Below are positions 1-64,000 of a stretch of 64,000 bases of DNA, piece after piece. This stretch comes from a virus. The stretch covers positions 7,355 to 71,354 of the IMG/VR virus record IMGVR_UViG_3300022752_000056; one strand, 5' to 3'. Numbering within the stretch: position 1 is the stretch's first letter; every line of letters starts with the position of its first letter. The position numbers and the translations under genes were made by a program. The notes under the pieces are model-generated. The model was given only the letters and a program-made list of their open reading frames with translations. It did not search any database and was not told where the DNA came from.

Positions 1-2
1 AT

Positions 3-722
3 AATCCATTAAGTATTAATGAAGATTATTTTTTCCCACAGACAGCAGAAGGACGTGGTAGTAAAGTAGAAGTATTACCAGGAGGTACAAATTTAGGAGA
101 AATAGATGATCTCAAATATTTTACCAATAAGTTGTTCCGTGCTTTACGCATACCTAGCAGCTACTTACCAACAGGCCCTGATGACGGAGGAAGCAATTTT
201 AATGACGGACGAGTTGGCACAGCCTATATACAAGAACTTAGATTTAACAAATATTGTGAACGATTACAATCCTTAATGAATGAACAGTTTGACAATGAAT
301 TTAAAGCATATCTTTATAATAAAGGTATTAATGTAGATTCAAATATTTTTGAAATAAAATTTAATCCTCCACAGAACTTTGCCAGCTACAGACAGGCAGA
401 AATGGATGGAGTTAGAATGAACGTGTTTTCTAATATATCACAAGTTCCATTCTTATCTAAGAGATTTGCCTTAAAAAGATTTCTTGGTCTAACAGCTGAG
501 GAAATGGCAGAAAATGAAAAGCTATGGAAAGAAGAAAATATTGACGAAGATATTGACTTATCTGCCAACGCAGAACTTAGAGGTGCTGGTATAACCGCGG
601 CAGGTATGTCAGCAGATATGAGTGCAATAGGGGGAGGTACAACTCCTACTACTCCACCAGAAGGTGCTGCTTCAGGAGCAGCACCGGGGTTATCTCCTGC
701 AGAAACACAACCACCAGCATAA
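3..722 (+). CDS. g20: Portal protein (T4 gp20-like), C-terminal part; the gene starts upstream of the window
   Basis: The frame is open from base 3: NPLSINEDYFFPQTAEGRGSKVEVLPGGTNLGEIDDLKYFTNKLFRALRIPSS. This matches the gp20 motif EDYWLPRREGGRGTEI.TLPGG.NLGE..D..YF..KL..AL.VP, and the gene lies directly upstream of the head genes. Confidence 0.93.
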   Translation, partial: NPLSINEDYFFPQTAEGRGSKVEVLPGGTNLGEIDDLKYFTNKLFRALRIPSSYLPTGPDDGGSNFNDGRVGTAYIQELRFNKYCERLQSLMNEQFDNEFKAYLYNKGINVDSNIFEIKFNPPQNFASYRQAEMDGVRMNVFSNISQVPFLSKRFALKRFLGLTAEEMAENEKLWKEENIDEDIDLSANAELRGAGITAAGMSADMSAIGGGTTPTTPPEGAASGAAPGLSPAETQPPA

Positions 723-730
723 ATATTTCT

Positions 731-979
731 ATGTTTTTAAGAGAGTTTATATATTTTGATAGAAAAAATGTAGAGATGCAGGATAATCTACGTTATGAAT
801 CTGATAGAGATAGCGGAGTCATGTATCCTGATGATCTAAGAAAACATAGTAGATTAACACTTAAAACTATAAATGGAATAAGAAAAGCGGGTGAATCTAG
901 AGTAAAAGAGCGTAGAGAAGATTTAGTTTTAGTTCGTAAGATGTATGCTGCACCTCCCGCAGAAGCAGCTCCGCCATAA
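731..979 (+). CDS. Small head-module protein, function unknown
   Basis: 82 aa between portal and scaffold genes; TAAATA box at 720-725. Confidence 0.7.
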   Translation: MFLREFIYFDRKNVEMQDNLRYESDRDSGVMYPDDLRKHSRLTLKTINGIRKAGESRVKERREDLVLVRKMYAAPPAEAAPP

Positions 980-1130
980 AATCTTTATCTTTTTTGTAAA
1001 AAATAGGTAAGATTCACACACATTAGGTCATAAAACAGACCGTTTTTGGCCTATTTCGCTTGTCCTTTTAAAAACCCTAGTAAATATATCACAATGCCTT
1101 GCCGCGAACCAATTAAGGAGATAACCCGCA

Positions 1131-2114
1131 ATGACCAAGTTTGAACAATTATTGGACTATATTGTAAACGAAGAGCATGAAAAAGCTAATGAGTTATTTC
1201 ATGAAATCGTTGTAGAAAAGTCAAGAGAAATTTACGAGAATCTAATTGCCGAAGAAGAGCAAGAAGATGATGAAGATGATGAATCTGCTGATGATAATGT
1301 AGATGAATCTGCTGATGAGGACATGGAAGAATCTGCTGATGAGGGCATGGAAGAATCTGATTATGAAGACATGGAAGAATCTGATGATATGGATTTAGAA
1401 GATTCTTATATGATGGACGGAGATGACGAAGACGATAGCATGTCAGAACCAAGTGGTTTAGAAAAAACAGACGATCTAGAAAGCGATATTGAAAGTAGTG
1501 ATGAAGAAGTAGAATTTAGTGTAAGAGACGCTATTGAAAAACTTCAAGATGCCCTAGCTGCCCTAGGTGCTGAACCAGAAGGATCATCCGATATGGGCGA
1601 TGACATGGGTGATATGGGCGATGATATGCCTAAAGAAGATGACATGATGGGCGTGCCAGCTTTTGAAGGACGTCGTATGACACGCGAATATCGTGAGAAA
1701 GTAGGTAATGATTGGGAAAAGAACAGTCAAAAAACTCAAGGGCAACATGCCGGGGCAGGAACAGGTGATAAAGATACCAATGCTACAGATGGAAAAAGTG
1801 TAGTTGCTAGTGGTGCAAATAAACCAGGACCAGCAGGTGTAAATGGTAAGAACCTACACCAAAGTTATGTTGAACCTCAACATAATACAGGAACAAGTCC
1901 TAACAAAGTAAACAATGGCGTAACACCAAGCAGTGGAGAAAAGTATAGTAAGGGCGAAGTTAATGTTGACGGGAAACAATCTGGTGTGAAATCACTGAGT
2001 AAAGTAAGTCAAAATAGCAAATCAGCAGGTCCAGTAGGTTCCGGATCTGGCGATAAAGCTGGACAAACAAGTATAGGTAATCAAAAATCTTTATTAAAAG
2101 GTTTTACTAAGTAA
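1131..2114 (+). CDS. Acidic prohead core/scaffold-like protein
   Basis: D/E-rich N-half with repeated x-x-E-S sites, AAGGAG SD, TAAATA at 1081-1086, and position just before the prohead protease, like T4 gp67/68. Confidence 0.7.
   Translation: MTKFEQLLDYIVNEEHEKANELFHEIVVEKSREIYENLIAEEEQEDDEDDESADDNVDESADEDMEESADEGMEESDYEDMEESDDMDLEDSYMMDGDDEDDSMSEPSGLEKTDDLESDIESSDEEVEFSVRDAIEKLQDALAALGAEPEGSSDMGDDMGDMGDDMPKEDDMMGVPAFEGRRMTREYREKVGNDWEKNSQKTQGQHAGAGTGDKDTNATDGKSVVASGANKPGPAGVNGKNLHQSYVEPQHNTGTSPNKVNNGVTPSSGEKYSKGEVNVDGKQSGVKSLSKVSQNSKSAGPVGSGSGDKAGQTSIGNQKSLLKGFTK
1278..1407 (+). repeat. Imperfect 24-bp tandem repeat (GAAGAATCTGCTGATGAGGACATG-like, about 5 copies) encoding EESADEDM
   Basis: Directly visible: DESADDNV DESADEDM EESADEGM EESDYEDM EESDDMDL. 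Confidence 0.85.
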
Positions 2115-2127
2115 TTAGAGTGTTTGG

Positions 2128-2757
2128 ATGAAATTAACTTATCTAAAAGAAACACTATCCTTTGATCAGGCTCAAGCAGTGCTTGAGTCTGATGATAAGG
2201 ACGGAAAAAATCTTTATCTAAAAGGTATAGCGATTCAGGGAGGCATTCGTAATGCCAACCAGCGTGTCTATCCTGTAGATGAAATTGAACGTGCAGTAAA
2301 AACGCTAAATGATCAAATTCAAAATGGTTATAGTGTATTAGGTGAAGTTGATCATCCTGATGATTTAAAAGTAAACTTGGATCGAGTCTCACATATGATT
2401 ACTAATATGTGGATGGAAGGTCCTAACGGATATGGTAAGTTTAAAATCTTACCAACCCCAATGGGCAACTTAATTCGCACAATGCTTGAAAGCGGTGTAA
2501 AACTTGGCGTCAGTTCTAGAGGCAGCGGCAACGTTGACGATATGAGTGGCAAAGTATCCGATTTTGAGATTATTACTGTGGATATAGTTGCACAACCAAG
2601 CGCACCTGGTGCTTACCCAACTCCTGTTTATGAGCATTTGATGAACAGCAGAGGAGGAAATAAAGCATATAAGGTAGCACAAGAAGTAAAAGAAGATCCA
2701 AAGGCCCAGAAATATTTGAAGGAATCACTTCTTCAGATCATCAAAGGTCTAAAATAA
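2128..2757 (+). CDS. g21: Prohead protease (T4 gp21-like)
   Basis: NANQRVYP, LGEVDHP, RVSH, ILPTPMG, LGVSSRGSG and DIVAQPSAPGAY motifs. Confidence 0.95.
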   Translation: MKLTYLKETLSFDQAQAVLESDDKDGKNLYLKGIAIQGGIRNANQRVYPVDEIERAVKTLNDQIQNGYSVLGEVDHPDDLKVNLDRVSHMITNMWMEGPNGYGKFKILPTPMGNLIRTMLESGVKLGVSSRGSGNVDDMSGKVSDFEIITVDIVAQPSAPGAYPTPVYEHLMNSRGGNKAYKVAQEVKEDPKAQKYLKESLLQIIKGLK

Positions 2758-2775
2758 GCCCGAGGAGAAAAACTA

Positions 2776-3861
2776 ATGTTGGACGCATTCAAAAAGTTAG
2801 TCGAGAGTGGAGTGATTTCAGAAGATGTAGGGTCTGAACTTGAATCCGCATTGGCTGCTAAAATTCAAGAGAATCGCGACCAAGTAACCGCTGAACTTCG
2901 TGAAGAATTTGCTCAGAAGTATAACCATGATAAAAGTCTAATGGTTGAAGCAATTGACAAGATGTTAAGCGATAGATTGGCCGCAGAAATGGCCGAATTG
3001 TATGAAGACAAAAAATCTCTAGCAGAAGCAAAATTACAATACACACAACGTATCAGTGAAGATGCTAAAAAACTAGAAGGTTTTGTAATCAGTCAATTAG
3101 GTAAAGAGTTAGTTGAGTTTCAAAATGATCGTCGTAGAGTAAGTGAGAATTTTAGTAAACTAGAGCAATTTGTTGTACATGCTTTAGCCAAAGAAATTCA
3201 AGAATTCGCTACAGACAAGAAAGATTTGGCTGAAACAAAAGTAAAAATTGTTCGTGAAGCTAAAGAAAAATTTGAAGAGATCAAAGGTGCATTTATAAAG
3301 CGTAGTGCCAAGGTTGTAGAACAGGCTGTTGCTAAGAAATTAACAACAGAAATTAGCCAGTTAAAAGAAGATATTAACAATGCTAAAAACAATGATTTTG
3401 GTCGTCGTTTATATGAAGCTTTTGCTCAAGAATATGCTAGTTCATTCCTCAATGAAAAATCTGAAACAGCTAAACTGTTAAAGATCATTCAAAAGAAAGA
3501 TTTAGAATTAGCAGAAGCCAAAAATGCTATTGCAGAAAAAGAAACAATCGTTGAATCTACCCAACGCGAAATTCGTGTTACGAAAGATTTAATGGAACGT
3601 AAACAAGTAATGGCAGAACTTTTATCACCACTTAGTGGTGACAAGAGAGTAGTAATGCAAGAATTACTTGAGAGTATTCATACTCCTAAGTTAAGAACTG
3701 CATTTGACAAATACCTACCCGCAGTAATGGAAGGCGAAAAGAAAAAAGTAGAAAAACCTACTTTAATAGAAAGTACTGCTGTAACAGGCAATCGTGAAAC
3801 CAAGCCCGAGGTAGGCTTAGACAATATCTTAGATATCCGCAAACTTGCGGGTCTAAAATAA
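2776..3861 (+). CDS. g22: Prohead core scaffolding protein (gp22-like)
   Basis: Long helical E/K-rich protein between protease and capsid genes; GAGGAG SD. Confidence 0.8.
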   Translation: MLDAFKKLVESGVISEDVGSELESALAAKIQENRDQVTAELREEFAQKYNHDKSLMVEAIDKMLSDRLAAEMAELYEDKKSLAEAKLQYTQRISEDAKKLEGFVISQLGKELVEFQNDRRRVSENFSKLEQFVVHALAKEIQEFATDKKDLAETKVKIVREAKEKFEEIKGAFIKRSAKVVEQAVAKKLTTEISQLKEDINNAKNNDFGRRLYEAFAQEYASSFLNEKSETAKLLKIIQKKDLELAEAKNAIAEKETIVESTQREIRVTKDLMERKQVMAELLSPLSGDKRVVMQELLESIHTPKLRTAFDKYLPAVMEGEKKKVEKPTLIESTAVTGNRETKPEVGLDNILDIRKLAGLK

Positions 3862-3880
3862 TTCAAGGAGACAATAAGAA

Positions 3881-5062
3881 ATGTCAAAACTTTTAAATGA
3901 AAGATGGTCAGAGACCAAAGACGCTCTGCTTGAAGGCCTACAAGGTAACCGTCGTGCTTCTATGGGCGTATGCTTAGAGAATACACGTCGTTACTTGGCA
4001 GAAGCCGCAACAGCAGGTGCAACAAGCACTGGTAACATTGCAACATTAAATCGTGTAATTCTTCCAGTAATCCGTCGTGTTATGCCTACAGTTATTGCCA
4101 ATGAAATCATCGGTGTTCAACCAATGACAGGTCCAGTAGCTCAAATTCATACACTACGTGTTCGTTATGCTGATGCAGTTGCTTCAGGTGACACAGTTGT
4201 AGCAGGTGAAGAGGCTCTAAGCCCATTCAAGATTGCTCAAGCATATTCTGGTAATAATGCTTCTAACGGTACAGCAGCAATTACAAGTGCTTTAGAAGGT
4301 TTACCAGGTAAGCGTATGAGCATTCAAATCTTAAAGACACCAGTAGAAGCTAAGTCACGTAAACTAAGCGCTCGCTGGACATTTGAGGCTGCACAAGATG
4401 CACAAGCCCAACAAGGCATTGACATCGAAGCAGAAATCATGGCTGCTCTAGCACAGGAAATTACTGCTGAGATCGATCAAGAGATCCTAACAAGTCTACG
4501 TTCATTAGCAAGTGTTGAAGAAACATATGACCAATCATTAGTTTCTGGTACAGCAACATTCGTTGGTGACGAGCACGCTGCTCTAGCAATTCAAATCAAT
4601 CGTGTAAGCAACTTAATTGCTCAGCGTACACGTCGTGGTTCTGCTAACTGGGCAGTTGTTTCTAACCAGGCTCTAACAATTCTACAGAGCGCAACAACTT
4701 CTGCTTTTGCTCGCACAACAGAAGGCACGTTTGAAGCTCCAACAAATACCAAGTTTGTTGGTACACTAAATGGTGCAATGCGTGTTTATGTAGATGCATA
4801 CATGAGTGATACAAACGATAACAACCAGGTCCTAATTGGTTATAAGGGTACAAGCGAAGCTGATGCTGCTGCTTTCTATTGCCCATATATTCCTCTAATG
4901 AGTTCTGGTGTTGTACTAGATCCAGCTACTTTTGAACCAGTAGTTGGCTTTATGACACGTTATGGTTATGTTGAACTAAGCAATACAGCAAGCTCACTAG
5001 GTAATGCTGCTGACTACCTAGGTAAAGTTGCAATTACATCTGCTAACGTAAGCTTCAAATAA
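3881..5062 (+). CDS. g23: Major capsid protein (gp23-like)
   Basis: GVQPMTGP, AKSRKLSARWTFEAAQD, EITAEIDQE, FYCPYIPL and GFMTRYG motifs; strongly biased codon usage. Confidence 0.97.
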   Translation: MSKLLNERWSETKDALLEGLQGNRRASMGVCLENTRRYLAEAATAGATSTGNIATLNRVILPVIRRVMPTVIANEIIGVQPMTGPVAQIHTLRVRYADAVASGDTVVAGEEALSPFKIAQAYSGNNASNGTAAITSALEGLPGKRMSIQILKTPVEAKSRKLSARWTFEAAQDAQAQQGIDIEAEIMAALAQEITAEIDQEILTSLRSLASVEETYDQSLVSGTATFVGDEHAALAIQINRVSNLIAQRTRRGSANWAVVSNQALTILQSATTSAFARTTEGTFEAPTNTKFVGTLNGAMRVYVDAYMSDTNDNNQVLIGYKGTSEADAAAFYCPYIPLMSSGVVLDPATFEPVVGFMTRYGYVELSNTASSLGNAADYLGKVAITSANVSFK

Positions 5063-5089
5063 TTTTGTAGTTACGTACAGAAATAAATT

Positions 5090-5114
5090 AGCCCGAAGCA
5101 ATTCGGGCTTTTTT
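5090..5114 (+). terminator. Intrinsic terminator after the major capsid gene
   Basis: AGCCCGAA-GCAA-TTCGGGCT followed by a T-run. Confidence 0.9.
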
Positions 5115-5125
5115 ACCACTTCAAA

Positions 5126-5203
5126 TAAATAATGAGTCTAGACAAATTATGCGGCTCCCACCGCGTATGACCCTAGAACGGTCAAAGGAAAAGGAGAAAA
5201 CAA
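5126..5203 (+). promoter_or_regulatory. Late promoter box plus structured 5' leader (two hairpins, possible pseudoknot)
   Basis: TAAATA 5126-5131; TATGCGG/CCGCGTA stem; TGACC/GGTCA stem whose loop CTAGA is complementary to TCTAG at 5137-5141; AAGGAG SD follows. Confidence 0.65.
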
Positions 5204-5872
5204 ATGGGACGTCCGATTAAATCAAAATATTTTGGGCTTAGAAAGGGACTTGACGTAGCAGGAGAAGGCGTTACAGCGGTAACTATTGGTGTAACACCTG
5301 TGTCTACATTATCAGTTTCTGTTGTTATTGGAGCACCAGATATTCCAGGTGGTACACAAGCTACAGCTACGGCAAATAAAACTGGTAATAACGTTACAAG
5401 TGTAACAATGACTAACAATGGTTCTGGTTATTTAAATATCCCAAGTGTTAGTTTTACTGGTACTAACATGACCACACAAGGTTCTGCAACAGCTACAATT
5501 AGTATTAACACAGTTAGTGCAATTATTGTTTGCCAAGCCTATGTACCTACTGCTGCTGGCGGAACAAGTGCTGCAACAGGAGATATTTTGGAACAGGTAG
5601 CAAGTAAATCTTACAGAGTACAAACCAGCCAAGGAACAGGTACATGTAGATTAGTTTCAACGACAACAGCGTTAAGCGCAGGACAATTACGTATTAAAGC
5701 CACTGACGCTAATGGAAGCACTTACTTCGTTAAGAAAATGACCAGCCGTCGTGTTATACTTGAAAGATCTACCCAAACAGGTAGCTTTTTATATCTGACC
5801 AACGGTAGCGCAGGTTGGAATTTAACCGCTGCTAACACAGCAAGTCAAACAGTATTAATTGATAACAGATAA
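5204..5872 (+). CDS. Virion structural protein (head decoration/accessory candidate)
   Basis: T/S/G/A-rich beta-strand composition with TNNGSGY..P motif; strong SD, own late promoter and terminator; next to the capsid gene. Confidence 0.7.
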   Translation: MGRPIKSKYFGLRKGLDVAGEGVTAVTIGVTPVSTLSVSVVIGAPDIPGGTQATATANKTGNNVTSVTMTNNGSGYLNIPSVSFTGTNMTTQGSATATISINTVSAIIVCQAYVPTAAGGTSAATGDILEQVASKSYRVQTSQGTGTCRLVSTTTALSAGQLRIKATDANGSTYFVKKMTSRRVILERSTQTGSFLYLTNGSAGWNLTAANTASQTVLIDNR

Positions 5873-5895
5873 TATCTGTGTTTATTAGTATTCGG

Positions 5896-5920
5896 ATAGG
5901 GGACTTGTTCCCCTATTTTT
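5896..5920 (+). terminator. Intrinsic terminator
   Basis: ATAGGGGA-CTTGT-TCCCCTAT followed by TTTT. Confidence 0.85.
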
Positions 5921-5938
5921 ATAGATAAATATTAAATT

Positions 5939-6463
5939 ATGAGTTCATCTTGGGCATTTCCTACTCAAATTACGCAATTTTCTGAAAATGATTTTGAAAA
6001 TATACATGTTCCATGGCAAGAAGCTGATAATTTCTTTAGTTTAAAACACAACGACGGTAGGAATACTAGAACAGTAAAAGATCTTTTACATATTGCTAGA
6101 GATCCTAAACCTGGTCTACTAGATAAAACTTATTATCTTAAATGTACCGGATTCAATTTTACTGATACTCCTGAACACCTTACAGGTATTCAATTAAGAT
6201 TAAAGGTTAATAGAGGAGGTCGAATTACAGATGATACTATTCAATTTACAATAAATGACAATTTTATAGGCGATAATAAAGCAGATAACAATTGCGATAA
6301 TATAAAACTCTATGGAGACGAAAACGATCTATGGGGAACTCAACTAGGAATTAATGATGTTATGAGTACTGCGTTTGGAGTAATACTTAGATTTAAAAGC
6401 CATCCTAAATATCCGCATAGAACAAGTCCGTTTATTGACACGGTTGAGTTAAGGATTTATTAA
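5939..6463 (+). CDS. Hypothetical late protein
   Basis: 174-aa ORF with TAAATA 7 nt before the ATG. Confidence 0.7.
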   Translation: MSSSWAFPTQITQFSENDFENIHVPWQEADNFFSLKHNDGRNTRTVKDLLHIARDPKPGLLDKTYYLKCTGFNFTDTPEHLTGIQLRLKVNRGGRITDDTIQFTINDNFIGDNKADNNCDNIKLYGDENDLWGTQLGINDVMSTAFGVILRFKSHPKYPHRTSPFIDTVELRIY

Positions 6464-6491
6464 AAAAATAAATACATTCGAGGATCAATAA

Positions 6492-9400
6492 ATGGCCAAG
6501 ACTTTTTATTCAAACACCCCAACTGGTTATACTGGAGCTACTCCAGTTTCATCAACTGCATCGTCATCTACATTTGTAACAGACATTTCAGAAAATTATT
6601 TTTTAAATGTTAAAAAAGTTGCCACTGTAAAAGCTAATGATTTAATTATCACTGCTATTACAAATACAAATATTTTAACAGGACAGCGTAATGTAATCAA
6701 TGTTCAAGAAAATAATTTTCAGAATGAAATTAATCAAATTACAGGAAAAGTTGAATCTTTTATTGGTAATAATGTAGATATTATAGTAGGAGGTGTAGGC
6801 ACATATCAATATGCAAATGGATATGGAGTAAATGTATTAGGTGATGCTTCATTTACTGTAACTAACAGAATAAATTTATTGAGTACCTTAGGTGTAACCG
6901 TAGGTAGTAGTACAAACACAGAAGTAAAATTTATAGGCAGAGTGATAGAAGACTTTTTACCTAAATATGATAATACATCATCTTTAGGCAATGCCAGTTT
7001 AGCCTGGAGCACGGTAACCACATACGACCTAGACTCATTAGGTTCAGCCAATGTAGATAACCCTTTCGGAATAACTTATAATCCTGCCAATAGATTTGGT
7101 ATGGAACAAGGATACACATTAAATCAAACCATTGATCAAAGAAAAGCGGGTGCTGCTTACTTTGCTGGCGGTGTAGGTATAGAGAAGGACCTTAATGTAG
7201 GCGGCAATATCTATGGTAGGATTTCATTCGCTATAACCAGTACCAACTTAATTATAACTGCCACGAACGCAGATATAGAATACTCGCCTGTATTTTCTTT
7301 AAGCACAGGTCAACAGTACCTATTCATAGATCAAGAAGCATATTTTAGTCCTGCTCAAAATTTGCAAGGTTTAAAATACAATCCACAGTATGGAAGATTA
7401 AGAGTAGAACGTGTTAATGTAATAAAAACTGATCCTGCTGACTTAGAACAAAACGATTTAGATTATGAAACAGAAGGCAACGGCCTTAATAGTAATCCCG
7501 GTAGAGCTGCACTTAAAGTTGCCGGTGGTGTTATTATACAAAATAATTTAATTGTTCAAAATAAAACAACCGTTACAGATTTGACCATAGCTGACAATCT
7601 AACAGCAGCTCTTAGAGTAAACGGCGGCGTTAGTGTAGGATTAAATGCTTATGTAAAAGATGAATTAGAATCCGACGAGCTAGTACCGCATTCAAATAAC
7701 ACTGGAAAAATTGGTTTCTACGATTCCTCTACCTCTACAAGAGCATGGAGTGAAGGATATATAAATGAGATTTATACTAGAATTATAGGAAGTAGTTCTA
7801 GTACAATTGAAATTCGTCCAGGCAATCTACAAGAACCGATTCCTCAAAATCCTTTAACTGAAATATACGGAAATATCAGAGTTCGTGGTGCAAATCCTGT
7901 AGGTACAGCACCAGTTGTAACTAATGTTCTGTATGTTACAGTAGACGGGAATGATACAAATGACGGTAGAGCACAGGATCCAAGTCGAGCATGTAGAACA
8001 ATTGGTGGTGCTGTACGTAGTCCATATTATCAATCAGGCACCCAAATCAAAGTCAGCGCAGGTTTTTATTTAGAAGATAATCCTATTAGATTGAAACCAT
8101 ATACTTCTATTATGGGAAGTGATATTCGTACAACTTTTATTGAACCTATCAATAAAACTCAAGATTTATTTCATGTAGAAAGTGGATGTTATATTGCGTT
8201 TTGCACATTCTTAAATGGACGAAGCGGGTTGTTAGAAGGTGATTATGCTAGCGAATTTAACAGAGGTGCTTATTGTACAGCATTTCCTCCTTTAACGGGT
8301 GAAGATCGTATAGATCTTTTTCACAGTCCATATATTCAAAATTGTACTAATCAATCAGGTCCGTGGTTGAAAGATGGTACAATGTTCGTACCTAATCAAA
8401 CTGTTCAAATTCCTAGAGCGGTAGGCACAGGAACCTGGGTTAAAAATACTACAACTATAGTGGTAAAAGTTTCAACCGGTACTATTTCGCCAGGTATGAG
8501 TATTAATGCAGGACAACAAAATCCAGGGTTCTTTAACGCAAGAACATTAATGCTTGCGAATAAGCCCTTTATACAAGAACAAGTAGTAGCTTATGTAGAT
8601 AAGACATTTAATACAGGAACTTTTACTTACAATGCAACAAAGTGTAAAAGAGACATAGGATTAATTGTAGATAGTATAGGCCTTGATCTACTTTATAACA
8701 CAGAAAGTGACAGTAGATTTTCTGGATTACAATATTATGGTCAAGGTAATATTAGTTTTCCAGGTGAACTTACTACAACTACTCAGGCATTTTCTTATTT
8801 AGGTCAACTAATTAGAAACACAGCGGTATCTGTAAGTGGCTTTGTTGCATATGGTACCATAATAGATACCTTGTTTTCTACTTTAACAAATATTTTATCA
8901 AATCCTAGTGCGTTGAATAATATTACAGATAAAATAGTTAACAGTAATAACGGTCTTCCATCAAATACTGCTTCATATGTTACAACTTATAACGGAATCT
9001 TAGCTAATAGAGAAACATATAAAACTCAAGTTATCAGTTGGATACAGACAAATCATCCAGCACATGTTTATAACTCTAGTACCTGTGCCAGAGATGTTGG
9101 GTATGTAGTAGATAGTGTGGCCTTTGACTTTTTACACGGCGGTACAAAGCAGACAATTAAATCTGGGATTTATTACTATAACTATGTCAGCACAGCTACA
9201 ACAACAAATGATATTCCACAAACATTCGCCGCGTACAATTATATTAAGAGATTGGTTCCTTATATTGTAAAAGGACAACAGGTATTACCTAGCACGTTGT
9301 ATCAAAACACAATTTCTCAAGTTACCGCTGTTTTGAAGGCAGGTGAGTACGAAGCAGAACAATTACAAAATAGAATAGATGTTATCACAGGAATTTTAAG

Positions 9401-12400
9401 AAACGGTCCTAATTATACCACTCGTATTCCTATGAATACAACTAAAAATCCTAGTTTAGAAGCATTAAATGCTTATAATTCTTTACAGGCCAACAAAAAC
9501 TTTTTAAAAGCAGAAGTAACAGCATTTATAAATTCTACGGCAGGAACTTTCAATTATAGTAGAGAAAAATGTTATAGAGACGTAGGTATATTAGTAGAAA
9601 ATCTTGCCTATGATGTAGCATTTGGCGGAAATGAAAAGTCTAGAGAAAGTGGACTAGCATATTATGATGGAGTCATTAGTTTAATTCAAGGACAAGAAAC
9701 ACAAACCATTAGTGCCATAGATTATTTAAATGACTTAAGTCAATTAATTATTACAAATTCTACAGCTACAAACCTATTAGGTATGACCGCTACCGCTGCA
9801 CAAGTAATTAACACAGCGTTAATAGGTGGTTCTGTAGCCAGCGCAAGTTTGCAAAATGCAATTAATGTTACAACAAATATTATTGCTAACGGACCAGATG
9901 CAGCACCTGACATTTATAATAGTCCAGGACCAGATGCAGCATTTGTCAGTGCAGAAATTTTAATGCAGGCCAACAGAGCATATTTACAAGAAGACACAAT
10001 TAATTATGTAAACAATTTAGTACAGTCATTTCCTTACAGTGAACGTAAATGCCGTAGAGATACTAAATTAATTGTCGATGCAATCGCTCAAGATTTAGTT
10101 TGGCCAACAGCTGGTATGAGTCAAACAACCTTTGCCGGATTACAATATTATAATCAAGATAACTATACCGGTGATATTGAAGCTCAAATTAGGCCAACAA
10201 TAGATGCCATAGAATATTTAAAAACTTTGAGCACCAAGGTAATTCTTAATACAACCCCAGCAGATGATTTTAGAACTCCTTATCAAGGAACAGTAACTCA
10301 AATAACAACAATTACAGCAGCTACAGTTTATGAAGAAGGCATAGTTTCTAATAATTATGATATTATTCTTACTATATTAAACGGTACAAGAACTGGGTGG
10401 ACAGATAGAATTGTTCCTAATAGCACGGCTAGTCAGATTGTTAGCACAATAAATGCCTTCAATATTTTACAAAAAAATAAACATTATTTAGGTACAGAAG
10501 TAGTAGCCTATGTTAATTCAAGGCATCCTGATTTTACCTACAATCAGGCTAAGTGTTACAGAGATGTAGGATTGATTACCGATGCAGTATGCTATGATTT
10601 ACTATATTCGGGTAATAGACAAAGTATTCAAGCAGGACTATATTATTACGGATTTAATCCAGGTAGTAGTACCATCCATGGTCAAGAAACTCAAACAATT
10701 GCAGCTTATACGAGATTAAAAAATGTTCTAGATGAAATTTTGTTAAATCAAGTTGTAACAGTCACAACAGGAAATGTAGCGAAACAAATTTTAACCTTGC
10801 CTGCCGCTACTATGAGTGAAGTTACAGAAGCACAAAGAATTGTTACAACATTAACAAATATTATTCAAAATGGTCCAGGCGTTGCAACACCTCCTCCAAG
10901 TAATATTGCTTTGACAGCTACAACGGTAACTAGTATATTAAATGCTTACAACATTTTAAAAGCCAATAGAGATTTTATTGCAGATGAAGTTATTGCATTT
11001 GTAGATTGGACGTATAATTTAAATTCATTTAATTATAATGAAGAAAAATGTTACAGAGATGTAGGATTAATTATAGATGCAGTTAGCCAAGATATTTTAT
11101 TAGGTGGAAATGCAAAGAGTTTAGAAGCTGGATTATCTTATTGGAGTGCTGGGTATAATTCAGTTGCAGGACAAGAAACAACAACAACCTATGCTATAAA
11201 CTATGTAAGAGATAAGGTTGTAGATATAATTGCCAATAAACCTGTAACAGCTCAAACTCAAACTAATTTAACTCAAACAATAAACACATTTTTTCAATAC
11301 GGAGAAGAATACGGTCCACAAGAAGCTGTCAAACGAAACTTTAATATTATTACAAATATTATTCAAAATGGTCCAGCAGTGGCTCCACCGGTATATGCAG
11401 GTGGAGGATTATTCAGTTTAACAGGCTTAAACGGGTCTGATGTAAAGATAGCTCCAACAGTTGTCAGTGTAACGACTTTAACAAGTAGTACATACAGAAT
11501 AGGTATTAGCACTGCTACTATTGGTTTTGGTATTAATTCTACCTTGTACATAGGCGATACTACAATTTACCCATATAGAGATAAGGAATGTGATTTATTA
11601 AGTTATCAATATTCTGGAAATACGTCTACCTGGGCACAACGTAAAATTGATCAAGTTGGTTCAATGGGAGGAAGTTTAGTAGATGGTGCTGTAATAAGTG
11701 ATAGAAGTCCTATACAATCATTTGTTTATGACGCATTTACGCAGGTTACGCAGGGTGGTAGAGGTGTTCATATTGTAAATGATGGATATGCACAATTAGT
11801 ATCAGTGTTTACTATTTTCTGTTCAACAGGAGTTGAGGTAGAAAGAGGCGGTATCGCTTCTATTGTTAACAGTAACGCAAACTTTGGTAATATTTGTTTA
11901 CAGGCACGAGGATATGGTAAACGTAAGTTTAGCGGGCATGTTTATAATCCTATAAACAAAGCCTATCCAGAAAGTCCTAACCCAGCATTAGCAGTAACGT
12001 TCCCTGATAGTCAGTTCCTAGATCAATATTATCCTACTGGTTACTGGCCCAATAATTCGCAAATTAGAGTATTTGTACCAGATCCAGAAGATAGGCCTCA
12101 TATTTCTTTAGTAATGGAAGTTGTTCCACCAGAACAAATTAGAGATTATACAGGTGCATTGGTACCACAGGTTAACGAACAAGGATTCCCAGGTTTCTTA
12201 AATGCCACAGTGAATACCTCTACCCTAACCACTGGTAGTATCTATATTACAGGAGTTAATACCGATGGGGTCGCTGTAGGTAATAATATCTATATTAGAG
12301 ATCAATATGGAAGCACCACAGGAAGTAATGGGCTAAGTTATGCACCTACAGGATGTATTGTAACTAAAGTTGATTATCAAAAAATTACATTGAACAAAGC

Positions 12401-13454
12401 ATTAACCAGTGGAGGTGGTGATGTGACAGTAGATGAATTCTTTGACGTATTTGTTTGCGGTAATTCATATTATACTGTTTTAAGTAGCGAAGCTGGGGAT
12501 AATCCTAAATATAATAGACTAGGTATTCCTATACCACTAGGTGTAAACATTTTAAGCACTCAGTCAACTGGAATCGTAGCAGGGGGTGCCACACAACTTG
12601 CGGCACACATTGGTGCAATCAATAGATTAGCAACTGCAACACTACAAGTGATTGTTAATACTCCAATTAGTATTTCAGCAGGAAACACTTCTACACAAAC
12701 TATTAATAATCTTGTACAAGGGGGAGGCGAAGCATCGGCCTTTATTGCAGAAAGATTTGGTAATATTGTAAGCATTGTTAGTGCTGCGAATCTAACTGCT
12801 GCTGAAAATGTAATTAAGCCTGCTCAACGTACAAAAACTGGACCTACTATTCCTGGTGCAGGCAGTGCCATAGAATTAATACAAAACAACATAGAATTCT
12901 TAGCAGATGAAATTAGTGCTTGGGTCAAAAATACATATGGATTTGTACCTGATGTAAATTATGATGACTACAAGTGTCAGAGAGATGTAAAACTTATACT
13001 ACAAAGACTTATCTATGATATAGAAACAGGTGGTAGATATAACTGTGTAATGACTGGATTAAGTTATTGGAACCGAGCAAACACTTACTACATTGTTACT
13101 TTAGGAGAAAATGTAACAAGAACAGATTTGTTCCCAGATGGCTCAACTGTTAATTTCTATCAGCGCAGTTATATGAGTGCATCAGGATATGTATTTGAAT
13201 ATGTAGGCGCTGGTATTGATTACGGAGCACTACCGCAACGAGGTGTAGCAGATCCTAATCAGGGTAAAGAAGTTGTCATGTTAGATAGCGGTAAAGTATT
13301 CTTTACAAGTACAGATCAAAACGGTGATTTTAGAATTGGTCCGCAGCTTGTAATTAGTCAAGCTACTGGTGTATTAAGCGGAAGAACATTTACAAGATCA
13401 TTATTTGCTAACATGACACCATTTATATTAGCTATTGAAGGCGGAGGCCTATAA
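6492..13454 (+). CDS. Giant virion structural protein (beta-helix-like frame with seven helical C-x-R-D repeats)
   Basis: 2320 aa. VLYVTVDGNDTNDG...ACRTIGGA is a typical start of right-handed beta-helix domains; YNxxKCxRDVGLIVDAV repeats; heads the fibre gene cluster. Confidence 0.8.
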   Translation: MAKTFYSNTPTGYTGATPVSSTASSSTFVTDISENYFLNVKKVATVKANDLIITAITNTNILTGQRNVINVQENNFQNEINQITGKVESFIGNNVDIIVGGVGTYQYANGYGVNVLGDASFTVTNRINLLSTLGVTVGSSTNTEVKFIGRVIEDFLPKYDNTSSLGNASLAWSTVTTYDLDSLGSANVDNPFGITYNPANRFGMEQGYTLNQTIDQRKAGAAYFAGGVGIEKDLNVGGNIYGRISFAITSTNLIITATNADIEYSPVFSLSTGQQYLFIDQEAYFSPAQNLQGLKYNPQYGRLRVERVNVIKTDPADLEQNDLDYETEGNGLNSNPGRAALKVAGGVIIQNNLIVQNKTTVTDLTIADNLTAALRVNGGVSVGLNAYVKDELESDELVPHSNNTGKIGFYDSSTSTRAWSEGYINEIYTRIIGSSSSTIEIRPGNLQEPIPQNPLTEIYGNIRVRGANPVGTAPVVTNVLYVTVDGNDTNDGRAQDPSRACRTIGGAVRSPYYQSGTQIKVSAGFYLEDNPIRLKPYTSIMGSDIRTTFIEPINKTQDLFHVESGCYIAFCTFLNGRSGLLEGDYASEFNRGAYCTAFPPLTGEDRIDLFHSPYIQNCTNQSGPWLKDGTMFVPNQTVQIPRAVGTGTWVKNTTTIVVKVSTGTISPGMSINAGQQNPGFFNARTLMLANKPFIQEQVVAYVDKTFNTGTFTYNATKCKRDIGLIVDSIGLDLLYNTESDSRFSGLQYYGQGNISFPGELTTTTQAFSYLGQLIRNTAVSVSGFVAYGTIIDTLFSTLTNILSNPSALNNITDKIVNSNNGLPSNTASYVTTYNGILANRETYKTQVISWIQTNHPAHVYNSSTCARDVGYVVDSVAFDFLHGGTKQTIKSGIYYYNYVSTATTTNDIPQTFAAYNYIKRLVPYIVKGQQVLPSTLYQNTISQVTAVLKAGEYEAEQLQNRIDVITGILRNGPNYTTRIPMNTTKNPSLEALNAYNSLQANKNFLKAEVTAFINSTAGTFNYSREKCYRDVGILVENLAYDVAFGGNEKSRESGLAYYDGVISLIQGQETQTISAIDYLNDLSQLIITNSTATNLLGMTATAAQVINTALIGGSVASASLQNAINVTTNIIANGPDAAPDIYNSPGPDAAFVSAEILMQANRAYLQEDTINYVNNLVQSFPYSERKCRRDTKLIVDAIAQDLVWPTAGMSQTTFAGLQYYNQDNYTGDIEAQIRPTIDAIEYLKTLSTKVILNTTPADDFRTPYQGTVTQITTITAATVYEEGIVSNNYDIILTILNGTRTGWTDRIVPNSTASQIVSTINAFNILQKNKHYLGTEVVAYVNSRHPDFTYNQAKCYRDVGLITDAVCYDLLYSGNRQSIQAGLYYYGFNPGSSTIHGQETQTIAAYTRLKNVLDEILLNQVVTVTTGNVAKQILTLPAATMSEVTEAQRIVTTLTNIIQNGPGVATPPPSNIALTATTVTSILNAYNILKANRDFIADEVIAFVDWTYNLNSFNYNEEKCYRDVGLIIDAVSQDILLGGNAKSLEAGLSYWSAGYNSVAGQETTTTYAINYVRDKVVDIIANKPVTAQTQTNLTQTINTFFQYGEEYGPQEAVKRNFNIITNIIQNGPAVAPPVYAGGGLFSLTGLNGSDVKIAPTVVSVTTLTSSTYRIGISTATIGFGINSTLYIGDTTIYPYRDKECDLLSYQYSGNTSTWAQRKIDQVGSMGGSLVDGAVISDRSPIQSFVYDAFTQVTQGGRGVHIVNDGYAQLVSVFTIFCSTGVEVERGGIASIVNSNANFGNICLQARGYGKRKFSGHVYNPINKAYPESPNPALAVTFPDSQFLDQYYPTGYWPNNSQIRVFVPDPEDRPHISLVMEVVPPEQIRDYTGALVPQVNEQGFPGFLNATVNTSTLTTGSIYITGVNTDGVAVGNNIYIRDQYGSTTGSNGLSYAPTGCIVTKVDYQKITLNKALTSGGGDVTVDEFFDVFVCGNSYYTVLSSEAGDNPKYNRLGIPIPLGVNILSTQSTGIVAGGATQLAAHIGAINRLATATLQVIVNTPISISAGNTSTQTINNLVQGGGEASAFIAERFGNIVSIVSAANLTAAENVIKPAQRTKTGPTIPGAGSAIELIQNNIEFLADEISAWVKNTYGFVPDVNYDDYKCQRDVKLILQRLIYDIETGGRYNCVMTGLSYWNRANTYYIVTLGENVTRTDLFPDGSTVNFYQRSYMSASGYVFEYVGAGIDYGALPQRGVADPNQGKEVVMLDSGKVFFTSTDQNGDFRIGPQLVISQATGVLSGRTFTRSLFANMTPFILAIEGGGL

Positions 13455-13463
13455 GGAAAGATT

Positions 13464-13859
13464 ATGGCATTAATACCATTAAATTCGTTTAAAACAAAAA
13501 CAAAAATATTAACTGCATTTACAGCAACCACTGCAACTGTAAATGCCTACGTAGCTCCTATTGGTGTAACCAGTATTGTACTAATGGCACAGATAGCGAA
13601 TGTTACGACCGGTACACAGACTGTCACTGTAGTTCATTCAAGGAATAGACCTATTCTTGCAGATGCTCAAGGACAAGGCGCACAACCTGTAGGTGTTCAA
13701 ACTTTTTTAGTAAAAGATTTTTCAATTCCACAAAACGATGCAGGATCAGTGATAACAGGAAAATTAATTTTAGAACAACTAGACAGTATTAAGGCCTGGG
13801 CCAGCACAACTGGTACATTACAACTTACACTAAGTATACTAGAAACAGCCAATAATTAA
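13464..13859 (+). CDS. Small virion structural protein
   Basis: 131 aa, beta-rich, in operon with the giant protein. Confidence 0.7.
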   Translation: MALIPLNSFKTKTKILTAFTATTATVNAYVAPIGVTSIVLMAQIANVTTGTQTVTVVHSRNRPILADAQGQGAQPVGVQTFLVKDFSIPQNDAGSVITGKLILEQLDSIKAWASTTGTLQLTLSILETANN

Positions 13860-13870
13860 TAGAGAATGAT

Positions 13871-15595
13871 ATGCCAAATTTATTAAGTGGAAGAACGCTA
13901 AGATCGGGAGGAAGTGGTGAATTTCTTAAGTTATCAGAAGCTCAACCACAATTACCACCTACTGCTTCTACTTTGACAGGATTTACTGTTGTAACAAATG
14001 ATTTGTTACAAACAAGTTATAAAAGCTCTTTAGGGTTTATAGAATTTACCAATAGTGCTATGTATAGCGCTTTACCTGCCGGAAATATTAGGATTTTAAA
14101 TACCGGCGGATCGGGTATCATATCAGTAAGTACCACCACTGGTTTATTAGTAGTAGATGGAGATGTTGGTGTTGGTGGTACAATGACCATAGGTAAAGAT
14201 ATCACTGTTAATGGTATTACTGTAGGTCAAGGATATCAAGGACTCAACAATATTGTTTTACGAGGTACTGCTAGCCCTCAAATTAATGCGTTTGAAAACG
14301 GCCAAGAAAGTATTGCTATTGGATATGACGTCTTAAAAGGTTTACAAACTTCTTATAAAAACATAGCAATTGGTAGATATGCCTTGAGTTCAGGGACTAA
14401 TCTTAGTAATAATATTGCTATAGGTGATAGTGCGTTACAACAAATAGGTGTATTACAGGTTGAATTTAGGGCGAATATAACAGGAATTTCTTTAGGTACT
14501 ATTACAAATATTACTAGTCCTGGATATAATATACCTTCTGGTACAAGAATACAAATTAATAATGTTGTAGGAACTACGCAACTTAATGGAAATTATTATT
14601 ATTTAGGAACATTAACCAATAATAGTTTTGTATTATACCAAGATGCAGGATTAAGTGTTTATACTAACAGTACAGGCTTTGGTTCTTATGTATCAGGCGG
14701 TACTGTTTCTAAAGTATTAGAAAATGATAATAATACGGCATTAGGAAATAGTGCCGGAATTATATTAAAAGACGGAAGTCAAAATGTTTTCATAGGACAT
14801 GAGGCAGGCATATCATTCACAACAGGTAGTAATAATATTATCATAGGATCTGGTTCTACAAGTTACTTGATTACAGGATCTGGTATAATTAGCATAGGCG
14901 GGGATAATATTGTTAATGGGTTAAATGATCAAGTTAACATTGGTAGTGTATTTTATTATGATGGTGATGGATACGCAACAATTAATGCTGAGACTACATT
15001 AGGATTAGGTAGCCATGCTCAAATCTTATCTACCGGTACTTTTACTAGTACAAGCACGGTAACAGGAGGTGCGGTGGTAGTTGGTGGTATTTTTGTATAT
15101 GATAATGCCATTGTAGGTACTGAACTTAATGTTTTAGGTGTTGGTACAAGCACATTTGCAACATCTGTTCAAATTCAGAACACGACACAATCAGTTTCAA
15201 GTCAAACTGGTGCATTAGTAGTCCAAGGCGGATTATCTGTAAAGAAAAGAATACGGCTTCCTCAGGCTGTTATGGAATCTAGTCAAACACTTGTTTCTAC
15301 CACAGCAAGTACAATAATAGATACCTTTCAAAATACAGAATTTAGAAGTGCTGAATATCTAATTCAAATAGACGAAGGTATAGGTGCTTCGTCAGATTTT
15401 GAATTAAGAAAAATTCTTCTTATAGCAGATAATGCTGGAGCGGTCTGGGCAACTGAATTTGGTGTAGTAACATCCGGAAGTTACCTAGGAAATTTCACTG
15501 CTGCTTACACAGGCACAACAGTTAGTTTATATTTTACTGCATTTACAACCTCTTCTAAAACTGTTAAAGTTTTCAGGACTGGAATTACGGCTTAA
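13871..15595 (+). CDS. Tail fibre/baseplate-associated structural protein
   Basis: NIAIGxxAL/NVFIGxxAG beta-roll repeats and TGALVVxGG fibre motifs; C-terminal IDTF...FRSAEYLIQI domain familiar from large myovirus structural proteins. Confidence 0.7.
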   Translation: MPNLLSGRTLRSGGSGEFLKLSEAQPQLPPTASTLTGFTVVTNDLLQTSYKSSLGFIEFTNSAMYSALPAGNIRILNTGGSGIISVSTTTGLLVVDGDVGVGGTMTIGKDITVNGITVGQGYQGLNNIVLRGTASPQINAFENGQESIAIGYDVLKGLQTSYKNIAIGRYALSSGTNLSNNIAIGDSALQQIGVLQVEFRANITGISLGTITNITSPGYNIPSGTRIQINNVVGTTQLNGNYYYLGTLTNNSFVLYQDAGLSVYTNSTGFGSYVSGGTVSKVLENDNNTALGNSAGIILKDGSQNVFIGHEAGISFTTGSNNIIIGSGSTSYLITGSGIISIGGDNIVNGLNDQVNIGSVFYYDGDGYATINAETTLGLGSHAQILSTGTFTSTSTVTGGAVVVGGIFVYDNAIVGTELNVLGVGTSTFATSVQIQNTTQSVSSQTGALVVQGGLSVKKRIRLPQAVMESSQTLVSTTASTIIDTFQNTEFRSAEYLIQIDEGIGASSDFELRKILLIADNAGAVWATEFGVVTSGSYLGNFTAAYTGTTVSLYFTAFTTSSKTVKVFRTGITA

Positions 15596-15607
15596 AGGTG
15601 AACTGAG

Positions 15608-18600
15608 ATGTCATTGACTGAGATCTCAAGAGACTTTTTTGTTAATCGTGGATTAACAACTCTTGGTACTAACATTGTAACATCTAGTACAGGTAATTCT
15701 GGAACACTACAAGTAGAAGGTGGTGCGGCTGTAAAATTAAATCTAATTGTGGGGTCAACTGCTACAGTTTATGGTCCCACAACAATACTAGATTTTACCA
15801 GCGCAACGTCTACACTTTCCGGAGCTTTAACAGTAGCAGGTGGAGTTGCTATAGGGCAAGATTTATATGTAGGTGGTATAATTTATGGAACTATAGCAGC
15901 TGGTCAAGGTGCAATAACAACTAATCAAGCATCTTCCCCCCAATCTTATTACCTTACTTTTGTAGATAGTAATAATCCAAGTCCGGCCGGAGAACTTTTA
16001 TATACAAGTTCTACAATCAACTTTAATCCAGGAGTTGGTTTAACAATTAATAATTTGACCGAGGCTGTTTCTACTCAAAGCGGTGCTTTTATTGTATCAG
16101 GCGGAGCAGGTGTAGGAAAAGATTTATATGTAGGCGGTAATCTTAATGTAACTGGAATAATATCCGGTGTAGCCGCTACATTTGCTAGTACAGCTAGTCA
16201 AGTTAATACAATTAGAAATTCTAACAATAGCATATATTATCTTACGTTTGTTGACACAAACAATGCTATTTCTGCCTCTGAATTGGTTTATACCAGTGCG
16301 ACAATTTCATTTAATCCTAACACAGGACTATCTATATCAAATAACACCGCCGCTGTATCATCTACAACTGGAGCATTAGTTGTCACTGGAGGTGCAGCAA
16401 TAGGCCAAACTTTAAGAATAGCAGGTCCAACACAATCTTCATCTTCGTTAACAGGGGCATTAATAGTCGCGGGCGGTGCAGGTATTGGTGGTAATTTATA
16501 TGTAGGTGGAGAGATATTTGCTAATAAACTTACTATACAATTAACCACAGTTACTACAACATTAATCGAAACTGATGATATTCTAAAAACAACTAATGTA
16601 ACAAGCGCAACTTCTACACAAACTGGCGCACTACAGGTGTCGGGCGGTGCCGGTATAGGACAAAATCTTTATGTAGGAGGTGACTTATTTGTAAGCAGAA
16701 TAAGAACAACATTAACAACAAATTCTTTTTCAACCACAACCGGAGAAATAGTTACACAAGGAGGTATAGGTGTTGGTCAAAATCTAAATGTTGGTCAAAA
16801 TCTTACTGTTACTCAAAATTTATTTGTAGGCCAAAACCAATCTATAATAGGTAGTCTACAAGTAGGTGGTAGATTTACAGCATCAGGTATAACAAATATT
16901 ACAAATACAACTGCTGCTACAAGTACATTATCCGGAGCACTTGTTATTTCCGGTGGAGTAGGTATAGGACAAGATTTATGGGTAGCAGGAGATATATATT
17001 CTAATAGATTAATAGTTCAATATACAACTATTACCACAGTTTCTATTCAAACAGATGATATTATAAGAACTTCAAACACTACATCCTCTATCTCATCTAC
17101 AACTGGAGCAATTGTATCATTAGGTGGAATAGGTATAGGAGAAAATTTATTTGTAGGTGGTAAGTTAAGTGTTTCAGGACTTACCACAATAACAAATATT
17201 ACCAGTGCTACAAGTACAACTACAGGCGCATTACAGGTATTAGGTGGTGTAGGAGTACAGGGCGATGTCTATGCAAGAAACTTATATAGTAATGGCGTTC
17301 TGGTAGGTGCAGGAACTGTTGGCAATCCATATTCTTTAGTTTTTACTTTAACTAATTTAACACTGTCTACTAGTCCTTCAACAGGAGCATTACAGATAAG
17401 AGGTGGAGTAGGTATTGAACAAAACCTTTATGTAGGCGGACAGGTAAACATAACAGATAGTACCGAATCAGTGTCAACTATTACAGGGGCACTGGTAGTT
17501 GCAGGCGGCGTAGGAATAGGAAAAAATATAAATGTTGGTGGTGGAGCAAGAATACAAGGAAGATTTACTACATCTGGTATTGCAAATATATTAAACACAA
17601 CTGCTTCAACTTCTACCCAAACTGGTGCGTTAGTGGTTTCAGGAGGCGTCGGTATTGGTCAAGATCTATATGTAGGTGGAGACATCTATGCTAACAAACT
17701 TACTATACAATTAACAACAATTACAACAACATTTGTAATAACAGATGACGTAATTCAAACAATTAATACAAGTTCTTCATTATCAACTACCACAGGTGCA
17801 TTGGTCATAGCAGGCGGAGCAGGTATAGGTCAAAATTTAAATGTAGGTAACGATCTCACAGCAAAGACCTTAAGACTTTCTAGCAGATTTACCAGTACAG
17901 ATGGTATAACGATTACTACAACCACAGCAGCAACTTCTACTCTAACAGGTGCATTAATTGTGGCTGGAGGTGTCGGTATTGGACAAGATCTTTACGTAGG
18001 TGGAGATATATATTCAAATAAATTAGTTGTACAATATACCACGGTCACAACTACATTAATTCAAACAGACGATGTAATTCAAACTTCAAATACAACATCT
18101 GCTATTTCTACACAGACAGGTGCATTAGTTGTCTCGGGAGGCGTTGGTATAGGCGGAAATCTTCATGTGGGAGGACAAATAGTCGGCGCCATAAGTGCTA
18201 CCGCAGCAACAGCTACTACATTGCTAACCTATGGAAACCCATTAAACACGTTATTTTATCCTACATTCGTTGATAGTAATAATTCATCTCCTACTGCTGA
18301 AAATTATTATACCAGTGCAACTTTATCATTTAACCCTAATGTAGGATTGGCCATAGGTTCACCAACTGCACCAACAGCCATGTTAGACGTAAATGGTGGT
18401 GTAAGAATTAGTAATTTAACCACAATAGGTAACACCTTAAATGTTTTAGGCAACGCACAGGCATTTTCTACATTATCTGGTGCTATAACAGTTCCGTTTG
18501 GTGGTATAGGGGTAGGTGGTAATTTAATTGTAGGAGGAAGTTCGCAGATACTAGGCAAACTTACAGTTACAAATACAATGATTGTTTTAGATACGACTAA

Positions 18601-21600
18601 TTCAATCAATACTGTAACAGGTGCGTTTGTTTTAGCCGGCGGTGCAGGTATAGGTCAAAATCTTTATGTCGGTGGCGGATTAAGAGTCACAGATGGATTT
18701 ACTGCCAGCGGAATTATTAATTTTTTAAATTCTACAAATTCTACCAGCACAAATACAGGAGCAATGACATTATCAGGTGGCGCTGGTATAGGACAAAATT
18801 TATACGTAGGAGGATTATTAAATGTTGTAGGTAATATTACTTCTAATGGTTCGATCAGTGCAAATTCTTTTGTCGGTAGTATTAATACTGCTTCAAATTT
18901 AGCAGGAGGTTCTTCCGGTCAAATACCATATCAAACAGGACCGGGCGTTACTGCATTTTTTAATGTAGGAAGTGCAGGAAGTATATTAGTTAGTAATGGG
19001 GCGGTAGCTCCTACTTTTAACAACACTCTTACACTTACTAGTCTTAATCCTGCCTCATCTACTAATTCGGGAGCTTTACAGGTAGTCGGTGGTGCTGGTA
19101 TAGGCGGTAGTTTATTTGTTGGTAATAGTGCTACTGTATTCAGCACAGCAGCAAGTACTACAACATTAGCAGGTAATGCAGTTTATATTGCAGGTGGACT
19201 AGGTGTAGAAAAATCTATATATGTAAAAGGTCCTGCTGTATTTCAAGATGATGTAATATTTGCAGGTACAACGACCTATGTTTATTCTACACAAACTGTT
19301 TTTACAGACAATATTGTAAATTTACATATTCCAAACGCAGGAGACCCTTATAATCATGTTTGGACAGTAGATGATGGAAAAGATATAGGACACATTTTTC
19401 ATTATTATGATACCGCAGACAAAGATGCGTTTCTCGGACTTGCGAAAGATTCTAGATATTTAGAATGGTATAGTGATGGTACGGAATCAGGTGCTATATT
19501 TACAGGAACAACCTACGGAATTTTTAAAACAGGCGGTGTAATCTTAGTAAATTCTACTGCAAGCTCAAACACCGCAACAGGGGCATTGACTGTAGTAGGT
19601 GGGGTAGGCATCGGAGGAGCTCTATGGGTAGGCACAACTAGTTTTATTAACGGTGCTCAAATATTAACTTCGGCCACTGTGAACAGCTTTGTAACAGCTG
19701 GTGTTACATCTTTAACAGCAGGAACAGATACTGCGGTAAGTGCAGCGTTAGGATCAGTAGTGGTATGGAACACTTCAACATTACAAAGTGTAACAAATCG
19801 AGGATCGTCTACAAACAATGCAATTAATATAACGAATACTACTCTAAGTGTTTCTACATTAACCGGAGCATTGGTTGTTGCAGGCGGTGTAGGTATAGGA
19901 CAAAATACATATATAGGCGGTGGCCTGCAGGTAACAGATAGATTTACTGCTACTAGTATTTCTAATTTTACAGATACTACCAATGCGACTAGTACGACCA
20001 CCGGAGCATTAGTTGTCTCAGGTGGCGCAGGCATTGGACAGAATTTATGGGTTGGCGGTACATTCGCCGCATCTGGAATTACAACATTACCAAATACAAC
20101 AAATGCTTCCTCAACGACATCCGGTTCACTAAGAGTAGCAGGCGGTGTAGGAATTGCACAAAATTTATTTGTAGGTAACAATTTACAGGTTTTTGGAATC
20201 ACAACAATTACCAATACTTCTAACGCAACTAATACACAAAGTGGTGCATTACAAGTATATGGAGGAGTTGGAATTGGACAAAATCTATATGTAGGTGGTA
20301 CAATAGTTTCAAATGGTTCAACTGTTTTAACGTCCGCAACTGGCGGAGTTACTAGTCCATTCGCTGGAATATTTACAATAACAAATACAACTAATGCTGT
20401 TTCTACTCAGACAGGTGCTCTACAAGTATATGGAGGGGTTGGAATTGGACAAAATCTATATGTAGGCAGCGGCACAAATATTACCGGAATTACCACAATT
20501 ACAAATACAACAAATGCCACTAGCACTACTACAGGAGCATTACAGGTTGTAGGTGGTGCCGGTATTCAAGGCAATTTACATGTAGGCGGAGACATTGTAG
20601 CCAACAGATTAATTATTGAATTAACCACAATAACCACGCAGACTATACAAACTGATGATATTATTCAAACTACAAATTCATCAAATGCTACCAGCACAAC
20701 TACTGGCGCTTTGAGAATAACAGGAGGTGCGGGACTAGGTGGTAATCTATATATCGGCGGAAATCTAAATGTAGTAGGAACTATTAGCGGAACATTATCT
20801 GGAAGTATTAATACTGCCACAAATCTAGCAGGTGGGACAGCAGGACAACTATTATATCAGACCGGACCAGGAGCGACAGCATTTACAGGTCCGGGAACTG
20901 CGGGAAATGTTTTAGTAAGTAATGGTACTTCTGCCCCAACTTATAATAATACGTTAACACTTGGCTCAACCACAAATGCAACGTCAACTCAAACAGGTGC
21001 ATTACAGGTTGTAGGTGGAGCAGGTATAGGACAAAATTTATATGTAGGTGGCACGTTAAATGTTGGTGGAGCTTCCGGCGGTATTATAACTGGACTTACT
21101 GGGCTTACCTCAACGAATATTGTAGTAAGTGGATTAAACAACTCTACATCAACTGTAACAGGTGCTTTACAAGTTGTAGGTGGAGCAGGTATAGGTCTTA
21201 ACCTTTATGTAGGCGGCATTACCATGCTTGCTGGTCTTACAACAGTGACAAATACCACAGCAGCAACGTCAACTAATTCTGGGGCATTACAGATATTAGG
21301 TGGAGTTGGTATAGGTGGTAGTGTATATGCTGGTAGTTTCTTTAGTTCAGGTTCACAAGTATTGACCACTGCATCAGGGGTAGCTTCAATTACAGCAGGT
21401 ACAGATACTGCTATAAGCACAACTACTGGAGCTGTTGTAATTTGGAATACATCAACATTACAAAGTATAACAAATAGAGGATCAACAACTACCAATGCTG
21501 TAAATATAACTAATACCGCAGCCAGTACTTCTACAACCACAGGAGCCTTACTTGTTAATGGGGGAGCTGGAATAAGAGACAGTGTTTATGTAGGCAACAG

Positions 21601-21688
21601 AGTCGGATGGGTGAGCACAACAAATAACAGTGTAGTATATCAGGTCTATAATGCTGTAGCAAATAGTTTAGATACGGTATTTGGATAA
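15608..21688 (+). CDS. Long repetitive tail fibre protein
   Basis: 2026 aa; more than 20 copies of S/T-T-x-T-G-A-L-x-V-x-G-G-(A/V)-G-I-G-Q-N-L-Y-V-G-G; extreme T/G/S content. Confidence 0.8.
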   Translation: MSLTEISRDFFVNRGLTTLGTNIVTSSTGNSGTLQVEGGAAVKLNLIVGSTATVYGPTTILDFTSATSTLSGALTVAGGVAIGQDLYVGGIIYGTIAAGQGAITTNQASSPQSYYLTFVDSNNPSPAGELLYTSSTINFNPGVGLTINNLTEAVSTQSGAFIVSGGAGVGKDLYVGGNLNVTGIISGVAATFASTASQVNTIRNSNNSIYYLTFVDTNNAISASELVYTSATISFNPNTGLSISNNTAAVSSTTGALVVTGGAAIGQTLRIAGPTQSSSSLTGALIVAGGAGIGGNLYVGGEIFANKLTIQLTTVTTTLIETDDILKTTNVTSATSTQTGALQVSGGAGIGQNLYVGGDLFVSRIRTTLTTNSFSTTTGEIVTQGGIGVGQNLNVGQNLTVTQNLFVGQNQSIIGSLQVGGRFTASGITNITNTTAATSTLSGALVISGGVGIGQDLWVAGDIYSNRLIVQYTTITTVSIQTDDIIRTSNTTSSISSTTGAIVSLGGIGIGENLFVGGKLSVSGLTTITNITSATSTTTGALQVLGGVGVQGDVYARNLYSNGVLVGAGTVGNPYSLVFTLTNLTLSTSPSTGALQIRGGVGIEQNLYVGGQVNITDSTESVSTITGALVVAGGVGIGKNINVGGGARIQGRFTTSGIANILNTTASTSTQTGALVVSGGVGIGQDLYVGGDIYANKLTIQLTTITTTFVITDDVIQTINTSSSLSTTTGALVIAGGAGIGQNLNVGNDLTAKTLRLSSRFTSTDGITITTTTAATSTLTGALIVAGGVGIGQDLYVGGDIYSNKLVVQYTTVTTTLIQTDDVIQTSNTTSAISTQTGALVVSGGVGIGGNLHVGGQIVGAISATAATATTLLTYGNPLNTLFYPTFVDSNNSSPTAENYYTSATLSFNPNVGLAIGSPTAPTAMLDVNGGVRISNLTTIGNTLNVLGNAQAFSTLSGAITVPFGGIGVGGNLIVGGSSQILGKLTVTNTMIVLDTTNSINTVTGAFVLAGGAGIGQNLYVGGGLRVTDGFTASGIINFLNSTNSTSTNTGAMTLSGGAGIGQNLYVGGLLNVVGNITSNGSISANSFVGSINTASNLAGGSSGQIPYQTGPGVTAFFNVGSAGSILVSNGAVAPTFNNTLTLTSLNPASSTNSGALQVVGGAGIGGSLFVGNSATVFSTAASTTTLAGNAVYIAGGLGVEKSIYVKGPAVFQDDVIFAGTTTYVYSTQTVFTDNIVNLHIPNAGDPYNHVWTVDDGKDIGHIFHYYDTADKDAFLGLAKDSRYLEWYSDGTESGAIFTGTTYGIFKTGGVILVNSTASSNTATGALTVVGGVGIGGALWVGTTSFINGAQILTSATVNSFVTAGVTSLTAGTDTAVSAALGSVVVWNTSTLQSVTNRGSSTNNAINITNTTLSVSTLTGALVVAGGVGIGQNTYIGGGLQVTDRFTATSISNFTDTTNATSTTTGALVVSGGAGIGQNLWVGGTFAASGITTLPNTTNASSTTSGSLRVAGGVGIAQNLFVGNNLQVFGITTITNTSNATNTQSGALQVYGGVGIGQNLYVGGTIVSNGSTVLTSATGGVTSPFAGIFTITNTTNAVSTQTGALQVYGGVGIGQNLYVGSGTNITGITTITNTTNATSTTTGALQVVGGAGIQGNLHVGGDIVANRLIIELTTITTQTIQTDDIIQTTNSSNATSTTTGALRITGGAGLGGNLYIGGNLNVVGTISGTLSGSINTATNLAGGTAGQLLYQTGPGATAFTGPGTAGNVLVSNGTSAPTYNNTLTLGSTTNATSTQTGALQVVGGAGIGQNLYVGGTLNVGGASGGIITGLTGLTSTNIVVSGLNNSTSTVTGALQVVGGAGIGLNLYVGGITMLAGLTTVTNTTAATSTNSGALQILGGVGIGGSVYAGSFFSSGSQVLTTASGVASITAGTDTAISTTTGAVVIWNTSTLQSITNRGSTTTNAVNITNTAASTSTTTGALLVNGGAGIRDSVYVGNRVGWVSTTNNSVVYQVYNAVANSLDTVFG

Positions 21689-23913
21689 TGCCATTTATAG
21701 CAAATAGGTTAACTAATGCCGGAACATTGTTAATAAACGGCATTTTAGATGAAGTAAGCGCCAATGCAGGCAGTTTATACTTTGACGGCATTGGAGATTT
21801 TTTTAGGATACCTGGTACACAAACTGCTACACAATTCGGAACGGCAGCATATACAGTTGAATGCTGGATATACCAAACTTCAAGAAATGCCAATGGTGCT
21901 TTTTTTGTCGGAGGTGCTCAATTCACAGGACAAGTATTCCAATGTTATATTAATAATACAGGAAATTTGATTACTAGTAAGGCAGGAGTTGGCAATACCA
22001 CTGCATCTACCGGAACAGTGCCATTAAATGCATGGACTCATATAGCACTAGTTAGAACATCTACAGGCGCTAATGGATTTACTTATTATATAAACGGGCA
22101 AAACGCAGGTACAGTAACTGATTCATTTGATTACAACTCTACATCAGGTATAGAAATAGGAACTACAAACTCTAACAACGGCGGAGAATTTGGATTAACC
22201 GGTTATATGACCGGTTTACGTATAGTAAAAGGTACAGCAGTTTATTCCGGAAATTTTTCACCACCTTCTGGATTTTTAGATGCCATAGCAAATACTTCAA
22301 TTTTGTTAAATGTTTCTAATAGCTCTTTATTCTTAAAAGACGAAAGCTTAAACAATTTTACATTTACAGCCAATGGCAATGCTAGATATGATCAGTTAAG
22401 TCCATTCAATAGAGGAGCCGTTAGTATAACCACTAATACTATACTAACAAAATTATCTGACGAAATAAGTTTAACAGCAGGTAGTATATATTTTGACGGA
22501 AGCGGAGACTACTTATATGCAACTAATTCGTCATCAAATTTTAATTACGGAACAAATAATTTTACAATTGAATTTTGGGTATATCCTTTGTCAGGACCTG
22601 TAAGCACGTACAACCCTACCTTTTTTACTAATCATGCTGATGGCGATTGGGCATCTGCCGGAGCAGGAATACGTATACATCATAATAATGCAATATTCGG
22701 TTCATCATCTTTTACTCAAATAAATTACACAAATAATATTCAAAATAATGTTTGGACACACATAGCAGTTGTAAGGCTAAGCGGAGTGATCACAGTATAT
22801 AGGAATGGTATTGCTAATGGAACGGCTAATTTTGCAGGGACATTGGGAAACAATGCAGATAGAATAGCATTAGCCACATCAGATAGGGTCGGAACTGGTG
22901 GTAGAGAATTTCCTAACTGTTATATTTCCAACTTTAGAATTGTGAACGGCACAGCAGTTTATACAGCTAATTTTTCACCACCTCAAACGATTCTAGACAA
23001 TATTCAGAATACAGTGTTTTTATTGAATAGTACAGACGTTGTAAATTTTAGCAAGGATAATAGTTCTTATAATACCAGTATAAGTATTGCCGGACAAACT
23101 TCTTGGAATACATTTAGTCCTTTCAGTAGGAATGATACAACAATTAAACAACGTAGATTAAGTACAGGAGAATTAATTGTAAGAAACGAGTTTGATGAAT
23201 TCACCGGTGCTCCAGTATTAGATAATTCTCTACAGGTGTTTTATGATGCTGCTCAGCCTGCCAGTTATTCAGGATCAGGCACTACAATAACAGATTTAAG
23301 CGGAAAATCAAATTCTGGATCGTTAATTACAATAGGTGGCGGAACTATAACTTTTACAACCGCCTATGGGGGAGGATGGGCCATGACTAGTTCGGGAACA
23401 ACTGTAGGAGGAGCTATTGGTGCACCATATAGTTTGCCTACTACCCAATGGACAGTAGAAATGGTGTGCGCTATAACATTAAACTCTTTTTGGAGCTCAA
23501 TATGGGGCAGCGATGTCTATAACGGAAATGGGTGGTGGGCTATCTATCAATCAGCAGGATCTATGACTGTAGGTGCCGCTACAGCATCTGCAATATCTAG
23601 TGCCTACACATTTACAACAAATAATATTAATACACCTAATCATTGGATATGGGTACATACAGGTAGTGTTATTCAACTTTATAGAAATGGAATACTAATA
23701 AGTCCAAGTTCTGGTTCTTATACTTCTCCTTCCGCACCAGCAAACATAGGGACGGTTTTTGGAGCCAGACATCAAAATGGAGCCACTTTAAATAGTCAAA
23801 TAGGAGATTGCTGGCCTGGAACAATATACCTTGTACGTATGTACAACAAAGCATTATCCGCAGATGAAGCTAATCAAAACTTTATTTCAATAAAATCTAG
23901 GTACGGTTTATAA
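21688..23913 (+). CDS. LamG/concanavalin A-like lectin domain protein (three domains), putative receptor-binding
   Basis: Two FDGxGD..TVECWIY..WTHIALVR..YING..RIVKGTAVY units plus a YDAAQPASYSGSGTT..DLSG..RMYNKALS unit. Confidence 0.85.
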   Translation: MPFIANRLTNAGTLLINGILDEVSANAGSLYFDGIGDFFRIPGTQTATQFGTAAYTVECWIYQTSRNANGAFFVGGAQFTGQVFQCYINNTGNLITSKAGVGNTTASTGTVPLNAWTHIALVRTSTGANGFTYYINGQNAGTVTDSFDYNSTSGIEIGTTNSNNGGEFGLTGYMTGLRIVKGTAVYSGNFSPPSGFLDAIANTSILLNVSNSSLFLKDESLNNFTFTANGNARYDQLSPFNRGAVSITTNTILTKLSDEISLTAGSIYFDGSGDYLYATNSSSNFNYGTNNFTIEFWVYPLSGPVSTYNPTFFTNHADGDWASAGAGIRIHHNNAIFGSSSFTQINYTNNIQNNVWTHIAVVRLSGVITVYRNGIANGTANFAGTLGNNADRIALATSDRVGTGGREFPNCYISNFRIVNGTAVYTANFSPPQTILDNIQNTVFLLNSTDVVNFSKDNSSYNTSISIAGQTSWNTFSPFSRNDTTIKQRRLSTGELIVRNEFDEFTGAPVLDNSLQVFYDAAQPASYSGSGTTITDLSGKSNSGSLITIGGGTITFTTAYGGGWAMTSSGTTVGGAIGAPYSLPTTQWTVEMVCAITLNSFWSSIWGSDVYNGNGWWAIYQSAGSMTVGAATASAISSAYTFTTNNINTPNHWIWVHTGSVIQLYRNGILISPSSGSYTSPSAPANIGTVFGARHQNGATLNSQIGDCWPGTIYLVRMYNKALSADEANQNFISIKSRYGL

Positions 23914-23937
23914 AATTTGGTAAAATAAATATATATT

Positions 23938-25782
23938 ATGGCTAAACTACTCAGCGGAACAAGGGTTTATGGTACTGCAACAATCGATAATCAGTTATTT
24001 GTTAGCGGCACGACCGCAGCATCTTCAACAATAACAGGTGCTCTGCAGGTAATTGGTGGAGCAGGCATTGGGCAAAATTTATATGTTGGCGGTAACCTAA
24101 ATGTAACTGGTACTATTTCAGGTAGCATAGCAGCAAGTATAAACACAGCAACTAATTTAGCAGGCGGGACTACGGGACAAATTCCCTATCAAACTGGAGC
24201 TGGTGCTACCGGATTCGTAGGACCGGGAACAGCAGGACAATTACTAGTCAGCGCCGGTACAGCTGCCCCAGTTTATACAAATACTTCAAGCATAGTAGTA
24301 GGTTATAGTAACCAGTGGTCCGCAGCTAGAACAATTACATTAGGAGGTGATCTTACAGGATCGGTTAATATAGATGGTAGTAGTAATGTTACATTAAACG
24401 CAACTATAGCATCAGATTCTGTTGCATTAGGTACAGACACAACTGGCAATTATGTTGCATCTGGCACAACAACCGGGTTTGGGGTATCAGGCAGTGCTTC
24501 TTCTGAAGGTGCTACATTTAATGTCAGTGTAAACAGCACCAGCGCAAATACTGTAAACACTATTGTTTTTAGAGATCATAATGGTAACTTTTCAGCAGGA
24601 AATATAACAGCTAGTGCATTAATTGGAACCGTAGCGAATACCGTTAGCACTGCAACAAATTTATCAGGAGGCACAGCAGGTCAGTTACCTTACCAAACTG
24701 GTCCGAATGCTACTGGATTCTTTGGTCCAGGTACTGCTGGTAATATTTTAGTTAGTAACGGTGCAGCAGTACCTAGTTATAATAATACTCTTACACTGGC
24801 GTCCACTACAAATGCATCATCTACACAAACTGGAGCTTTTCAAGTTGTAGGTGGAGCAGGTATTGGCCAAAATTTATATGTAGGCGGAACATTACAAATA
24901 GGTCCAGCAACTGGCGGAACGATTTCTGGAATAGCTGTATTAACATCTACAAACATTTTTGTAACTGGATCAACCAACGCAACATCTACTATTACAGGAG
25001 CGTTACAAGTCACAGGTGGCGTGGGAATAGGTCAAGCTATCTGGGCAGGCGGCGCAATAAGAGGCGGTAAAGTTACAGCCGTGGGAGATGGAACTCCGAT
25101 TAGTTTTGAAAGCAGTGCAGGAATCGGCATCGGTGACGGTGTTACCCCTGGCATACTTTGTGTTAGAGGTGGTAATGCAACTACAGAGGGAGGACAGTTA
25201 GTTCTAGGATTTGGTAATAATTCAGCTACAAATTTTACAGGTCAAGCTAATAATTCTTGGAATATAGACGTAGCAGGCGGTACATATGATCTATTTAGAA
25301 TTTTCAGAGTTAATAACGCAGGAACTGCAAAAGTTGCCGTTCAAATAGACAATACTAATGCCGGTACACAAATAGATAGTCTAGGGGTAGGAACAGCAGC
25401 ATCAGGAACAGCAGGAGAAATTCGTGCAACAAATGAAATTACTGCATATTACACAAGTGATAGAACCCTAAAAGAAAATCTACAAATAATATCTAATCCA
25501 ATAAGTATGATAACAAGATTAAACGGTTACTTTTTTAATTGGAAAGATGATTACATTAAGAACAGAGGCGGCGAGGACGGATATTTTGTTAGAAAGAAAG
25601 ATATAGGAGTCATTGCACAGGAAGTAGAAGATGTTCTTCCTGAAATTGTTGCTAGCAGAGATGACGGAACTAAAGCAGTGAAATATGAAAAAATTATTCC
25701 GCTGTTAATTGAATCCATCAAGGAGCAACAAAATACAATTAATCAAATAATCCATCTACTAAATACTCATAACATTAAATAA
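23938..25782 (+). CDS. Tail fibre with C-terminal intramolecular chaperone (peptidase S74-type)
   Basis: SDRTLKEN..I, GVIAQEVEDVLPEIV and VKYEKIIPLLIESIKEQ motifs; shares repeat modules with 15608-21688. Confidence 0.9.
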   Translation: MAKLLSGTRVYGTATIDNQLFVSGTTAASSTITGALQVIGGAGIGQNLYVGGNLNVTGTISGSIAASINTATNLAGGTTGQIPYQTGAGATGFVGPGTAGQLLVSAGTAAPVYTNTSSIVVGYSNQWSAARTITLGGDLTGSVNIDGSSNVTLNATIASDSVALGTDTTGNYVASGTTTGFGVSGSASSEGATFNVSVNSTSANTVNTIVFRDHNGNFSAGNITASALIGTVANTVSTATNLSGGTAGQLPYQTGPNATGFFGPGTAGNILVSNGAAVPSYNNTLTLASTTNASSTQTGAFQVVGGAGIGQNLYVGGTLQIGPATGGTISGIAVLTSTNIFVTGSTNATSTITGALQVTGGVGIGQAIWAGGAIRGGKVTAVGDGTPISFESSAGIGIGDGVTPGILCVRGGNATTEGGQLVLGFGNNSATNFTGQANNSWNIDVAGGTYDLFRIFRVNNAGTAKVAVQIDNTNAGTQIDSLGVGTAASGTAGEIRATNEITAYYTSDRTLKENLQIISNPISMITRLNGYFFNWKDDYIKNRGGEDGYFVRKKDIGVIAQEVEDVLPEIVASRDDGTKAVKYEKIIPLLIESIKEQQNTINQIIHLLNTHNIK

Positions 25783-25798
25783 GAAAGGTAAACTTTAG

Positions 25799-26074
25799 AT
25801 GGCGTTCCCTACCTCAGGAAGTGAAATTAGTTTCGGAAAAGTATACCGATCAGTTTCAAGTAGACCTATTAACGAAGCAGGCGACGCTGATGCATCTAAT
25901 GTTACTCCTAAAAGTGGATCACAGAATATAAAATTGTCTGCAATATTAGGAGGATATAACTATGCTGCCGGTTCACCTAGTCCAATTTCGACAGGAACGC
26001 AAATATCGTTTTCTGCGACATTTGGAGGAGATCCAGATGATTCGGGTGTAGGTAGATTACCATACGGAACATAA
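25799..26074 (+). CDS. Small fibre-associated protein
   Basis: MAFPTSGSEISF N-terminus, of the type seen in proteins that follow S74 fibres. Confidence 0.65.
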   Translation: MAFPTSGSEISFGKVYRSVSSRPINEAGDADASNVTPKSGSQNIKLSAILGGYNYAAGSPSPISTGTQISFSATFGGDPDDSGVGRLPYGT

Positions 26075-26087
26075 TTTATGAGGCTAT

Positions 26088-26552
26088 ATGAAAGAGGTTT
26101 ATGAAATATTAGATAGGTTATATACAGGACCAACTAAATGGGAATTAGATCAAATAATCTACGCTGACAGATTAACAAACAAACATACCTTAGCATGTTT
26201 TTTACTACAAATTAAAACGTTAGATTCTAAAGAGAATTTAACATTAAACGAAAAAGTTGAACTTAAATATCTTACTGAACTATTTAAAGAAATAGATGAA
26301 GAAAATATAAACGAATTAGTTAATCAAGACGAAGAAACTTCAAGAGATGCTTTTATTGAAACATTGGCAAGAAAAAGTGCTTTAGAATCTTTAACAATGG
26401 GCAGACTAAATTATCAAACATTGGATACTGCTTGTAAACTTAGTCCAAATGAGTTTATTTTATGTGCTAAACGCACACAGGATTTAATGAATTCTATACA
26501 AGGTCTTGTAGTAAAGGGAGAAAATCTTAGTAAAGATGTTGCCGGCGCATGA
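26088..26552 (+). CDS. Hypothetical protein
   Basis: 154 aa, GAGG SD, ATGA overlap with the glycosyltransferase gene. Confidence 0.7.
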   Translation: MKEVYEILDRLYTGPTKWELDQIIYADRLTNKHTLACFLLQIKTLDSKENLTLNEKVELKYLTELFKEIDEENINELVNQDEETSRDAFIETLARKSALESLTMGRLNYQTLDTACKLSPNEFILCAKRTQDLMNSIQGLVVKGENLSKDVAGA

Positions 26553-27217
26553 AGAAGCATTCAGTTTTTTCATCAAGCCAATGGTCTAAAAAAGCAAAAA
26601 AATTAGCAATATTAATTCCTTGTAGAGATACTCTCTTTGCTGCACATTCATTGGCTGTAATTGAAATGGTCAAGTATAACACATTAAATGATTTAGATAC
26701 TCATGTCTTTTTAGATGCAAGCACGGTATTATTGACACAACGACAAAATCTAGCTGAAGCAGCCCTAAGTATTAAATCAGATTATATCTTATGGTTAGAT
26801 AGTGATATAGTATGCCCTTCAACCACCGCGATGAGATTATTAAATCACGACGAACCTATTGTGTGTGCAAATTATGTAAGACGACAAGTACCTCATAAAG
26901 GTGTAGCCTACGAAACTATAGGAGATTGGCAGAATCCGTTACCATTCGAGGTAGAAGATACTCTTGTTCCTATCGAAGGAATCGGCATGGGATGTATGCT
27001 TATGCGGACTAGTATTTTAGAGGAATTAGAAAGGCCCTTTTTTGAGTTTACATATAGTCCAGAATCAAATGATTTTTTAGGTGAAGATATGTATTTTTGT
27101 ACTAAAATTAGAGAAGCTGGATATGAAATTTATGTAGACACTGTTATTAGTCAAGAATTATATCACCTTGGTACCTACGGGTTTAGTGTAAAGGATCTAC
27201 AAAAGATCAAGAATTAA
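26549..27217 (+). CDS. Glycosyltransferase, GT-A/GT2-like
   Basis: LAILIP, R..L.E.AL, ILWLDSDI (DxD), GMGCMLM and GEDMYFC motifs. Confidence 0.85.
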   Translation: MKKHSVFSSSQWSKKAKKLAILIPCRDTLFAAHSLAVIEMVKYNTLNDLDTHVFLDASTVLLTQRQNLAEAALSIKSDYILWLDSDIVCPSTTAMRLLNHDEPIVCANYVRRQVPHKGVAYETIGDWQNPLPFEVEDTLVPIEGIGMGCMLMRTSILEELERPFFEFTYSPESNDFLGEDMYFCTKIREAGYEIYVDTVISQELYHLGTYGFSVKDLQKIKN

Positions 27218-27625
27218 ATTTAATTTAATTTTATTAATTTTGTTCCCCAAACTATTTCTTACGCCTTTATGTAAGGGTTTAGGCCAACATTCATAATCAC
27301 ACCAGCTAAATCCGCTATGTTCTGAATTAAGTTTAGGTAAAAACTCCGTTGGAGTAATTAATACATATGTATTGTATTGAAAACTAAAATCACTATTTGT
27401 ATAGAGTTCTAAAGGCACAATTTTTTCTATAATTGTTTGACCAATTTCTTCTAATATTTCACGTTTAAGTGCATCAATTAAAGTACTGTCTGAATTTTCT
27501 TTTTTACCACCTACTAGGCCCCACGTTCCATGAGTTTTTTTACTTGTCCTTTGTAAAAAAAGAAAACGTTTAGTTTCTTTAGATAAAAATAATCCACCAC
27601 TACAAATTATAGAATTAGCCGCCAT
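27197..27625 (-). CDS. NUDIX hydrolase
   Basis: WGLVGGKKENSDSTLIDALKREILEEIG Nudix box. Confidence 0.9.
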   Translation of the reverse strand: MAANSIICSGGLFLSKETKRFLFLQRTSKKTHGTWGLVGGKKENSDSTLIDALKREILEEIGQTIIEKIVPLELYTNSDFSFQYNTYVLITPTEFLPKLNSEHSGFSWCDYECWPKPLHKGVRNSLGNKINKIKLNLILDLL

Positions 27626-29004
27626 AGTTGTTTATCATATATGCCTTCATATGTCTTAGACCAAGACCCTTCGGACCACTTATATTGTGTTCCTGTATAT
27701 GAATTAGTTATGTAAACAACTTCAGTTTGCTGAGTAGAATTGAAAACATTAAACCAACTAGTGCCATTCCATTCTATAATATCGTTACCATGAGCCTGGA
27801 AATCGCTTCCGTTACTATTTTTCCATGCAACAGGCCCTTCATATTCCGGACTGCCGTATGCAGAATTAATATTTAAATCTTCTAAAATTAAAAATCGTGT
27901 ACCTGCTGCCAAGGTTCCCGGATTATAAGTTTCTGGATTTACCACAGCATCAACAGTACCTCTACCTGATATTATGGTATTACTTGGAATTGTATCTGTA
28001 TCAAATGATAAATTCATTATGCTATCGTCTATAGCATCTAGAGTTAAAAATGCTATAACTTCATTATCATCGGCTTGTCTTAATCTTAATTGACTTAACC
28101 CGGCTCGGAATTTGCCTGGATATAAATCTAAGATTTTATACCACGAATAATTATTTCCTGAGGTATCAATACTAATGTTATCTCCTTGGCCATTTGAATG
28201 AGTAAGTCTTGCTGTGTTATTGAGTACTAATAAATCATAGTTACCAGGAGTAACAGTTATTACTGTATCCGGTATGGTATTTCCAAAAATTTCAGCAGCA
28301 GTTTCTTTATCATAGCTAGATGTTATAACACCTTGGTTGACAGCATAGGCGTTACTTATAATTTTAGTTACTATTCCTAATTTTTTAACCTTAGCAGGAG
28401 GGGTAATCCATATTGGAGCGGTAAACTCAATATTCAATATATCTATGTCTTCGTTGATTCCTTGAGGTACAGTTCTTGAAGTAAATGTCTGTCTTTCTAA
28501 GGTAATTGTAGATAAACTTGTCCAGTCAATATAATTATCAGTAGTTTGAATTTCAAAACTAGGATTAAAAAAAACAACCAACTGTTCCCATATTTGAAGC
28601 TTCATATCTGTATTAGTAGTCCAAATATCTGCTGCAAATGTTATAGTATAAGGGCTAGGCATTATACGCTCTACAGTATAATTACTTCCTTGTGTACTTA
28701 AATATTCTTGATTTTCCTCATCAAACGCTCTTTCTCTTATATGTATTTTACTTACAAAAGTAGGATCTTGTAAACGTGCTCTATCAAATTGTAAGTCTTT
28801 TATGTAACAGGCTATAAAAGGAGCACTTGGTATGGTGTTTTCCGAATTTTTCTTTATTATCTGAGCCACCTGTCTAGACATATCTCCATATCTCACAGGA
28901 ACTTGAACAAGATTCCCCTTGCCATCTTTATAGGCGAAATTACTTAAGATGTTCATAAATTGTGTAAGATATCTTCTTACTTGACCGTCATAAAACCAAT
29001 CCAT
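27607..29004 (-). CDS. g15: Tail completion/sheath stabiliser (gp15-like) with C-terminal extension
   Basis: FYDGQVRRYLTQF..VPVRYG..PSPY..IWT..QIWEQL..FNP pattern; clustered with neck genes. Confidence 0.7.
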   Translation of the reverse strand: MDWFYDGQVRRYLTQFMNILSNFAYKDGKGNLVQVPVRYGDMSRQVAQIIKKNSENTIPSAPFIACYIKDLQFDRARLQDPTFVSKIHIRERAFDEENQEYLSTQGSNYTVERIMPSPYTITFAADIWTTNTDMKLQIWEQLVVFFNPSFEIQTTDNYIDWTSLSTITLERQTFTSRTVPQGINEDIDILNIEFTAPIWITPPAKVKKLGIVTKIISNAYAVNQGVITSSYDKETAAEIFGNTIPDTVITVTPGNYDLLVLNNTARLTHSNGQGDNISIDTSGNNYSWYKILDLYPGKFRAGLSQLRLRQADDNEVIAFLTLDAIDDSIMNLSFDTDTIPSNTIISGRGTVDAVVNPETYNPGTLAAGTRFLILEDLNINSAYGSPEYEGPVAWKNSNGSDFQAHGNDIIEWNGTSWFNVFNSTQQTEVVYITNSYTGTQYKWSEGSWSKTYEGIYDKQLWRLIL

Positions 29005-30195
29005 TTAAATATCCGCCCTTGGTTTCAGTGCTTTGCTAAGAGATTGACGTTCTATTACTTCTTCTCCTGCAATTATATTTGTAGCTGTATTATTAACGAA
29101 TCCTGCTTTCAGTTTACGTCTTATTAGGTTAGGATCATTCGTCTGCGTATTACCTAGTGTGCTTTGTGTCATTCTTACATCATCCTCGTACTTTATCCAA
29201 TGAGTACCATCGTATCGAAACAATCTGTTTGGTACGTAATCTGTTCTTAAAAAGAAGTCTCCTTCATTAGGTGCTACTGGCCAGGATATTCCAAATCCAT
29301 ACGGAGCACCATTAGGCGGTAGCCCGTCACCGGTTAGGTATCCCACATAATAATTGTTTTTAGGAGATTGTAACACATAACTAGCATCTGGAGGAATATT
29401 ATCACTGATTAATAGATCATCTATACTAGCATCTAATAAATCCACTTGTTCTTTATTTTCTAAAGGAACAACATAAAAATGATTGGTTTTATATCCACTT
29501 TTATCTGCATCTATCTCAGCCTGATTGAATATTTGGTTATTAATTTCAATATTTTTCTGGTAGGTAGATAATAAATCTCTCAATGTACTTCCATCTTCTG
29601 CACCGCTATCTTGGTCTAATATTTCTTTAAACTCTTGAGTATCTACCAAGGGTTGGCATTTTGCACGAATTAAATGAGGGTACCATGTTTGGCTATACCC
29701 ATTGGCTGGTCTAGTAACTTCGCTTATAACATAAAAACGTTTCAAAGCAATCATGGCATCGTCTAAAGCATATTCATCTTTAAGATGAGGTAATTCTATA
29801 ACATCACCGGCCATAATTTTTCTACCTATAGAGTCAAAACTTGAACGTAAATGAAATGTTATTATTATATTATCGTTATTTAAAAATAAACCAAATTGAC
29901 TTAGGTTAAAATCTACGTCCTGCATGGTGTAGATCCCACGAACAACGTACACATCGGGATCATAATGCCTATCTCGATTCTCCATGAATAATAAATCTTG
30001 TATACCTAGCTCACTTATACTGTTTGAATTTATTGGTTGAGTCGGACTGGCGTCTTGCTCAGAAGGATTAACAGGGCCTAGGTATTTGTGTAAAAATACA
30101 TCAGTGCCCCCTACTTGAAATTGTTCATTTATAACTCGATCAAGAAATTTGAAATCGTTGCCCTTTTCCGGGCGATAAAGAGATAAGCGTGGCAT
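29005..30195 (-). CDS. g14: Neck protein (gp14-like head closure)
   Basis: LSQFGLF..F..RKIMAGDVIELPHL pattern; divergent from the gp13-like gene. Probable start at MPRL (30195); alternative start 30201. Confidence 0.65.
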   Translation of the reverse strand: MPRLSLYRPEKGNDFKFLDRVINEQFQVGGTDVFLHKYLGPVNPSEQDASPTQPINSNSISELGIQDLLFMENRDRHYDPDVYVVRGIYTMQDVDFNLSQFGLFLNNDNIIITFHLRSSFDSIGRKIMAGDVIELPHLKDEYALDDAMIALKRFYVISEVTRPANGYSQTWYPHLIRAKCQPLVDTQEFKEILDQDSGAEDGSTLRDLLSTYQKNIEINNQIFNQAEIDADKSGYKTNHFYVVPLENKEQVDLLDASIDDLLISDNIPPDASYVLQSPKNNYYVGYLTGDGLPPNGAPYGFGISWPVAPNEGDFFLRTDYVPNRLFRYDGTHWIKYEDDVRMTQSTLGNTQTNDPNLIRRKLKAGFVNNTATNIIAGEEVIERQSLSKALKPRADI

Positions 30196-30202
30196 AGTCA
30201 TA

Positions 30203-30219
30203 TATTTATTTGCTAAATA
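30203..30219. promoter_or_regulatory. Back-to-back late promoter boxes (TATTTA / TAAATA)
   Basis: Minus-strand TAAATA at 30203-30208 and plus-strand TAAATA at 30214-30219, 7 and 5 nt from their ATGs. Confidence 0.7.
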
Positions 30220-30224
30220 CCCTT

Positions 30225-30983
30225 ATGAATGAGAACGAAAACGAAAGACAGAAAGTAATTGATTACTGCAAGGCCATGCTAGGAGATGGTATTGTAGATA
30301 TTGAATTAGATCCTGTGCATTATAATACTGCTATAGATCGAGCTATTAATTATTTTAGAACTCGAAGCTCTAATGCTGTGGAAGAAAGCTATGCTTTTTT
30401 AACCATAGAAGTAGACAAAAACGATTATACATTGCCAGCAGAAGTTATGAACATTAGGCAAATTTTTCGTCGTAGTATCGGAAGTAGATCAGGAGGAGGA
30501 CAAGGAGGAACATTATTTGAACCTTTTAATCTAGCCTACAGTAATACATATCTATTAACAGCTACAAACATGGGCGGTTTAGCAACATATTATGCTTTTG
30601 CTAGCTATCAAAAACAAGTTGGTAAAATGTTTGGAAGTGAAATTAACTTCACTTACAATAAAACTACAAAAAAGTTAGTTCTTATGCAACGTCCTCGCAG
30701 CGAAGAAGAAGTGCTATTATGGGTATACAATTATCGTCCAGACTTCAATTTACTTCAAGATCCGTATGCTAACCAATGGCTAAAAGATTATGCTCTTGCA
30801 GTGTGTAAAATTATACTAGGCGAAGGTAGAGAAAAGTTTGCACAAATCGCCAGCCCACAGGGCGGAACTCAATTAAATGGGGCCGCTCTTAAAGGAGAAG
30901 GAAAAGCTGAACTTGAGCGACTAGAGCAAGATTTAATTTTATATAAAGATGGGTCGACGCCGCTTACATTTATAATTGGTTAA
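30225..30983 (+). CDS. g13: Neck protein (gp13-like head-tail adaptor)
   Basis: LG.GIVDIELD..H...AI..A, WLKDYALA..K..LG..R.KF and PQGGTQLNG motifs; ATG at 30225. Confidence 0.85.
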   Translation: MNENENERQKVIDYCKAMLGDGIVDIELDPVHYNTAIDRAINYFRTRSSNAVEESYAFLTIEVDKNDYTLPAEVMNIRQIFRRSIGSRSGGGQGGTLFEPFNLAYSNTYLLTATNMGGLATYYAFASYQKQVGKMFGSEINFTYNKTTKKLVLMQRPRSEEEVLLWVYNYRPDFNLLQDPYANQWLKDYALAVCKIILGEGREKFAQIASPQGGTQLNGAALKGEGKAELERLEQDLILYKDGSTPLTFIIG

Positions 30984-30990
30984 AAATTTC

Positions 30991-31019
30991 TTGACAACGC
31001 AATAAAAATAGCATAAATT
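30991..31019 (+). promoter_or_regulatory. Sigma70-type promoter for the dNMP kinase gene
   Basis: TTGACA-17 nt-TAAATT. Confidence 0.6.
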
Positions 31020-31041
31020 ATAGACTCATCAAGGAGGATCT

Positions 31042-31704
31042 ATGATTATAGGCTTTGTAGGCTTCATCTCAAGCGGCAAAGATACGGCCGCTGATTATCT
31101 TGTGAACTTTCATGGATTTCGTAGAGATTCGTTCGCTAATACACTAAAAGATGCAGTAGCAGCAGTGTTCGGATGGGATAGAACTTTACTAGAAGGTAGA
31201 ACTTCAGAAGCAAGAGCATGGCGTGAACAAAAAGATGAATGGTGGAGCAATAGATTAGGTAAAGATATAACACCTAGATATATACTACAATATTGGGGCA
31301 CTGAGGTATGTAGACATGGATTCCATGATGATATATGGATCGCCAGTTTGGAAAATAAAATAAGAAAGACAAAAGATAATATTGTCATTTCCGATGTGCG
31401 ATTTCCAAATGAAATTAATGCCATTCACAACGCAGGGGGAGTGGTGGTAAGGATTAAACGAGGACAAGACCCAGAATGGTATGAAGATGCTGCCAATGTT
31501 AATGCAGGTCCTACAAATATGAGCTGGGCCATAAGTAAAAATAAAATGTCGAACCTTAAAATACATGCTAGCGAAACTAGTTGGATTGGCTGTAAGATTG
31601 ACTATGTTATCGAGAACAATTCGTCTATAGACGACTTATTCAATAATATAGAAACTATCGTTAAAAATCCGGAACCAAATCACCTTGCTTCCATGGCGGC
31701 TTAA
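31042..31704 (+). CDS. g1: Deoxynucleoside monophosphate kinase (T4 gp1-like)
   Basis: IIGFVGFISSGKDT P-loop, SFA..LKD, TPR..LQ.WGTE, ISDVRFPNE and HASE motifs. Confidence 0.92.
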   Translation: MIIGFVGFISSGKDTAADYLVNFHGFRRDSFANTLKDAVAAVFGWDRTLLEGRTSEARAWREQKDEWWSNRLGKDITPRYILQYWGTEVCRHGFHDDIWIASLENKIRKTKDNIVISDVRFPNEINAIHNAGGVVVRIKRGQDPEWYEDAANVNAGPTNMSWAISKNKMSNLKIHASETSWIGCKIDYVIENNSSIDDLFNNIETIVKNPEPNHLASMAA

Positions 31705-31999
31705 GTTTATAAAGTAGCTTAAAACAGTTTGCACACACTGTTTTTAAATTAGTATATTTTACATTGGATGGATTTCCATCAATATAGAACACAGAAAATT
31801 GTTCTGAATACTTAGATTGAAACCCGCATTTATCACATATGGTTTTCTTTTTGTAACCATGTCTTTCCCACAACGGAATTCCATTGTTTCTTTTCTTTCC
31901 GCAATGGTCGCAGGTACTTCTGTAAAAAACTTTACCTAATTTATGGTAGTTTATTGCCACAGGTCTTTCTAAACAAACCTTACATAAATTTCTTTTCAT
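31661..31999 (-). CDS. Zn-finger HNH-like protein
   Basis: Four CxxC pairs; VFYIDGNPSN...NLKTVCANC is an HNH-type core without the first His. Confidence 0.7.
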   Translation of the reverse strand: MKRNLCKVCLERPVAINYHKLGKVFYRSTCDHCGKKRNNGIPLWERHGYKKKTICDKCGFQSKYSEQFSVFYIDGNPSNVKYTNLKTVCANCFKLLYKLKPPWKQGDLVPDF

Positions 32000-32092
32000 A
32001 GCCCTTTTCGCCGCCCTTTTCCTTGTATTTAACCTAAATTTTTTTGGGTATTCTTATAAATACTTCTAACAATCCATTTAGGAGAGAGAATA

Positions 32093-35059
32093 ATGGCGCA
32101 ATTAGAATCACCAGGCGTGTCAGTAACAGTTATTGATGAAAGTTTTTACACACCAGGAGCCCCAGGCACAGTACCTATGGTATTTGTAGCTACAGGACAA
32201 GATAAAACTAACCCCAGCGGTAGCACTGCTCAAGGTACCACGCAGGCAAATGCTGGTAAAGTCTGGTTAATGACCAGCCAAAGGGATTTAACTGATACTT
32301 TTGGAACACCTTTATTTTACACAGATGCCAGCGGTAATTCTTTACATGGCAACGAATTAAACGAATATGGTCTACAGGCAGCTTATAGCGTGCTAGGTGT
32401 TAGTTCTAGAGCATACATTGTTAGAGCGGATGTTAATTTAGCAGAACTTGTAGCTACAAGCAGCGAACCAACAGGAGACCCGATAGCAGGAACACATTGG
32501 GTAGATACTGCAAGTTCTTCATTTGGTGTTAAAACATGGAATTCTTCAACACAGAAATTTAGCAATGTTACACCAATTGTTCTTGATGACTCAAGTGATA
32601 GCACATCGTTTTCAGGTAATAACCCATCTTCCAGCATAGGTATGATGGGGGATTTTTGTATGGTTGTAAGTAACACAAAAGATACGAAATTATTTTACAA
32701 AGATGAAAATAATTCTTGGATCGTAGTTCAAAATGTTTTTAATGGAACAAAACACGTTCAGATTAGTCCACATTACACATACCCTCCATTCAACGCAAGT
32801 ACAGCAACAGGCAGCGTGTGGATCACAACCACAACACCAAATAACGGTGCAGATTGGAAAATAAAAAGATACGATTCAACTAGCGGTTGGGTGAGTGTTT
32901 CAGCACCAATTTACAGAAGTGTTATAGAAGCAACATATAGCTTAGATGAAACAGGCGGTAAGGCTATTTCTGTAGGAACACTATTTGTTGAATCTAATTA
33001 TAACCATTTAACTAATGCTGTGGCTAATTTCGACATCTGGAGAAGAAATTCTTCTGGCTCAACTGTTGTTACAGGCCCCGCAGCTAATGTAGCAGGCGTT
33101 AACGGACAAACCTATAATTTTAGTATAAGGGAAAGTTCTACAAGTACAAGTTGGGGCGCTACAAAAACAGTTGTCTTTACAGCAACTAATGGTACTAATC
33201 TTGTAGGATCATATATTCCTTCTGCTGTTTCAGCGGCAGGGTTATCTCATACATCTGCTTCATGGGATGCTACAAATAAAAAATTATCATTCACACATGA
33301 ATTAGGTGGTAATATTCAATTTGCAGATGGTACAAACTCACCGTTAACAGCTGGAGTGTTATTTGCTACAACTACAACAAATAATTTATATGCAGCAGCT
33401 TCAGGAGATTCTCCTTGGGGCTTTATTGGTACAGCTTGGAAACCATTAAGTTTTGAAGCAAGCAGTGAGGCACCTAGTATAGCTCCTACAGATGGTACAC
33501 TATGGTATAACTCCGTGGTAGATGAGGTTGATATCATGATTCATAATGGAACAACCTGGGTAGGATACAAAACAGCTACATCACCATATTACAGTAACGG
33601 TACAGATCCAGAAGGTCCAATTGTAAGTGCCACAGAACCAGTAGACGGTGATAGATCAGACGGCGGAAATTTAGTTACCGGTGATATATGGGTTAGTACT
33701 GCTGATTTAGAAAGATATGGTAAAGATGTTTACATTTATAATAGCTCTATAACAGTTGGCAGCAAATGGGTATTACAAGATGTAACTGATCAGTCTACAC
33801 CAGATGGTTGGTTATTTGCAGATGCTAGATGGGCTACCGCTGGTACAACTTTAATGGCATCTACAATTAAAGATCTATTAACAAACAGCTACCTGGATCC
33901 AGATGCACCTGATCCTGCACTTTATCCAAAAGGTATGAAGCTTTGGAATACACGTAGATCTGGCTTTAATGTCAAAAAATATATTGTAGGTCATTTAGAT
34001 ATTACAGCTAACATGGGTCTAAATAAGAGATTTAACGATCAGCAGATGTATAGTTATGAAAGCGATCGTTGGGTAAGTCAAAATAATGTTGCAGATGACG
34101 GTTCTGGTATTTTTGGAAGACATTCGCAGAGAAAATATATTGTTGAAAAACTAAAATCCACAGTAGATACAAATACTATAATTAGAGACACTGATACTTT
34201 AAACTTTACGCTAATGGCATCTCCAGGATATCCTGAATTAATGTCCAACATGGTGAGTTTAAATGTTGATAGAGGTTTAACTGCGTTTGTAATAGGTGAT
34301 ACACCATTTAGGCTACAACCAACAGGAACAGCATTATCTGAATATGGAAACAATACCATGGGTGCTTTAGATAACAACGACGAAGGTATTGTGACATTTG
34401 ACGAATATCTGGGAGTTTATTATCCAAGCGGATATACTAATGATAACGCAGGCAACAGTGTTGTAGTTCCACCTAGTCATATGTTGTTAAGAACTATAAT
34501 CAAGAGCGATAATGTTAGCTTTCCTTGGTTTGCACCAGCTGGAACACGCAGAGGCGGAGTAGACAATGCAACATCAGTTGGTTATATCACAAGCGAAGGA
34601 GAATTTACTTCAGCTGTTTTACATACTGGATTAAGAGATGTGTTAGATGATTTAAAGATTAATCCGATAGCTACATTATCTGGTGTTGGACTAGTTGTTT
34701 ACGGCCAACGAACAAGAGCTAAAAATGCCAGTGCATTAGACAGAATTAATGTTGTTCGACTTGTTTGCTATCTGCGTAAACAACTTGATGTAATGGCAAG
34801 ACCTTATTTGTTCGAGCCTAACGATGCACAAACACGCAGAGAAATTAAAGCAGCAGCAGAAAGTATATTATTAGAGTTAGTTGGACAACGTGCTCTATAC
34901 GACTTTATTGTTGTCTGTGATGAAACAAATAATACAGCAGCTAGAATTGACAGAAATGAACTTTATGTTGATATTGCTATAGAACCAGTTAAAGCAGTTG
35001 AATACATTTATATTCCGTTAAGACTTAAAAATACCGGTGAAATTGCTGCTGGACAATAA
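32093..35059 (+). CDS. g18: Tail sheath protein (gp18-like) with large insertion
   Basis: SPGVSVTVIDES, FGTP, PWFAPAGTRRG, INPI and ALDRINVVRL motifs; TATAAATA at 32055-32062. Confidence 0.95.
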   Translation: MAQLESPGVSVTVIDESFYTPGAPGTVPMVFVATGQDKTNPSGSTAQGTTQANAGKVWLMTSQRDLTDTFGTPLFYTDASGNSLHGNELNEYGLQAAYSVLGVSSRAYIVRADVNLAELVATSSEPTGDPIAGTHWVDTASSSFGVKTWNSSTQKFSNVTPIVLDDSSDSTSFSGNNPSSSIGMMGDFCMVVSNTKDTKLFYKDENNSWIVVQNVFNGTKHVQISPHYTYPPFNASTATGSVWITTTTPNNGADWKIKRYDSTSGWVSVSAPIYRSVIEATYSLDETGGKAISVGTLFVESNYNHLTNAVANFDIWRRNSSGSTVVTGPAANVAGVNGQTYNFSIRESSTSTSWGATKTVVFTATNGTNLVGSYIPSAVSAAGLSHTSASWDATNKKLSFTHELGGNIQFADGTNSPLTAGVLFATTTTNNLYAAASGDSPWGFIGTAWKPLSFEASSEAPSIAPTDGTLWYNSVVDEVDIMIHNGTTWVGYKTATSPYYSNGTDPEGPIVSATEPVDGDRSDGGNLVTGDIWVSTADLERYGKDVYIYNSSITVGSKWVLQDVTDQSTPDGWLFADARWATAGTTLMASTIKDLLTNSYLDPDAPDPALYPKGMKLWNTRRSGFNVKKYIVGHLDITANMGLNKRFNDQQMYSYESDRWVSQNNVADDGSGIFGRHSQRKYIVEKLKSTVDTNTIIRDTDTLNFTLMASPGYPELMSNMVSLNVDRGLTAFVIGDTPFRLQPTGTALSEYGNNTMGALDNNDEGIVTFDEYLGVYYPSGYTNDNAGNSVVVPPSHMLLRTIIKSDNVSFPWFAPAGTRRGGVDNATSVGYITSEGEFTSAVLHTGLRDVLDDLKINPIATLSGVGLVVYGQRTRAKNASALDRINVVRLVCYLRKQLDVMARPYLFEPNDAQTRREIKAAAESILLELVGQRALYDFIVVCDETNNTAARIDRNELYVDIAIEPVKAVEYIYIPLRLKNTGEIAAGQ

Positions 35060-35090
35060 TGGTAAATAAAAGAGTATAAGGAGCAATTAA

Positions 35091-35738
35091 ATGCCAGTTG
35101 CAAGTTTAAATAGATTTACAGTTCCGTTGAGTGCTACCCAAGCGGCTACATCTCAAGGCTTACTGATGCCTAAACTGAAATATAGGTTTAGAGTTACATT
35201 TGATAACTTTGGCGTTGCCGGTAATCCTGCTACAGAATTAACAAAACAAATTGTTAGTGCATCTAGACCTGATATAACATTTGAAGATATTAATCTTCCT
35301 GTTTATAACAGCACAGTGAAATTAGCAGGCAAACACAGTTTTGCAGATACAAAAGTTGTATTACGAGATGATGCTAGCGGCGTAGTTACAAGAAAAGTAG
35401 GTGAACAATTACAAAAGCAATTTGATTTCTTTGAACAATCAGGCGCAGCAAGCGGCATAGATTATAAATTTAGAATGCGTGTAGAAATATTAGACGGGGG
35501 CAACGGAGCATTTGAACCTGTAACATTAGAGAGTTTTGAATTTCTAGGATGTTTTATTAAACAGGTTACATATGCAGAAGGTAGTTATAGTGAAAATAGT
35601 GCATTAGACATCAGTTTAACAATTAGATATGATAATGCAATTCAGTTACAAGAACCAGGTGGTGCAGCTATAGGTGTAGGACTACAAGTAGGTCGCGTTG
35701 TAAGACCTGCAGGTGCTATGGGATTAGCTTCGGGCTAA
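35091..35738 (+). CDS. g19: Tail tube protein (gp19-like)
   Basis: Follows the sheath gene; PKLKYRFRV, RP..F, AGK and LTIRYDNA motifs. Confidence 0.88.
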   Translation: MPVASLNRFTVPLSATQAATSQGLLMPKLKYRFRVTFDNFGVAGNPATELTKQIVSASRPDITFEDINLPVYNSTVKLAGKHSFADTKVVLRDDASGVVTRKVGEQLQKQFDFFEQSGAASGIDYKFRMRVEILDGGNGAFEPVTLESFEFLGCFIKQVTYAEGSYSENSALDISLTIRYDNAIQLQEPGGAAIGVGLQVGRVVRPAGAMGLASG

Positions 35739-35757
35739 ATGTAAAATATGTAATTAC

Positions 35758-35782
35758 AACCCGGGTTATACCCGGGTTTTTT
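35758..35782 (+). terminator. Intrinsic terminator after the tail tube gene
   Basis: AACCCGGGT-TAT-ACCCGGGTT followed by a T-run. Confidence 0.88.
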
Positions 35783-35799
35783 ATTATATAAATATACTT

Positions 35800-36984
35800 A
35801 TGAGTGACCCATTTGTCAAATATTTAAACAGTGGTGACGTTAATTTAAGAGATTATAGACACGCCTCTAGACTTTATGTAGATGGTAATTTTTCATTAGC
35901 GCCAAAATTAGGATTTTTATATTATGTTGTTTTTAATATTAATGAAAATGCTATACTAGATAAATCATACCTTAGTGAAAAATTTAAGGTAGGTCTGCTT
36001 GTAAAACGTATAGACTTACCAAAATATCAAATAAAAACAGAAAAACTTAACCAGTACAATCGTAAAACAGTAGTTCAGACAAACATAACTTATAATTCAA
36101 TTAACATAGAATTCCATGACGATAATAGCGATATAATTAATCAGCTTTGGATTAATTATTTTAAAAATTATTATGTAGATAGCAATTATGGAGATGTGAA
36201 TGTAGGATCAGCCGCAGGAGAATTTCGACCAGCTGCCTATTCAGACACAAAATATAGTGATAAATCTCATGCTTATGGTTTATATAATAACGGAAATGAC
36301 ACTCCTTTTTTTCATAATATAGAAATTTATTGTTTATTCAGGGGAGATTTTACAAAATTTACAATTATTAATCCTATTATTTCAGACTGGAAACACGATA
36401 GTTTAGATCAAAGTCAAGGAAATAAAATATTGAGCAATAGTATGACTATTGACTATGAAAATGTTTTATACAAACTTGGTAGAATCAGTGAAAATGAACC
36501 TGGAGGTTTTGGACTTGATTATTACGATACCCTAGGTAGCCCTTACAAATTTCCAGATTCAAATGTAGATTCAGGATTCGATAATCAGGCTAAAAGCAGA
36601 GTATTCGGTATTCCAAGTAATAGAGCAAATAAAGATCCTTTATTCGACCAAAAAAGCAGACAAAGAGTTTATGGTCTTGTAGGAGCACCTACTCAATTAG
36701 GCCCATTTGGACAAATAGCAAATATCCTGCTAAGAAATATAGTAAACAAAAACGGTTTAGGTAAACTAGGTCCAGTTGGTTACAACATAGCACAAGGTGT
36801 AATGGGTCAAACTCTAGGCAGTGGCCCAGGAAAATATGCTGAACCTGCACCTACGCAACAACAACCTGGAGTATTTGGATTACCGGGAGGTGCAGGAATT
36901 AATATTTTTAAAGGATTCAATACTTCTGTAGACGGAAAAATAAGAATAAATCCTGCCGCTGTAATTTTACCTCCCAAGGGCTAA
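35800..36984 (+). CDS. Tube-like baseplate/tail initiator protein (gp48/gp54-like)
   Basis: VKRIDLPKY..NQYNRK..Y..I.IEFHDD..NP.I..W.HD.LD..M.I.YE is a tube-fold pattern. Confidence 0.65.
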   Translation: MSDPFVKYLNSGDVNLRDYRHASRLYVDGNFSLAPKLGFLYYVVFNINENAILDKSYLSEKFKVGLLVKRIDLPKYQIKTEKLNQYNRKTVVQTNITYNSINIEFHDDNSDIINQLWINYFKNYYVDSNYGDVNVGSAAGEFRPAAYSDTKYSDKSHAYGLYNNGNDTPFFHNIEIYCLFRGDFTKFTIINPIISDWKHDSLDQSQGNKILSNSMTIDYENVLYKLGRISENEPGGFGLDYYDTLGSPYKFPDSNVDSGFDNQAKSRVFGIPSNRANKDPLFDQKSRQRVYGLVGAPTQLGPFGQIANILLRNIVNKNGLGKLGPVGYNIAQGVMGQTLGSGPGKYAEPAPTQQQPGVFGLPGGAGINIFKGFNTSVDGKIRINPAAVILPPKG

Positions 36985-36985
36985 A

Positions 36986-37345
36986 ATGTCTAATTTACCA
37001 ATAAATTCTCAAGAAACAAACACAACGCTAAAAGCGTTTAACAGTTACTATTCTGCGCCTGTAGAAGTAGATGCTACAATTTTAAGTGCGATGAAAGGTT
37101 TTTTCACAAAACGTGGATTTGATGACGATTCTGCAGAATCTCTTTCAATTGCAATTATAACTCAGGCTAAGGAAGATAGTTACAACCCTATGGAAATTTT
37201 AGATACACTTAAAGGTCTCAACAACGTAGAATTATCTGGTCTGGTGGGTGAAATTTTAAATTATAACAGAGCAAAAACTAGTAGTCTAGGATATGCTCAG
37301 GCATTTTCTACTAATCCTGAAATAGCTCGAAATATTTTAGCATGA
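36986..37345 (+). CDS. Hypothetical virion-module protein
   Basis: 119 aa, translationally coupled to neighbours. Confidence 0.65.
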   Translation: MSNLPINSQETNTTLKAFNSYYSAPVEVDATILSAMKGFFTKRGFDDDSAESLSIAIITQAKEDSYNPMEILDTLKGLNNVELSGLVGEILNYNRAKTSSLGYAQAFSTNPEIARNILA

Positions 37346-37785
37346 GTTTAAAATTCAGTTCCGGAATTTATAGAGTAAAAAATTTAGAAAAATATGTGGG
37401 AGGTAGAGCTCCTACATATAGAAGCTCATGGGAACACACTTTTATGATGTTCTGTGATAATAATCCTGCTGTTGAACAGTGGAGCAGTGAACCAGTAAGA
37501 ATTCCCTATCAAGATCCTTTAACAGGAAAACATACTGTGTATGTTCCAGATTTTTTAATTGTTTACTTAGATCGCAATAGTAAAAAACATGCAGAACTTA
37601 TAGAAATTAAACCTACTAAACAGACAATCAAAGAAAAAGTAGGAAAGAATCCCTATAACCAAGCTCAGTATGTTAAAAACATGGCTAAATGGAGCGCAGC
37701 TAACGATTGGTGCAAAACTCGAGGTATTAAATTTAGGGTAATAAACGAGGGCGATATTTTTCATAATCCTAAAAAAACGAAATAA
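37342..37785 (+). CDS. g4: Head completion nuclease (T4 gp4 / TnsA-like)
   Basis: KY.G...TYRSSWE..FM.FCD, WSSE, IPY, YVPDF and IEIKP motifs. Confidence 0.9.
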   Translation: MSLKFSSGIYRVKNLEKYVGGRAPTYRSSWEHTFMMFCDNNPAVEQWSSEPVRIPYQDPLTGKHTVYVPDFLIVYLDRNSKKHAELIEIKPTKQTIKEKVGKNPYNQAQYVKNMAKWSAANDWCKTRGIKFRVINEGDIFHNPKKTK

Positions 37786-37793
37786 GTAAAATT

Positions 37794-38273
37794 ATGACTA
37801 AACGATTAGAAGAAATACTTAATATTGCACCTCCTGAGGAAATTATAGTACCTAAAGCAGAAGACCTAACTCCCGTTCCTGTTATTAATTTACAGGAAAA
37901 ATTAGAAGAATTTGATAAAATATCCGCAGCCTTGCCTAAAGTTGTAGGATTAGGTGACATGGCAGATGCAGAACTAGATGCATTAGCAGCCAAAGCTGAA
38001 CAAGCATACGAAGATCTAATGGACTTAGGAATGAATGTTGAAGCTAGATATGGGGCTAGAATGTTTGAAGTAGCAGCTCAAATGATGAATGCTGCCATAA
38101 CTGCCAAAAGTAATAAAATAGATAAAAAATTAAAAATGGTAGATCTTCAACTTAAAAAATATGCTGTAGATAAAAAGAATGATAAAACTACAGAAACTCA
38201 AATAGAGGGAGAAGGATACATTATAACAGACAGGAATAGTATCTTAGAAAAATTAAAGAAGTTGGAAAAATAA
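37794..38273 (+). CDS. Probable terminase small subunit
   Basis: Helical 159-aa protein with ARMFEVA motif (compare gp16 R.YEV) shortly upstream of the large terminase. Confidence 0.5.
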   Translation: MTKRLEEILNIAPPEEIIVPKAEDLTPVPVINLQEKLEEFDKISAALPKVVGLGDMADAELDALAAKAEQAYEDLMDLGMNVEARYGARMFEVAAQMMNAAITAKSNKIDKKLKMVDLQLKKYAVDKKNDKTTETQIEGEGYIITDRNSILEKLKKLEK

Positions 38274-38299
38274 TATTCGTTTTTTATAAATAATACATT

Positions 38300-38905
38300 A
38301 TGAAATCATTCAAAGAATACCTAACCGAATCCAAAAAAACCTACGATTTCAAGATTAAGATTGCAGGCGAAATTACGCCTGAAAAAGAATCTGTAATGAA
38401 ACGATTGCTTGGACGTTTTACAAATGAAAACGAGTTACGTTCTTTTAAGAAGTCAAAAACACCTATTCAAGCATTACCCTTGGATTTTCCCGGAGTTTAC
38501 AATTCTGAAGTTCATATTTACGAAGTAACTTTAGATTTTCCAACTACGCAGTTTGAACTAACTGAATACCTTGCAACAGGTTTGAATATGGGCAAACAAA
38601 ATCTTGTTGTACGTAGACCAGGTGAACCTAGTGAAGAATATCAACACGAAGAACCAAAAAGAGAAGGTGCGTTGTTAATGGATCCTGATTATAAAGAAGC
38701 AGGCAATCCAAAGTTTGAAGATTATTATGGCGATGCTTATAATGCTAGCTTTGTAAAAGAATTAAATGATATTTTAAAATTGCAACGCAAAGAAAGAGGC
38801 GAGCAAATACCTAACGAAGGTGGTGGAGAATTCAAATTAGCAAAGGCTATTGAAGATACCAATACTATGAGTATCCTTAAACAAGCTCCAGATCTAAGGA
38901 AATAA
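38300..38905 (+). CDS. Probable internal head protein
   Basis: N-terminus MKSFKEYLTE resembles the T4 capsid-targeting sequence MKTYQEFIAE; TATAAATA upstream. Confidence 0.6.
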   Translation: MKSFKEYLTESKKTYDFKIKIAGEITPEKESVMKRLLGRFTNENELRSFKKSKTPIQALPLDFPGVYNSEVHIYEVTLDFPTTQFELTEYLATGLNMGKQNLVVRRPGEPSEEYQHEEPKREGALLMDPDYKEAGNPKFEDYYGDAYNASFVKELNDILKLQRKERGEQIPNEGGGEFKLAKAIEDTNTMSILKQAPDLRK

Positions 38906-38907
38906 TT

Positions 38908-39465
38908 ATGCATATGATAGATTTAATGAAACGGTTGGCAGAATTAGATGCGACCAACCCAAATGTTATAAAGAATCAACAGGTAGATGAAAATTTAGAT
39001 GAATGTGGGATGATGCCTATGCAATCAGTGGCAGATCATCATTCACCTGCAACAATTAATATTTCTGCAGATAGTGGTCAGGAATTGAGTGACATGCTAA
39101 GAGATATTATGACACTAGCAGGACATGACCACGAAGACGAACCAGTATCTACACCAGGAGCTGCATTAGAGCCTGTAGGTCCGCCCGAAATGGATGCGAC
39201 ATCTACTATGCGTAGTGTAATAGATAAACTGCATTCTCCAGATACAGACGATGAAGAAAATCCTATAGACGAATACGATAATACTCCTGAAGATCCAAAT
39301 GATAAAAGCGAATTTGATCCAGATCAATTCGCACACCAAGAAAATCAGCCAGGGCAAGGCGATAGAATGGATGGGAATTTACCTAAAGGAATTCCTACTA
39401 TGGAAGAAGTAGAAAAAAATCTTTTAGATGAATATAGAAAATTTGTTGAGAGTGAACTTCAATAA
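38908..39465 (+). CDS. Acidic hypothetical protein (internal head candidate)
   Basis: D/E/P-rich, with x-x-E sites and an IMTLAG motif. Confidence 0.6.
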   Translation: MHMIDLMKRLAELDATNPNVIKNQQVDENLDECGMMPMQSVADHHSPATINISADSGQELSDMLRDIMTLAGHDHEDEPVSTPGAALEPVGPPEMDATSTMRSVIDKLHSPDTDDEENPIDEYDNTPEDPNDKSEFDPDQFAHQENQPGQGDRMDGNLPKGIPTMEEVEKNLLDEYRKFVESELQ

Positions 39466-39483
39466 TTCTATTTTTATTTCATC

Positions 39484-39510
39484 AATAGCCTCTTAGGAGG
39501 CTATTTTTTT
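39484..39510 (+). terminator. Intrinsic terminator
   Basis: AATAGCCTC-TTAG-GAGGCTATT followed by a T-run. Confidence 0.88.
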
Positions 39511-39523
39511 CAGTAAATAAAAC

Positions 39524-41104
39524 ATGCCGATAGCAGAAACAAAACTTGTCAAAACAGCTCATGTTACTCAAAAGTATACAGAGCAACAAATTAATGACCT
39601 GATTCAATGTGCAGATCAAGACCACGGACCTCATTACTTTTTAAATAACTTTTTTTACATACAACATCCTGTGAAAGGGAAACTTTTATATAATGCCTAT
39701 GAATACCAAATAAGATTAGTTGATAGTTATCATAAACATAGATTCAACATTAATCTTTTACCAAGGCAAACAGGAAAAACTACTACCGCAGCAGGTTACC
39801 TATTATGGTACGCCATGTTTAATCCGGACAGTACAATTCTTGTAGCAGCACACAAATATACTGGTGCTCAAGAAATCATGCATAAGATACGAACCGCTTA
39901 TGAATTATGTCCCGATCATATTAGGGGTGGTGTTGTAAGTTATAATAAACAGAGCATAGAGTTTGATAACGGATCACGAATCGTAGCACAGACTACAACA
40001 GAAACAACAGGTCGTGGTATGAGTATTTCTTTACTCTATGCTGACGAGTTTGCCTTCGTAGAACCAAACATAGCTACAGAATTCTGGACTTCAATCCGAC
40101 CTACATTAGCAACTGGCGGTAAGGCCATACTTACATCTACGCCTAACTCCGATGAAGACCAGTTCGCAATGATTTGGAAAGAAGCTAACTATAGATTTGA
40201 CGATCATGGTAATTCTACAGAACTAGGACGCAACGGGTTCTTCCCGTTTAAGGCTCACTGGAGTGAACACCCTGAAAGAGATGAAAAATGGGCTAGCGTT
40301 GAACGTGCAAGTATCGGTGAAGAACGATTTCGTCGTGAACACGAGTGTGAATTTTTAGTATTCGATGAAACACTTATCAACAGTATTTGTCTGGCAGAAT
40401 TAGAAGGTACGGAACCTTTTATGCGCATGGGTCAATGTCGTTGGTATAAACGTATTAATCCTAAAATGACCTATATAGTTGCTTTAGACCCAAGTTTAGG
40501 AACAGGCGGTGATCCGGCTGCTATACAGGTCTTAGAAATACCTACATTTAGGCAAATGGCAGAATGGAGTCATAACTTAACCAATATCCAATCACAGGTT
40601 AGAATACTCAGAGATATTTGTAATTTTATAAATGAAAAATGTACCGCCAAAGGTCAAACGGCTAGTTTGTACTACAGTGTAGAAAATAATGCGGTAGGAG
40701 AAGCCGCACTGGTTGCGATTGAGGAAATGGGGGAAGAAAGTATTCCTGGAATGTTTTTAAGTGAACCTATTAAAAAAGGACATGTTAGAAGATTTAGAAG
40801 AGGATTCAATACTACTCATAGTAGTAAAATATCTGTATGTGCTAAATTAAAACATCTTATAGAAACAAAAAGATTAGAAATTAGTAGTAAACCTTTAATA
40901 TCGGAATTAAAATCTTTTGTAGCTAAGGGCATTAGTTTTCAAGGTAAACAAGGATCAAATGATGATCTTGTCAGCAGTATGTTATTGGCTATTCGAATGA
41001 CGGTGATGTTACAAGATTGGGATCCGGCAATTTATGAAAAATTACGTGAAGAACGTGATGATGAATTTGTCATGCCCATGCCTATATATGTTAATAGTTA
41101 TTGA
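39524..41104 (+). CDS. g17: Terminase large subunit (gp17-like)
   Basis: PRQTGKTT Walker A, LYADEFAF Walker B, TSTPN, ALDPS.G.GGD, ENN and DDLV nuclease motifs; no intein. Confidence 0.96.
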   Translation: MPIAETKLVKTAHVTQKYTEQQINDLIQCADQDHGPHYFLNNFFYIQHPVKGKLLYNAYEYQIRLVDSYHKHRFNINLLPRQTGKTTTAAGYLLWYAMFNPDSTILVAAHKYTGAQEIMHKIRTAYELCPDHIRGGVVSYNKQSIEFDNGSRIVAQTTTETTGRGMSISLLYADEFAFVEPNIATEFWTSIRPTLATGGKAILTSTPNSDEDQFAMIWKEANYRFDDHGNSTELGRNGFFPFKAHWSEHPERDEKWASVERASIGEERFRREHECEFLVFDETLINSICLAELEGTEPFMRMGQCRWYKRINPKMTYIVALDPSLGTGGDPAAIQVLEIPTFRQMAEWSHNLTNIQSQVRILRDICNFINEKCTAKGQTASLYYSVENNAVGEAALVAIEEMGEESIPGMFLSEPIKKGHVRRFRRGFNTTHSSKISVCAKLKHLIETKRLEISSKPLISELKSFVAKGISFQGKQGSNDDLVSSMLLAIRMTVMLQDWDPAIYEKLREERDDEFVMPMPIYVNSY

Positions 41105-41117
41105 TAAATATTAAATT

Positions 41118-43460
41118 ATGAAAGCTATACAGATAATCAGCCAAGATCTTTTCGACAAAGTTCGTTCACGTTTTACAAATTTAGAAATGGGCGACGAAGC
41201 AGGTGCTATTACTATCGACCCAGCAGAAGCTCGGTTTTTCGACTTCGACTTTGTTAAGGAAGGTGTTAATTTAGGGCGTGTTAGCATAAGTTTAGGTGAC
41301 CTAGGCAGCTTAAAGATATATTACAGTCAAGGCATAACAGAAGGGCAAGATGATATAGCTAAACAAGTATGGTACGATTTTTTAAAAGAAATGAGATTTT
41401 TCGCCATGCGTAGGTTATTAAGATTTGATACAAGAGATATAGCAAAAACAAAGTTAGACAAAAATGATTTTCAACATCTTGCTGCTACACAAGGGCCAAA
41501 GGAAGATAATATGAATATGACAGAATCACGATGGAACCATAAAAGTTCTAAAAAAACAAGTCGAGCTGTAAGAGGAGCTACAGAAGTTATTGTTAGACAT
41601 CACAACGCAGTTGACGAAACATATCCAGGTTCCCGCAGCCAACGAAAAAATATTAAGGCAATTTTCATTCAAAATAAAGAAGGTGAGAGATTTAAGTATC
41701 CATTCATTCACATAGCAGGTGCAATGGCCATGGGCCAACATATTGATCACGGTGGTGTTCCACATGACCCTGCAGGCAAGGCTATTATGCGCATGAGTGA
41801 ACAAATTGCACAGTTACAGGAATTTCAAAGACAGGTACAGCATAGTCAATTGCATGATGACGCTTTAGGAATCACAGAAAGAGCCGTAGGCCGTTTACAC
41901 GAATTAAAATCACAAGTTGAGGCATTGGGAAAGCGTCATCATTATGAGGCATGGGTGGCAGAATTTAATGAACAAGAACAACCTATAATGGCAGATCTAG
42001 ATCCAGTTACTATGGAACAGTATAAATCAAAATTTACACAAAGTTCATTTAACGAGAATCTTGCAAGTTTATTTCCATTAATACATAGTATTATGCAAGA
42101 AACTAATACAGTAGATCTAGAAGAATATACAGAAAACTATGAGCAAAATGAAGAAATTTTAGGCGCACTAGGCGGGGCAGCAATAGGAGGATTAGCAGGA
42201 GGACCTCTAGGCGCTCTTACAGGTGCAGCAGCGGGCGATTCTCTAACAGATCCAGATGCAGACGAAGTAGAAAAAGATAAAAAAGAAGATGCATTTTCTA
42301 AATTTGAAAATTGGGCAGATGCAGTAGCAGAAAACGACATACCAGATGATCAAAAAGAAAACCTAAAGACAGAACTAGATAACCTCAAGGCAACAGGACA
42401 AAAATTAGAACTAGGCAACGCATATCAATTTTTTAATGAATTTGGCATAGAAAACGATGATTTAGAAGATAAGTTTGACGCGGCGGCTAAAGAGTTTCCA
42501 GACATGGATCCACTAGAAGTATTTGCTGCCTGGGCCATGGAAGAAGGTAAAACTGACCTATTAGATTATCTCGGTTTAACACCCGAAGAACAACCGGCAG
42601 AACAACCTCCTGCAGAACAACCTCCTGCAGAACAACCTCCTGCAGAACCAGCCGCTGCACCTGCACCAGAACCACCTGTAGCAGAAGGAAAGGGCATGGA
42701 TGCTATGATACAAGAGGTTGCAAAAATTGTAAAAAGTTTTTATAATAGAGATAATCCTAACGTTGGTCCTTTCCGCGGCGAAGAAGGCATTGCCATTGAT
42801 GTGGAAAAAAAGATTAGCGAAAAGTTCGGAGAAAAAGCAGGCGTTCAGGCTCGTATGGTGGCAGAAAAATTCATGCAAAAATTAACACAGGAGTGGTCAA
42901 TGCGACATAAAGGCAATAAACTAATGGGTGAGAAAGGCATGGCAGAAGGATCTGGAGAGGCAATTTTCTCAAAGATTGCCTCAAGTGGCGATGATTCCTA
43001 TGACATGATCTATGATGGATTAGTTGGTAAATTCGGTGAAGAATCCAGAGCCGCACTACAAGACATGTATGACGAAATCGCAGTCAATTCTAGATTACAT
43101 CCAGACGATGATTTTGAGGAAATACAAAGTCGTATGCTTGACCGGATAGAACAGCAATACGGTATGTCAGAGCAGCCAGATGAAGGCAATGCTTTCGGTA
43201 TGCAGGCTAGGTATGCAGACAAAGGCGACAAGTTCAAAGTAGGCGATCAAGAATACATTAAGTCCGAAGACGATGCTGCCCTAGAAGCAATGAGCCGTCA
43301 TGCCAAAGGTTGGGAGAAATATGGACCAGGCATGAAAGAATTAGCCAAGGCAGGCAAGGAAGGCGCTAGCGAAAAAGAAATGGATCGCATACGCAAAAAA
43401 CATGATAGATATGACGAAGAAGTTGAACTGATTCGCAGGCTGTCAGGATTGGCAAAATAA
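41118..43460 (+). CDS. Large late protein with acidic C-half (internal head/ejection candidate)
   Basis: 780 aa; late box 7 nt upstream; EQPPA repeats; ends IRRLSGLAK, like the scaffold IRKLAGLK. Confidence 0.7.
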   Translation: MKAIQIISQDLFDKVRSRFTNLEMGDEAGAITIDPAEARFFDFDFVKEGVNLGRVSISLGDLGSLKIYYSQGITEGQDDIAKQVWYDFLKEMRFFAMRRLLRFDTRDIAKTKLDKNDFQHLAATQGPKEDNMNMTESRWNHKSSKKTSRAVRGATEVIVRHHNAVDETYPGSRSQRKNIKAIFIQNKEGERFKYPFIHIAGAMAMGQHIDHGGVPHDPAGKAIMRMSEQIAQLQEFQRQVQHSQLHDDALGITERAVGRLHELKSQVEALGKRHHYEAWVAEFNEQEQPIMADLDPVTMEQYKSKFTQSSFNENLASLFPLIHSIMQETNTVDLEEYTENYEQNEEILGALGGAAIGGLAGGPLGALTGAAAGDSLTDPDADEVEKDKKEDAFSKFENWADAVAENDIPDDQKENLKTELDNLKATGQKLELGNAYQFFNEFGIENDDLEDKFDAAAKEFPDMDPLEVFAAWAMEEGKTDLLDYLGLTPEEQPAEQPPAEQPPAEQPPAEPAAAPAPEPPVAEGKGMDAMIQEVAKIVKSFYNRDNPNVGPFRGEEGIAIDVEKKISEKFGEKAGVQARMVAEKFMQKLTQEWSMRHKGNKLMGEKGMAEGSGEAIFSKIASSGDDSYDMIYDGLVGKFGEESRAALQDMYDEIAVNSRLHPDDDFEEIQSRMLDRIEQQYGMSEQPDEGNAFGMQARYADKGDKFKVGDQEYIKSEDDAALEAMSRHAKGWEKYGPGMKELAKAGKEGASEKEMDRIRKKHDRYDEEVELIRRLSGLAK
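42588..42650 (+). repeat. 15-bp tandem repeat GAACAACCTCCTGCA (EQPPA), three perfect copies plus degenerate flanks
   Basis: Directly visible. Confidence 0.9.
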
Positions 43461-43484
43461 CCACATTATTCAACCGGTTTAGAG

Positions 43485-43596
43485 TTGACATAATAAATAA
43501 AAGTGCGTATAGTTATCTATATGCACTTTTTCTTTTTAGTCAGTGGGCTATTAAGAAGTGGCAAAAACAAAGGCATAAACATTAAGGAGATATATT
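43485..43596 (+). promoter_or_regulatory. Composite sigma70 promoter, late box, terminator-like hairpin and structured leader of the gp32 gene
   Basis: TTGACA(43485)-17 nt-TATAGT(43508) with TAAATA in the spacer; AAAAGTGCGTATAG/CTATATGCACTTTT stem; second hairpin at about 43530-43558. Confidence 0.65.
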
Positions 43597-44559
43597 ATGG
43601 CAACTTTGGCAGAAATCCGCGCTAAACTTCAACAAAGCGCACAACAAACCGGCGGTATGGGCGGTGACAACGCAATCTTTCCACACTGGAACATCCAAGA
43701 AGGCACAACTGTAACAGTTCGCTTCCTTCCAGATGGTGATTCTTCAAATACCTTTTTCTGGCTTGAAAGAGCAATGATTAAATTGCCCTTTGCCGGTGTA
43801 AAAGGTGAAACTAATTCTAAACCTACTCAAGTTCAAGTTCCTTGTATGGAAATGTGGGGTGAAACTTGCCCTATTCTAACAGAAGTTCGCCCTTGGTTTA
43901 AGGACAAGAGTCTTGAGGATATGGGTCGTAAGTATTGGAAGAAAAAGTCTTATCTTTTCCAAGGCTTTGTAGTTGACAGCAAGTTCAAAGAAGATCGCAC
44001 TCCAGACAATCCTATCCGTAGATTCATCATTGGTAGTCAAATTTTTAATATTGTTAAAAACGCTCTTATGGACAGTGAAATTGAGGAACTGCCCACAGAC
44101 TTTGTTCGTGGACTAGATTTTAAAATCACTAAAACTTCAAAAGGTGGTTACGCAGATTATTCTACTTCAACTTGGGCTCGTAGAGAACGTGCTCTGAGTG
44201 AACTAGAACAGGCCGCAATCAAGCAATATGGTTTGTTCAGCCTCAAAGATTTCCTGCCAAAGAAACCAGGTGAAGTTGAACTCAAGGTTATTAAAGAAAT
44301 GTTTGAAGCATCAGTAGATGGTGAAGCATTTGACATGGATCGTTGGGGTCAATACTACAAACCCGCAGGTATGGGCGGAAATACAGAAGATTCTGTCGCT
44401 AGGTCTAACAACACAAAATTAGAATCTAAAGCAGAGCATCATGAAGAAGATGTAGCACATGAGCAGGAAATTAAACAAGAAAAACCTGCTGCAGGATCAG
44501 ATGCTTCAAGTCGAGCTGCTGATATTATAGCTATGATTCGTAGTCGTACTAAAGAATAA
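43597..44559 (+). CDS. g32: Single-stranded DNA-binding protein (gp32-like)
   Basis: VRFLPD, C....GETCPI, KYWKKKSY, G.DFKITKT..GGYADYSTS motifs. Confidence 0.9.
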   Translation: MATLAEIRAKLQQSAQQTGGMGGDNAIFPHWNIQEGTTVTVRFLPDGDSSNTFFWLERAMIKLPFAGVKGETNSKPTQVQVPCMEMWGETCPILTEVRPWFKDKSLEDMGRKYWKKKSYLFQGFVVDSKFKEDRTPDNPIRRFIIGSQIFNIVKNALMDSEIEELPTDFVRGLDFKITKTSKGGYADYSTSTWARRERALSELEQAAIKQYGLFSLKDFLPKKPGEVELKVIKEMFEASVDGEAFDMDRWGQYYKPAGMGGNTEDSVARSNNTKLESKAEHHEEDVAHEQEIKQEKPAAGSDASSRAADIIAMIRSRTKE

Positions 44560-44571
44560 TAGGAGACTACC

Positions 44572-44799
44572 GTGGCAAAAACTTTAAAAGTTAATGAGAA
44601 CTTTTCTCTCGTTTTTAATAGCAGAGAAGACCAAACTGGTGATACTGTAATGGATTGTAATATTAATTTTGACAATCCTAAAGATGATTCCACAGTTATT
44701 CATAGGCTAAACACTTGGCTTAGAGCGATTGGTAGAAACAATATTGTTGTTTCACCAAAAGAATCAACAAAAGGAGTCCTCGATGGGAAAAGCATTTGA
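44572..44799 (+). CDS. Hypothetical protein
   Basis: GTG start with AGGAG SD, between gp32 and UvsX. Confidence 0.65.
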   Translation: MAKTLKVNENFSLVFNSREDQTGDTVMDCNINFDNPKDDSTVIHRLNTWLRAIGRNNIVVSPKESTKGVLDGKSI

Positions 44800-45841
44800 C
44801 ATTACAAAATTTCGCAAATCTTTGACAAAAAGTATAGACGGTTTAGGAATTGGATTCAATGATCCTACAGATTGGATTTCAACTGGTAACTATGCGCTAA
44901 ATTACCTTATCTCAGGAGACTTCTTCAAGGGGGTTCCCCTTGGTAAGGTCACAGTGTTTGCCGGTGAATCAGGAGCAGGTAAGAGTTATATTTGTTCAGG
45001 CAATATTATTCGTCATGCTCAAGAACAAGATATCTTTTGTATTTTAATAGACTCTGAAAACGCCTTAGACGAAGCATGGCTACATGCACTTGGTGTAGAT
45101 ACAAGAGAAAATAAACTTCTTAAATTGAATATGGCAATGATCGACGATGTTGCTAAAACGATTAATGAGTTTATGAAAGAATATAAATCTATGCCCGAGG
45201 ATGAACGTCCTAAGGTATTGTTTGTAATCGATTCATTAGGAATGTTAATGACTCCGACTGATGTAAATCAGTTTGAATCTGGAGATCTAAAAGGTGACAT
45301 GGGGCGTAAACCTAAGGCATTAACTGCTTTGGTACGTAATTGTGTAAATATGTTTGGTTCTTACAATGTAGGACTTGTAGCAACTAATCATACCTATGCT
45401 AGCCAAGATATGTTTGACCCAGACGATAAAATCTCAGGCGGACAAGGATTTATCTATGCTTCAAGTATTGTTGTTGCCATGAAAAAACTCAAATTAAAAG
45501 AGGATGATGAGGGCAATAAAGTAAGTGATGTATTAGGTATTCGTTCAGCATGTAAAATTATGAAAACTAGATATGCAAAACCATTTGAAAGCGTTCAAGT
45601 CAAAATTCCTTACTCAACAGGTATGAGTCCTACAAGCGGTTTGGTAGATATGTTTGAAAAAATGAACGTAATTTCAAAAACAGGTAATAAACTTTCATAT
45701 ACTAGCAAAAAAACTGGGGAAATTATTTCCGAATTTCGTAAGAACTGGACAGAAGATAAACTTATGAAAATTATGTTAGAATGGGATGAATCTTCTATAC
45801 AATCTGTTAGTTCAGATACCGTAGAAACAGAGGAAATGTAA
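44783..45841 (+). CDS. uvsX: RecA-like recombinase UvsX
   Basis: AGESGAGKS, IDSENALD, VIDSLG, NHTY and SGG.G..YASS motifs; ATG at 44783 with AAGGAG. Confidence 0.95.
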   Translation: MGKAFDITKFRKSLTKSIDGLGIGFNDPTDWISTGNYALNYLISGDFFKGVPLGKVTVFAGESGAGKSYICSGNIIRHAQEQDIFCILIDSENALDEAWLHALGVDTRENKLLKLNMAMIDDVAKTINEFMKEYKSMPEDERPKVLFVIDSLGMLMTPTDVNQFESGDLKGDMGRKPKALTALVRNCVNMFGSYNVGLVATNHTYASQDMFDPDDKISGGQGFIYASSIVVAMKKLKLKEDDEGNKVSDVLGIRSACKIMKTRYAKPFESVQVKIPYSTGMSPTSGLVDMFEKMNVISKTGNKLSYTSKKTGEIISEFRKNWTEDKLMKIMLEWDESSIQSVSSDTVETEEM

Positions 45842-46098
45842 TGGATGAAGATTTAATTATTGAAATTTGGGAAACTTTCAGGGATCATATTCCTGAAAAA
45901 ACTCGAGGGGTCGCGGCAGACCAATTTGTTGACTGGTTAGTTGACAAAGACACAGACACAGGAACGCTAGAAGGGTTAAAAGGCTATGATCCTCATTTAG
46001 ACGACGCTTTAGAATCGGTTCTTAATAGCGAAGATGAAGAGGATGATGTAGATGATGACTCTGATTATGACTGGGGTGAAGAAGAAGAGGATTACTAA
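45841..46098 (+). CDS. Small acidic hypothetical protein
   Basis: 85 aa, coupled to both neighbours by TAATG overlaps; D/E-rich tail. Confidence 0.7.
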   Translation: MDEDLIIEIWETFRDHIPEKTRGVAADQFVDWLVDKDTDTGTLEGLKGYDPHLDDALESVLNSEDEEDDVDDDSDYDWGEEEEDY

Positions 46099-46553
46099 TG
46101 AGATGGTATTCAAAAGTCAGTAGTGATATTAGTAATCTTCCTGGCTGTATTGAATACTTCTACAAAGAATTAGAAATAGCAAAGGCCGAAGCAAGAATAC
46201 ATGGAAATGTAGAGAAAGCTTCGGCCTCTTTGCCTGGTATTGTAGAACAGAGATTCAATCAGTTACAAGAAATCGAAGGTATATTAGAATATCTTAACAT
46301 AGAATTAAGAAGAACACGTAGTAAGGTGTTTAAAAAATATTTAGAAAATTATCAACGTGCGCTCTCAAGCAGAGATGTTGAAAAATATGTGGATGGCGAA
46401 GCAGATGTGGTTGACATGGAAAAAATTATTAACGAATTTGCCTTATTGCGTAATCAATGGTTAGGAATTATCAAAGGGCTAGATATTAAACAGTGGCAAT
46501 TAAGTAATATTATAAAATTACGAACTGCTGGATTAGAAGATATTACTCTGTAA
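46098..46553 (+). CDS. uvsY: Recombination mediator UvsY-like
   Basis: Helical; YVDGEAD..K..KQWQLSNIIKLR pattern; located between UvsX and UvsW. Confidence 0.75.
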   Translation: MRWYSKVSSDISNLPGCIEYFYKELEIAKAEARIHGNVEKASASLPGIVEQRFNQLQEIEGILEYLNIELRRTRSKVFKKYLENYQRALSSRDVEKYVDGEADVVDMEKIINEFALLRNQWLGIIKGLDIKQWQLSNIIKLRTAGLEDITL

Positions 46554-46562
46554 TTGAATATT

Positions 46563-47753
46563 ATGTATATAGAAGACATCATAACACAAGTTTCACAAAA
46601 TTTTAACCACTTGAACAGATTTGATAAAACTATTGTATTGAGTTTTTCTGAGCAGATATATAATGGTAAAGGTTTTACAGAAAAACAATCACAATTGGCT
46701 GTAAAAATCCTTAATAGATATGCCAAACCCATAAATCTTTCTTTAGGGTATGATATTAAACCATTTATTACCAATCCTGTGTTTAAATTTCAATTGAGAA
46801 AAATTAATTTGGATAAAAAAATCTCAATTGATATAGATGAAAACAATGAAAAATATATTTCTGTAATTTTTCCATATGATGAAAAGTTAGTTCAAAAATT
46901 TAGGCAGGCCAAAGAAACTTTTAATCTTTGTATTTGGGATCCAGACAAAAAATGTTGGGTTTTTAGCATGGATGAGAGGTCAATTGCATTTCTTTTTAAG
47001 TTAAAAAATGAAATTGCTTTTGAAGTAGACGAGGAAATTCAAAATCTTTTCAAACAAGCTGAAGATATTTTTTCTAATATAGAAAAATATATACCTGTAA
47101 TTGACATTGATAATAATCAGGCAAAAATCATTAATAATTTACCTTATTTTCCTGAAATTTCGTCTAAAGATTTGTTAAAATCTGTCTTTTTAGCTCGTGA
47201 TTTATCAGTAACTACTTGGAGTGAACAAGTAGATATGTTGTTAAAAGAAAAAGTCGAAAATTTACCTATTTTAGAATTTTTAAATCACCCGCCTGGTGAA
47301 ATTTATCATTGGAATTACGAAAAATTCCCAGATGTTGTGCTTTATAACTTTTTAAAATACATCACTCCTGCCCTAATTATTGTTCCTGTAGGTGACGAAT
47401 TTAATATTGTAAGTTATATTGTAGAAAATTTGAAAAAAGTAGGAATAAACACCAGCGAAATTTCAGTATTATTTAGATTACCCAGTGATACAGGTATAGA
47501 ATTTAACAATTTTGTAAAAGATAACACCTTAAACAATATTATAAGCCAAAATATTAACTTTTTTATAATTTGCGGAAAATTTCCCAAGACATTATTACGC
47601 ACTGATGTTAAAATTAACAGTGTAATAAATTATTGTAGTACCAATGCACACTATACCATTCGAGAATTCGTACAAAATCACAAAAATGTTATTAACATGG
47701 TTAAAAAACATAATCAAAAGGAATTATTTTGGCCTCATGCAGAGTCATTATAA
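46563..47753 (+). CDS. Hypothetical protein with HARP-like motif
   Basis: FTEKQ..LA.KIL..Y and FPYDEKLV..F...WDPDKKCWVF; no Walker motifs seen. Confidence 0.6.
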   Translation: MYIEDIITQVSQNFNHLNRFDKTIVLSFSEQIYNGKGFTEKQSQLAVKILNRYAKPINLSLGYDIKPFITNPVFKFQLRKINLDKKISIDIDENNEKYISVIFPYDEKLVQKFRQAKETFNLCIWDPDKKCWVFSMDERSIAFLFKLKNEIAFEVDEEIQNLFKQAEDIFSNIEKYIPVIDIDNNQAKIINNLPYFPEISSKDLLKSVFLARDLSVTTWSEQVDMLLKEKVENLPILEFLNHPPGEIYHWNYEKFPDVVLYNFLKYITPALIIVPVGDEFNIVSYIVENLKKVGINTSEISVLFRLPSDTGIEFNNFVKDNTLNNIISQNINFFIICGKFPKTLLRTDVKINSVINYCSTNAHYTIREFVQNHKNVINMVKKHNQKELFWPHAESL

Positions 47754-49183
47754 AAGACGAAGTAAATGTCAAGATTGAAAATTTAGATCTTGAAACTAGA
47801 AAGGCTCTAGTAAAAAAATTTAAGTTTGAAGATCCTACAGCTAGGTATCGTCCTTCCTATAAATTAGGTCGTTGGGATGGTACTGTGAGCTTTTTTGGTC
47901 TAGGCGGCACCACCTATCTTTCAATGCTTCCTCAGGTTTTAGAATATCTAGAACAAAAGAATTATCAAATTTCGTTAAATGATCAGCGAGCAAATTTCGA
48001 GCTTGCATTTTCTAAAATTTCTGAGGATTTTTGGGGTGAAAAAACATGGCCCAAAGGACACGTTCATGAATTTCAAAGAATTATGTTGAGAGATGATCAG
48101 GTAGATGTTATTAATAAATTTTTAGAAAATCCACAATGCATACAAGAAATAGCCACAGGCTTTGGAAAGACCATAACCACTGCTACCTTGGCAAAATTAT
48201 GTGAAAAATACGGTAGAACTATCACCATTGTACCAAACAAAAGCCTAGTAGAACAAACTGAAGAAGATTTTATAAACTGTGGGCTTGACGTCGGGGTGTA
48301 TTACGGAGATAGAAAAGATATAGGATACACACATACCATTGCAACTTGGCAAAGTTTAAACATTTTAGATAAAAAATCTAAAGATGACGACGATATATTA
48401 AGCCTTGCAGAATTTCTTGAGGGTGTAAACTGTGTAATGGTAGATGAAGTTCACATGGCCAAAGCGGAAGTTCTTAAAAAATTACTAACACAAAATTTAA
48501 GTAATGCTTGTATACGTTGGGGACTTACCGGAACAGTACCTAAACAAGATTTTGAATTTCAAAGCCTACGTGCTAGTCTAGGAGAAGTAGTTAATAGAGT
48601 AGCCGCACATGAATTACAAGATAAAGGTATATTAGCAAACTGTAACGTAAATATTATTCAAACTGCAGAATGGAAAGAATTTGGAAGTTATAAAGAAGAG
48701 TTAAAATATCTCGTGACAGATGACCAACGAATGTGTTATATTAGTAAATTATGTTCAGAAATATCGGAGTCGGGAAATACATTAATTTTAGTGGATAGAA
48801 TAGAAAGCGGTGAGTTTCTTAATTCTAAATTAAAAGACTCAGTTTTTATTTCTGGAAAAGTTAAAACAAAGAATAGAAAAGAAGAATATGACGAAATTCA
48901 AACTGCTGATAACAAGATTATTGTGGCGACTTACGGTGTGGCCGCTGTGGGTATTAATATTCCTAGGATTTTTAATCTGGTTCTTTTGGAACCCGGAAAG
49001 AGCTTTGTCAGGGTTATACAATCTATTGGGCGAGGCATTAGAAGAGCTAAAGATAAAAACCACGTAGAGATCTGGGATCTCACCGCTTCTACCAAATATG
49101 CTAAACGTCATCTCACAGAACGTAAAAAGTTTTACAAGGATGCTCAGTATCCTTTTCAGATACAAAAGGTAAAGTATATATAA
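47729..49183 (+). CDS. uvsW: SF2 DNA helicase UvsW
   Basis: LRDDQ, ATGFGKT, VDEVH, GLTGT and QSIGRGIR motifs. Confidence 0.93.
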   Translation: MASCRVIIKDEVNVKIENLDLETRKALVKKFKFEDPTARYRPSYKLGRWDGTVSFFGLGGTTYLSMLPQVLEYLEQKNYQISLNDQRANFELAFSKISEDFWGEKTWPKGHVHEFQRIMLRDDQVDVINKFLENPQCIQEIATGFGKTITTATLAKLCEKYGRTITIVPNKSLVEQTEEDFINCGLDVGVYYGDRKDIGYTHTIATWQSLNILDKKSKDDDDILSLAEFLEGVNCVMVDEVHMAKAEVLKKLLTQNLSNACIRWGLTGTVPKQDFEFQSLRASLGEVVNRVAAHELQDKGILANCNVNIIQTAEWKEFGSYKEELKYLVTDDQRMCYISKLCSEISESGNTLILVDRIESGEFLNSKLKDSVFISGKVKTKNRKEEYDEIQTADNKIIVATYGVAAVGINIPRIFNLVLLEPGKSFVRVIQSIGRGIRRAKDKNHVEIWDLTASTKYAKRHLTERKKFYKDAQYPFQIQKVKYI

Positions 49184-49686
49184 TGCAAATTTTAACACTC
49201 GACAATAAAGCATTTTTTTTAAATGATCTACCTAAAGAAATAGAGGACGATATGAGGTTTTGTGTATTAGACAATACTGATCCACAAAACCCTGATTACT
49301 TTTTTATTCCATTAATTTTTTTAGAAAGTTTTACAGGACCAGCAGCAGTATTACAAATAGGTGATCAAGAAATTACCATGCCATTAGATTGGTGTACCAT
49401 AGTGGGGGATCCAGAAGTACCAGAAATGGAAGTGTTGCCATTAACCAGTCTAAATGATAGAGGATTTAAAACTTTCTGTTTTAACCCACTAAGTAGTTTT
49501 AAACCAGAATTTTTAGAAATTGATATTATAGATATATATCAGGACATAAAATGGTATTTTCCTAAAATGCGTTCAGGTCAATTATTATGCACCCCGATTC
49601 ATTCTGGAGATAAACCAACTTGTGCATATTTTGTCAAAGAAGTAAATCGGCAAAGTGAAATATTAGATTATACAAGATGCTGGTAA
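49183..49686 (+). CDS. Hypothetical protein
   Basis: 167 aa, beta-rich, coupled to UvsW. Confidence 0.7.
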   Translation: MQILTLDNKAFFLNDLPKEIEDDMRFCVLDNTDPQNPDYFFIPLIFLESFTGPAAVLQIGDQEITMPLDWCTIVGDPEVPEMEVLPLTSLNDRGFKTFCFNPLSSFKPEFLEIDIIDIYQDIKWYFPKMRSGQLLCTPIHSGDKPTCAYFVKEVNRQSEILDYTRCW

Positions 49687-49689
49687 ATT

Positions 49690-49941
49690 ATGAATAAATG
49701 GCCTTATATATTTGAAAGTCCAGATGGAGGCGAAACTGTTTACATAAGACAGTATGGAGAAACTACAAGAAAATTATATCATGTTTCTGATAAGGCCTTG
49801 GAAAAATCCAACGAATTGAAAGAGATAACCTTATGGCATGAAATTAGAAAAGCCGCTAAAACTGATGAGACCTTGCAAAAAGCCATAGAGCAAGTTAAAC
49901 TATTATATTACATAAAGACAAATAATGGCAGCAAAACTTGA
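49690..49941 (+). CDS. Hypothetical protein
   Basis: IFESPDGGETVY.R..G motif; 83 aa. Confidence 0.65.
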   Translation: MNKWPYIFESPDGGETVYIRQYGETTRKLYHVSDKALEKSNELKEITLWHEIRKAAKTDETLQKAIEQVKLLYYIKTNNGSKT

Positions 49942-50386
49942 CATAAAAAGAGAATTAGGAGCAGTTGATACTAGAAATTATGACTTCTATTCCGCCCTCA
50001 CAGAAGAAGAAAAAAAGGCATTTAGTCCATATGTCTTAATGAGGTATACATCCAATGTAAACTCGGATCGTGATGTACAAGAATGGTTTTTAGATACAAC
50101 CAATGAATATGTAAACAAACATCATTGGCTGTTAAGCAAAAACCATAAAGAACTTTTATGGAAATTATTTGCAGGCACCGGAACCGGTACAAAATTGTAT
50201 CATCCTTATCTAGCAGCGGGTAAAAAAACAAAAACTGATAAAATTGAAAAACTACTAGCAGAACTTCATCCAACTAAAAAATTAGAAGACCTAAAACTAT
50301 TAGCTAAACTTATGGATGATAATGATCGTAAAGAATTGTTTGATAATCTTGGATTCGATGACAAGCAAAGAAAAGAATATTTGTAA
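49925..50386 (+). CDS. Possible clamp-loader small subunit (gp62-like)
   Basis: FSPYVLMRY.S..N..KHHW pattern and size resemble gp62; no gp44/gp45 in the window to confirm. Confidence 0.4.
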   Translation: MAAKLDIKRELGAVDTRNYDFYSALTEEEKKAFSPYVLMRYTSNVNSDRDVQEWFLDTTNEYVNKHHWLLSKNHKELLWKLFAGTGTGTKLYHPYLAAGKKTKTDKIEKLLAELHPTKKLEDLKLLAKLMDDNDRKELFDNLGFDDKQRKEYL

Positions 50387-51082
50387 ATGATTGAAACTAT
50401 CGAACAACCGTACAGTTGTAAACATTGTAATAAAAGTTTTATGAAGGAGAAAACTCTTATTGCTCATATGTGCGAACAAAAAAGGCGAATACTTCAAAAA
50501 GATGAAAAGCGTGTCCAAGCAGGGTACATGGCTTATAACAGATTTTATACATTAACACAAAATTCAAAAAAAATAAAGACCTATGAAGAGTTCTGTGAAA
50601 GCAGTTATTATAACGCTTTTGTAAAATTTGGTAGTTTTATTAACAATGTTAACCCATTGTATCCGGATAAATTTATAGATTATGTGATAAAAAGTGGCAC
50701 CAAATTAGATCACTGGTGCAGAGATGAATTATACGAAACCTATCTATTAGAAATGCTAAAGGTAGAACCAGTAGAAAGTGCTGTACAGAGGTCATTAGCA
50801 ACTATGATGGACTGGGCAGACAATAATAATTCACAATTTAATCACTATTTCAATTATGTCAGTTTGAACAGAGCGGTACACGATATTATAGATGGAAAAA
50901 TAAGTCCTTGGATTATTCTAAATTGTAATTTTGGTAAAACCATGCTAAGTAAAATGAATAATGAACAATTAGACATGATTACCAATGTGATAGACATACC
51001 ATTTTGGATGAAAAAATTTAAAGAACTACCTGCGGAAGTGGCATTGGTGCGTGAGATATGTAAAGAAACAGATATTAAATGA
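50387..51082 (+). CDS. Hypothetical protein with N-terminal C2H2/C2HC zinc finger
   Basis: YSCKHCNKSFMKEKTLIAHMC. Confidence 0.7.
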   Translation: MIETIEQPYSCKHCNKSFMKEKTLIAHMCEQKRRILQKDEKRVQAGYMAYNRFYTLTQNSKKIKTYEEFCESSYYNAFVKFGSFINNVNPLYPDKFIDYVIKSGTKLDHWCRDELYETYLLEMLKVEPVESAVQRSLATMMDWADNNNSQFNHYFNYVSLNRAVHDIIDGKISPWIILNCNFGKTMLSKMNNEQLDMITNVIDIPFWMKKFKELPAEVALVREICKETDIK

Positions 51083-51282
51083 CAAACATTAGGGTAGAAA
51101 ATATTCCTCCAGGTTATATTTTAGAAATGGTAAGAGATATGAAAGCAGAAAACCTAGATTTTACCTTTTCATATCATCCTAGTACCTGGACAGAAAATTT
51201 TATAAAAATACCAAATTTTACGATTTTTTCGTTTCCTAATGCAAGAGATGCAACATACTTTATTCTAAAATGGAAAGTATAA
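51079..51282 (+). CDS. Hypothetical protein
   Basis: 67 aa ending F...DATYFILKW, a common small phage protein ending. Confidence 0.6.
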   Translation: MTNIRVENIPPGYILEMVRDMKAENLDFTFSYHPSTWTENFIKIPNFTIFSFPNARDATYFILKWKV

Positions 51283-51686
51283 TGAATAAAATTCTAATTA
51301 ATGGTACATTTGACATTTTACATCTGGGACATATAAATCTATTAAGGCATGCTAGATCTTTTATAAATTCTTTTGTATATGTATTAATAGATAGCGATCG
51401 TAGAGTAAAAGAGTTAAAAGGATATAATCGCCCAGTTAATAATGAATATCACAGAGCCAGTATGTTATTTGGTTTAAAATATGTAGACAGAGTTGACATA
51501 TTTGATACTGACCAAGAACTTATAAATTACATAAAAAACTTTACGCCAGATATCATGCTAAAAGGTACCGACTACAAAGGTAAAGATATCATAGGGGCAG
51601 AATATTGTAAGAAAATAGAATTTTATGATAGACTTGAAAAATATTCAACTACTAATATAATTCAAAGTATTCTTAATCAACAATAA
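51282..51686 (+). CDS. HIGH-family sugar-phosphate nucleotidyltransferase (RfaE domain II / TagD-like)
   Basis: NGTFDILHLGH, DSDRRVKELKG..RP, PD...KG.DY and YSTT motifs. Confidence 0.88.
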   Translation: MNKILINGTFDILHLGHINLLRHARSFINSFVYVLIDSDRRVKELKGYNRPVNNEYHRASMLFGLKYVDRVDIFDTDQELINYIKNFTPDIMLKGTDYKGKDIIGAEYCKKIEFYDRLEKYSTTNIIQSILNQQ

Positions 51687-51742
51687 TCATATATACATAT
51701 GCTTCAAAAAAAATTATTTAAAACATATTCAGAGACTTTAGC

Positions 51743-52312
51743 ATGCCTGATATTGACATAGATTTTGCAGACAGATCAAAAATACTGTCGCTAATACAAC
51801 ATGTACCTGCAACATTAACAAATAATAAAAAACATAATACCGGTATATATGTACATGATATACCTATAAACCCTTTGACCAATCAGGCCGCTATTGATTA
51901 TGAAACAGCGGAAAAAAGAGGCTATTTTAAATTAGATTTTTTAAATGTAGGTATATACAAAGATATACGCGACGAAAAACATCTACTATCTCTAGCCAAT
52001 AAGGAGCCATTATGGGAACTACTAGAACAGGACGATTTTACCAACTTACTCTTTCACGTCAACGGACATGGTACTATATTAAGAACAATGAAACCAAAGA
52101 CGATCGTCCAACTAGCGGCAGTTTTGGCTATGATACGTCCAGCGAAACGCTATCTGATTGGGAAAGATTGGACTACAGTGATGAAGGAAGTTTGGAACAA
52201 ACCTGAGGGTGATGAATATTATTTTAAAAAATCACACGCAGTAGCCTATGCCATGGCAGTGGTTGTACAGATGAATCTTATTTGTGAATCTATTTCGTAC
52301 GAATATTCTTAA
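51743..52312 (+). CDS. Miniature DNA polymerase III alpha (DnaE/C-family)-like protein
   Basis: MPDIDIDF, KHNTGIYV, GYFKLDFLN, LAAVLAMIRP and YYFKKSHAVAYA occur in DnaE order within 189 aa. Confidence 0.85.
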   Translation: MPDIDIDFADRSKILSLIQHVPATLTNNKKHNTGIYVHDIPINPLTNQAAIDYETAEKRGYFKLDFLNVGIYKDIRDEKHLLSLANKEPLWELLEQDDFTNLLFHVNGHGTILRTMKPKTIVQLAAVLAMIRPAKRYLIGKDWTTVMKEVWNKPEGDEYYFKKSHAVAYAMAVVVQMNLICESISYEYS

Positions 52313-52670
52313 CGGTTCTTACCAACTGAATACTTTTACGTTTAACTCGTTTTTCTGTAATGTCATTTAGATTAACAATAGGTCCAAATAAGACTGATAC
52401 ATCCTTAATATTAAAAGTTTTTATTAAAGGACGAAAAACATACATTTCTTTTCTAAGGAAAATATTAATTGGTATTTTACGATTGCTTTCCCACCACCAT
52501 ACTTCGCCTAGTTCTAAAAACTTTTTACGATCTTCCTCTCCTCGTACCATGGAAAGATCATAGATACTGACAACACTGTTGTCGAAATTGATTATTATTC
52601 CTACGTACTCTTTATCATTAGATTTTATACAACTGATAAACGGAAAATTGTCTTGAAATTTATTGGACAT
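52290..52670 (-). CDS. Hypothetical late protein
   Basis: WWWESNRKIPINIFL motif; minus-strand TATAAATA at 52710-52717. Confidence 0.65.
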   Translation of the reverse strand: MSNKFQDNFPFISCIKSNDKEYVGIIINFDNSVVSIYDLSMVRGEEDRKKFLELGEVWWWESNRKIPINIFLRKEMYVFRPLIKTFNIKDVSVLFGPIVNLNDITEKRVKRKSIQLVRTVKNIRTK

Positions 52671-52691
52671 CCTAGCGATAAATATTAAATT

Positions 52692-53528
52692 ATGCAAATT
52701 ATACCAGTCTATTTATATTCTAACACAATTGACGCTCAATTAGATTTGGATAACACCCTGCGAGGAGTTAACACTGTCATGTATCAAAGAGATCTAAAAA
52801 TTCAAAAATCATTGAAAAATCAAATTCGTATACAGTTTAAAAACAGTGACCAAAAAAAGATTAGAATTTATAATACACAGACATTTGTCTTTTCAATGTT
52901 TGACAGTGTAAATCAGCAACAGGTTCTTAGTAAAAATTTAGAAGTAATAGATGTTAATACCACTGCTACTAAAGGTTTAGCCCTGCTGACTTTATCAGAA
53001 AGCGACACAGCAGATTTAGAAAAAGGTAGTTATAATTATGCTATAAAGATGCAAGACGCTACAGGCAGCTATGTTCCAACCTATTCAAATGCATGGTTTA
53101 GTGTAGCAGGTGTTTTACATATCGAAAATGCTGGAGAGCCTATATTCAAAGATAGTATAAGCATAACTACCTTTACTAAATCTTATGTAGATGTAAACTC
53201 AAGATATGAACATTCTAGCGGTAATATCTATGCTCAACCAGAATTCAATGGCAATAATGCCATACAAACAGTGGCATTTTATATGACAGGCTATAAAGGT
53301 ATGGTCAGAGTAGAAGGAACTTTAGATAATAGCCCAGGCGCCAGTGGTAATTACACATTAATAGCAAATAGAGGTTATGATAACTATACAGGTGTGGATA
53401 CCCTAAATTTTACAGGTGTGTATTCTTATATTAGATTCATCCACATACCAAATCAGGGTCCAGGAGATCCTGATAATGATAATCCTAGTTACTACGGATC
53501 ATTTGACAAAATTCTCTACAGAAGTTAA
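52692..53528 (+). CDS. Hypothetical late (probably structural) protein
   Basis: Beta-rich 278 aa; late box 7 nt upstream. Confidence 0.65.
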   Translation: MQIIPVYLYSNTIDAQLDLDNTLRGVNTVMYQRDLKIQKSLKNQIRIQFKNSDQKKIRIYNTQTFVFSMFDSVNQQQVLSKNLEVIDVNTTATKGLALLTLSESDTADLEKGSYNYAIKMQDATGSYVPTYSNAWFSVAGVLHIENAGEPIFKDSISITTFTKSYVDVNSRYEHSSGNIYAQPEFNGNNAIQTVAFYMTGYKGMVRVEGTLDNSPGASGNYTLIANRGYDNYTGVDTLNFTGVYSYIRFIHIPNQGPGDPDNDNPSYYGSFDKILYRS

Positions 53529-53531
53529 ACT
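53503..53531 (+). promoter_or_regulatory. Sigma70-type promoter for primase/helicase
   Basis: TTGACA-17 nt-TAAACT, ending 6 nt before the ATG. Confidence 0.55.
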
Positions 53532-53537
53532 GTTTGT

Positions 53538-54539
53538 ATGAATCTCATACAATCAAGTCTTATTGCAGCCTTACCACCTAAACGTAAATCAACACCCAGC
53601 GGTTGGATAAGTTTCAATGCTCCTTGTTGCCATAATCGAGGAGAATCACATGACCGTAGACAACGAGGTGGACTGCTGATCAATTCGTCTGATAATAGTT
53701 TTCAATATCACTGTTTTAATTGTAATTTCAAAGCAGGATGGAGACCTGGGCAATTATTAACAAAAAACACACGACAACTTCTCTCATGGCTAGGTCTCGC
53801 AGAAAACGATATAGCCAAATTAAACTTATATGCGTTGAAAATCAAAGACCAAGAACACACACAGCAAGATCATATAATAAAACAAATAAAAGAAAAACCA
53901 TTACCTGATAATAGTAAACCAATTGAAACCTGGCTAGAAGATGATACGCATAGAGATCAACTTATACCAATAATTGACTATATTACAGACATAAGAGGTA
54001 TGAATTGGGCATGGTACACTTGGTATTGGAGTCCTCAGGCAGGATATCATGATAGAGTAATTATTCCCTTTTATCTCAACGATACCATAGTAGGTTATAC
54101 AGCGAGAAAAATTAATCCAGGTAAACCTAAATATATCACAGATAGTCAACCTGGTTATGTATTCAACATAGACAAGCAATGCGATGAAAGACAATTCATC
54201 ATATTAGTCGAAGGACAATTCGATGCAATCAGTGTAGACGGTTGTGCTATTATGACCAATGATCCTGGTAAAGAACAAATATTAAGATTAAAAACACTTA
54301 ACAAAGAAATCATCGTAGTACCAGACAGAGATTCAGCAGGTGCCAAACTCATACAAGCTGCGATAAACAATGATTGGTCAGTCAGCCTGCCGCCTTGGGA
54401 AGAACACTGTAAGGATGTAGCCGATGCTGTGAAACTCTACGGTAGACTTTATACAATGATAACTATTTTGCATTATAAACAGTCAAACAAATTGAGATTA
54501 GAATTAATGAAACGAACATTGGAAAAACATGGCCAGTAA
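53538..54539 (+). CDS. g61: DNA primase (gp61-like)
   Basis: Zn-binding PCCH...YHCFNC, RVIIPF, GYTAR, PKY, and TOPRIM VEGQFDA and PDRD motifs. Confidence 0.92.
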   Translation: MNLIQSSLIAALPPKRKSTPSGWISFNAPCCHNRGESHDRRQRGGLLINSSDNSFQYHCFNCNFKAGWRPGQLLTKNTRQLLSWLGLAENDIAKLNLYALKIKDQEHTQQDHIIKQIKEKPLPDNSKPIETWLEDDTHRDQLIPIIDYITDIRGMNWAWYTWYWSPQAGYHDRVIIPFYLNDTIVGYTARKINPGKPKYITDSQPGYVFNIDKQCDERQFIILVEGQFDAISVDGCAIMTNDPGKEQILRLKTLNKEIIVVPDRDSAGAKLIQAAINNDWSVSLPPWEEHCKDVADAVKLYGRLYTMITILHYKQSNKLRLELMKRTLEKHGQ

Positions 54540-55935
54540 CTATTCCTACGACTTACAAAAACTTTATTTAGAAATGTTTCTAAGTGATGCAGAAACATTT
54601 GCTAGGTGCCAAAATATATTTGACCCGGAAAACTTTGATCAAAGACTAAGACCAACTGCGGACTTTATACTAAAATACAGTGATCAATACAAGATCATGC
54701 CCGAAGTAATACAGGTCAACGCAGCCTGTCAAGAAAATCTAGATAGAGTAAACCTACCAAAAGAAAATTATGAATGGTTATTAAACGAATTTGAAGAATT
54801 TAGTAGACACAAGGCCTTGGAACGTGCAATAATCCGTAGTGCCGATCTGTTAGAAAAAGGTGACTATGGACCTGTAGAGAAACTGATTAAAGAGGCTATA
54901 CAGGTCAGTTTGAACAAAGACATGGGCACTGATTATTTTGAAGATCCTAGGGCCAGACTCAGTCAACTTAAAGACAGTAATGGACAGATATCCACAGGAT
55001 GGCCCACTGTAGATAAAAAACTCTATGGTGGTTTTAATCGAGGTGAATTGAATATTTTTGCTGCGGCATCAGGAGGAGGTAAGAGTTTATTCTTGGCCAA
55101 CCTTGGCGTAAATTGGGCCTTGGCCGGTCTAAACGTGATTTATCTAACTTTTGAACTTTCAGAAAATCTAGTGGCCATGAGATTAGATTCGATGATCACA
55201 GGAATTTCAACTAGAGAAATATTTCGTAATATAGATGATGTTGAATTAAAGGTAAAAATTCTAGGTAAACAAGCAGGTAGTATACAGATAAAATACATGC
55301 CTTCAGGTAAAACCTGTAACGATATACGTGCATATTTAAAAGAATATCAAATTAAAAAACAAATAAAACCAGATGTACTACTGATAGATTATTTAGATCT
55401 TATGATGCCTCTAAGCGTGAAAGTTTCACCCAGTGATTTATTTGTCAAGGACAAATATGTATCAGAAGAAATACGTAACCTAGCCATGGAAACTCAGTGT
55501 ATCACAGTCACAGCCAGTCAGTTAAATCGTTCGGCAGTGGAAGAAATTGAATTTGATCATAGTCATATCAGTGGTGGTTTAAGTAAAATACAAACCGCAG
55601 ACAATGTCATAGGTATCTTTACCAGCCGTGCTATGAAAGAACGGGGACGCTATCAAATACAATTTATGAAAACACGCTCTAGTTCAGGTGTGGGTCAAAA
55701 AGTAGATCTTGAATTTAATCAAGATAGTCTGAGAATCACTGACCTAGGTGAAGAATCATCTCTCTCAGACACACAGTCAAAAAGTTCTACCATAGCAGAT
55801 AGTCTACGTAGAACCAGTACGACCATGGATACTACTACCGCTGAACATACACTGCCACGAAAACCACAGAAAAAAGCAGCCATGGAGGATATTAGATCAA
55901 TGATAATGAACTCAATTAACCCAGAACAGGACTAA
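54529..55935 (+). CDS. g41: Replicative DnaB-like helicase (gp41-like)
   Basis: AASGGGKS, FELSE, IDYLDL, TASQLNR and KTRSS motifs. Confidence 0.95.
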   Translation: MASNYSYDLQKLYLEMFLSDAETFARCQNIFDPENFDQRLRPTADFILKYSDQYKIMPEVIQVNAACQENLDRVNLPKENYEWLLNEFEEFSRHKALERAIIRSADLLEKGDYGPVEKLIKEAIQVSLNKDMGTDYFEDPRARLSQLKDSNGQISTGWPTVDKKLYGGFNRGELNIFAAASGGGKSLFLANLGVNWALAGLNVIYLTFELSENLVAMRLDSMITGISTREIFRNIDDVELKVKILGKQAGSIQIKYMPSGKTCNDIRAYLKEYQIKKQIKPDVLLIDYLDLMMPLSVKVSPSDLFVKDKYVSEEIRNLAMETQCITVTASQLNRSAVEEIEFDHSHISGGLSKIQTADNVIGIFTSRAMKERGRYQIQFMKTRSSSGVGQKVDLEFNQDSLRITDLGEESSLSDTQSKSSTIADSLRRTSTTMDTTTAEHTLPRKPQKKAAMEDIRSMIMNSINPEQD

Positions 55936-56497
55936 ACCAATTGCAGATTTCTTCTTGAGCATGGCAGTCAATGATCTTACGCCACTGAGAATCTTCATCG
56001 TAATCAAAAATTAAACTGGTCGTGGGTCTTATCACGCTCCAAGTATGTTCAACACTCCAGGGACTACGGCCACTGAGCTCACCTTCTAAGAACCCACCTA
56101 GCCAACGTTGACAACCAGCTATCACACGATATTGTCTAGGACCTTGGCCCTGAGCTATGTCCTTTAATATACTAGGATCATAGCTTATACCAAGGTCATT
56201 ACCAATACTGTGAGTGCTCTTGCAGGTGTAATCCAATGTGTGTATCAAGACTAATCTATTGGTATGTTCTGTTCCACCTCGGTATACAGGTTCATTTCCT
56301 ATGTATCCGTGTATACCAAGATTGGTCATGATCATGCTCAAATCCAAACTCATACTCTTGGCGTCAATTCTATAGGCCATGGCCTGCGAAGGATCATGCT
56401 CGGCTACAAGGAAAACAGATCTTGTAAAATCTTTATCCTGTCTACGAGGATGAGCTGCAATTAAATGATTTACTAGGTTTACGGGTTTAATTATCAT
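55916..56497 (-). CDS. algH: YqgE/AlgH (DUF179) family protein
   Basis: LIAAHP..D..F.RSV.L..EH, VYRGG, IH, G...W..G.LEGEL, W......LIF and W motifs. Confidence 0.8.
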   Translation of the reverse strand: MIIKPVNLVNHLIAAHPRRQDKDFTRSVFLVAEHDPSQAMAYRIDAKSMSLDLSMIMTNLGIHGYIGNEPVYRGGTEHTNRLVLIHTLDYTCKSTHSIGNDLGISYDPSILKDIAQGQGPRQYRVIAGCQRWLGGFLEGELSGRSPWSVEHTWSVIRPTTSLIFDYDEDSQWRKIIDCHAQEEICNWFSPVLG

Positions 56498-56606
56498 ACA
56501 AATATTTAACAGGCTTTGCCAAATTAGTCAACGCTTTTGTTATCAAGGCGTTAATATATATACGTAGAGAAAATCTATGTAAATAAACTTTTTAAGGAAA
56601 TTTAAA

Positions 56607-56747
56607 ATGAAAACAACTCTCGCTATGTTAATTGCTGCATTTGGTATTGGTTCTGCTTTCGCTGCTGACGCAAAGAAAGAAGAAAAGAAAGAAGCTCCTA
56701 AGGCTGAAGCCAAGAAAGACGAAAAGAAAGCCGAAGCAAAGAAGTAA
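56607..56747 (+). CDS. 46-aa exported K/E/A-rich peptide (not in the ORF track)
   Basis: MKTTLAMLIAAFGIGSAFA-ADAKKEEKKEAPKAEAKKDEKKAEAKK; AAGGA SD, TAAATA at 56580-56585, AFA signal-peptidase site. Confidence 0.85.
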   Translation: MKTTLAMLIAAFGIGSAFAADAKKEEKKEAPKAEAKKDEKKAEAKK

Positions 56748-56952
56748 TAGTAGCTCGTCGGACAGATCTACGCTTTTTACAACTGCGGGGGGAAATTGAC
56801 GATGTTGACATTGTTATTGTTGATGACTCAATTGCTCGAAATTTAAATAGGTTACGGGTAAAAGATCAAGAACAGATCGATGATCAAGATCTCCCCCAGA
56901 ACATACGATGGCGACTATTTCTGTCTAGACAACTGGCTGTATTACTAAGGTA

Positions 56953-56984
56953 AAAAAATCGAGCCGAACTATTCGGCTCGTTTT
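56953..56984. terminator. Bidirectional intrinsic terminator
   Basis: A-run, CGAGCCGAA-CTA-TTCGGCTCG, TTTT between convergent units. Confidence 0.75.
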
Positions 56985-57634
56985 ATACTATTACGCAGTT
57001 TGGCCAAGAGTCCACGGTTTCTTATAATTTTAAATACCACATTGCCTCTACTGAATTCACCTGCAGGTGAACTCAATGATCTTTGTCTTAGTTGGTAAAG
57101 ATTATCTAACACACGAATCTTCTGCTGTTTACTACCCCACTTGATTACCAGCTTGATTAATCTGGTGATTTGTTTTAACTGGCGGTTTACAGTGAGAATA
57201 TCCCATGATATCTGGGGACTCGTGGCTGGGACTAACCATTGATCAGCTAACAGGCTATAGGCACCACCGCTGGCGGGCTCAAGGTGACTCTCTACATAAA
57301 GCTCCACGGGAATAGCATTAACCCTAGGCGAACTCGTTCGGTTGTACTCTCGTCGAGCAAGATCTAATAGACTACGTGTGATACGTTCACAGGGATCTTG
57401 ACTGAAGTCAGCTACCCAATGTAGATCAATGTCACTGAACTTGGTGTAGAACAAACCAGTCTGCGCACCAACTAAACGTAGATCAATTATGTTTAGTTCG
57501 AGGGGCAAACTTCGTAAGAAATCCATGCCCAACAGAATTAATTGCTCCTTGACCTCAGGCCTGAGCTGACGATCATTGAGAAATAATTTGGGGTTTAACT
57601 GATCATGCCCCCGTAGAAAATCTCGTAGTCTCAT
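56969..57634 (-). CDS. Pol-beta superfamily nucleotidyltransferase-like protein
   Basis: VGAQ..FYTKFSDIDLH (G[SA]...DxD), PVELYVE and EFS..N.VFK..R motifs. Confidence 0.7.
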   Translation of the reverse strand: MRLRDFLRGHDQLNPKLFLNDRQLRPEVKEQLILLGMDFLRSLPLELNIIDLRLVGAQTGLFYTKFSDIDLHWVADFSQDPCERITRSLLDLARREYNRTSSPRVNAIPVELYVESHLEPASGGAYSLLADQWLVPATSPQISWDILTVNRQLKQITRLIKLVIKWGSKQQKIRVLDNLYQLRQRSLSSPAGEFSRGNVVFKIIRNRGLLAKLRNSIKRAE

Positions 57635-57666
57635 ATATGACTATATTTACACAGATAAATACAAGA

Positions 57667-57891
57667 ATGATAACTTGGCTGATTAAAATAAACCAACGTA
57701 TATACACTACCCTGAGTAAAGAAACTAGGCCCAATCATTTTGAAATACTACAGAGATTTTCACAAGAACCAGAACATGTACAGCGAGAATTTCGCACTGA
57801 TCAAGGCTGGATAGTGGAGATCGAACCATATCAGGCTGATCATGTCCGTGTGCCCAATCAACAACGTCAGGTCAGTCGTAGAATCAACTAA
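57667..57891 (+). CDS. Hypothetical protein
   Basis: ATG at 57667 lies 5 nt after TAAATA (57656-57661). Confidence 0.5.
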   Translation: MITWLIKINQRIYTTLSKETRPNHFEILQRFSQEPEHVQREFRTDQGWIVEIEPYQADHVRVPNQQRQVSRRIN

Positions 57892-58135
57892 AACGTAATT
57901 GAAATAATAGACAACTACCACTTAGACGAAAACTCACACTGCATAGGTAGGGATTGTGCAAGGCCCACATGCTCCATACCCAATCTACATAATGTGCTCC
58001 GCAGGAGTTTAATAACCAAGATTCCACTGAATCCACACTGAGATTCCAGTCTATTCTTCCTAGAGAATCTTCTACTCTGGGCCATGGTACTACAGCACGA
58101 TGCTGAAAGGTCATGGGGTCATACAAGGCTCGCAT
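57884..58135 (-). CDS. Hypothetical Trp-rich protein
   Basis: ATG at 58135 lies 5 nt after minus-strand TAAATA; ends F.LRFS. Confidence 0.55.
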   Translation of the reverse strand: MRALYDPMTFQHRAVVPWPRVEDSLGRIDWNLSVDSVESWLLNSCGAHYVDWVWSMWALHNPYLCSVSFRLSGSCLLFQLRFS

Positions 58136-58195
58136 GATAATATTTACTTGACTAGAAGATAAGGCGCGAAGCGCAGAAAACGGTAAACGCAGATA

Positions 58196-58224
58196 TTGAC
58201 AGCCCACAAATTTATATGTATAAT
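58196..58224 (+). promoter_or_regulatory. Consensus sigma70 promoter
   Basis: TTGACA-17 nt-TATAAT. Confidence 0.8.
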
Positions 58225-58255
58225 GATAACGTTGACACACGACCTAGACTATACA

Positions 58256-58600
58256 ATGACTATAATTTATACAGATAAAAGACTGCGTGACCTAGCGGGT
58301 AAATCAATAGAATTAGATGACCTAGTTATAACCACAGAAAGTAATCGTATAATCACTGGACGAGTGATTAAGATCAATGAACGATCCGGCAACATCACTG
58401 TAGAACCCATAATGAGTACCACGGGCGGACGCAGACAACCACCTATTAAGCGTAATTTAACCAGAGCTGAACACAATGTATATGTTATACCCCGAGGTGA
58501 GCAAGTATTCACACAACTAAGGGGCTATTACCATAATACTGGAGAGTGGGCAATACGTAGACCAAAATCTAAAAAGAAACTAGGTATAGAGGAATGGTAG
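58256..58600 (+). CDS. Hypothetical protein (SH3/KOW-like pattern)
   Basis: DLAGKSIELDDLV...GRVIKI; start placed downstream of the promoter. Confidence 0.6.
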   Translation: MTIIYTDKRLRDLAGKSIELDDLVITTESNRIITGRVIKINERSGNITVEPIMSTTGGRRQPPIKRNLTRAEHNVYVIPRGEQVFTQLRGYYHNTGEWAIRRPKSKKKLGIEEW

Positions 58601-58774
58601 CCCAGACCTATATACCTAGATAAAAAAAATTTGCTGCGCAATTTTTTAAGGTTCTGGAGATCTCGGCCCCAGGTGATTCTATCTAACCAGGTTTGAGAGA
58701 ACTTGAGAGAAAATTTGGCATGCTAGTTTGTGCTAGTGTTTGTAGCGTTATAGTATATGCCCCCCATACCCCCA

Positions 58775-58812
58775 CCGTTGTCTAAAAACAACAAATAACA
58801 CTACACTTGCAA
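58775..58812 (+). repeat. 38-bp inverted repeat, left copy (partner 63486-63523)
   Basis: 36 of 38 positions identical to the reverse complement of 63486-63523. Confidence 0.9.
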
Positions 58813-58925
58813 GGGTTTTAGAATTATGCTATTATACGTACATGTTAGCACTACAGCACACAAGCACACAAGCACAAAACTGTAATAACACTACAGTTGC
58901 AAGTGTTATTTGTTTGTGCTATAAT
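58807..58925 (+). promoter_or_regulatory. Tandem early sigma70 promoters
   Basis: TTGCAA-17-TATTAT (58807-58835) and TTGCAA-17-TATAAT (58897-58925), both with TGn extension and A-rich upstream elements. Confidence 0.8.
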
Positions 58926-58970
58926 GCTAGCATACACGCTGTTAAACAACACTACACAGAGAGCTCTACT

Positions 58971-59282
58971 ATGCAAAACATACTAAACGCAAGTTTAAGC
59001 GCAAACTATTTAGAAGCATTTGAAGAACTGTGTGCTGAGAACATACATGCAGACATAGATGACATAGCAGCAGAGCTCATCGTACGCTTTGAGCGTGAGT
59101 TCGCAGAATACTTGCGAGGTTGCGACAGCGAAGACGTAGGTGCTGTTATTATATACTTGCGTGGGGGAGAAGAAGTTGCGTTCTTTGACTATGAGAACTT
59201 TCACGGGAGTGTGTACGAGTTGGGACACAAGAGAGCTAGTGAGACTAGCGTAGAATGGGCAGAGCGTGTGGGAGCACTGTAA
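58971..59282 (+). CDS. Early acidic hypothetical protein
   Basis: First ATG after the tandem promoters. Confidence 0.65.
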   Translation: MQNILNASLSANYLEAFEELCAENIHADIDDIAAELIVRFEREFAEYLRGCDSEDVGAVIIYLRGGEEVAFFDYENFHGSVYELGHKRASETSVEWAERVGAL

Positions 59283-59602
59283 TGCACACAGTTACACTAA
59301 ACACAGAAGAAGCCCCCAACAAATGGTGGGCTGCTAGAGATGCTCGTATGCGCAACTATGCTAACTCAACACGCTATGACTCTGCTACACGGATTAGAGC
59401 AGAGCGTATGAAGTTGGTCTTAGAGATGTTGTATCATGCTCGTAGTGTGTATATAGCATATGGCAAGCGTGGGGTGTCGCTCAAAGTAGATCGTGCTCAT
59501 GTGCGAGATCGTAGAGAGCTGGCTGCTATGGAAGCGGACTGGGCTGTGCAGGGTGTAGTAAAGCGAGTAAGCGAGCAGGGTGTGATCTATCGCTTTGCTT
59601 AG
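59282..59602 (+). CDS. Early basic hypothetical protein
   Basis: TAATG coupling with GGGAG SD. Confidence 0.65.
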   Translation: MHTVTLNTEEAPNKWWAARDARMRNYANSTRYDSATRIRAERMKLVLEMLYHARSVYIAYGKRGVSLKVDRAHVRDRRELAAMEADWAVQGVVKRVSEQGVIYRFA

Positions 59603-59618
59603 GTGTTGTTAGGTCGAT

Positions 59619-59646
59619 AAAAAAGGCGCTTCATGCGCCTTTTTTT
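59619..59646. terminator. Bidirectional intrinsic terminator between convergent early units
   Basis: AAAAAAGGCGC-TTCAT-GCGCCTTTTTTT. Confidence 0.9.
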
Positions 59647-59650
59647 GTCT

Positions 59651-59696
59651 CTCTAGATCGCTCCCTCGTTCTCTAGATCGCTCCCTCGTTCTCTAG
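59651..59696 (+). repeat. Perfect 20-bp tandem duplication CTCTAGATCGCTCCCTCGTT
   Basis: Two exact copies plus CTCTAG. Confidence 0.95.
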
Positions 59697-59900
59697 CTCT
59701 TCCACTGCTTCGTGCATCAGACTCTGCCATAGGAACACATCGTTGGCTATACGTTGGTCTTTCTTTCGCTTGCCCAACTGTGTGCCCTTCTGGTAGATGC
59801 TCCATATGTGGCACTCGCAATAGCTTCGGTTGGGCAGCGCTGGTTCTTGGCATCCCGTTTCCGGATCGCCTATCCACTCACAAATCATTTGCTTTCCCAT
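59673..59900 (-). CDS. Small Cys/His protein resembling the GcrA C-terminal domain
   Basis: CEWIGDP...C..PA.P..SYC..H...IYQ. Confidence 0.55.
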   Translation of the reverse strand: MGKQMICEWIGDPETGCQEPALPNRSYCECHIWSIYQKGTQLGKRKKDQRIANDVFLWQSLMHEAVEELENEGAI

Positions 59901-60115
59901 TCTTTGATCATCCTTTTCACTTTCTCTTGTTCACGTTCTGTCATCCTAAGATAACGGCTAAGGGCATCGGCTGCACCATACTGCTGGCCTTCTTGTCTGC
60001 TCAGTAGATCTGCACAGACAAACAGGGCCACGATCATTATGGTGCCCAACCAACCAATCTGGAAGGCATCTAGCGTTAGAGCCAGTGCCGTCCACAGTCC
60101 TATACGAGTTAGCAT
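59885..60115 (-). CDS. Small membrane protein
   Basis: Two hydrophobic segments followed by a charged tail. Confidence 0.6.
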   Translation of the reverse strand: MLTRIGLWTALALTLDAFQIGWLGTIMIVALFVCADLLSRQEGQQYGAADALSRYLRMTEREQEKVKRMIKEWESK

Positions 60116-60984
60116 CGCTTCATACAGGTGGTCTTAGCCATCATCTGCCACGTGGTAGGAAAGCTCTTCTTGAGGCCTGCCAACTTGAGCACCATGCGCA
60201 GGCTAAGCTCGCGCAACTTGTCCTTGTTAGCCTCCACAAAGTCAATCAGCTCATCCTGCACACAGGGCTCAAAATCATAGCTGGCCAACATCTCGTTCTG
60301 CTGGATGACCTGTCGGATACGTAGCATCTTCTCACGCTGGGTGTCCATCTGCAGATCAATGTAGTGACAGCGGCTTTCCAAGGCATTCAAGTGATCACGT
60401 AGTTTCTTTGACTTCACATGCTCAAACTTGATGTTGGTGATAAAGATCGCGGAACCCTTGAACTCAAAGCGATTAGGCACTCCCTCACTGCGTAGCAGTC
60501 GGCTGTCCGTGTTCCACGAGATGAAACGACGCTCGCTTGAGTCCAATGCGCCCTTGAGCACGTTCAGTGAGATCTCATCTAAAAGCACGGAGTCGCAGTC
60601 ATCAAACACCACAACGTTGCCCCGTTCTGAGAACTCGTAGAGCTTGGAGTAAAGACCAATGGCACTCATTGCGCCCTTGACGATCTCAAACTTTGGCTTG
60701 CGTTCTGCCAAGGTATCAAACAGGCCGTCCTTTTGCAGCACGGCCTCAACACCGTAACTCTTGCCCACACCTGGGGGACCTGACACGATCATGGCAGTGA
60801 TGTTGCCTTGCTTGACTGCCTTGGTCATCTCGGTAAGGATTGTGAAGCGCTCGCCTAGGCGCTCTAGGATTTCTGCATCCGACTCTTTGGCAACCTCTTT
60901 CTCACGCATGAGGATGATGTTGCTGTCTAGTTCCAGCGAGCTGACTTCTGCTTTGGAGGGTTTGGTATTGGCTTTACGTGCCAT
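60109..60984 (-). CDS. P-loop (AAA-like) ATPase
   Basis: IVSGPPGVGKS Walker A, VVFDDCD Walker B, IFITN sensor, SR finger; AGGAG SD. Confidence 0.85.
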   Translation of the reverse strand: MARKANTKPSKAEVSSLELDSNIILMREKEVAKESDAEILERLGERFTILTEMTKAVKQGNITAMIVSGPPGVGKSYGVEAVLQKDGLFDTLAERKPKFEIVKGAMSAIGLYSKLYEFSERGNVVVFDDCDSVLLDEISLNVLKGALDSSERRFISWNTDSRLLRSEGVPNRFEFKGSAIFITNIKFEHVKSKKLRDHLNALESRCHYIDLQMDTQREKMLRIRQVIQQNEMLASYDFEPCVQDELIDFVEANKDKLRELSLRMVLKLAGLKKSFPTTWQMMAKTTCMKRC

Positions 60985-61021
60985 TTGGTTCTCCTGTGTG
61001 TTTATTTAAGTGTGTATTATA

Positions 61022-61234
61022 CTATCGATTCTTAATGTAGTCAATGACTTGTTCAGCCAAATCTGTTGCCATGTAAGAGTCCAGACTCACTGCGGTCATC
61101 ATCTCATAGACTATGCGGGCGTCCTTGCCATAGTGGCGGAGTACGGCTTCCACATCACCTTGGGTGTGGCACTTATTCCACATGAAGTCTGCTATGATCC
61201 GTTGGTTTTTGGTTAGTCCGTCTATAGCGATCAT
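61022..61234 (-). CDS. Early hypothetical protein
   Basis: 70 aa, GAGG SD. Confidence 0.6.
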   Translation of the reverse strand: MIAIDGLTKNQRIIADFMWNKCHTQGDVEAVLRHYGKDARIVYEMMTAVSLDSYMATDLAEQVIDYIKNR

Positions 61235-61235
61235 A

Positions 61236-61421
61236 TTAGACCTCGTCCTGTAACATCATCATGCTAAGGCTAAACATGGCGCCTGTTACCAGTGCTAGGC
61301 TCAGCAGTTCCAGTGCTTGGTTGATGCCAAAGTCTGGACCTGCCTCTGTTATACCGCCTGCAATGCTGGCCAAGCCCGTCAGTGCAATGCCAAATCCTAG
61401 TGCGCCTAATGTCTTTCTCAT
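61236..61421 (-). CDS. Small two-TM membrane protein
   Basis: Hydrophobic 61 aa; AAGGAG SD; own promoter. Confidence 0.65.
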   Translation of the reverse strand: MRKTLGALGFGIALTGLASIAGGITEAGPDFGINQALELLSLALVTGAMFSLSMMMLQDEV

Positions 61422-61490
61422 TTCTTACTCCTTTGTTTCAGTGTGTTCGTAGTATAGCACGGGGTTGACAGTGTGTCAACCCCTTTATGG

Positions 61491-61703
61491 CTATCGTGCC
61501 AAGGCCTTTACCAAATCGTTTTGGAGCTTGTGGACTTCGTCGTAGTCCACAAAGAAGTCTGTCTTTGGGTCCCAGTATTGCCCTGCCCGGGGGTCGTAGT
61601 AAAGGACTCGCCCGTTTGAGTAGATGTAAGGTCCCTCCAAGCCCCGGCGCTGCTCGAAGCCTTGGAATAGGTCTGCGGTCTTGCCCAAAACTCGGTAACC
61701 CAT
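61491..61703 (-). CDS. Early protein with aromatic YYDP/YWDP repeats (OCRE-like)
   Basis: GLEGPY..NGRVLYYDPRAGQYWDPKTDFF; start MGYRV with AGGAG SD. Confidence 0.65.
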   Translation of the reverse strand: MGYRVLGKTADLFQGFEQRRGLEGPYIYSNGRVLYYDPRAGQYWDPKTDFFVDYDEVHKLQNDLVKALAR

Positions 61704-61771
61704 GTGCTGCTCCTGTGTGTGCGTGTCATGTTCGTATAATAGCAAAAAGATTAGGGGCTGTCAACCTGTTG

Positions 61772-62110
61772 TTATTTGAACACACGTTGAGCAAAGGACT
61801 CTTCAGTGTCATCAGCCTGGACTAGAACGAATCCTGAGCCCTCGCCAAGGTCCGTTTCGCGGATTTCCAAGCCACTCTTTGCGGCTTTGAGCGCCTTATT
61901 GACTAGGCTAAGAGCATAGCGGCCGCCATGATAGAAACTATCAAAGTGTTCGTCCTGGGAGAAGCCCATCTTCTTTACCACCCGCCCAGTGTCCAAGTCA
62001 TCTGAACTGAGCACCACAAACCTGTCAACCTTCCGCCACTGCTTAGGGTCCATAAAGTCAAAGTGATCGGTGACTTCGTTCATGTCAAAATCTTTAAACG
62101 TGATCTTCAT
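61772..62110 (-). CDS. Early hypothetical protein
   Basis: Own promoter cassette and AGGAG SD. Confidence 0.7.
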   Translation of the reverse strand: MKITFKDFDMNEVTDHFDFMDPKQWRKVDRFVVLSSDDLDTGRVVKKMGFSQDEHFDSFYHGGRYALSLVNKALKAAKSGLEIRETDLGEGSGFVLVQADDTEESFAQRVFK

Positions 62111-62179
62111 CTTGTGCTCCTGTGTGTTTAGTGTGTTCGTATAATAGCAAAAAGATTAGGGGCTGTCAACCTGTGGTAG

Positions 62180-62350
62180 TTATACAACATAGGCCTTGGC
62201 CAGGATGTGCTCCAGCACTGCGACCTGCTTAGGGCTCAAACGGCCTGTGTGGTCATACTGCTGGATCATCTTAGCGGCAAACACGTGGTCATACTGGTCT
62301 AGGCGGTCCAGCATGTCTATGATCTCTGCTATCAAAAACCCTTGTTCCAT
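62180..62350 (-). CDS. Early hypothetical protein
   Basis: Start MEQGF with GGAG SD; LSPKQ motif. Confidence 0.65.
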   Translation of the reverse strand: MEQGFLIAEIIDMLDRLDQYDHVFAAKMIQQYDHTGRLSPKQVAVLEHILAKAYVV

Positions 62351-62431
62351 CTTGTGCTCCGTTGTGTTCATCATAGTCGTATAATAGCAAAAACTCAGTG
62401 GGCTGTCAACCTGTTGTAGGCTTGCCACACT

Positions 62432-62608
62432 TTATCTGTAGCCACTACCTGCTTCTTGTTCGTAGGTTGTGTCAGTGGGATCCCACTCAATGACAAAGTC
62501 CTTATGAACAATAAAAGACCCTGCACCGTGTGCTGTGGGTGCCAGTTCAATCATGTCACCTAAGGTGCTGATCACAAAGTATTCAGCACCTTTGTATATG
62601 GTCATCAT
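62432..62608 (-). CDS. Early hypothetical protein, 58 aa (not in the ORF track)
   Basis: MMTIYKGAEYFVISTLGDMIELAPTAHGAGSFIVHKDFVIEWDPTDTTYEQEAGSGYR; fills the gap between cassettes. Confidence 0.55.
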   Translation of the reverse strand: MMTIYKGAEYFVISTLGDMIELAPTAHGAGSFIVHKDFVIEWDPTDTTYEQEAGSGYR

Positions 62609-62609
62609 C

Positions 62610-62810
62610 TTATTCGTCCTCTTCTACGAACTCGTTGAGGAAAACGTCACCCATGTCATAGTCCTCGTAAGCCTGCTCAAGCACCTCAGCAAAGGCCGTG
62701 TCCACCCAGTCCATAGGAACGTCATACTTGACCGCTATCTGCTCCAGCGTGAGTTCTGCGCGGTATATCTCGTTCTGTAGTTCTACCATTACGTCTTTCA
62801 ATCTTGCCAT
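62610..62810 (-). CDS. Early acidic protein with HTH-like segment
   Basis: LTLEQIAVKYDVPMDWV; start MARLK with GGAG SD. Confidence 0.65.
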   Translation of the reverse strand: MARLKDVMVELQNEIYRAELTLEQIAVKYDVPMDWVDTAFAEVLEQAYEDYDMGDVFLNEFVEEDE

Positions 62811-62887
62811 TTTACGCTCCGTTTTGCTAGTGTTTGTGTAGTATAGCACAACAAGCCCACGCTGTCAACCTGCTGTGCTAATAACCC

Positions 62888-63175
62888 TTAGCCCAATAGG
62901 GCTTTTACACGCACGTATTCACCACCACCAACTCGCAATTGCCAATTGCACTCGCTACTCGTGCGCTTCACTTTATTCGTGTAGCCTGCTAAAAAAAGCA
63001 TAGTCTCAAGTTCTTTAGCCAGTGCGTCTGCTTCTCGTTTGCTATAAAGCCTAAACGCAACATGCCGCAAGTTATCGTCCTGCTTGCACTTGTCTGTAAA
63101 AGAGCCAGCATAGCCAAAACTCTTCATGTTAATGAAACGTGCAAACAGACGCACAATTTTAGTCGTTGCCAACAT
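62888..63175 (-). CDS. Early hypothetical protein
   Basis: Own promoter and AAGGAG SD. Confidence 0.65.
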   Translation of the reverse strand: MLATTKIVRLFARFINMKSFGYAGSFTDKCKQDDNLRHVAFRLYSKREADALAKELETMLFLAGYTNKVKRTSSECNWQLRVGGGEYVRVKALLG

Positions 63176-63255
63176 ATATAACGCTCCTTGTTGTTTACTA
63201 CGCTTGCATTATAGCAAAAAACAATAACCCTGTCAAGTGCAGGGTTATTTGTTGT

Positions 63256-63432
63256 TTATGCGTTGAGCGTAAACTCCTCTACATTACGCTCAATGTCCAT
63301 GTCCAGCTCCTGTGCAAGCTCCTCAAGCGCAACGAGTGCGAGGGCACGTGACTGATAAACGCCAATGTTATAAAAAACATCCTCGCGTTCCCCAATCCCC
63401 AGGGCTTGTGCTACAAATAATTTAATTGCCAT
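63256..63432 (-). CDS. Early hypothetical protein, 58 aa (not in the ORF track)
   Basis: MAIKLFVAQALGIGEREDVFYNIGVYQSRALALVALEELAQELDMDIERNVEEFTLNA; GGAG SD and own promoter. Confidence 0.65.
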   Translation of the reverse strand: MAIKLFVAQALGIGEREDVFYNIGVYQSRALALVALEELAQELDMDIERNVEEFTLNA

Positions 63433-63485
63433 TTAATGCTCCGTTTTGTTTACTATGCTTGCATTATAGCAAAAACAAATAGCCA

Positions 63486-63523
63486 TTGCAAGTGTAGTGT
63501 TATTTGTTGTTTTTTTACAACGG
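63486..63523 (-). repeat. 38-bp inverted repeat, right copy
   Basis: Partner of 58775-58812. Confidence 0.9.
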
Positions 63524-63594
63524 CCATGACATTGTTATATTATCTATATGACCATCAGGGAAATAGCCCTGTGGTTGACAGGGCTTGCTTTTTT

Positions 63595-63705
63595 CTATAC
63601 AGTCTGCTTCTTGCCCATTATGACCCTAGTGACGGGCAGGGGCAGCACAACATGAGGCTTCTGTTTGGTAGCAATCTGCAGCACCATCCACGTAATAACA
63701 TTCAT
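63595..63705 (-). CDS. Possible 36-aa peptide
   Basis: GAGGAG SD, MNVITWMVLQIATKQKPH..., followed by the AGCCCTGT/ACAGGGCT hairpin. Confidence 0.35.
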   Translation of the reverse strand: MNVITWMVLQIATKQKPHVVLPLPVTRVIMGKKQTV

Positions 63706-63715
63706 AATGATCTCC

Positions 63716-64000
63716 TCAGTCTGTGTGGGGTGGTAGTTCTACTTCTTCATCTAGATTCTCGTCTTCCCATTCAGCCATCTGTTCGCTGATACCCCATTCA
63801 TCGTCCAATTCTGCTCCAATGATGTCGCGCACGGTGTCTGCGGTGGCGCCCCCATACTCTGTGTAGTCGTCGTCAAAAAAGCTAGGATCGCCTGTGACGC
63901 GACCTACAAAACACATACCGGGTTCGTAGTAGGTAGCTTCTAGTTCAAAGCCCTGAGCACACATCTCACGATAGACTTCGATGGGTGGGCTCCACGCCGT
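63716..64000 (-). CDS. YubB/DUF1281-like ferredoxin-fold protein, C-terminal part (gene starts beyond the window)
   Basis: Frame open to the window end: TAWSPPIEVY...YYEPGMCFVG motif. Confidence 0.75.
   Translation of the reverse strand, partial: TAWSPPIEVYREMCAQGFELEATYYEPGMCFVGRVTGDPSFFDDDYTEYGGATADTVRDIIGAELDDEWGISEQMAEWEDENLDEEVELPPHTD

Follow-up and report, generated by a model that had tools for sequence, protein, structure and literature searches.

Iyer et al. (2021; Viruses 13:63, PMC7824862) have described from sequence a split 'minimal Pol III alpha' of group 2.2 jumbo phages that have a family B polymerase as well. In that article, the split enzyme is suggested to cooperate with the family B enzyme in one-strand synthesis or repair, and the minimal Pol III alpha is proposed as a model of the ancestral enzyme. 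Our literature search found no bench test of the split enzyme; the phage papers that we opened, including those on Sharanji and RsoM2USA, give annotations only, and the main text of the PA5oct omics paper contains neither 'DNA polymerase' nor 'gp220'. Compared with the account of Iyer et al. (PMC7824862), the locus that we describe shows no difference in kind. It likewise encodes a small protein that starts from the Mg2+-binding DxD strand and carries the template-binding part, and a separate, distant N-terminal NTP-binding protein and a family B polymerase are seen here in relatives. What distinguishes this copy is that it lies on a freshwater fragment without a recovered partner gene, and that the gene in the freshwater clade hosts a conserved nested ORF of 64 codons.

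The single-chain counterparts are DnaE (E. coli Pol III alpha, 1160 aa; 2HNH, 5FKW) and PolC (3F2B). The phage protein shares their palm and finger fold but has neither the PHP domain nor the thumb; the GS-loop half of its palm is on another polypeptide, and the family PF07733 is not reached by the 189-aa chain. A C-family polymerase made from two distant genes also exists in cyanobacteria, whose DnaE is intein-split and joined by trans-splicing. The phage halves differ from it in having no intein and in being two chains that are not ligated. Intein trans-splicing of the phage halves was ruled out, as there is no Pfam intein match and no room for an intein in either half, and the halves must therefore work as two unligated chains.

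The window that we analysed is a stretch of 64,000 nucleotides (positions 7,355 to 71,354) of IMG/VR record IMGVR_UViG_3300022752_000056, a linear record of 71,354 bases that CheckV estimates to be 19% complete and that represents a fragment of an uncultured freshwater giant (jumbo) phage. PHROG annotation of 54 ORFs points to a T4-related myovirus, with structural genes for portal, prohead protease, major head protein, sheath, tube and terminase, and with replication and recombination genes for a gp32-like SSB, UvsX, UvsY, a UvsW-like helicase, a primase and a DnaB-like helicase. The ORF under study opens with ATG and encodes 189 aa (Table 1). We consider it very probable that this gene encodes the C-terminal unit (hereafter C-unit) of the 'minimal DNA polymerase III alpha' that T4-related jumbo phages of group 2.2 encode as two polypeptides; this enzyme is likely to be an accessory polymerase. 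The first-pass annotation had noted that a primase and a helicase lie nearby, and both were recovered, together with the UvsW-like helicase on the other side of the gene. The same order (UvsW-like helicase, small genes, C-unit gene, convergent small gene, structural protein, primase, DnaB) is common to Phosso, RaK2, PA5oct and the 141-kb Alishewanella phage Slickus01, and the window thus presents the T4-related jumbo-phage context of the C-unit family. An atlas look-up of two neighbouring proteins returned viral hypothetical clusters only, plus a weak LSM/Hfq-like lead at 0.80-0.85.

Table 1. Coordinates of the C-unit gene, its motifs, the nested ORF and the flanking replication genes in the window
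Feature	Position	Strand	Protein residues	Basis and E. coli alpha counterpart
C-terminal (Mg2+- and template-binding, predicted) unit of split minimal DNA polymerase III alpha	51743..52312	+	1-189	ORF, phrog_11778, AlphaFold, VIA
PDIDIDF strand	51746..51766	+	2-8	PDFDVDF 400-406; D3, D5 = D401, D403 (metal-binding DxD); D7 = D405
KHNTG palm motif	51830..51844	+	30-34	KHAGG 510-514
KLDFL	51929..51943	+	63-67	553-558; K63 = K553; D65 = D555, third catalytic aspartate; hhalign
RPAK finger motif	52136..52147	+	within LAMIRPAK, 128-135	RPGP 639-642; hhalign
KKSH finger motif	52226..52237	+	within FKKSHAVAYA, 161-170	Put on NKSH 757-760 by motif register only
AAGGAG Shine-Dalgarno-like hexamer	52001..52006	+		5 nt before the ATG of the nested ORF
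Nested 64-codon ORF, overprinted gene candidate	52012..52206	+		Frame +2 of the polymerase gene
UvsW-like helicase	47729..49183			PHROG
Primase	53538..54539			PHROG
DnaB-like helicase	54529..55935			PHROG

The ordered DnaE motifs reported by the first-pass annotation are indeed present in the protein, and their order is identical to that in E. coli alpha (DnaE, NC_000913.3). The catalytic triad of aspartates and K63 have exact counterparts in the E. coli enzyme, and the RP and KSH motifs of the fingers are present. The spacings differ in the two proteins: 28 residues from PDxDxDF to KHxxG in the phage protein versus 110 in E. coli alpha, 33 versus 43 from KHxxG to KxDFL, 69 versus 86 from KxDFL to RP, 30 versus 118 from RP to KSH, and 24 versus 400 from KSH to the C-terminal end. 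Only 21 residues separate F8 from K30, close to the 20 or so initially estimated, whereas the corresponding interval of about 100 residues in E. coli alpha includes the thumb. About 88 finger residues are gone between RP and KSH, and nothing is present past the equivalent of residue ~784, so that the protein has no clamp-binding motif, HhH, OB or tau-binding tail. The absence of PHP, clamp-binding, HhH and OB domains had been claimed from the letters alone; it is borne out by the lack of any such Pfam match and by a fold match confined to E. coli residues 400-784. The phage protein is therefore equivalent to E. coli alpha 400-784 minus about 200 residues, the loss falling mainly on the thumb and on much of the finger region.

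Family and fold comparisons place the protein among C-family polymerases. Residues 3-183 match positions 8-194 of phrog_11778 ('DNA polymerase', 197 positions) with an E value of 3.7e-62, and the DnaE-like phrog_405 (1190 positions) matches with an E value of 1.5e-8; the phrog_405 positions matched by the C-unit are 438-454, 578-678 and 774-809. The Pfam scan of the protein returned DNA_pol3_finger alone, below threshold (E 0.14; 11.9 bits against a cut-off of 22), and PF07733 gave no match at E values up to 1 in the protein or in the whole record. A plain sequence search of the PDB found Mycobacterium DnaE1 (5lew) only, in four collinear pieces with an E value of 0.42. Profile alignment with hhalign placed residues 51-135 on E. 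coli 541-642 (E 1.1e-4), pairing R132 with R639 and P133 with P640 in addition to K63 and D65 with the residues given in Table 1. The AlphaFold2 model of the C-unit, built from an 85-row alignment, is confident as a lone chain (pLDDT 96.6, pTM 0.88). With this model as query, the top 16 chains in Foldseek are all Pol III alpha or PolC (best E 6.9e-4), and so are the best 16 rows in VIA-align, where 171-187 of the 189 residues are aligned with Z scores of 6.2-9.7. The matched chain segments are 419..808 of 5lew (Mycobacterium DnaE1; Z 9.7, 182 residues aligned, rmsd 3.7), 461..841 of 3e0d (Taq alpha; Z 9.7), 971..1358 of 3f2b (PolC; Z 9.6) and 400..784 of 2hnh (E. coli alpha; Z 8.9), and the next unrelated chain reaches Z 3.5. 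Modelling against Pol III alpha, which had been suggested as a check, has thus returned Pol III alpha and PolC only. Because of the matches to phrog_11778 and phrog_405 and of a fold match restricted to the C family, the likeness of the protein to C-family polymerases is far above chance.

The C-family palm needs a helix and a GS loop ahead of the DxD strand. The C-unit chain begins at the DxD strand, and the GS-loop half (E. coli 277-393) maps to another protein. With phrog_405 as query we screened phage Phosso and four large related contigs (G001-G004, 56-83% complete), and found in four of the five genomes a second small ORF that matches positions 359-436, directly before the 438-454 of the C-unit. 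The product of this second gene (the N-unit) from G001 has 168 aa, with the C-terminal end ...GVGRGSSVASYVLYIIGVHKIDPIKYNLDWQDFLR, and it exceeds the PF07733 cut-off of 23.9 with 49 bits. Its residues 98-167 align to E. coli alpha 323-392, with R137-G138-S139 equivalent to R362-G363-S364. An AlphaFold model of the N-unit (pLDDT 87.9) superposes through residues 69-168 on E. coli 277-393 with a Z score of 9.0, and through residues 70-168 on PolC with a Z score of 10.3. The C-unit begins at the equivalent of E. coli 399/400 and the N-unit, by alignment and by model, stops at 392/393; the split point therefore lies in the loop that leads into the catalytic strand, at E. coli residues 393-399.

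Among cultured phages, too, the N-unit and the C-unit are found together, and the tallies of records with N-unit and C-unit nearly coincide by genus: Escherichia 34/34, Pseudomonas 11/11, Klebsiella 10/11, Erwinia 8/8, Salmonella 8/8, Xanthomonas 4/4 and Yersinia 4/4. GRGSS is invariant in all 65 N-units compared, and 5690 of 5701 N-unit candidates scored match at an E value of 0.001 or better. The genes are far apart, at distances of 163, 184, 167 and 224 kb in the four relatives, about 34 kb in RaK2 and about 44 kb in PA5oct, with the N-unit gene adjoining a GroES-like gene and the C-unit gene in the UvsW-primase-helicase block. The phrog_405 search gave no N-unit in G004 (56% complete) and the C-unit only in the whole 71,354-base record (19% complete), and no GRGSS-bearing ORF was found at the window end near an AAA+ gene. 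A search for other DnaE pieces in the genome, proposed at first reading, has therefore succeeded in four of five relatives and not in this record, and the pairing of N-unit and C-unit in this phage is presumed from those relatives. The companion proposal, to look for a family B polymerase, had a similar outcome: one is present in Phosso (a frame of 1013 aa) and in G002 and G003 (frames of about 890 aa), and none was found in the 71-kb fragment, in G001 (83% complete) or in G004.

These data revise the first-pass annotation on its central point, which was that the 189-aa protein forms a polymerase core by itself. The core is incomplete in this chain, which is only the aspartate-bearing half, because the N-terminal half of the palm with the GRGS loop is found on a separate protein of ~168 aa in relatives. 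The last alternative that the annotation had listed, one part of a split polymerase, is the one upheld by the separate N-unit gene.

A protein of 375 aa (P0258) provides a natural fusion of the two halves in the order found in DnaE. Its residues 79-180 are 37% identical to the N-unit (E 1e-19), its residues 189-362 are 31% identical to the window protein (E 2e-29), and PF07733 spans the junction at residues 97-207. As support for the halves working together P0258 is weak, because it is a singleton, on a contig of 2,415 bases, for which no relatives were confirmed in viral contigs (18 stretches) or metagenome contigs (259 stretches). We also predicted the complex of the two chains, combining the alignment of the G001 N-unit, which comes from a relative and not from this phage, with the alignment of the window C-unit, alongside three controls. 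The pair scored 0.91 compared with 0.01 for the best of the controls, passing a mark that is reached by 116 of 157 solved complexes and, among 215 mismatched pairs, by 2. At least 98% of the contacts are shared between runs, and the partner pLDDT is at least 90. The predicted interface brings the GRGSS loop, within N-unit residues 129-142, into contact with the DxD strand at C-unit residues 2-9. Assembly of a heterodimer is thus suggested computationally; the pass may also reflect the likeness of the pair to solved single-chain Pol III alpha.

The protein belongs to a large family of uniform length. A tblastn search found it in 96 phage records, 94 of which cover at least 80% of the query and all of which are less than 60% identical; the 40 of these that were listed are jumbo phages except for the 141-kb Slickus01 and one 94-kb record. 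The closest cultured relative is Sinorhizobium phage Phosso (51% identity), where the protein is annotated 'DnaE-like DNA polymerase III alpha', followed by Atu_ph07 (50%), the PA5oct group (46%) and the RaK2/121Q/GAP32 group (about 38%). All 8000 C-unit candidates scored match at an E value of 0.001 or less, and the 120 listed among them range from 187 to 209 aa, with identities of 71-100%. The cluster of the identical protein is also recorded on a contig of 121,550 bases. When the representatives at 50% identity were searched exhaustively, 436 clusters matched at E values of 0.001 or less, 273 at 1e-10 or less and 68 at 1e-30 or less; among the clusters listed, complete proteins have about 180-215 aa. 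Longer, fused relatives of the C-unit were also sought, and the two matches, P0121 (a C-unit front with a helicase tail) and P0122 (an unrelated front with a C-unit back), were set aside as chimera-like.

Catalytic residues were compared in a set of 86 proteins, formed by the window protein and 85 listed representatives of 175-235 aa; 65 other listed representatives, which are fragments and one long form, were left out. K63 and D65 are present in all 86, D3 and D5 in 84 (the other two being gaps) and D7 in 82. The remaining motif residues are almost as constant: R132 and P133 are each found in 85 of the proteins, H31, G34 and H165 each in 83 and K162 in 79. A second alignment gives the same picture. 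The gene is intact at all 80 related IMG/VR loci, encoding 188-195 aa without an internal stop. Comparison of the window gene with the 15 closest loci gave dN/dS values of 0.056-0.21 for 14 of them, dS being not computable for the other, and the median over the 264 of 3240 pairs with dS of 0.05-1.5 was 0.15 (range 0.04-0.26). The C-unit gene is under purifying selection. Freshwater and lake metagenome runs from 13 studies contain near-identical DNA; no RNA run was among those listed, and some bins of the runs compared were without cover. In two studies that carry no mark as possible sources, Logan contigs bridge the ends of the gene, one end each (X7 record 12, spanning 51599-52294; X8 record 19, spanning 51756-52760 with zero differences).

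A full-length dnaE that has decayed or been misassembled, or a pseudoenzyme without catalytic activity, might also account for the ORF; in favour of this, Pfam does not recognise the protein, which is far shorter than any cellular DnaE. We find this barely credible given the invariant catalytic residues, the intact loci with their low dN/dS, the breadth of the family among the candidates and clusters scored, and the contigs of two other studies that bridge the gene ends. The same evidence, with the aspartates in 84-86 of 86 proteins, agrees with the earlier view of an internally trimmed gene that is selected and not a pseudogene; the search for homologues of the same length and the dN/dS, both advised at that stage, have thus come out in its favour, and so have the bridging contigs as regards misassembly. 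A second reading, in which the 189-aa chain alone is a complete catalytic core as a stand-alone miniature polymerase, can appeal to the presence of all three aspartates and K63, to the confident folding of the C-unit by itself and to the 71-kb record, which is without a partner. It is nevertheless very improbable, since the palm segment equivalent to E. coli 277-393 is missing here and resides instead on the N-unit, a co-occurring protein of its own in which GRGSS is invariant, and both the fusion protein and the confident predicted interface put the GRGSS loop on residues 2-9.

A further possibility is that the enzyme does exist in two parts but copies no template, acting instead as a template-independent terminal transferase or other nucleotidyltransferase. 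None of the parts with which Pol III alpha holds duplex DNA (thumb, HhH, OB and clamp-binding) is present, the relatives already have a family B replicase, and the pol-beta-like superfamily includes many non-polymerase transferases. This explanation seems quite improbable to us, however, because the C-family-specific finger motifs (RP and KSH) have been kept and are nearly invariant, and because all relatives examined have the gene within a conserved replication block that runs from the UvsW-like helicase to primase and DnaB.

The polymerase gene also contains a nested ORF, preceded by a Shine-Dalgarno-like hexamer (Table 1). An ORF of 62-71 codons is found at the same place in 71 of 81 homologous genes (77 distinct sequences), compared with 1.14 expected under shuffling of synonymous codons. 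An ATG is present at the homologous site in 76 of the 81 genes and an SD-like motif upstream in 64; in the displayed upstream sequences of the 10 genes without the nested ORF there is no AAGGAG-type hexamer. At sites where a T-ending synonymous codon would create a stop in the nested frame, the 71 genes with the ORF use such codons at 13 of 720 sites inside it versus 1096 of 2078 outside, and the 10 genes without it at 29 of 114 inside versus 162 of 300 outside. The nested frame is clearly kept open by selection. Its product, on the other hand, has a median identity of 45% to that of the window, compared with 81% for the host frame over the same region, and host-frame pS shows no drop inside the nested ORF (0.781 versus 0.767 outside, both saturated); the low identity and undiminished pS count against a conserved nested product. 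The product has no Pfam match and its best PHROG match is insignificant (E 0.24). The nested ORF is absent from PA5oct, RaK2 and Slickus01, and Phosso has an open stretch of 57 codons at its place. We therefore treat the nested ORF as a candidate overprinted gene, which these comparisons of sequences confirm in part.

We infer the physical assembly, catalytic activity and biological role of the pair as follows. The C-unit would contribute the beta-strands with the three metal-binding aspartates (D3, D5 and D65) and K63, so as to hold two metals and contact the template, and would also bring a trimmed finger subdomain with the RP and KSH motifs. The N-unit would supply the other half of the pol-beta-like palm, in which the GRGSS loop would hold the triphosphate of the incoming nucleotide. 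The two chains would associate non-covalently, with the GRGSS loop packing on the DxD strand, and one active site would thereby be restored. The resulting mini-enzyme would most likely be an accessory, distributive, non-proofreading and error-prone DNA polymerase rather than the main replicase, with a putative role in primer extension, gap filling or recombination-linked synthesis. An accessory role is proposed because these phages have a family B replicase besides, together with a clamp loader, a primase and a helicase, and distributive and error-prone synthesis is expected because the enzyme would have no thumb, clamp contact or proofreading domain. A thumb-less polymerase without clamp contact may bind primer-template poorly. 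A more elaborate version of this scheme, which we put forward tentatively and regard as unlikely, is that halves encoded 10-224 kb apart in separate conserved blocks form an assembly-gated C-family site of ~270 residues, thumb-less and clamp-less, that arises only once both blocks are expressed and acts at primase-made primers or recombination intermediates, with an overprinted 64-residue product in the freshwater clade.

Here we have characterized a new copy, and no new kind, of an arrangement known since 2021, from a family that is very common in freshwater and other environmental phages. To what was known of that arrangement we add the exact split point, measures of selection, one natural fusion of the halves, a confident model of each half and a predicted interface with support. 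If the proposed assembly is true, the pair would rank as the smallest C-family polymerase that works and as a natural enzyme in two pieces without inteins, and no smaller version of the bacterial replicative polymerase fold would be known.

The polymerase gene, which encodes the 189-aa C-unit (the aspartate-bearing half of a split minimal Pol III alpha), is preceded in the window by three conserved genes for proteins of 167, 153 and 231 aa. In the longest of these proteins, residues 9-29 match a C2H2 zinc finger at a sub-threshold score. The cultured phage PA5oct has genes of 167, 155 and 235 aa in the same order directly ahead of its C-unit, and the three genes of the window may form one functional block with the C-unit. 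Two inserted reading frames separate these three genes from the C-unit in the window: one of 67 aa and one that is cytidylyltransferase-like. Neither has a counterpart at the corresponding place in PA5oct. The 3' end of the polymerase gene overlaps a convergent gene by 23 nt, and the C-unit is likewise followed by a small convergent, overlapping gene in Phosso, RaK2, PA5oct and Slickus01. For the protein of the convergent gene in the window, an Atlas look-up provided only a weak LSM/Hfq-like lead (0.80-0.85).

Features in the window and in stretches of related genomes (L-numbered, each with its own coordinates)
Feature	Location	Strand
Genes of 167 aa (phrog_11279), 153 aa (phrog_11758) and 231 aa (phrog_11058)	window 49183..51082	+
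67-aa ORF and cytidylyltransferase-like gene (PF01467, E 4.9e-15; phrog_7878)	window 51079..51686	+
AAGGAG before nested ORF	window 52001..52006	+
Nested 64-codon ORF, frame +2 of polymerase gene	window 52012..52206	+
Convergent 135-aa gene (phrog_11637)	window 52290..52697	-
AlgH-like (DUF179) protein (PF02622, E 9.5e-21)	window 55916..56497	-
AAA+ gene	window 60109..60984	-
N-unit gene, large related contig G001	L088 1477..1983	-
N-unit gene, RaK2	L104 4779..5297	
N-unit gene, PA5oct	L105 4953..5462	
98-aa CDS, Alishewanella phage Slickus01	L102 2559..2855	as C-unit
C-unit, 203 aa, Slickus01	L102 12875..13486	

The ORF nested within the polymerase gene remains open in 71 of 81 homologues versus 1.14 expected, and stop-creating codons are avoided within it (13/720 eligible sites, as against 1096/2078 outside). 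Its predicted product shows weak conservation, at 45% identity, and there is no fall in synonymous divergence within the nested ORF.

Further along the window, the AlgH-like gene comes directly after the DnaB-like helicase gene. G+C rises from 0.29-0.42 at 48-58 kb to 0.45-0.52 at 59-64 kb, and positions 59000..64000 hold many small unassigned ORFs together with the AAA+ gene. This region of higher G+C may represent either a foreign island or the end of a chimeric contig.

The N-unit, the separate partner that carries the GRGS nucleotide-binding (GS) loop, has its own conserved block in G001, RaK2 and PA5oct, where its gene precedes a small gene, with a GroES-like chaperonin gene after that; in RaK2, a gp44 clamp-loader gene comes next. 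The first ~64 residues of the N-unit are an extra part without a match in DnaE structures. Slickus01 (141 kb), a phage below the jumbo size limit, carries a C-unit, and the position of its 98-aa CDS corresponds to that of the N-unit GS-loop match (residues 98-166) in the sister phage Slicko01. The presence of a C-unit and of a CDS at the place of the N-unit, ~10 kb upstream, indicates that the split enzyme is not limited to genomes of >200 kb.
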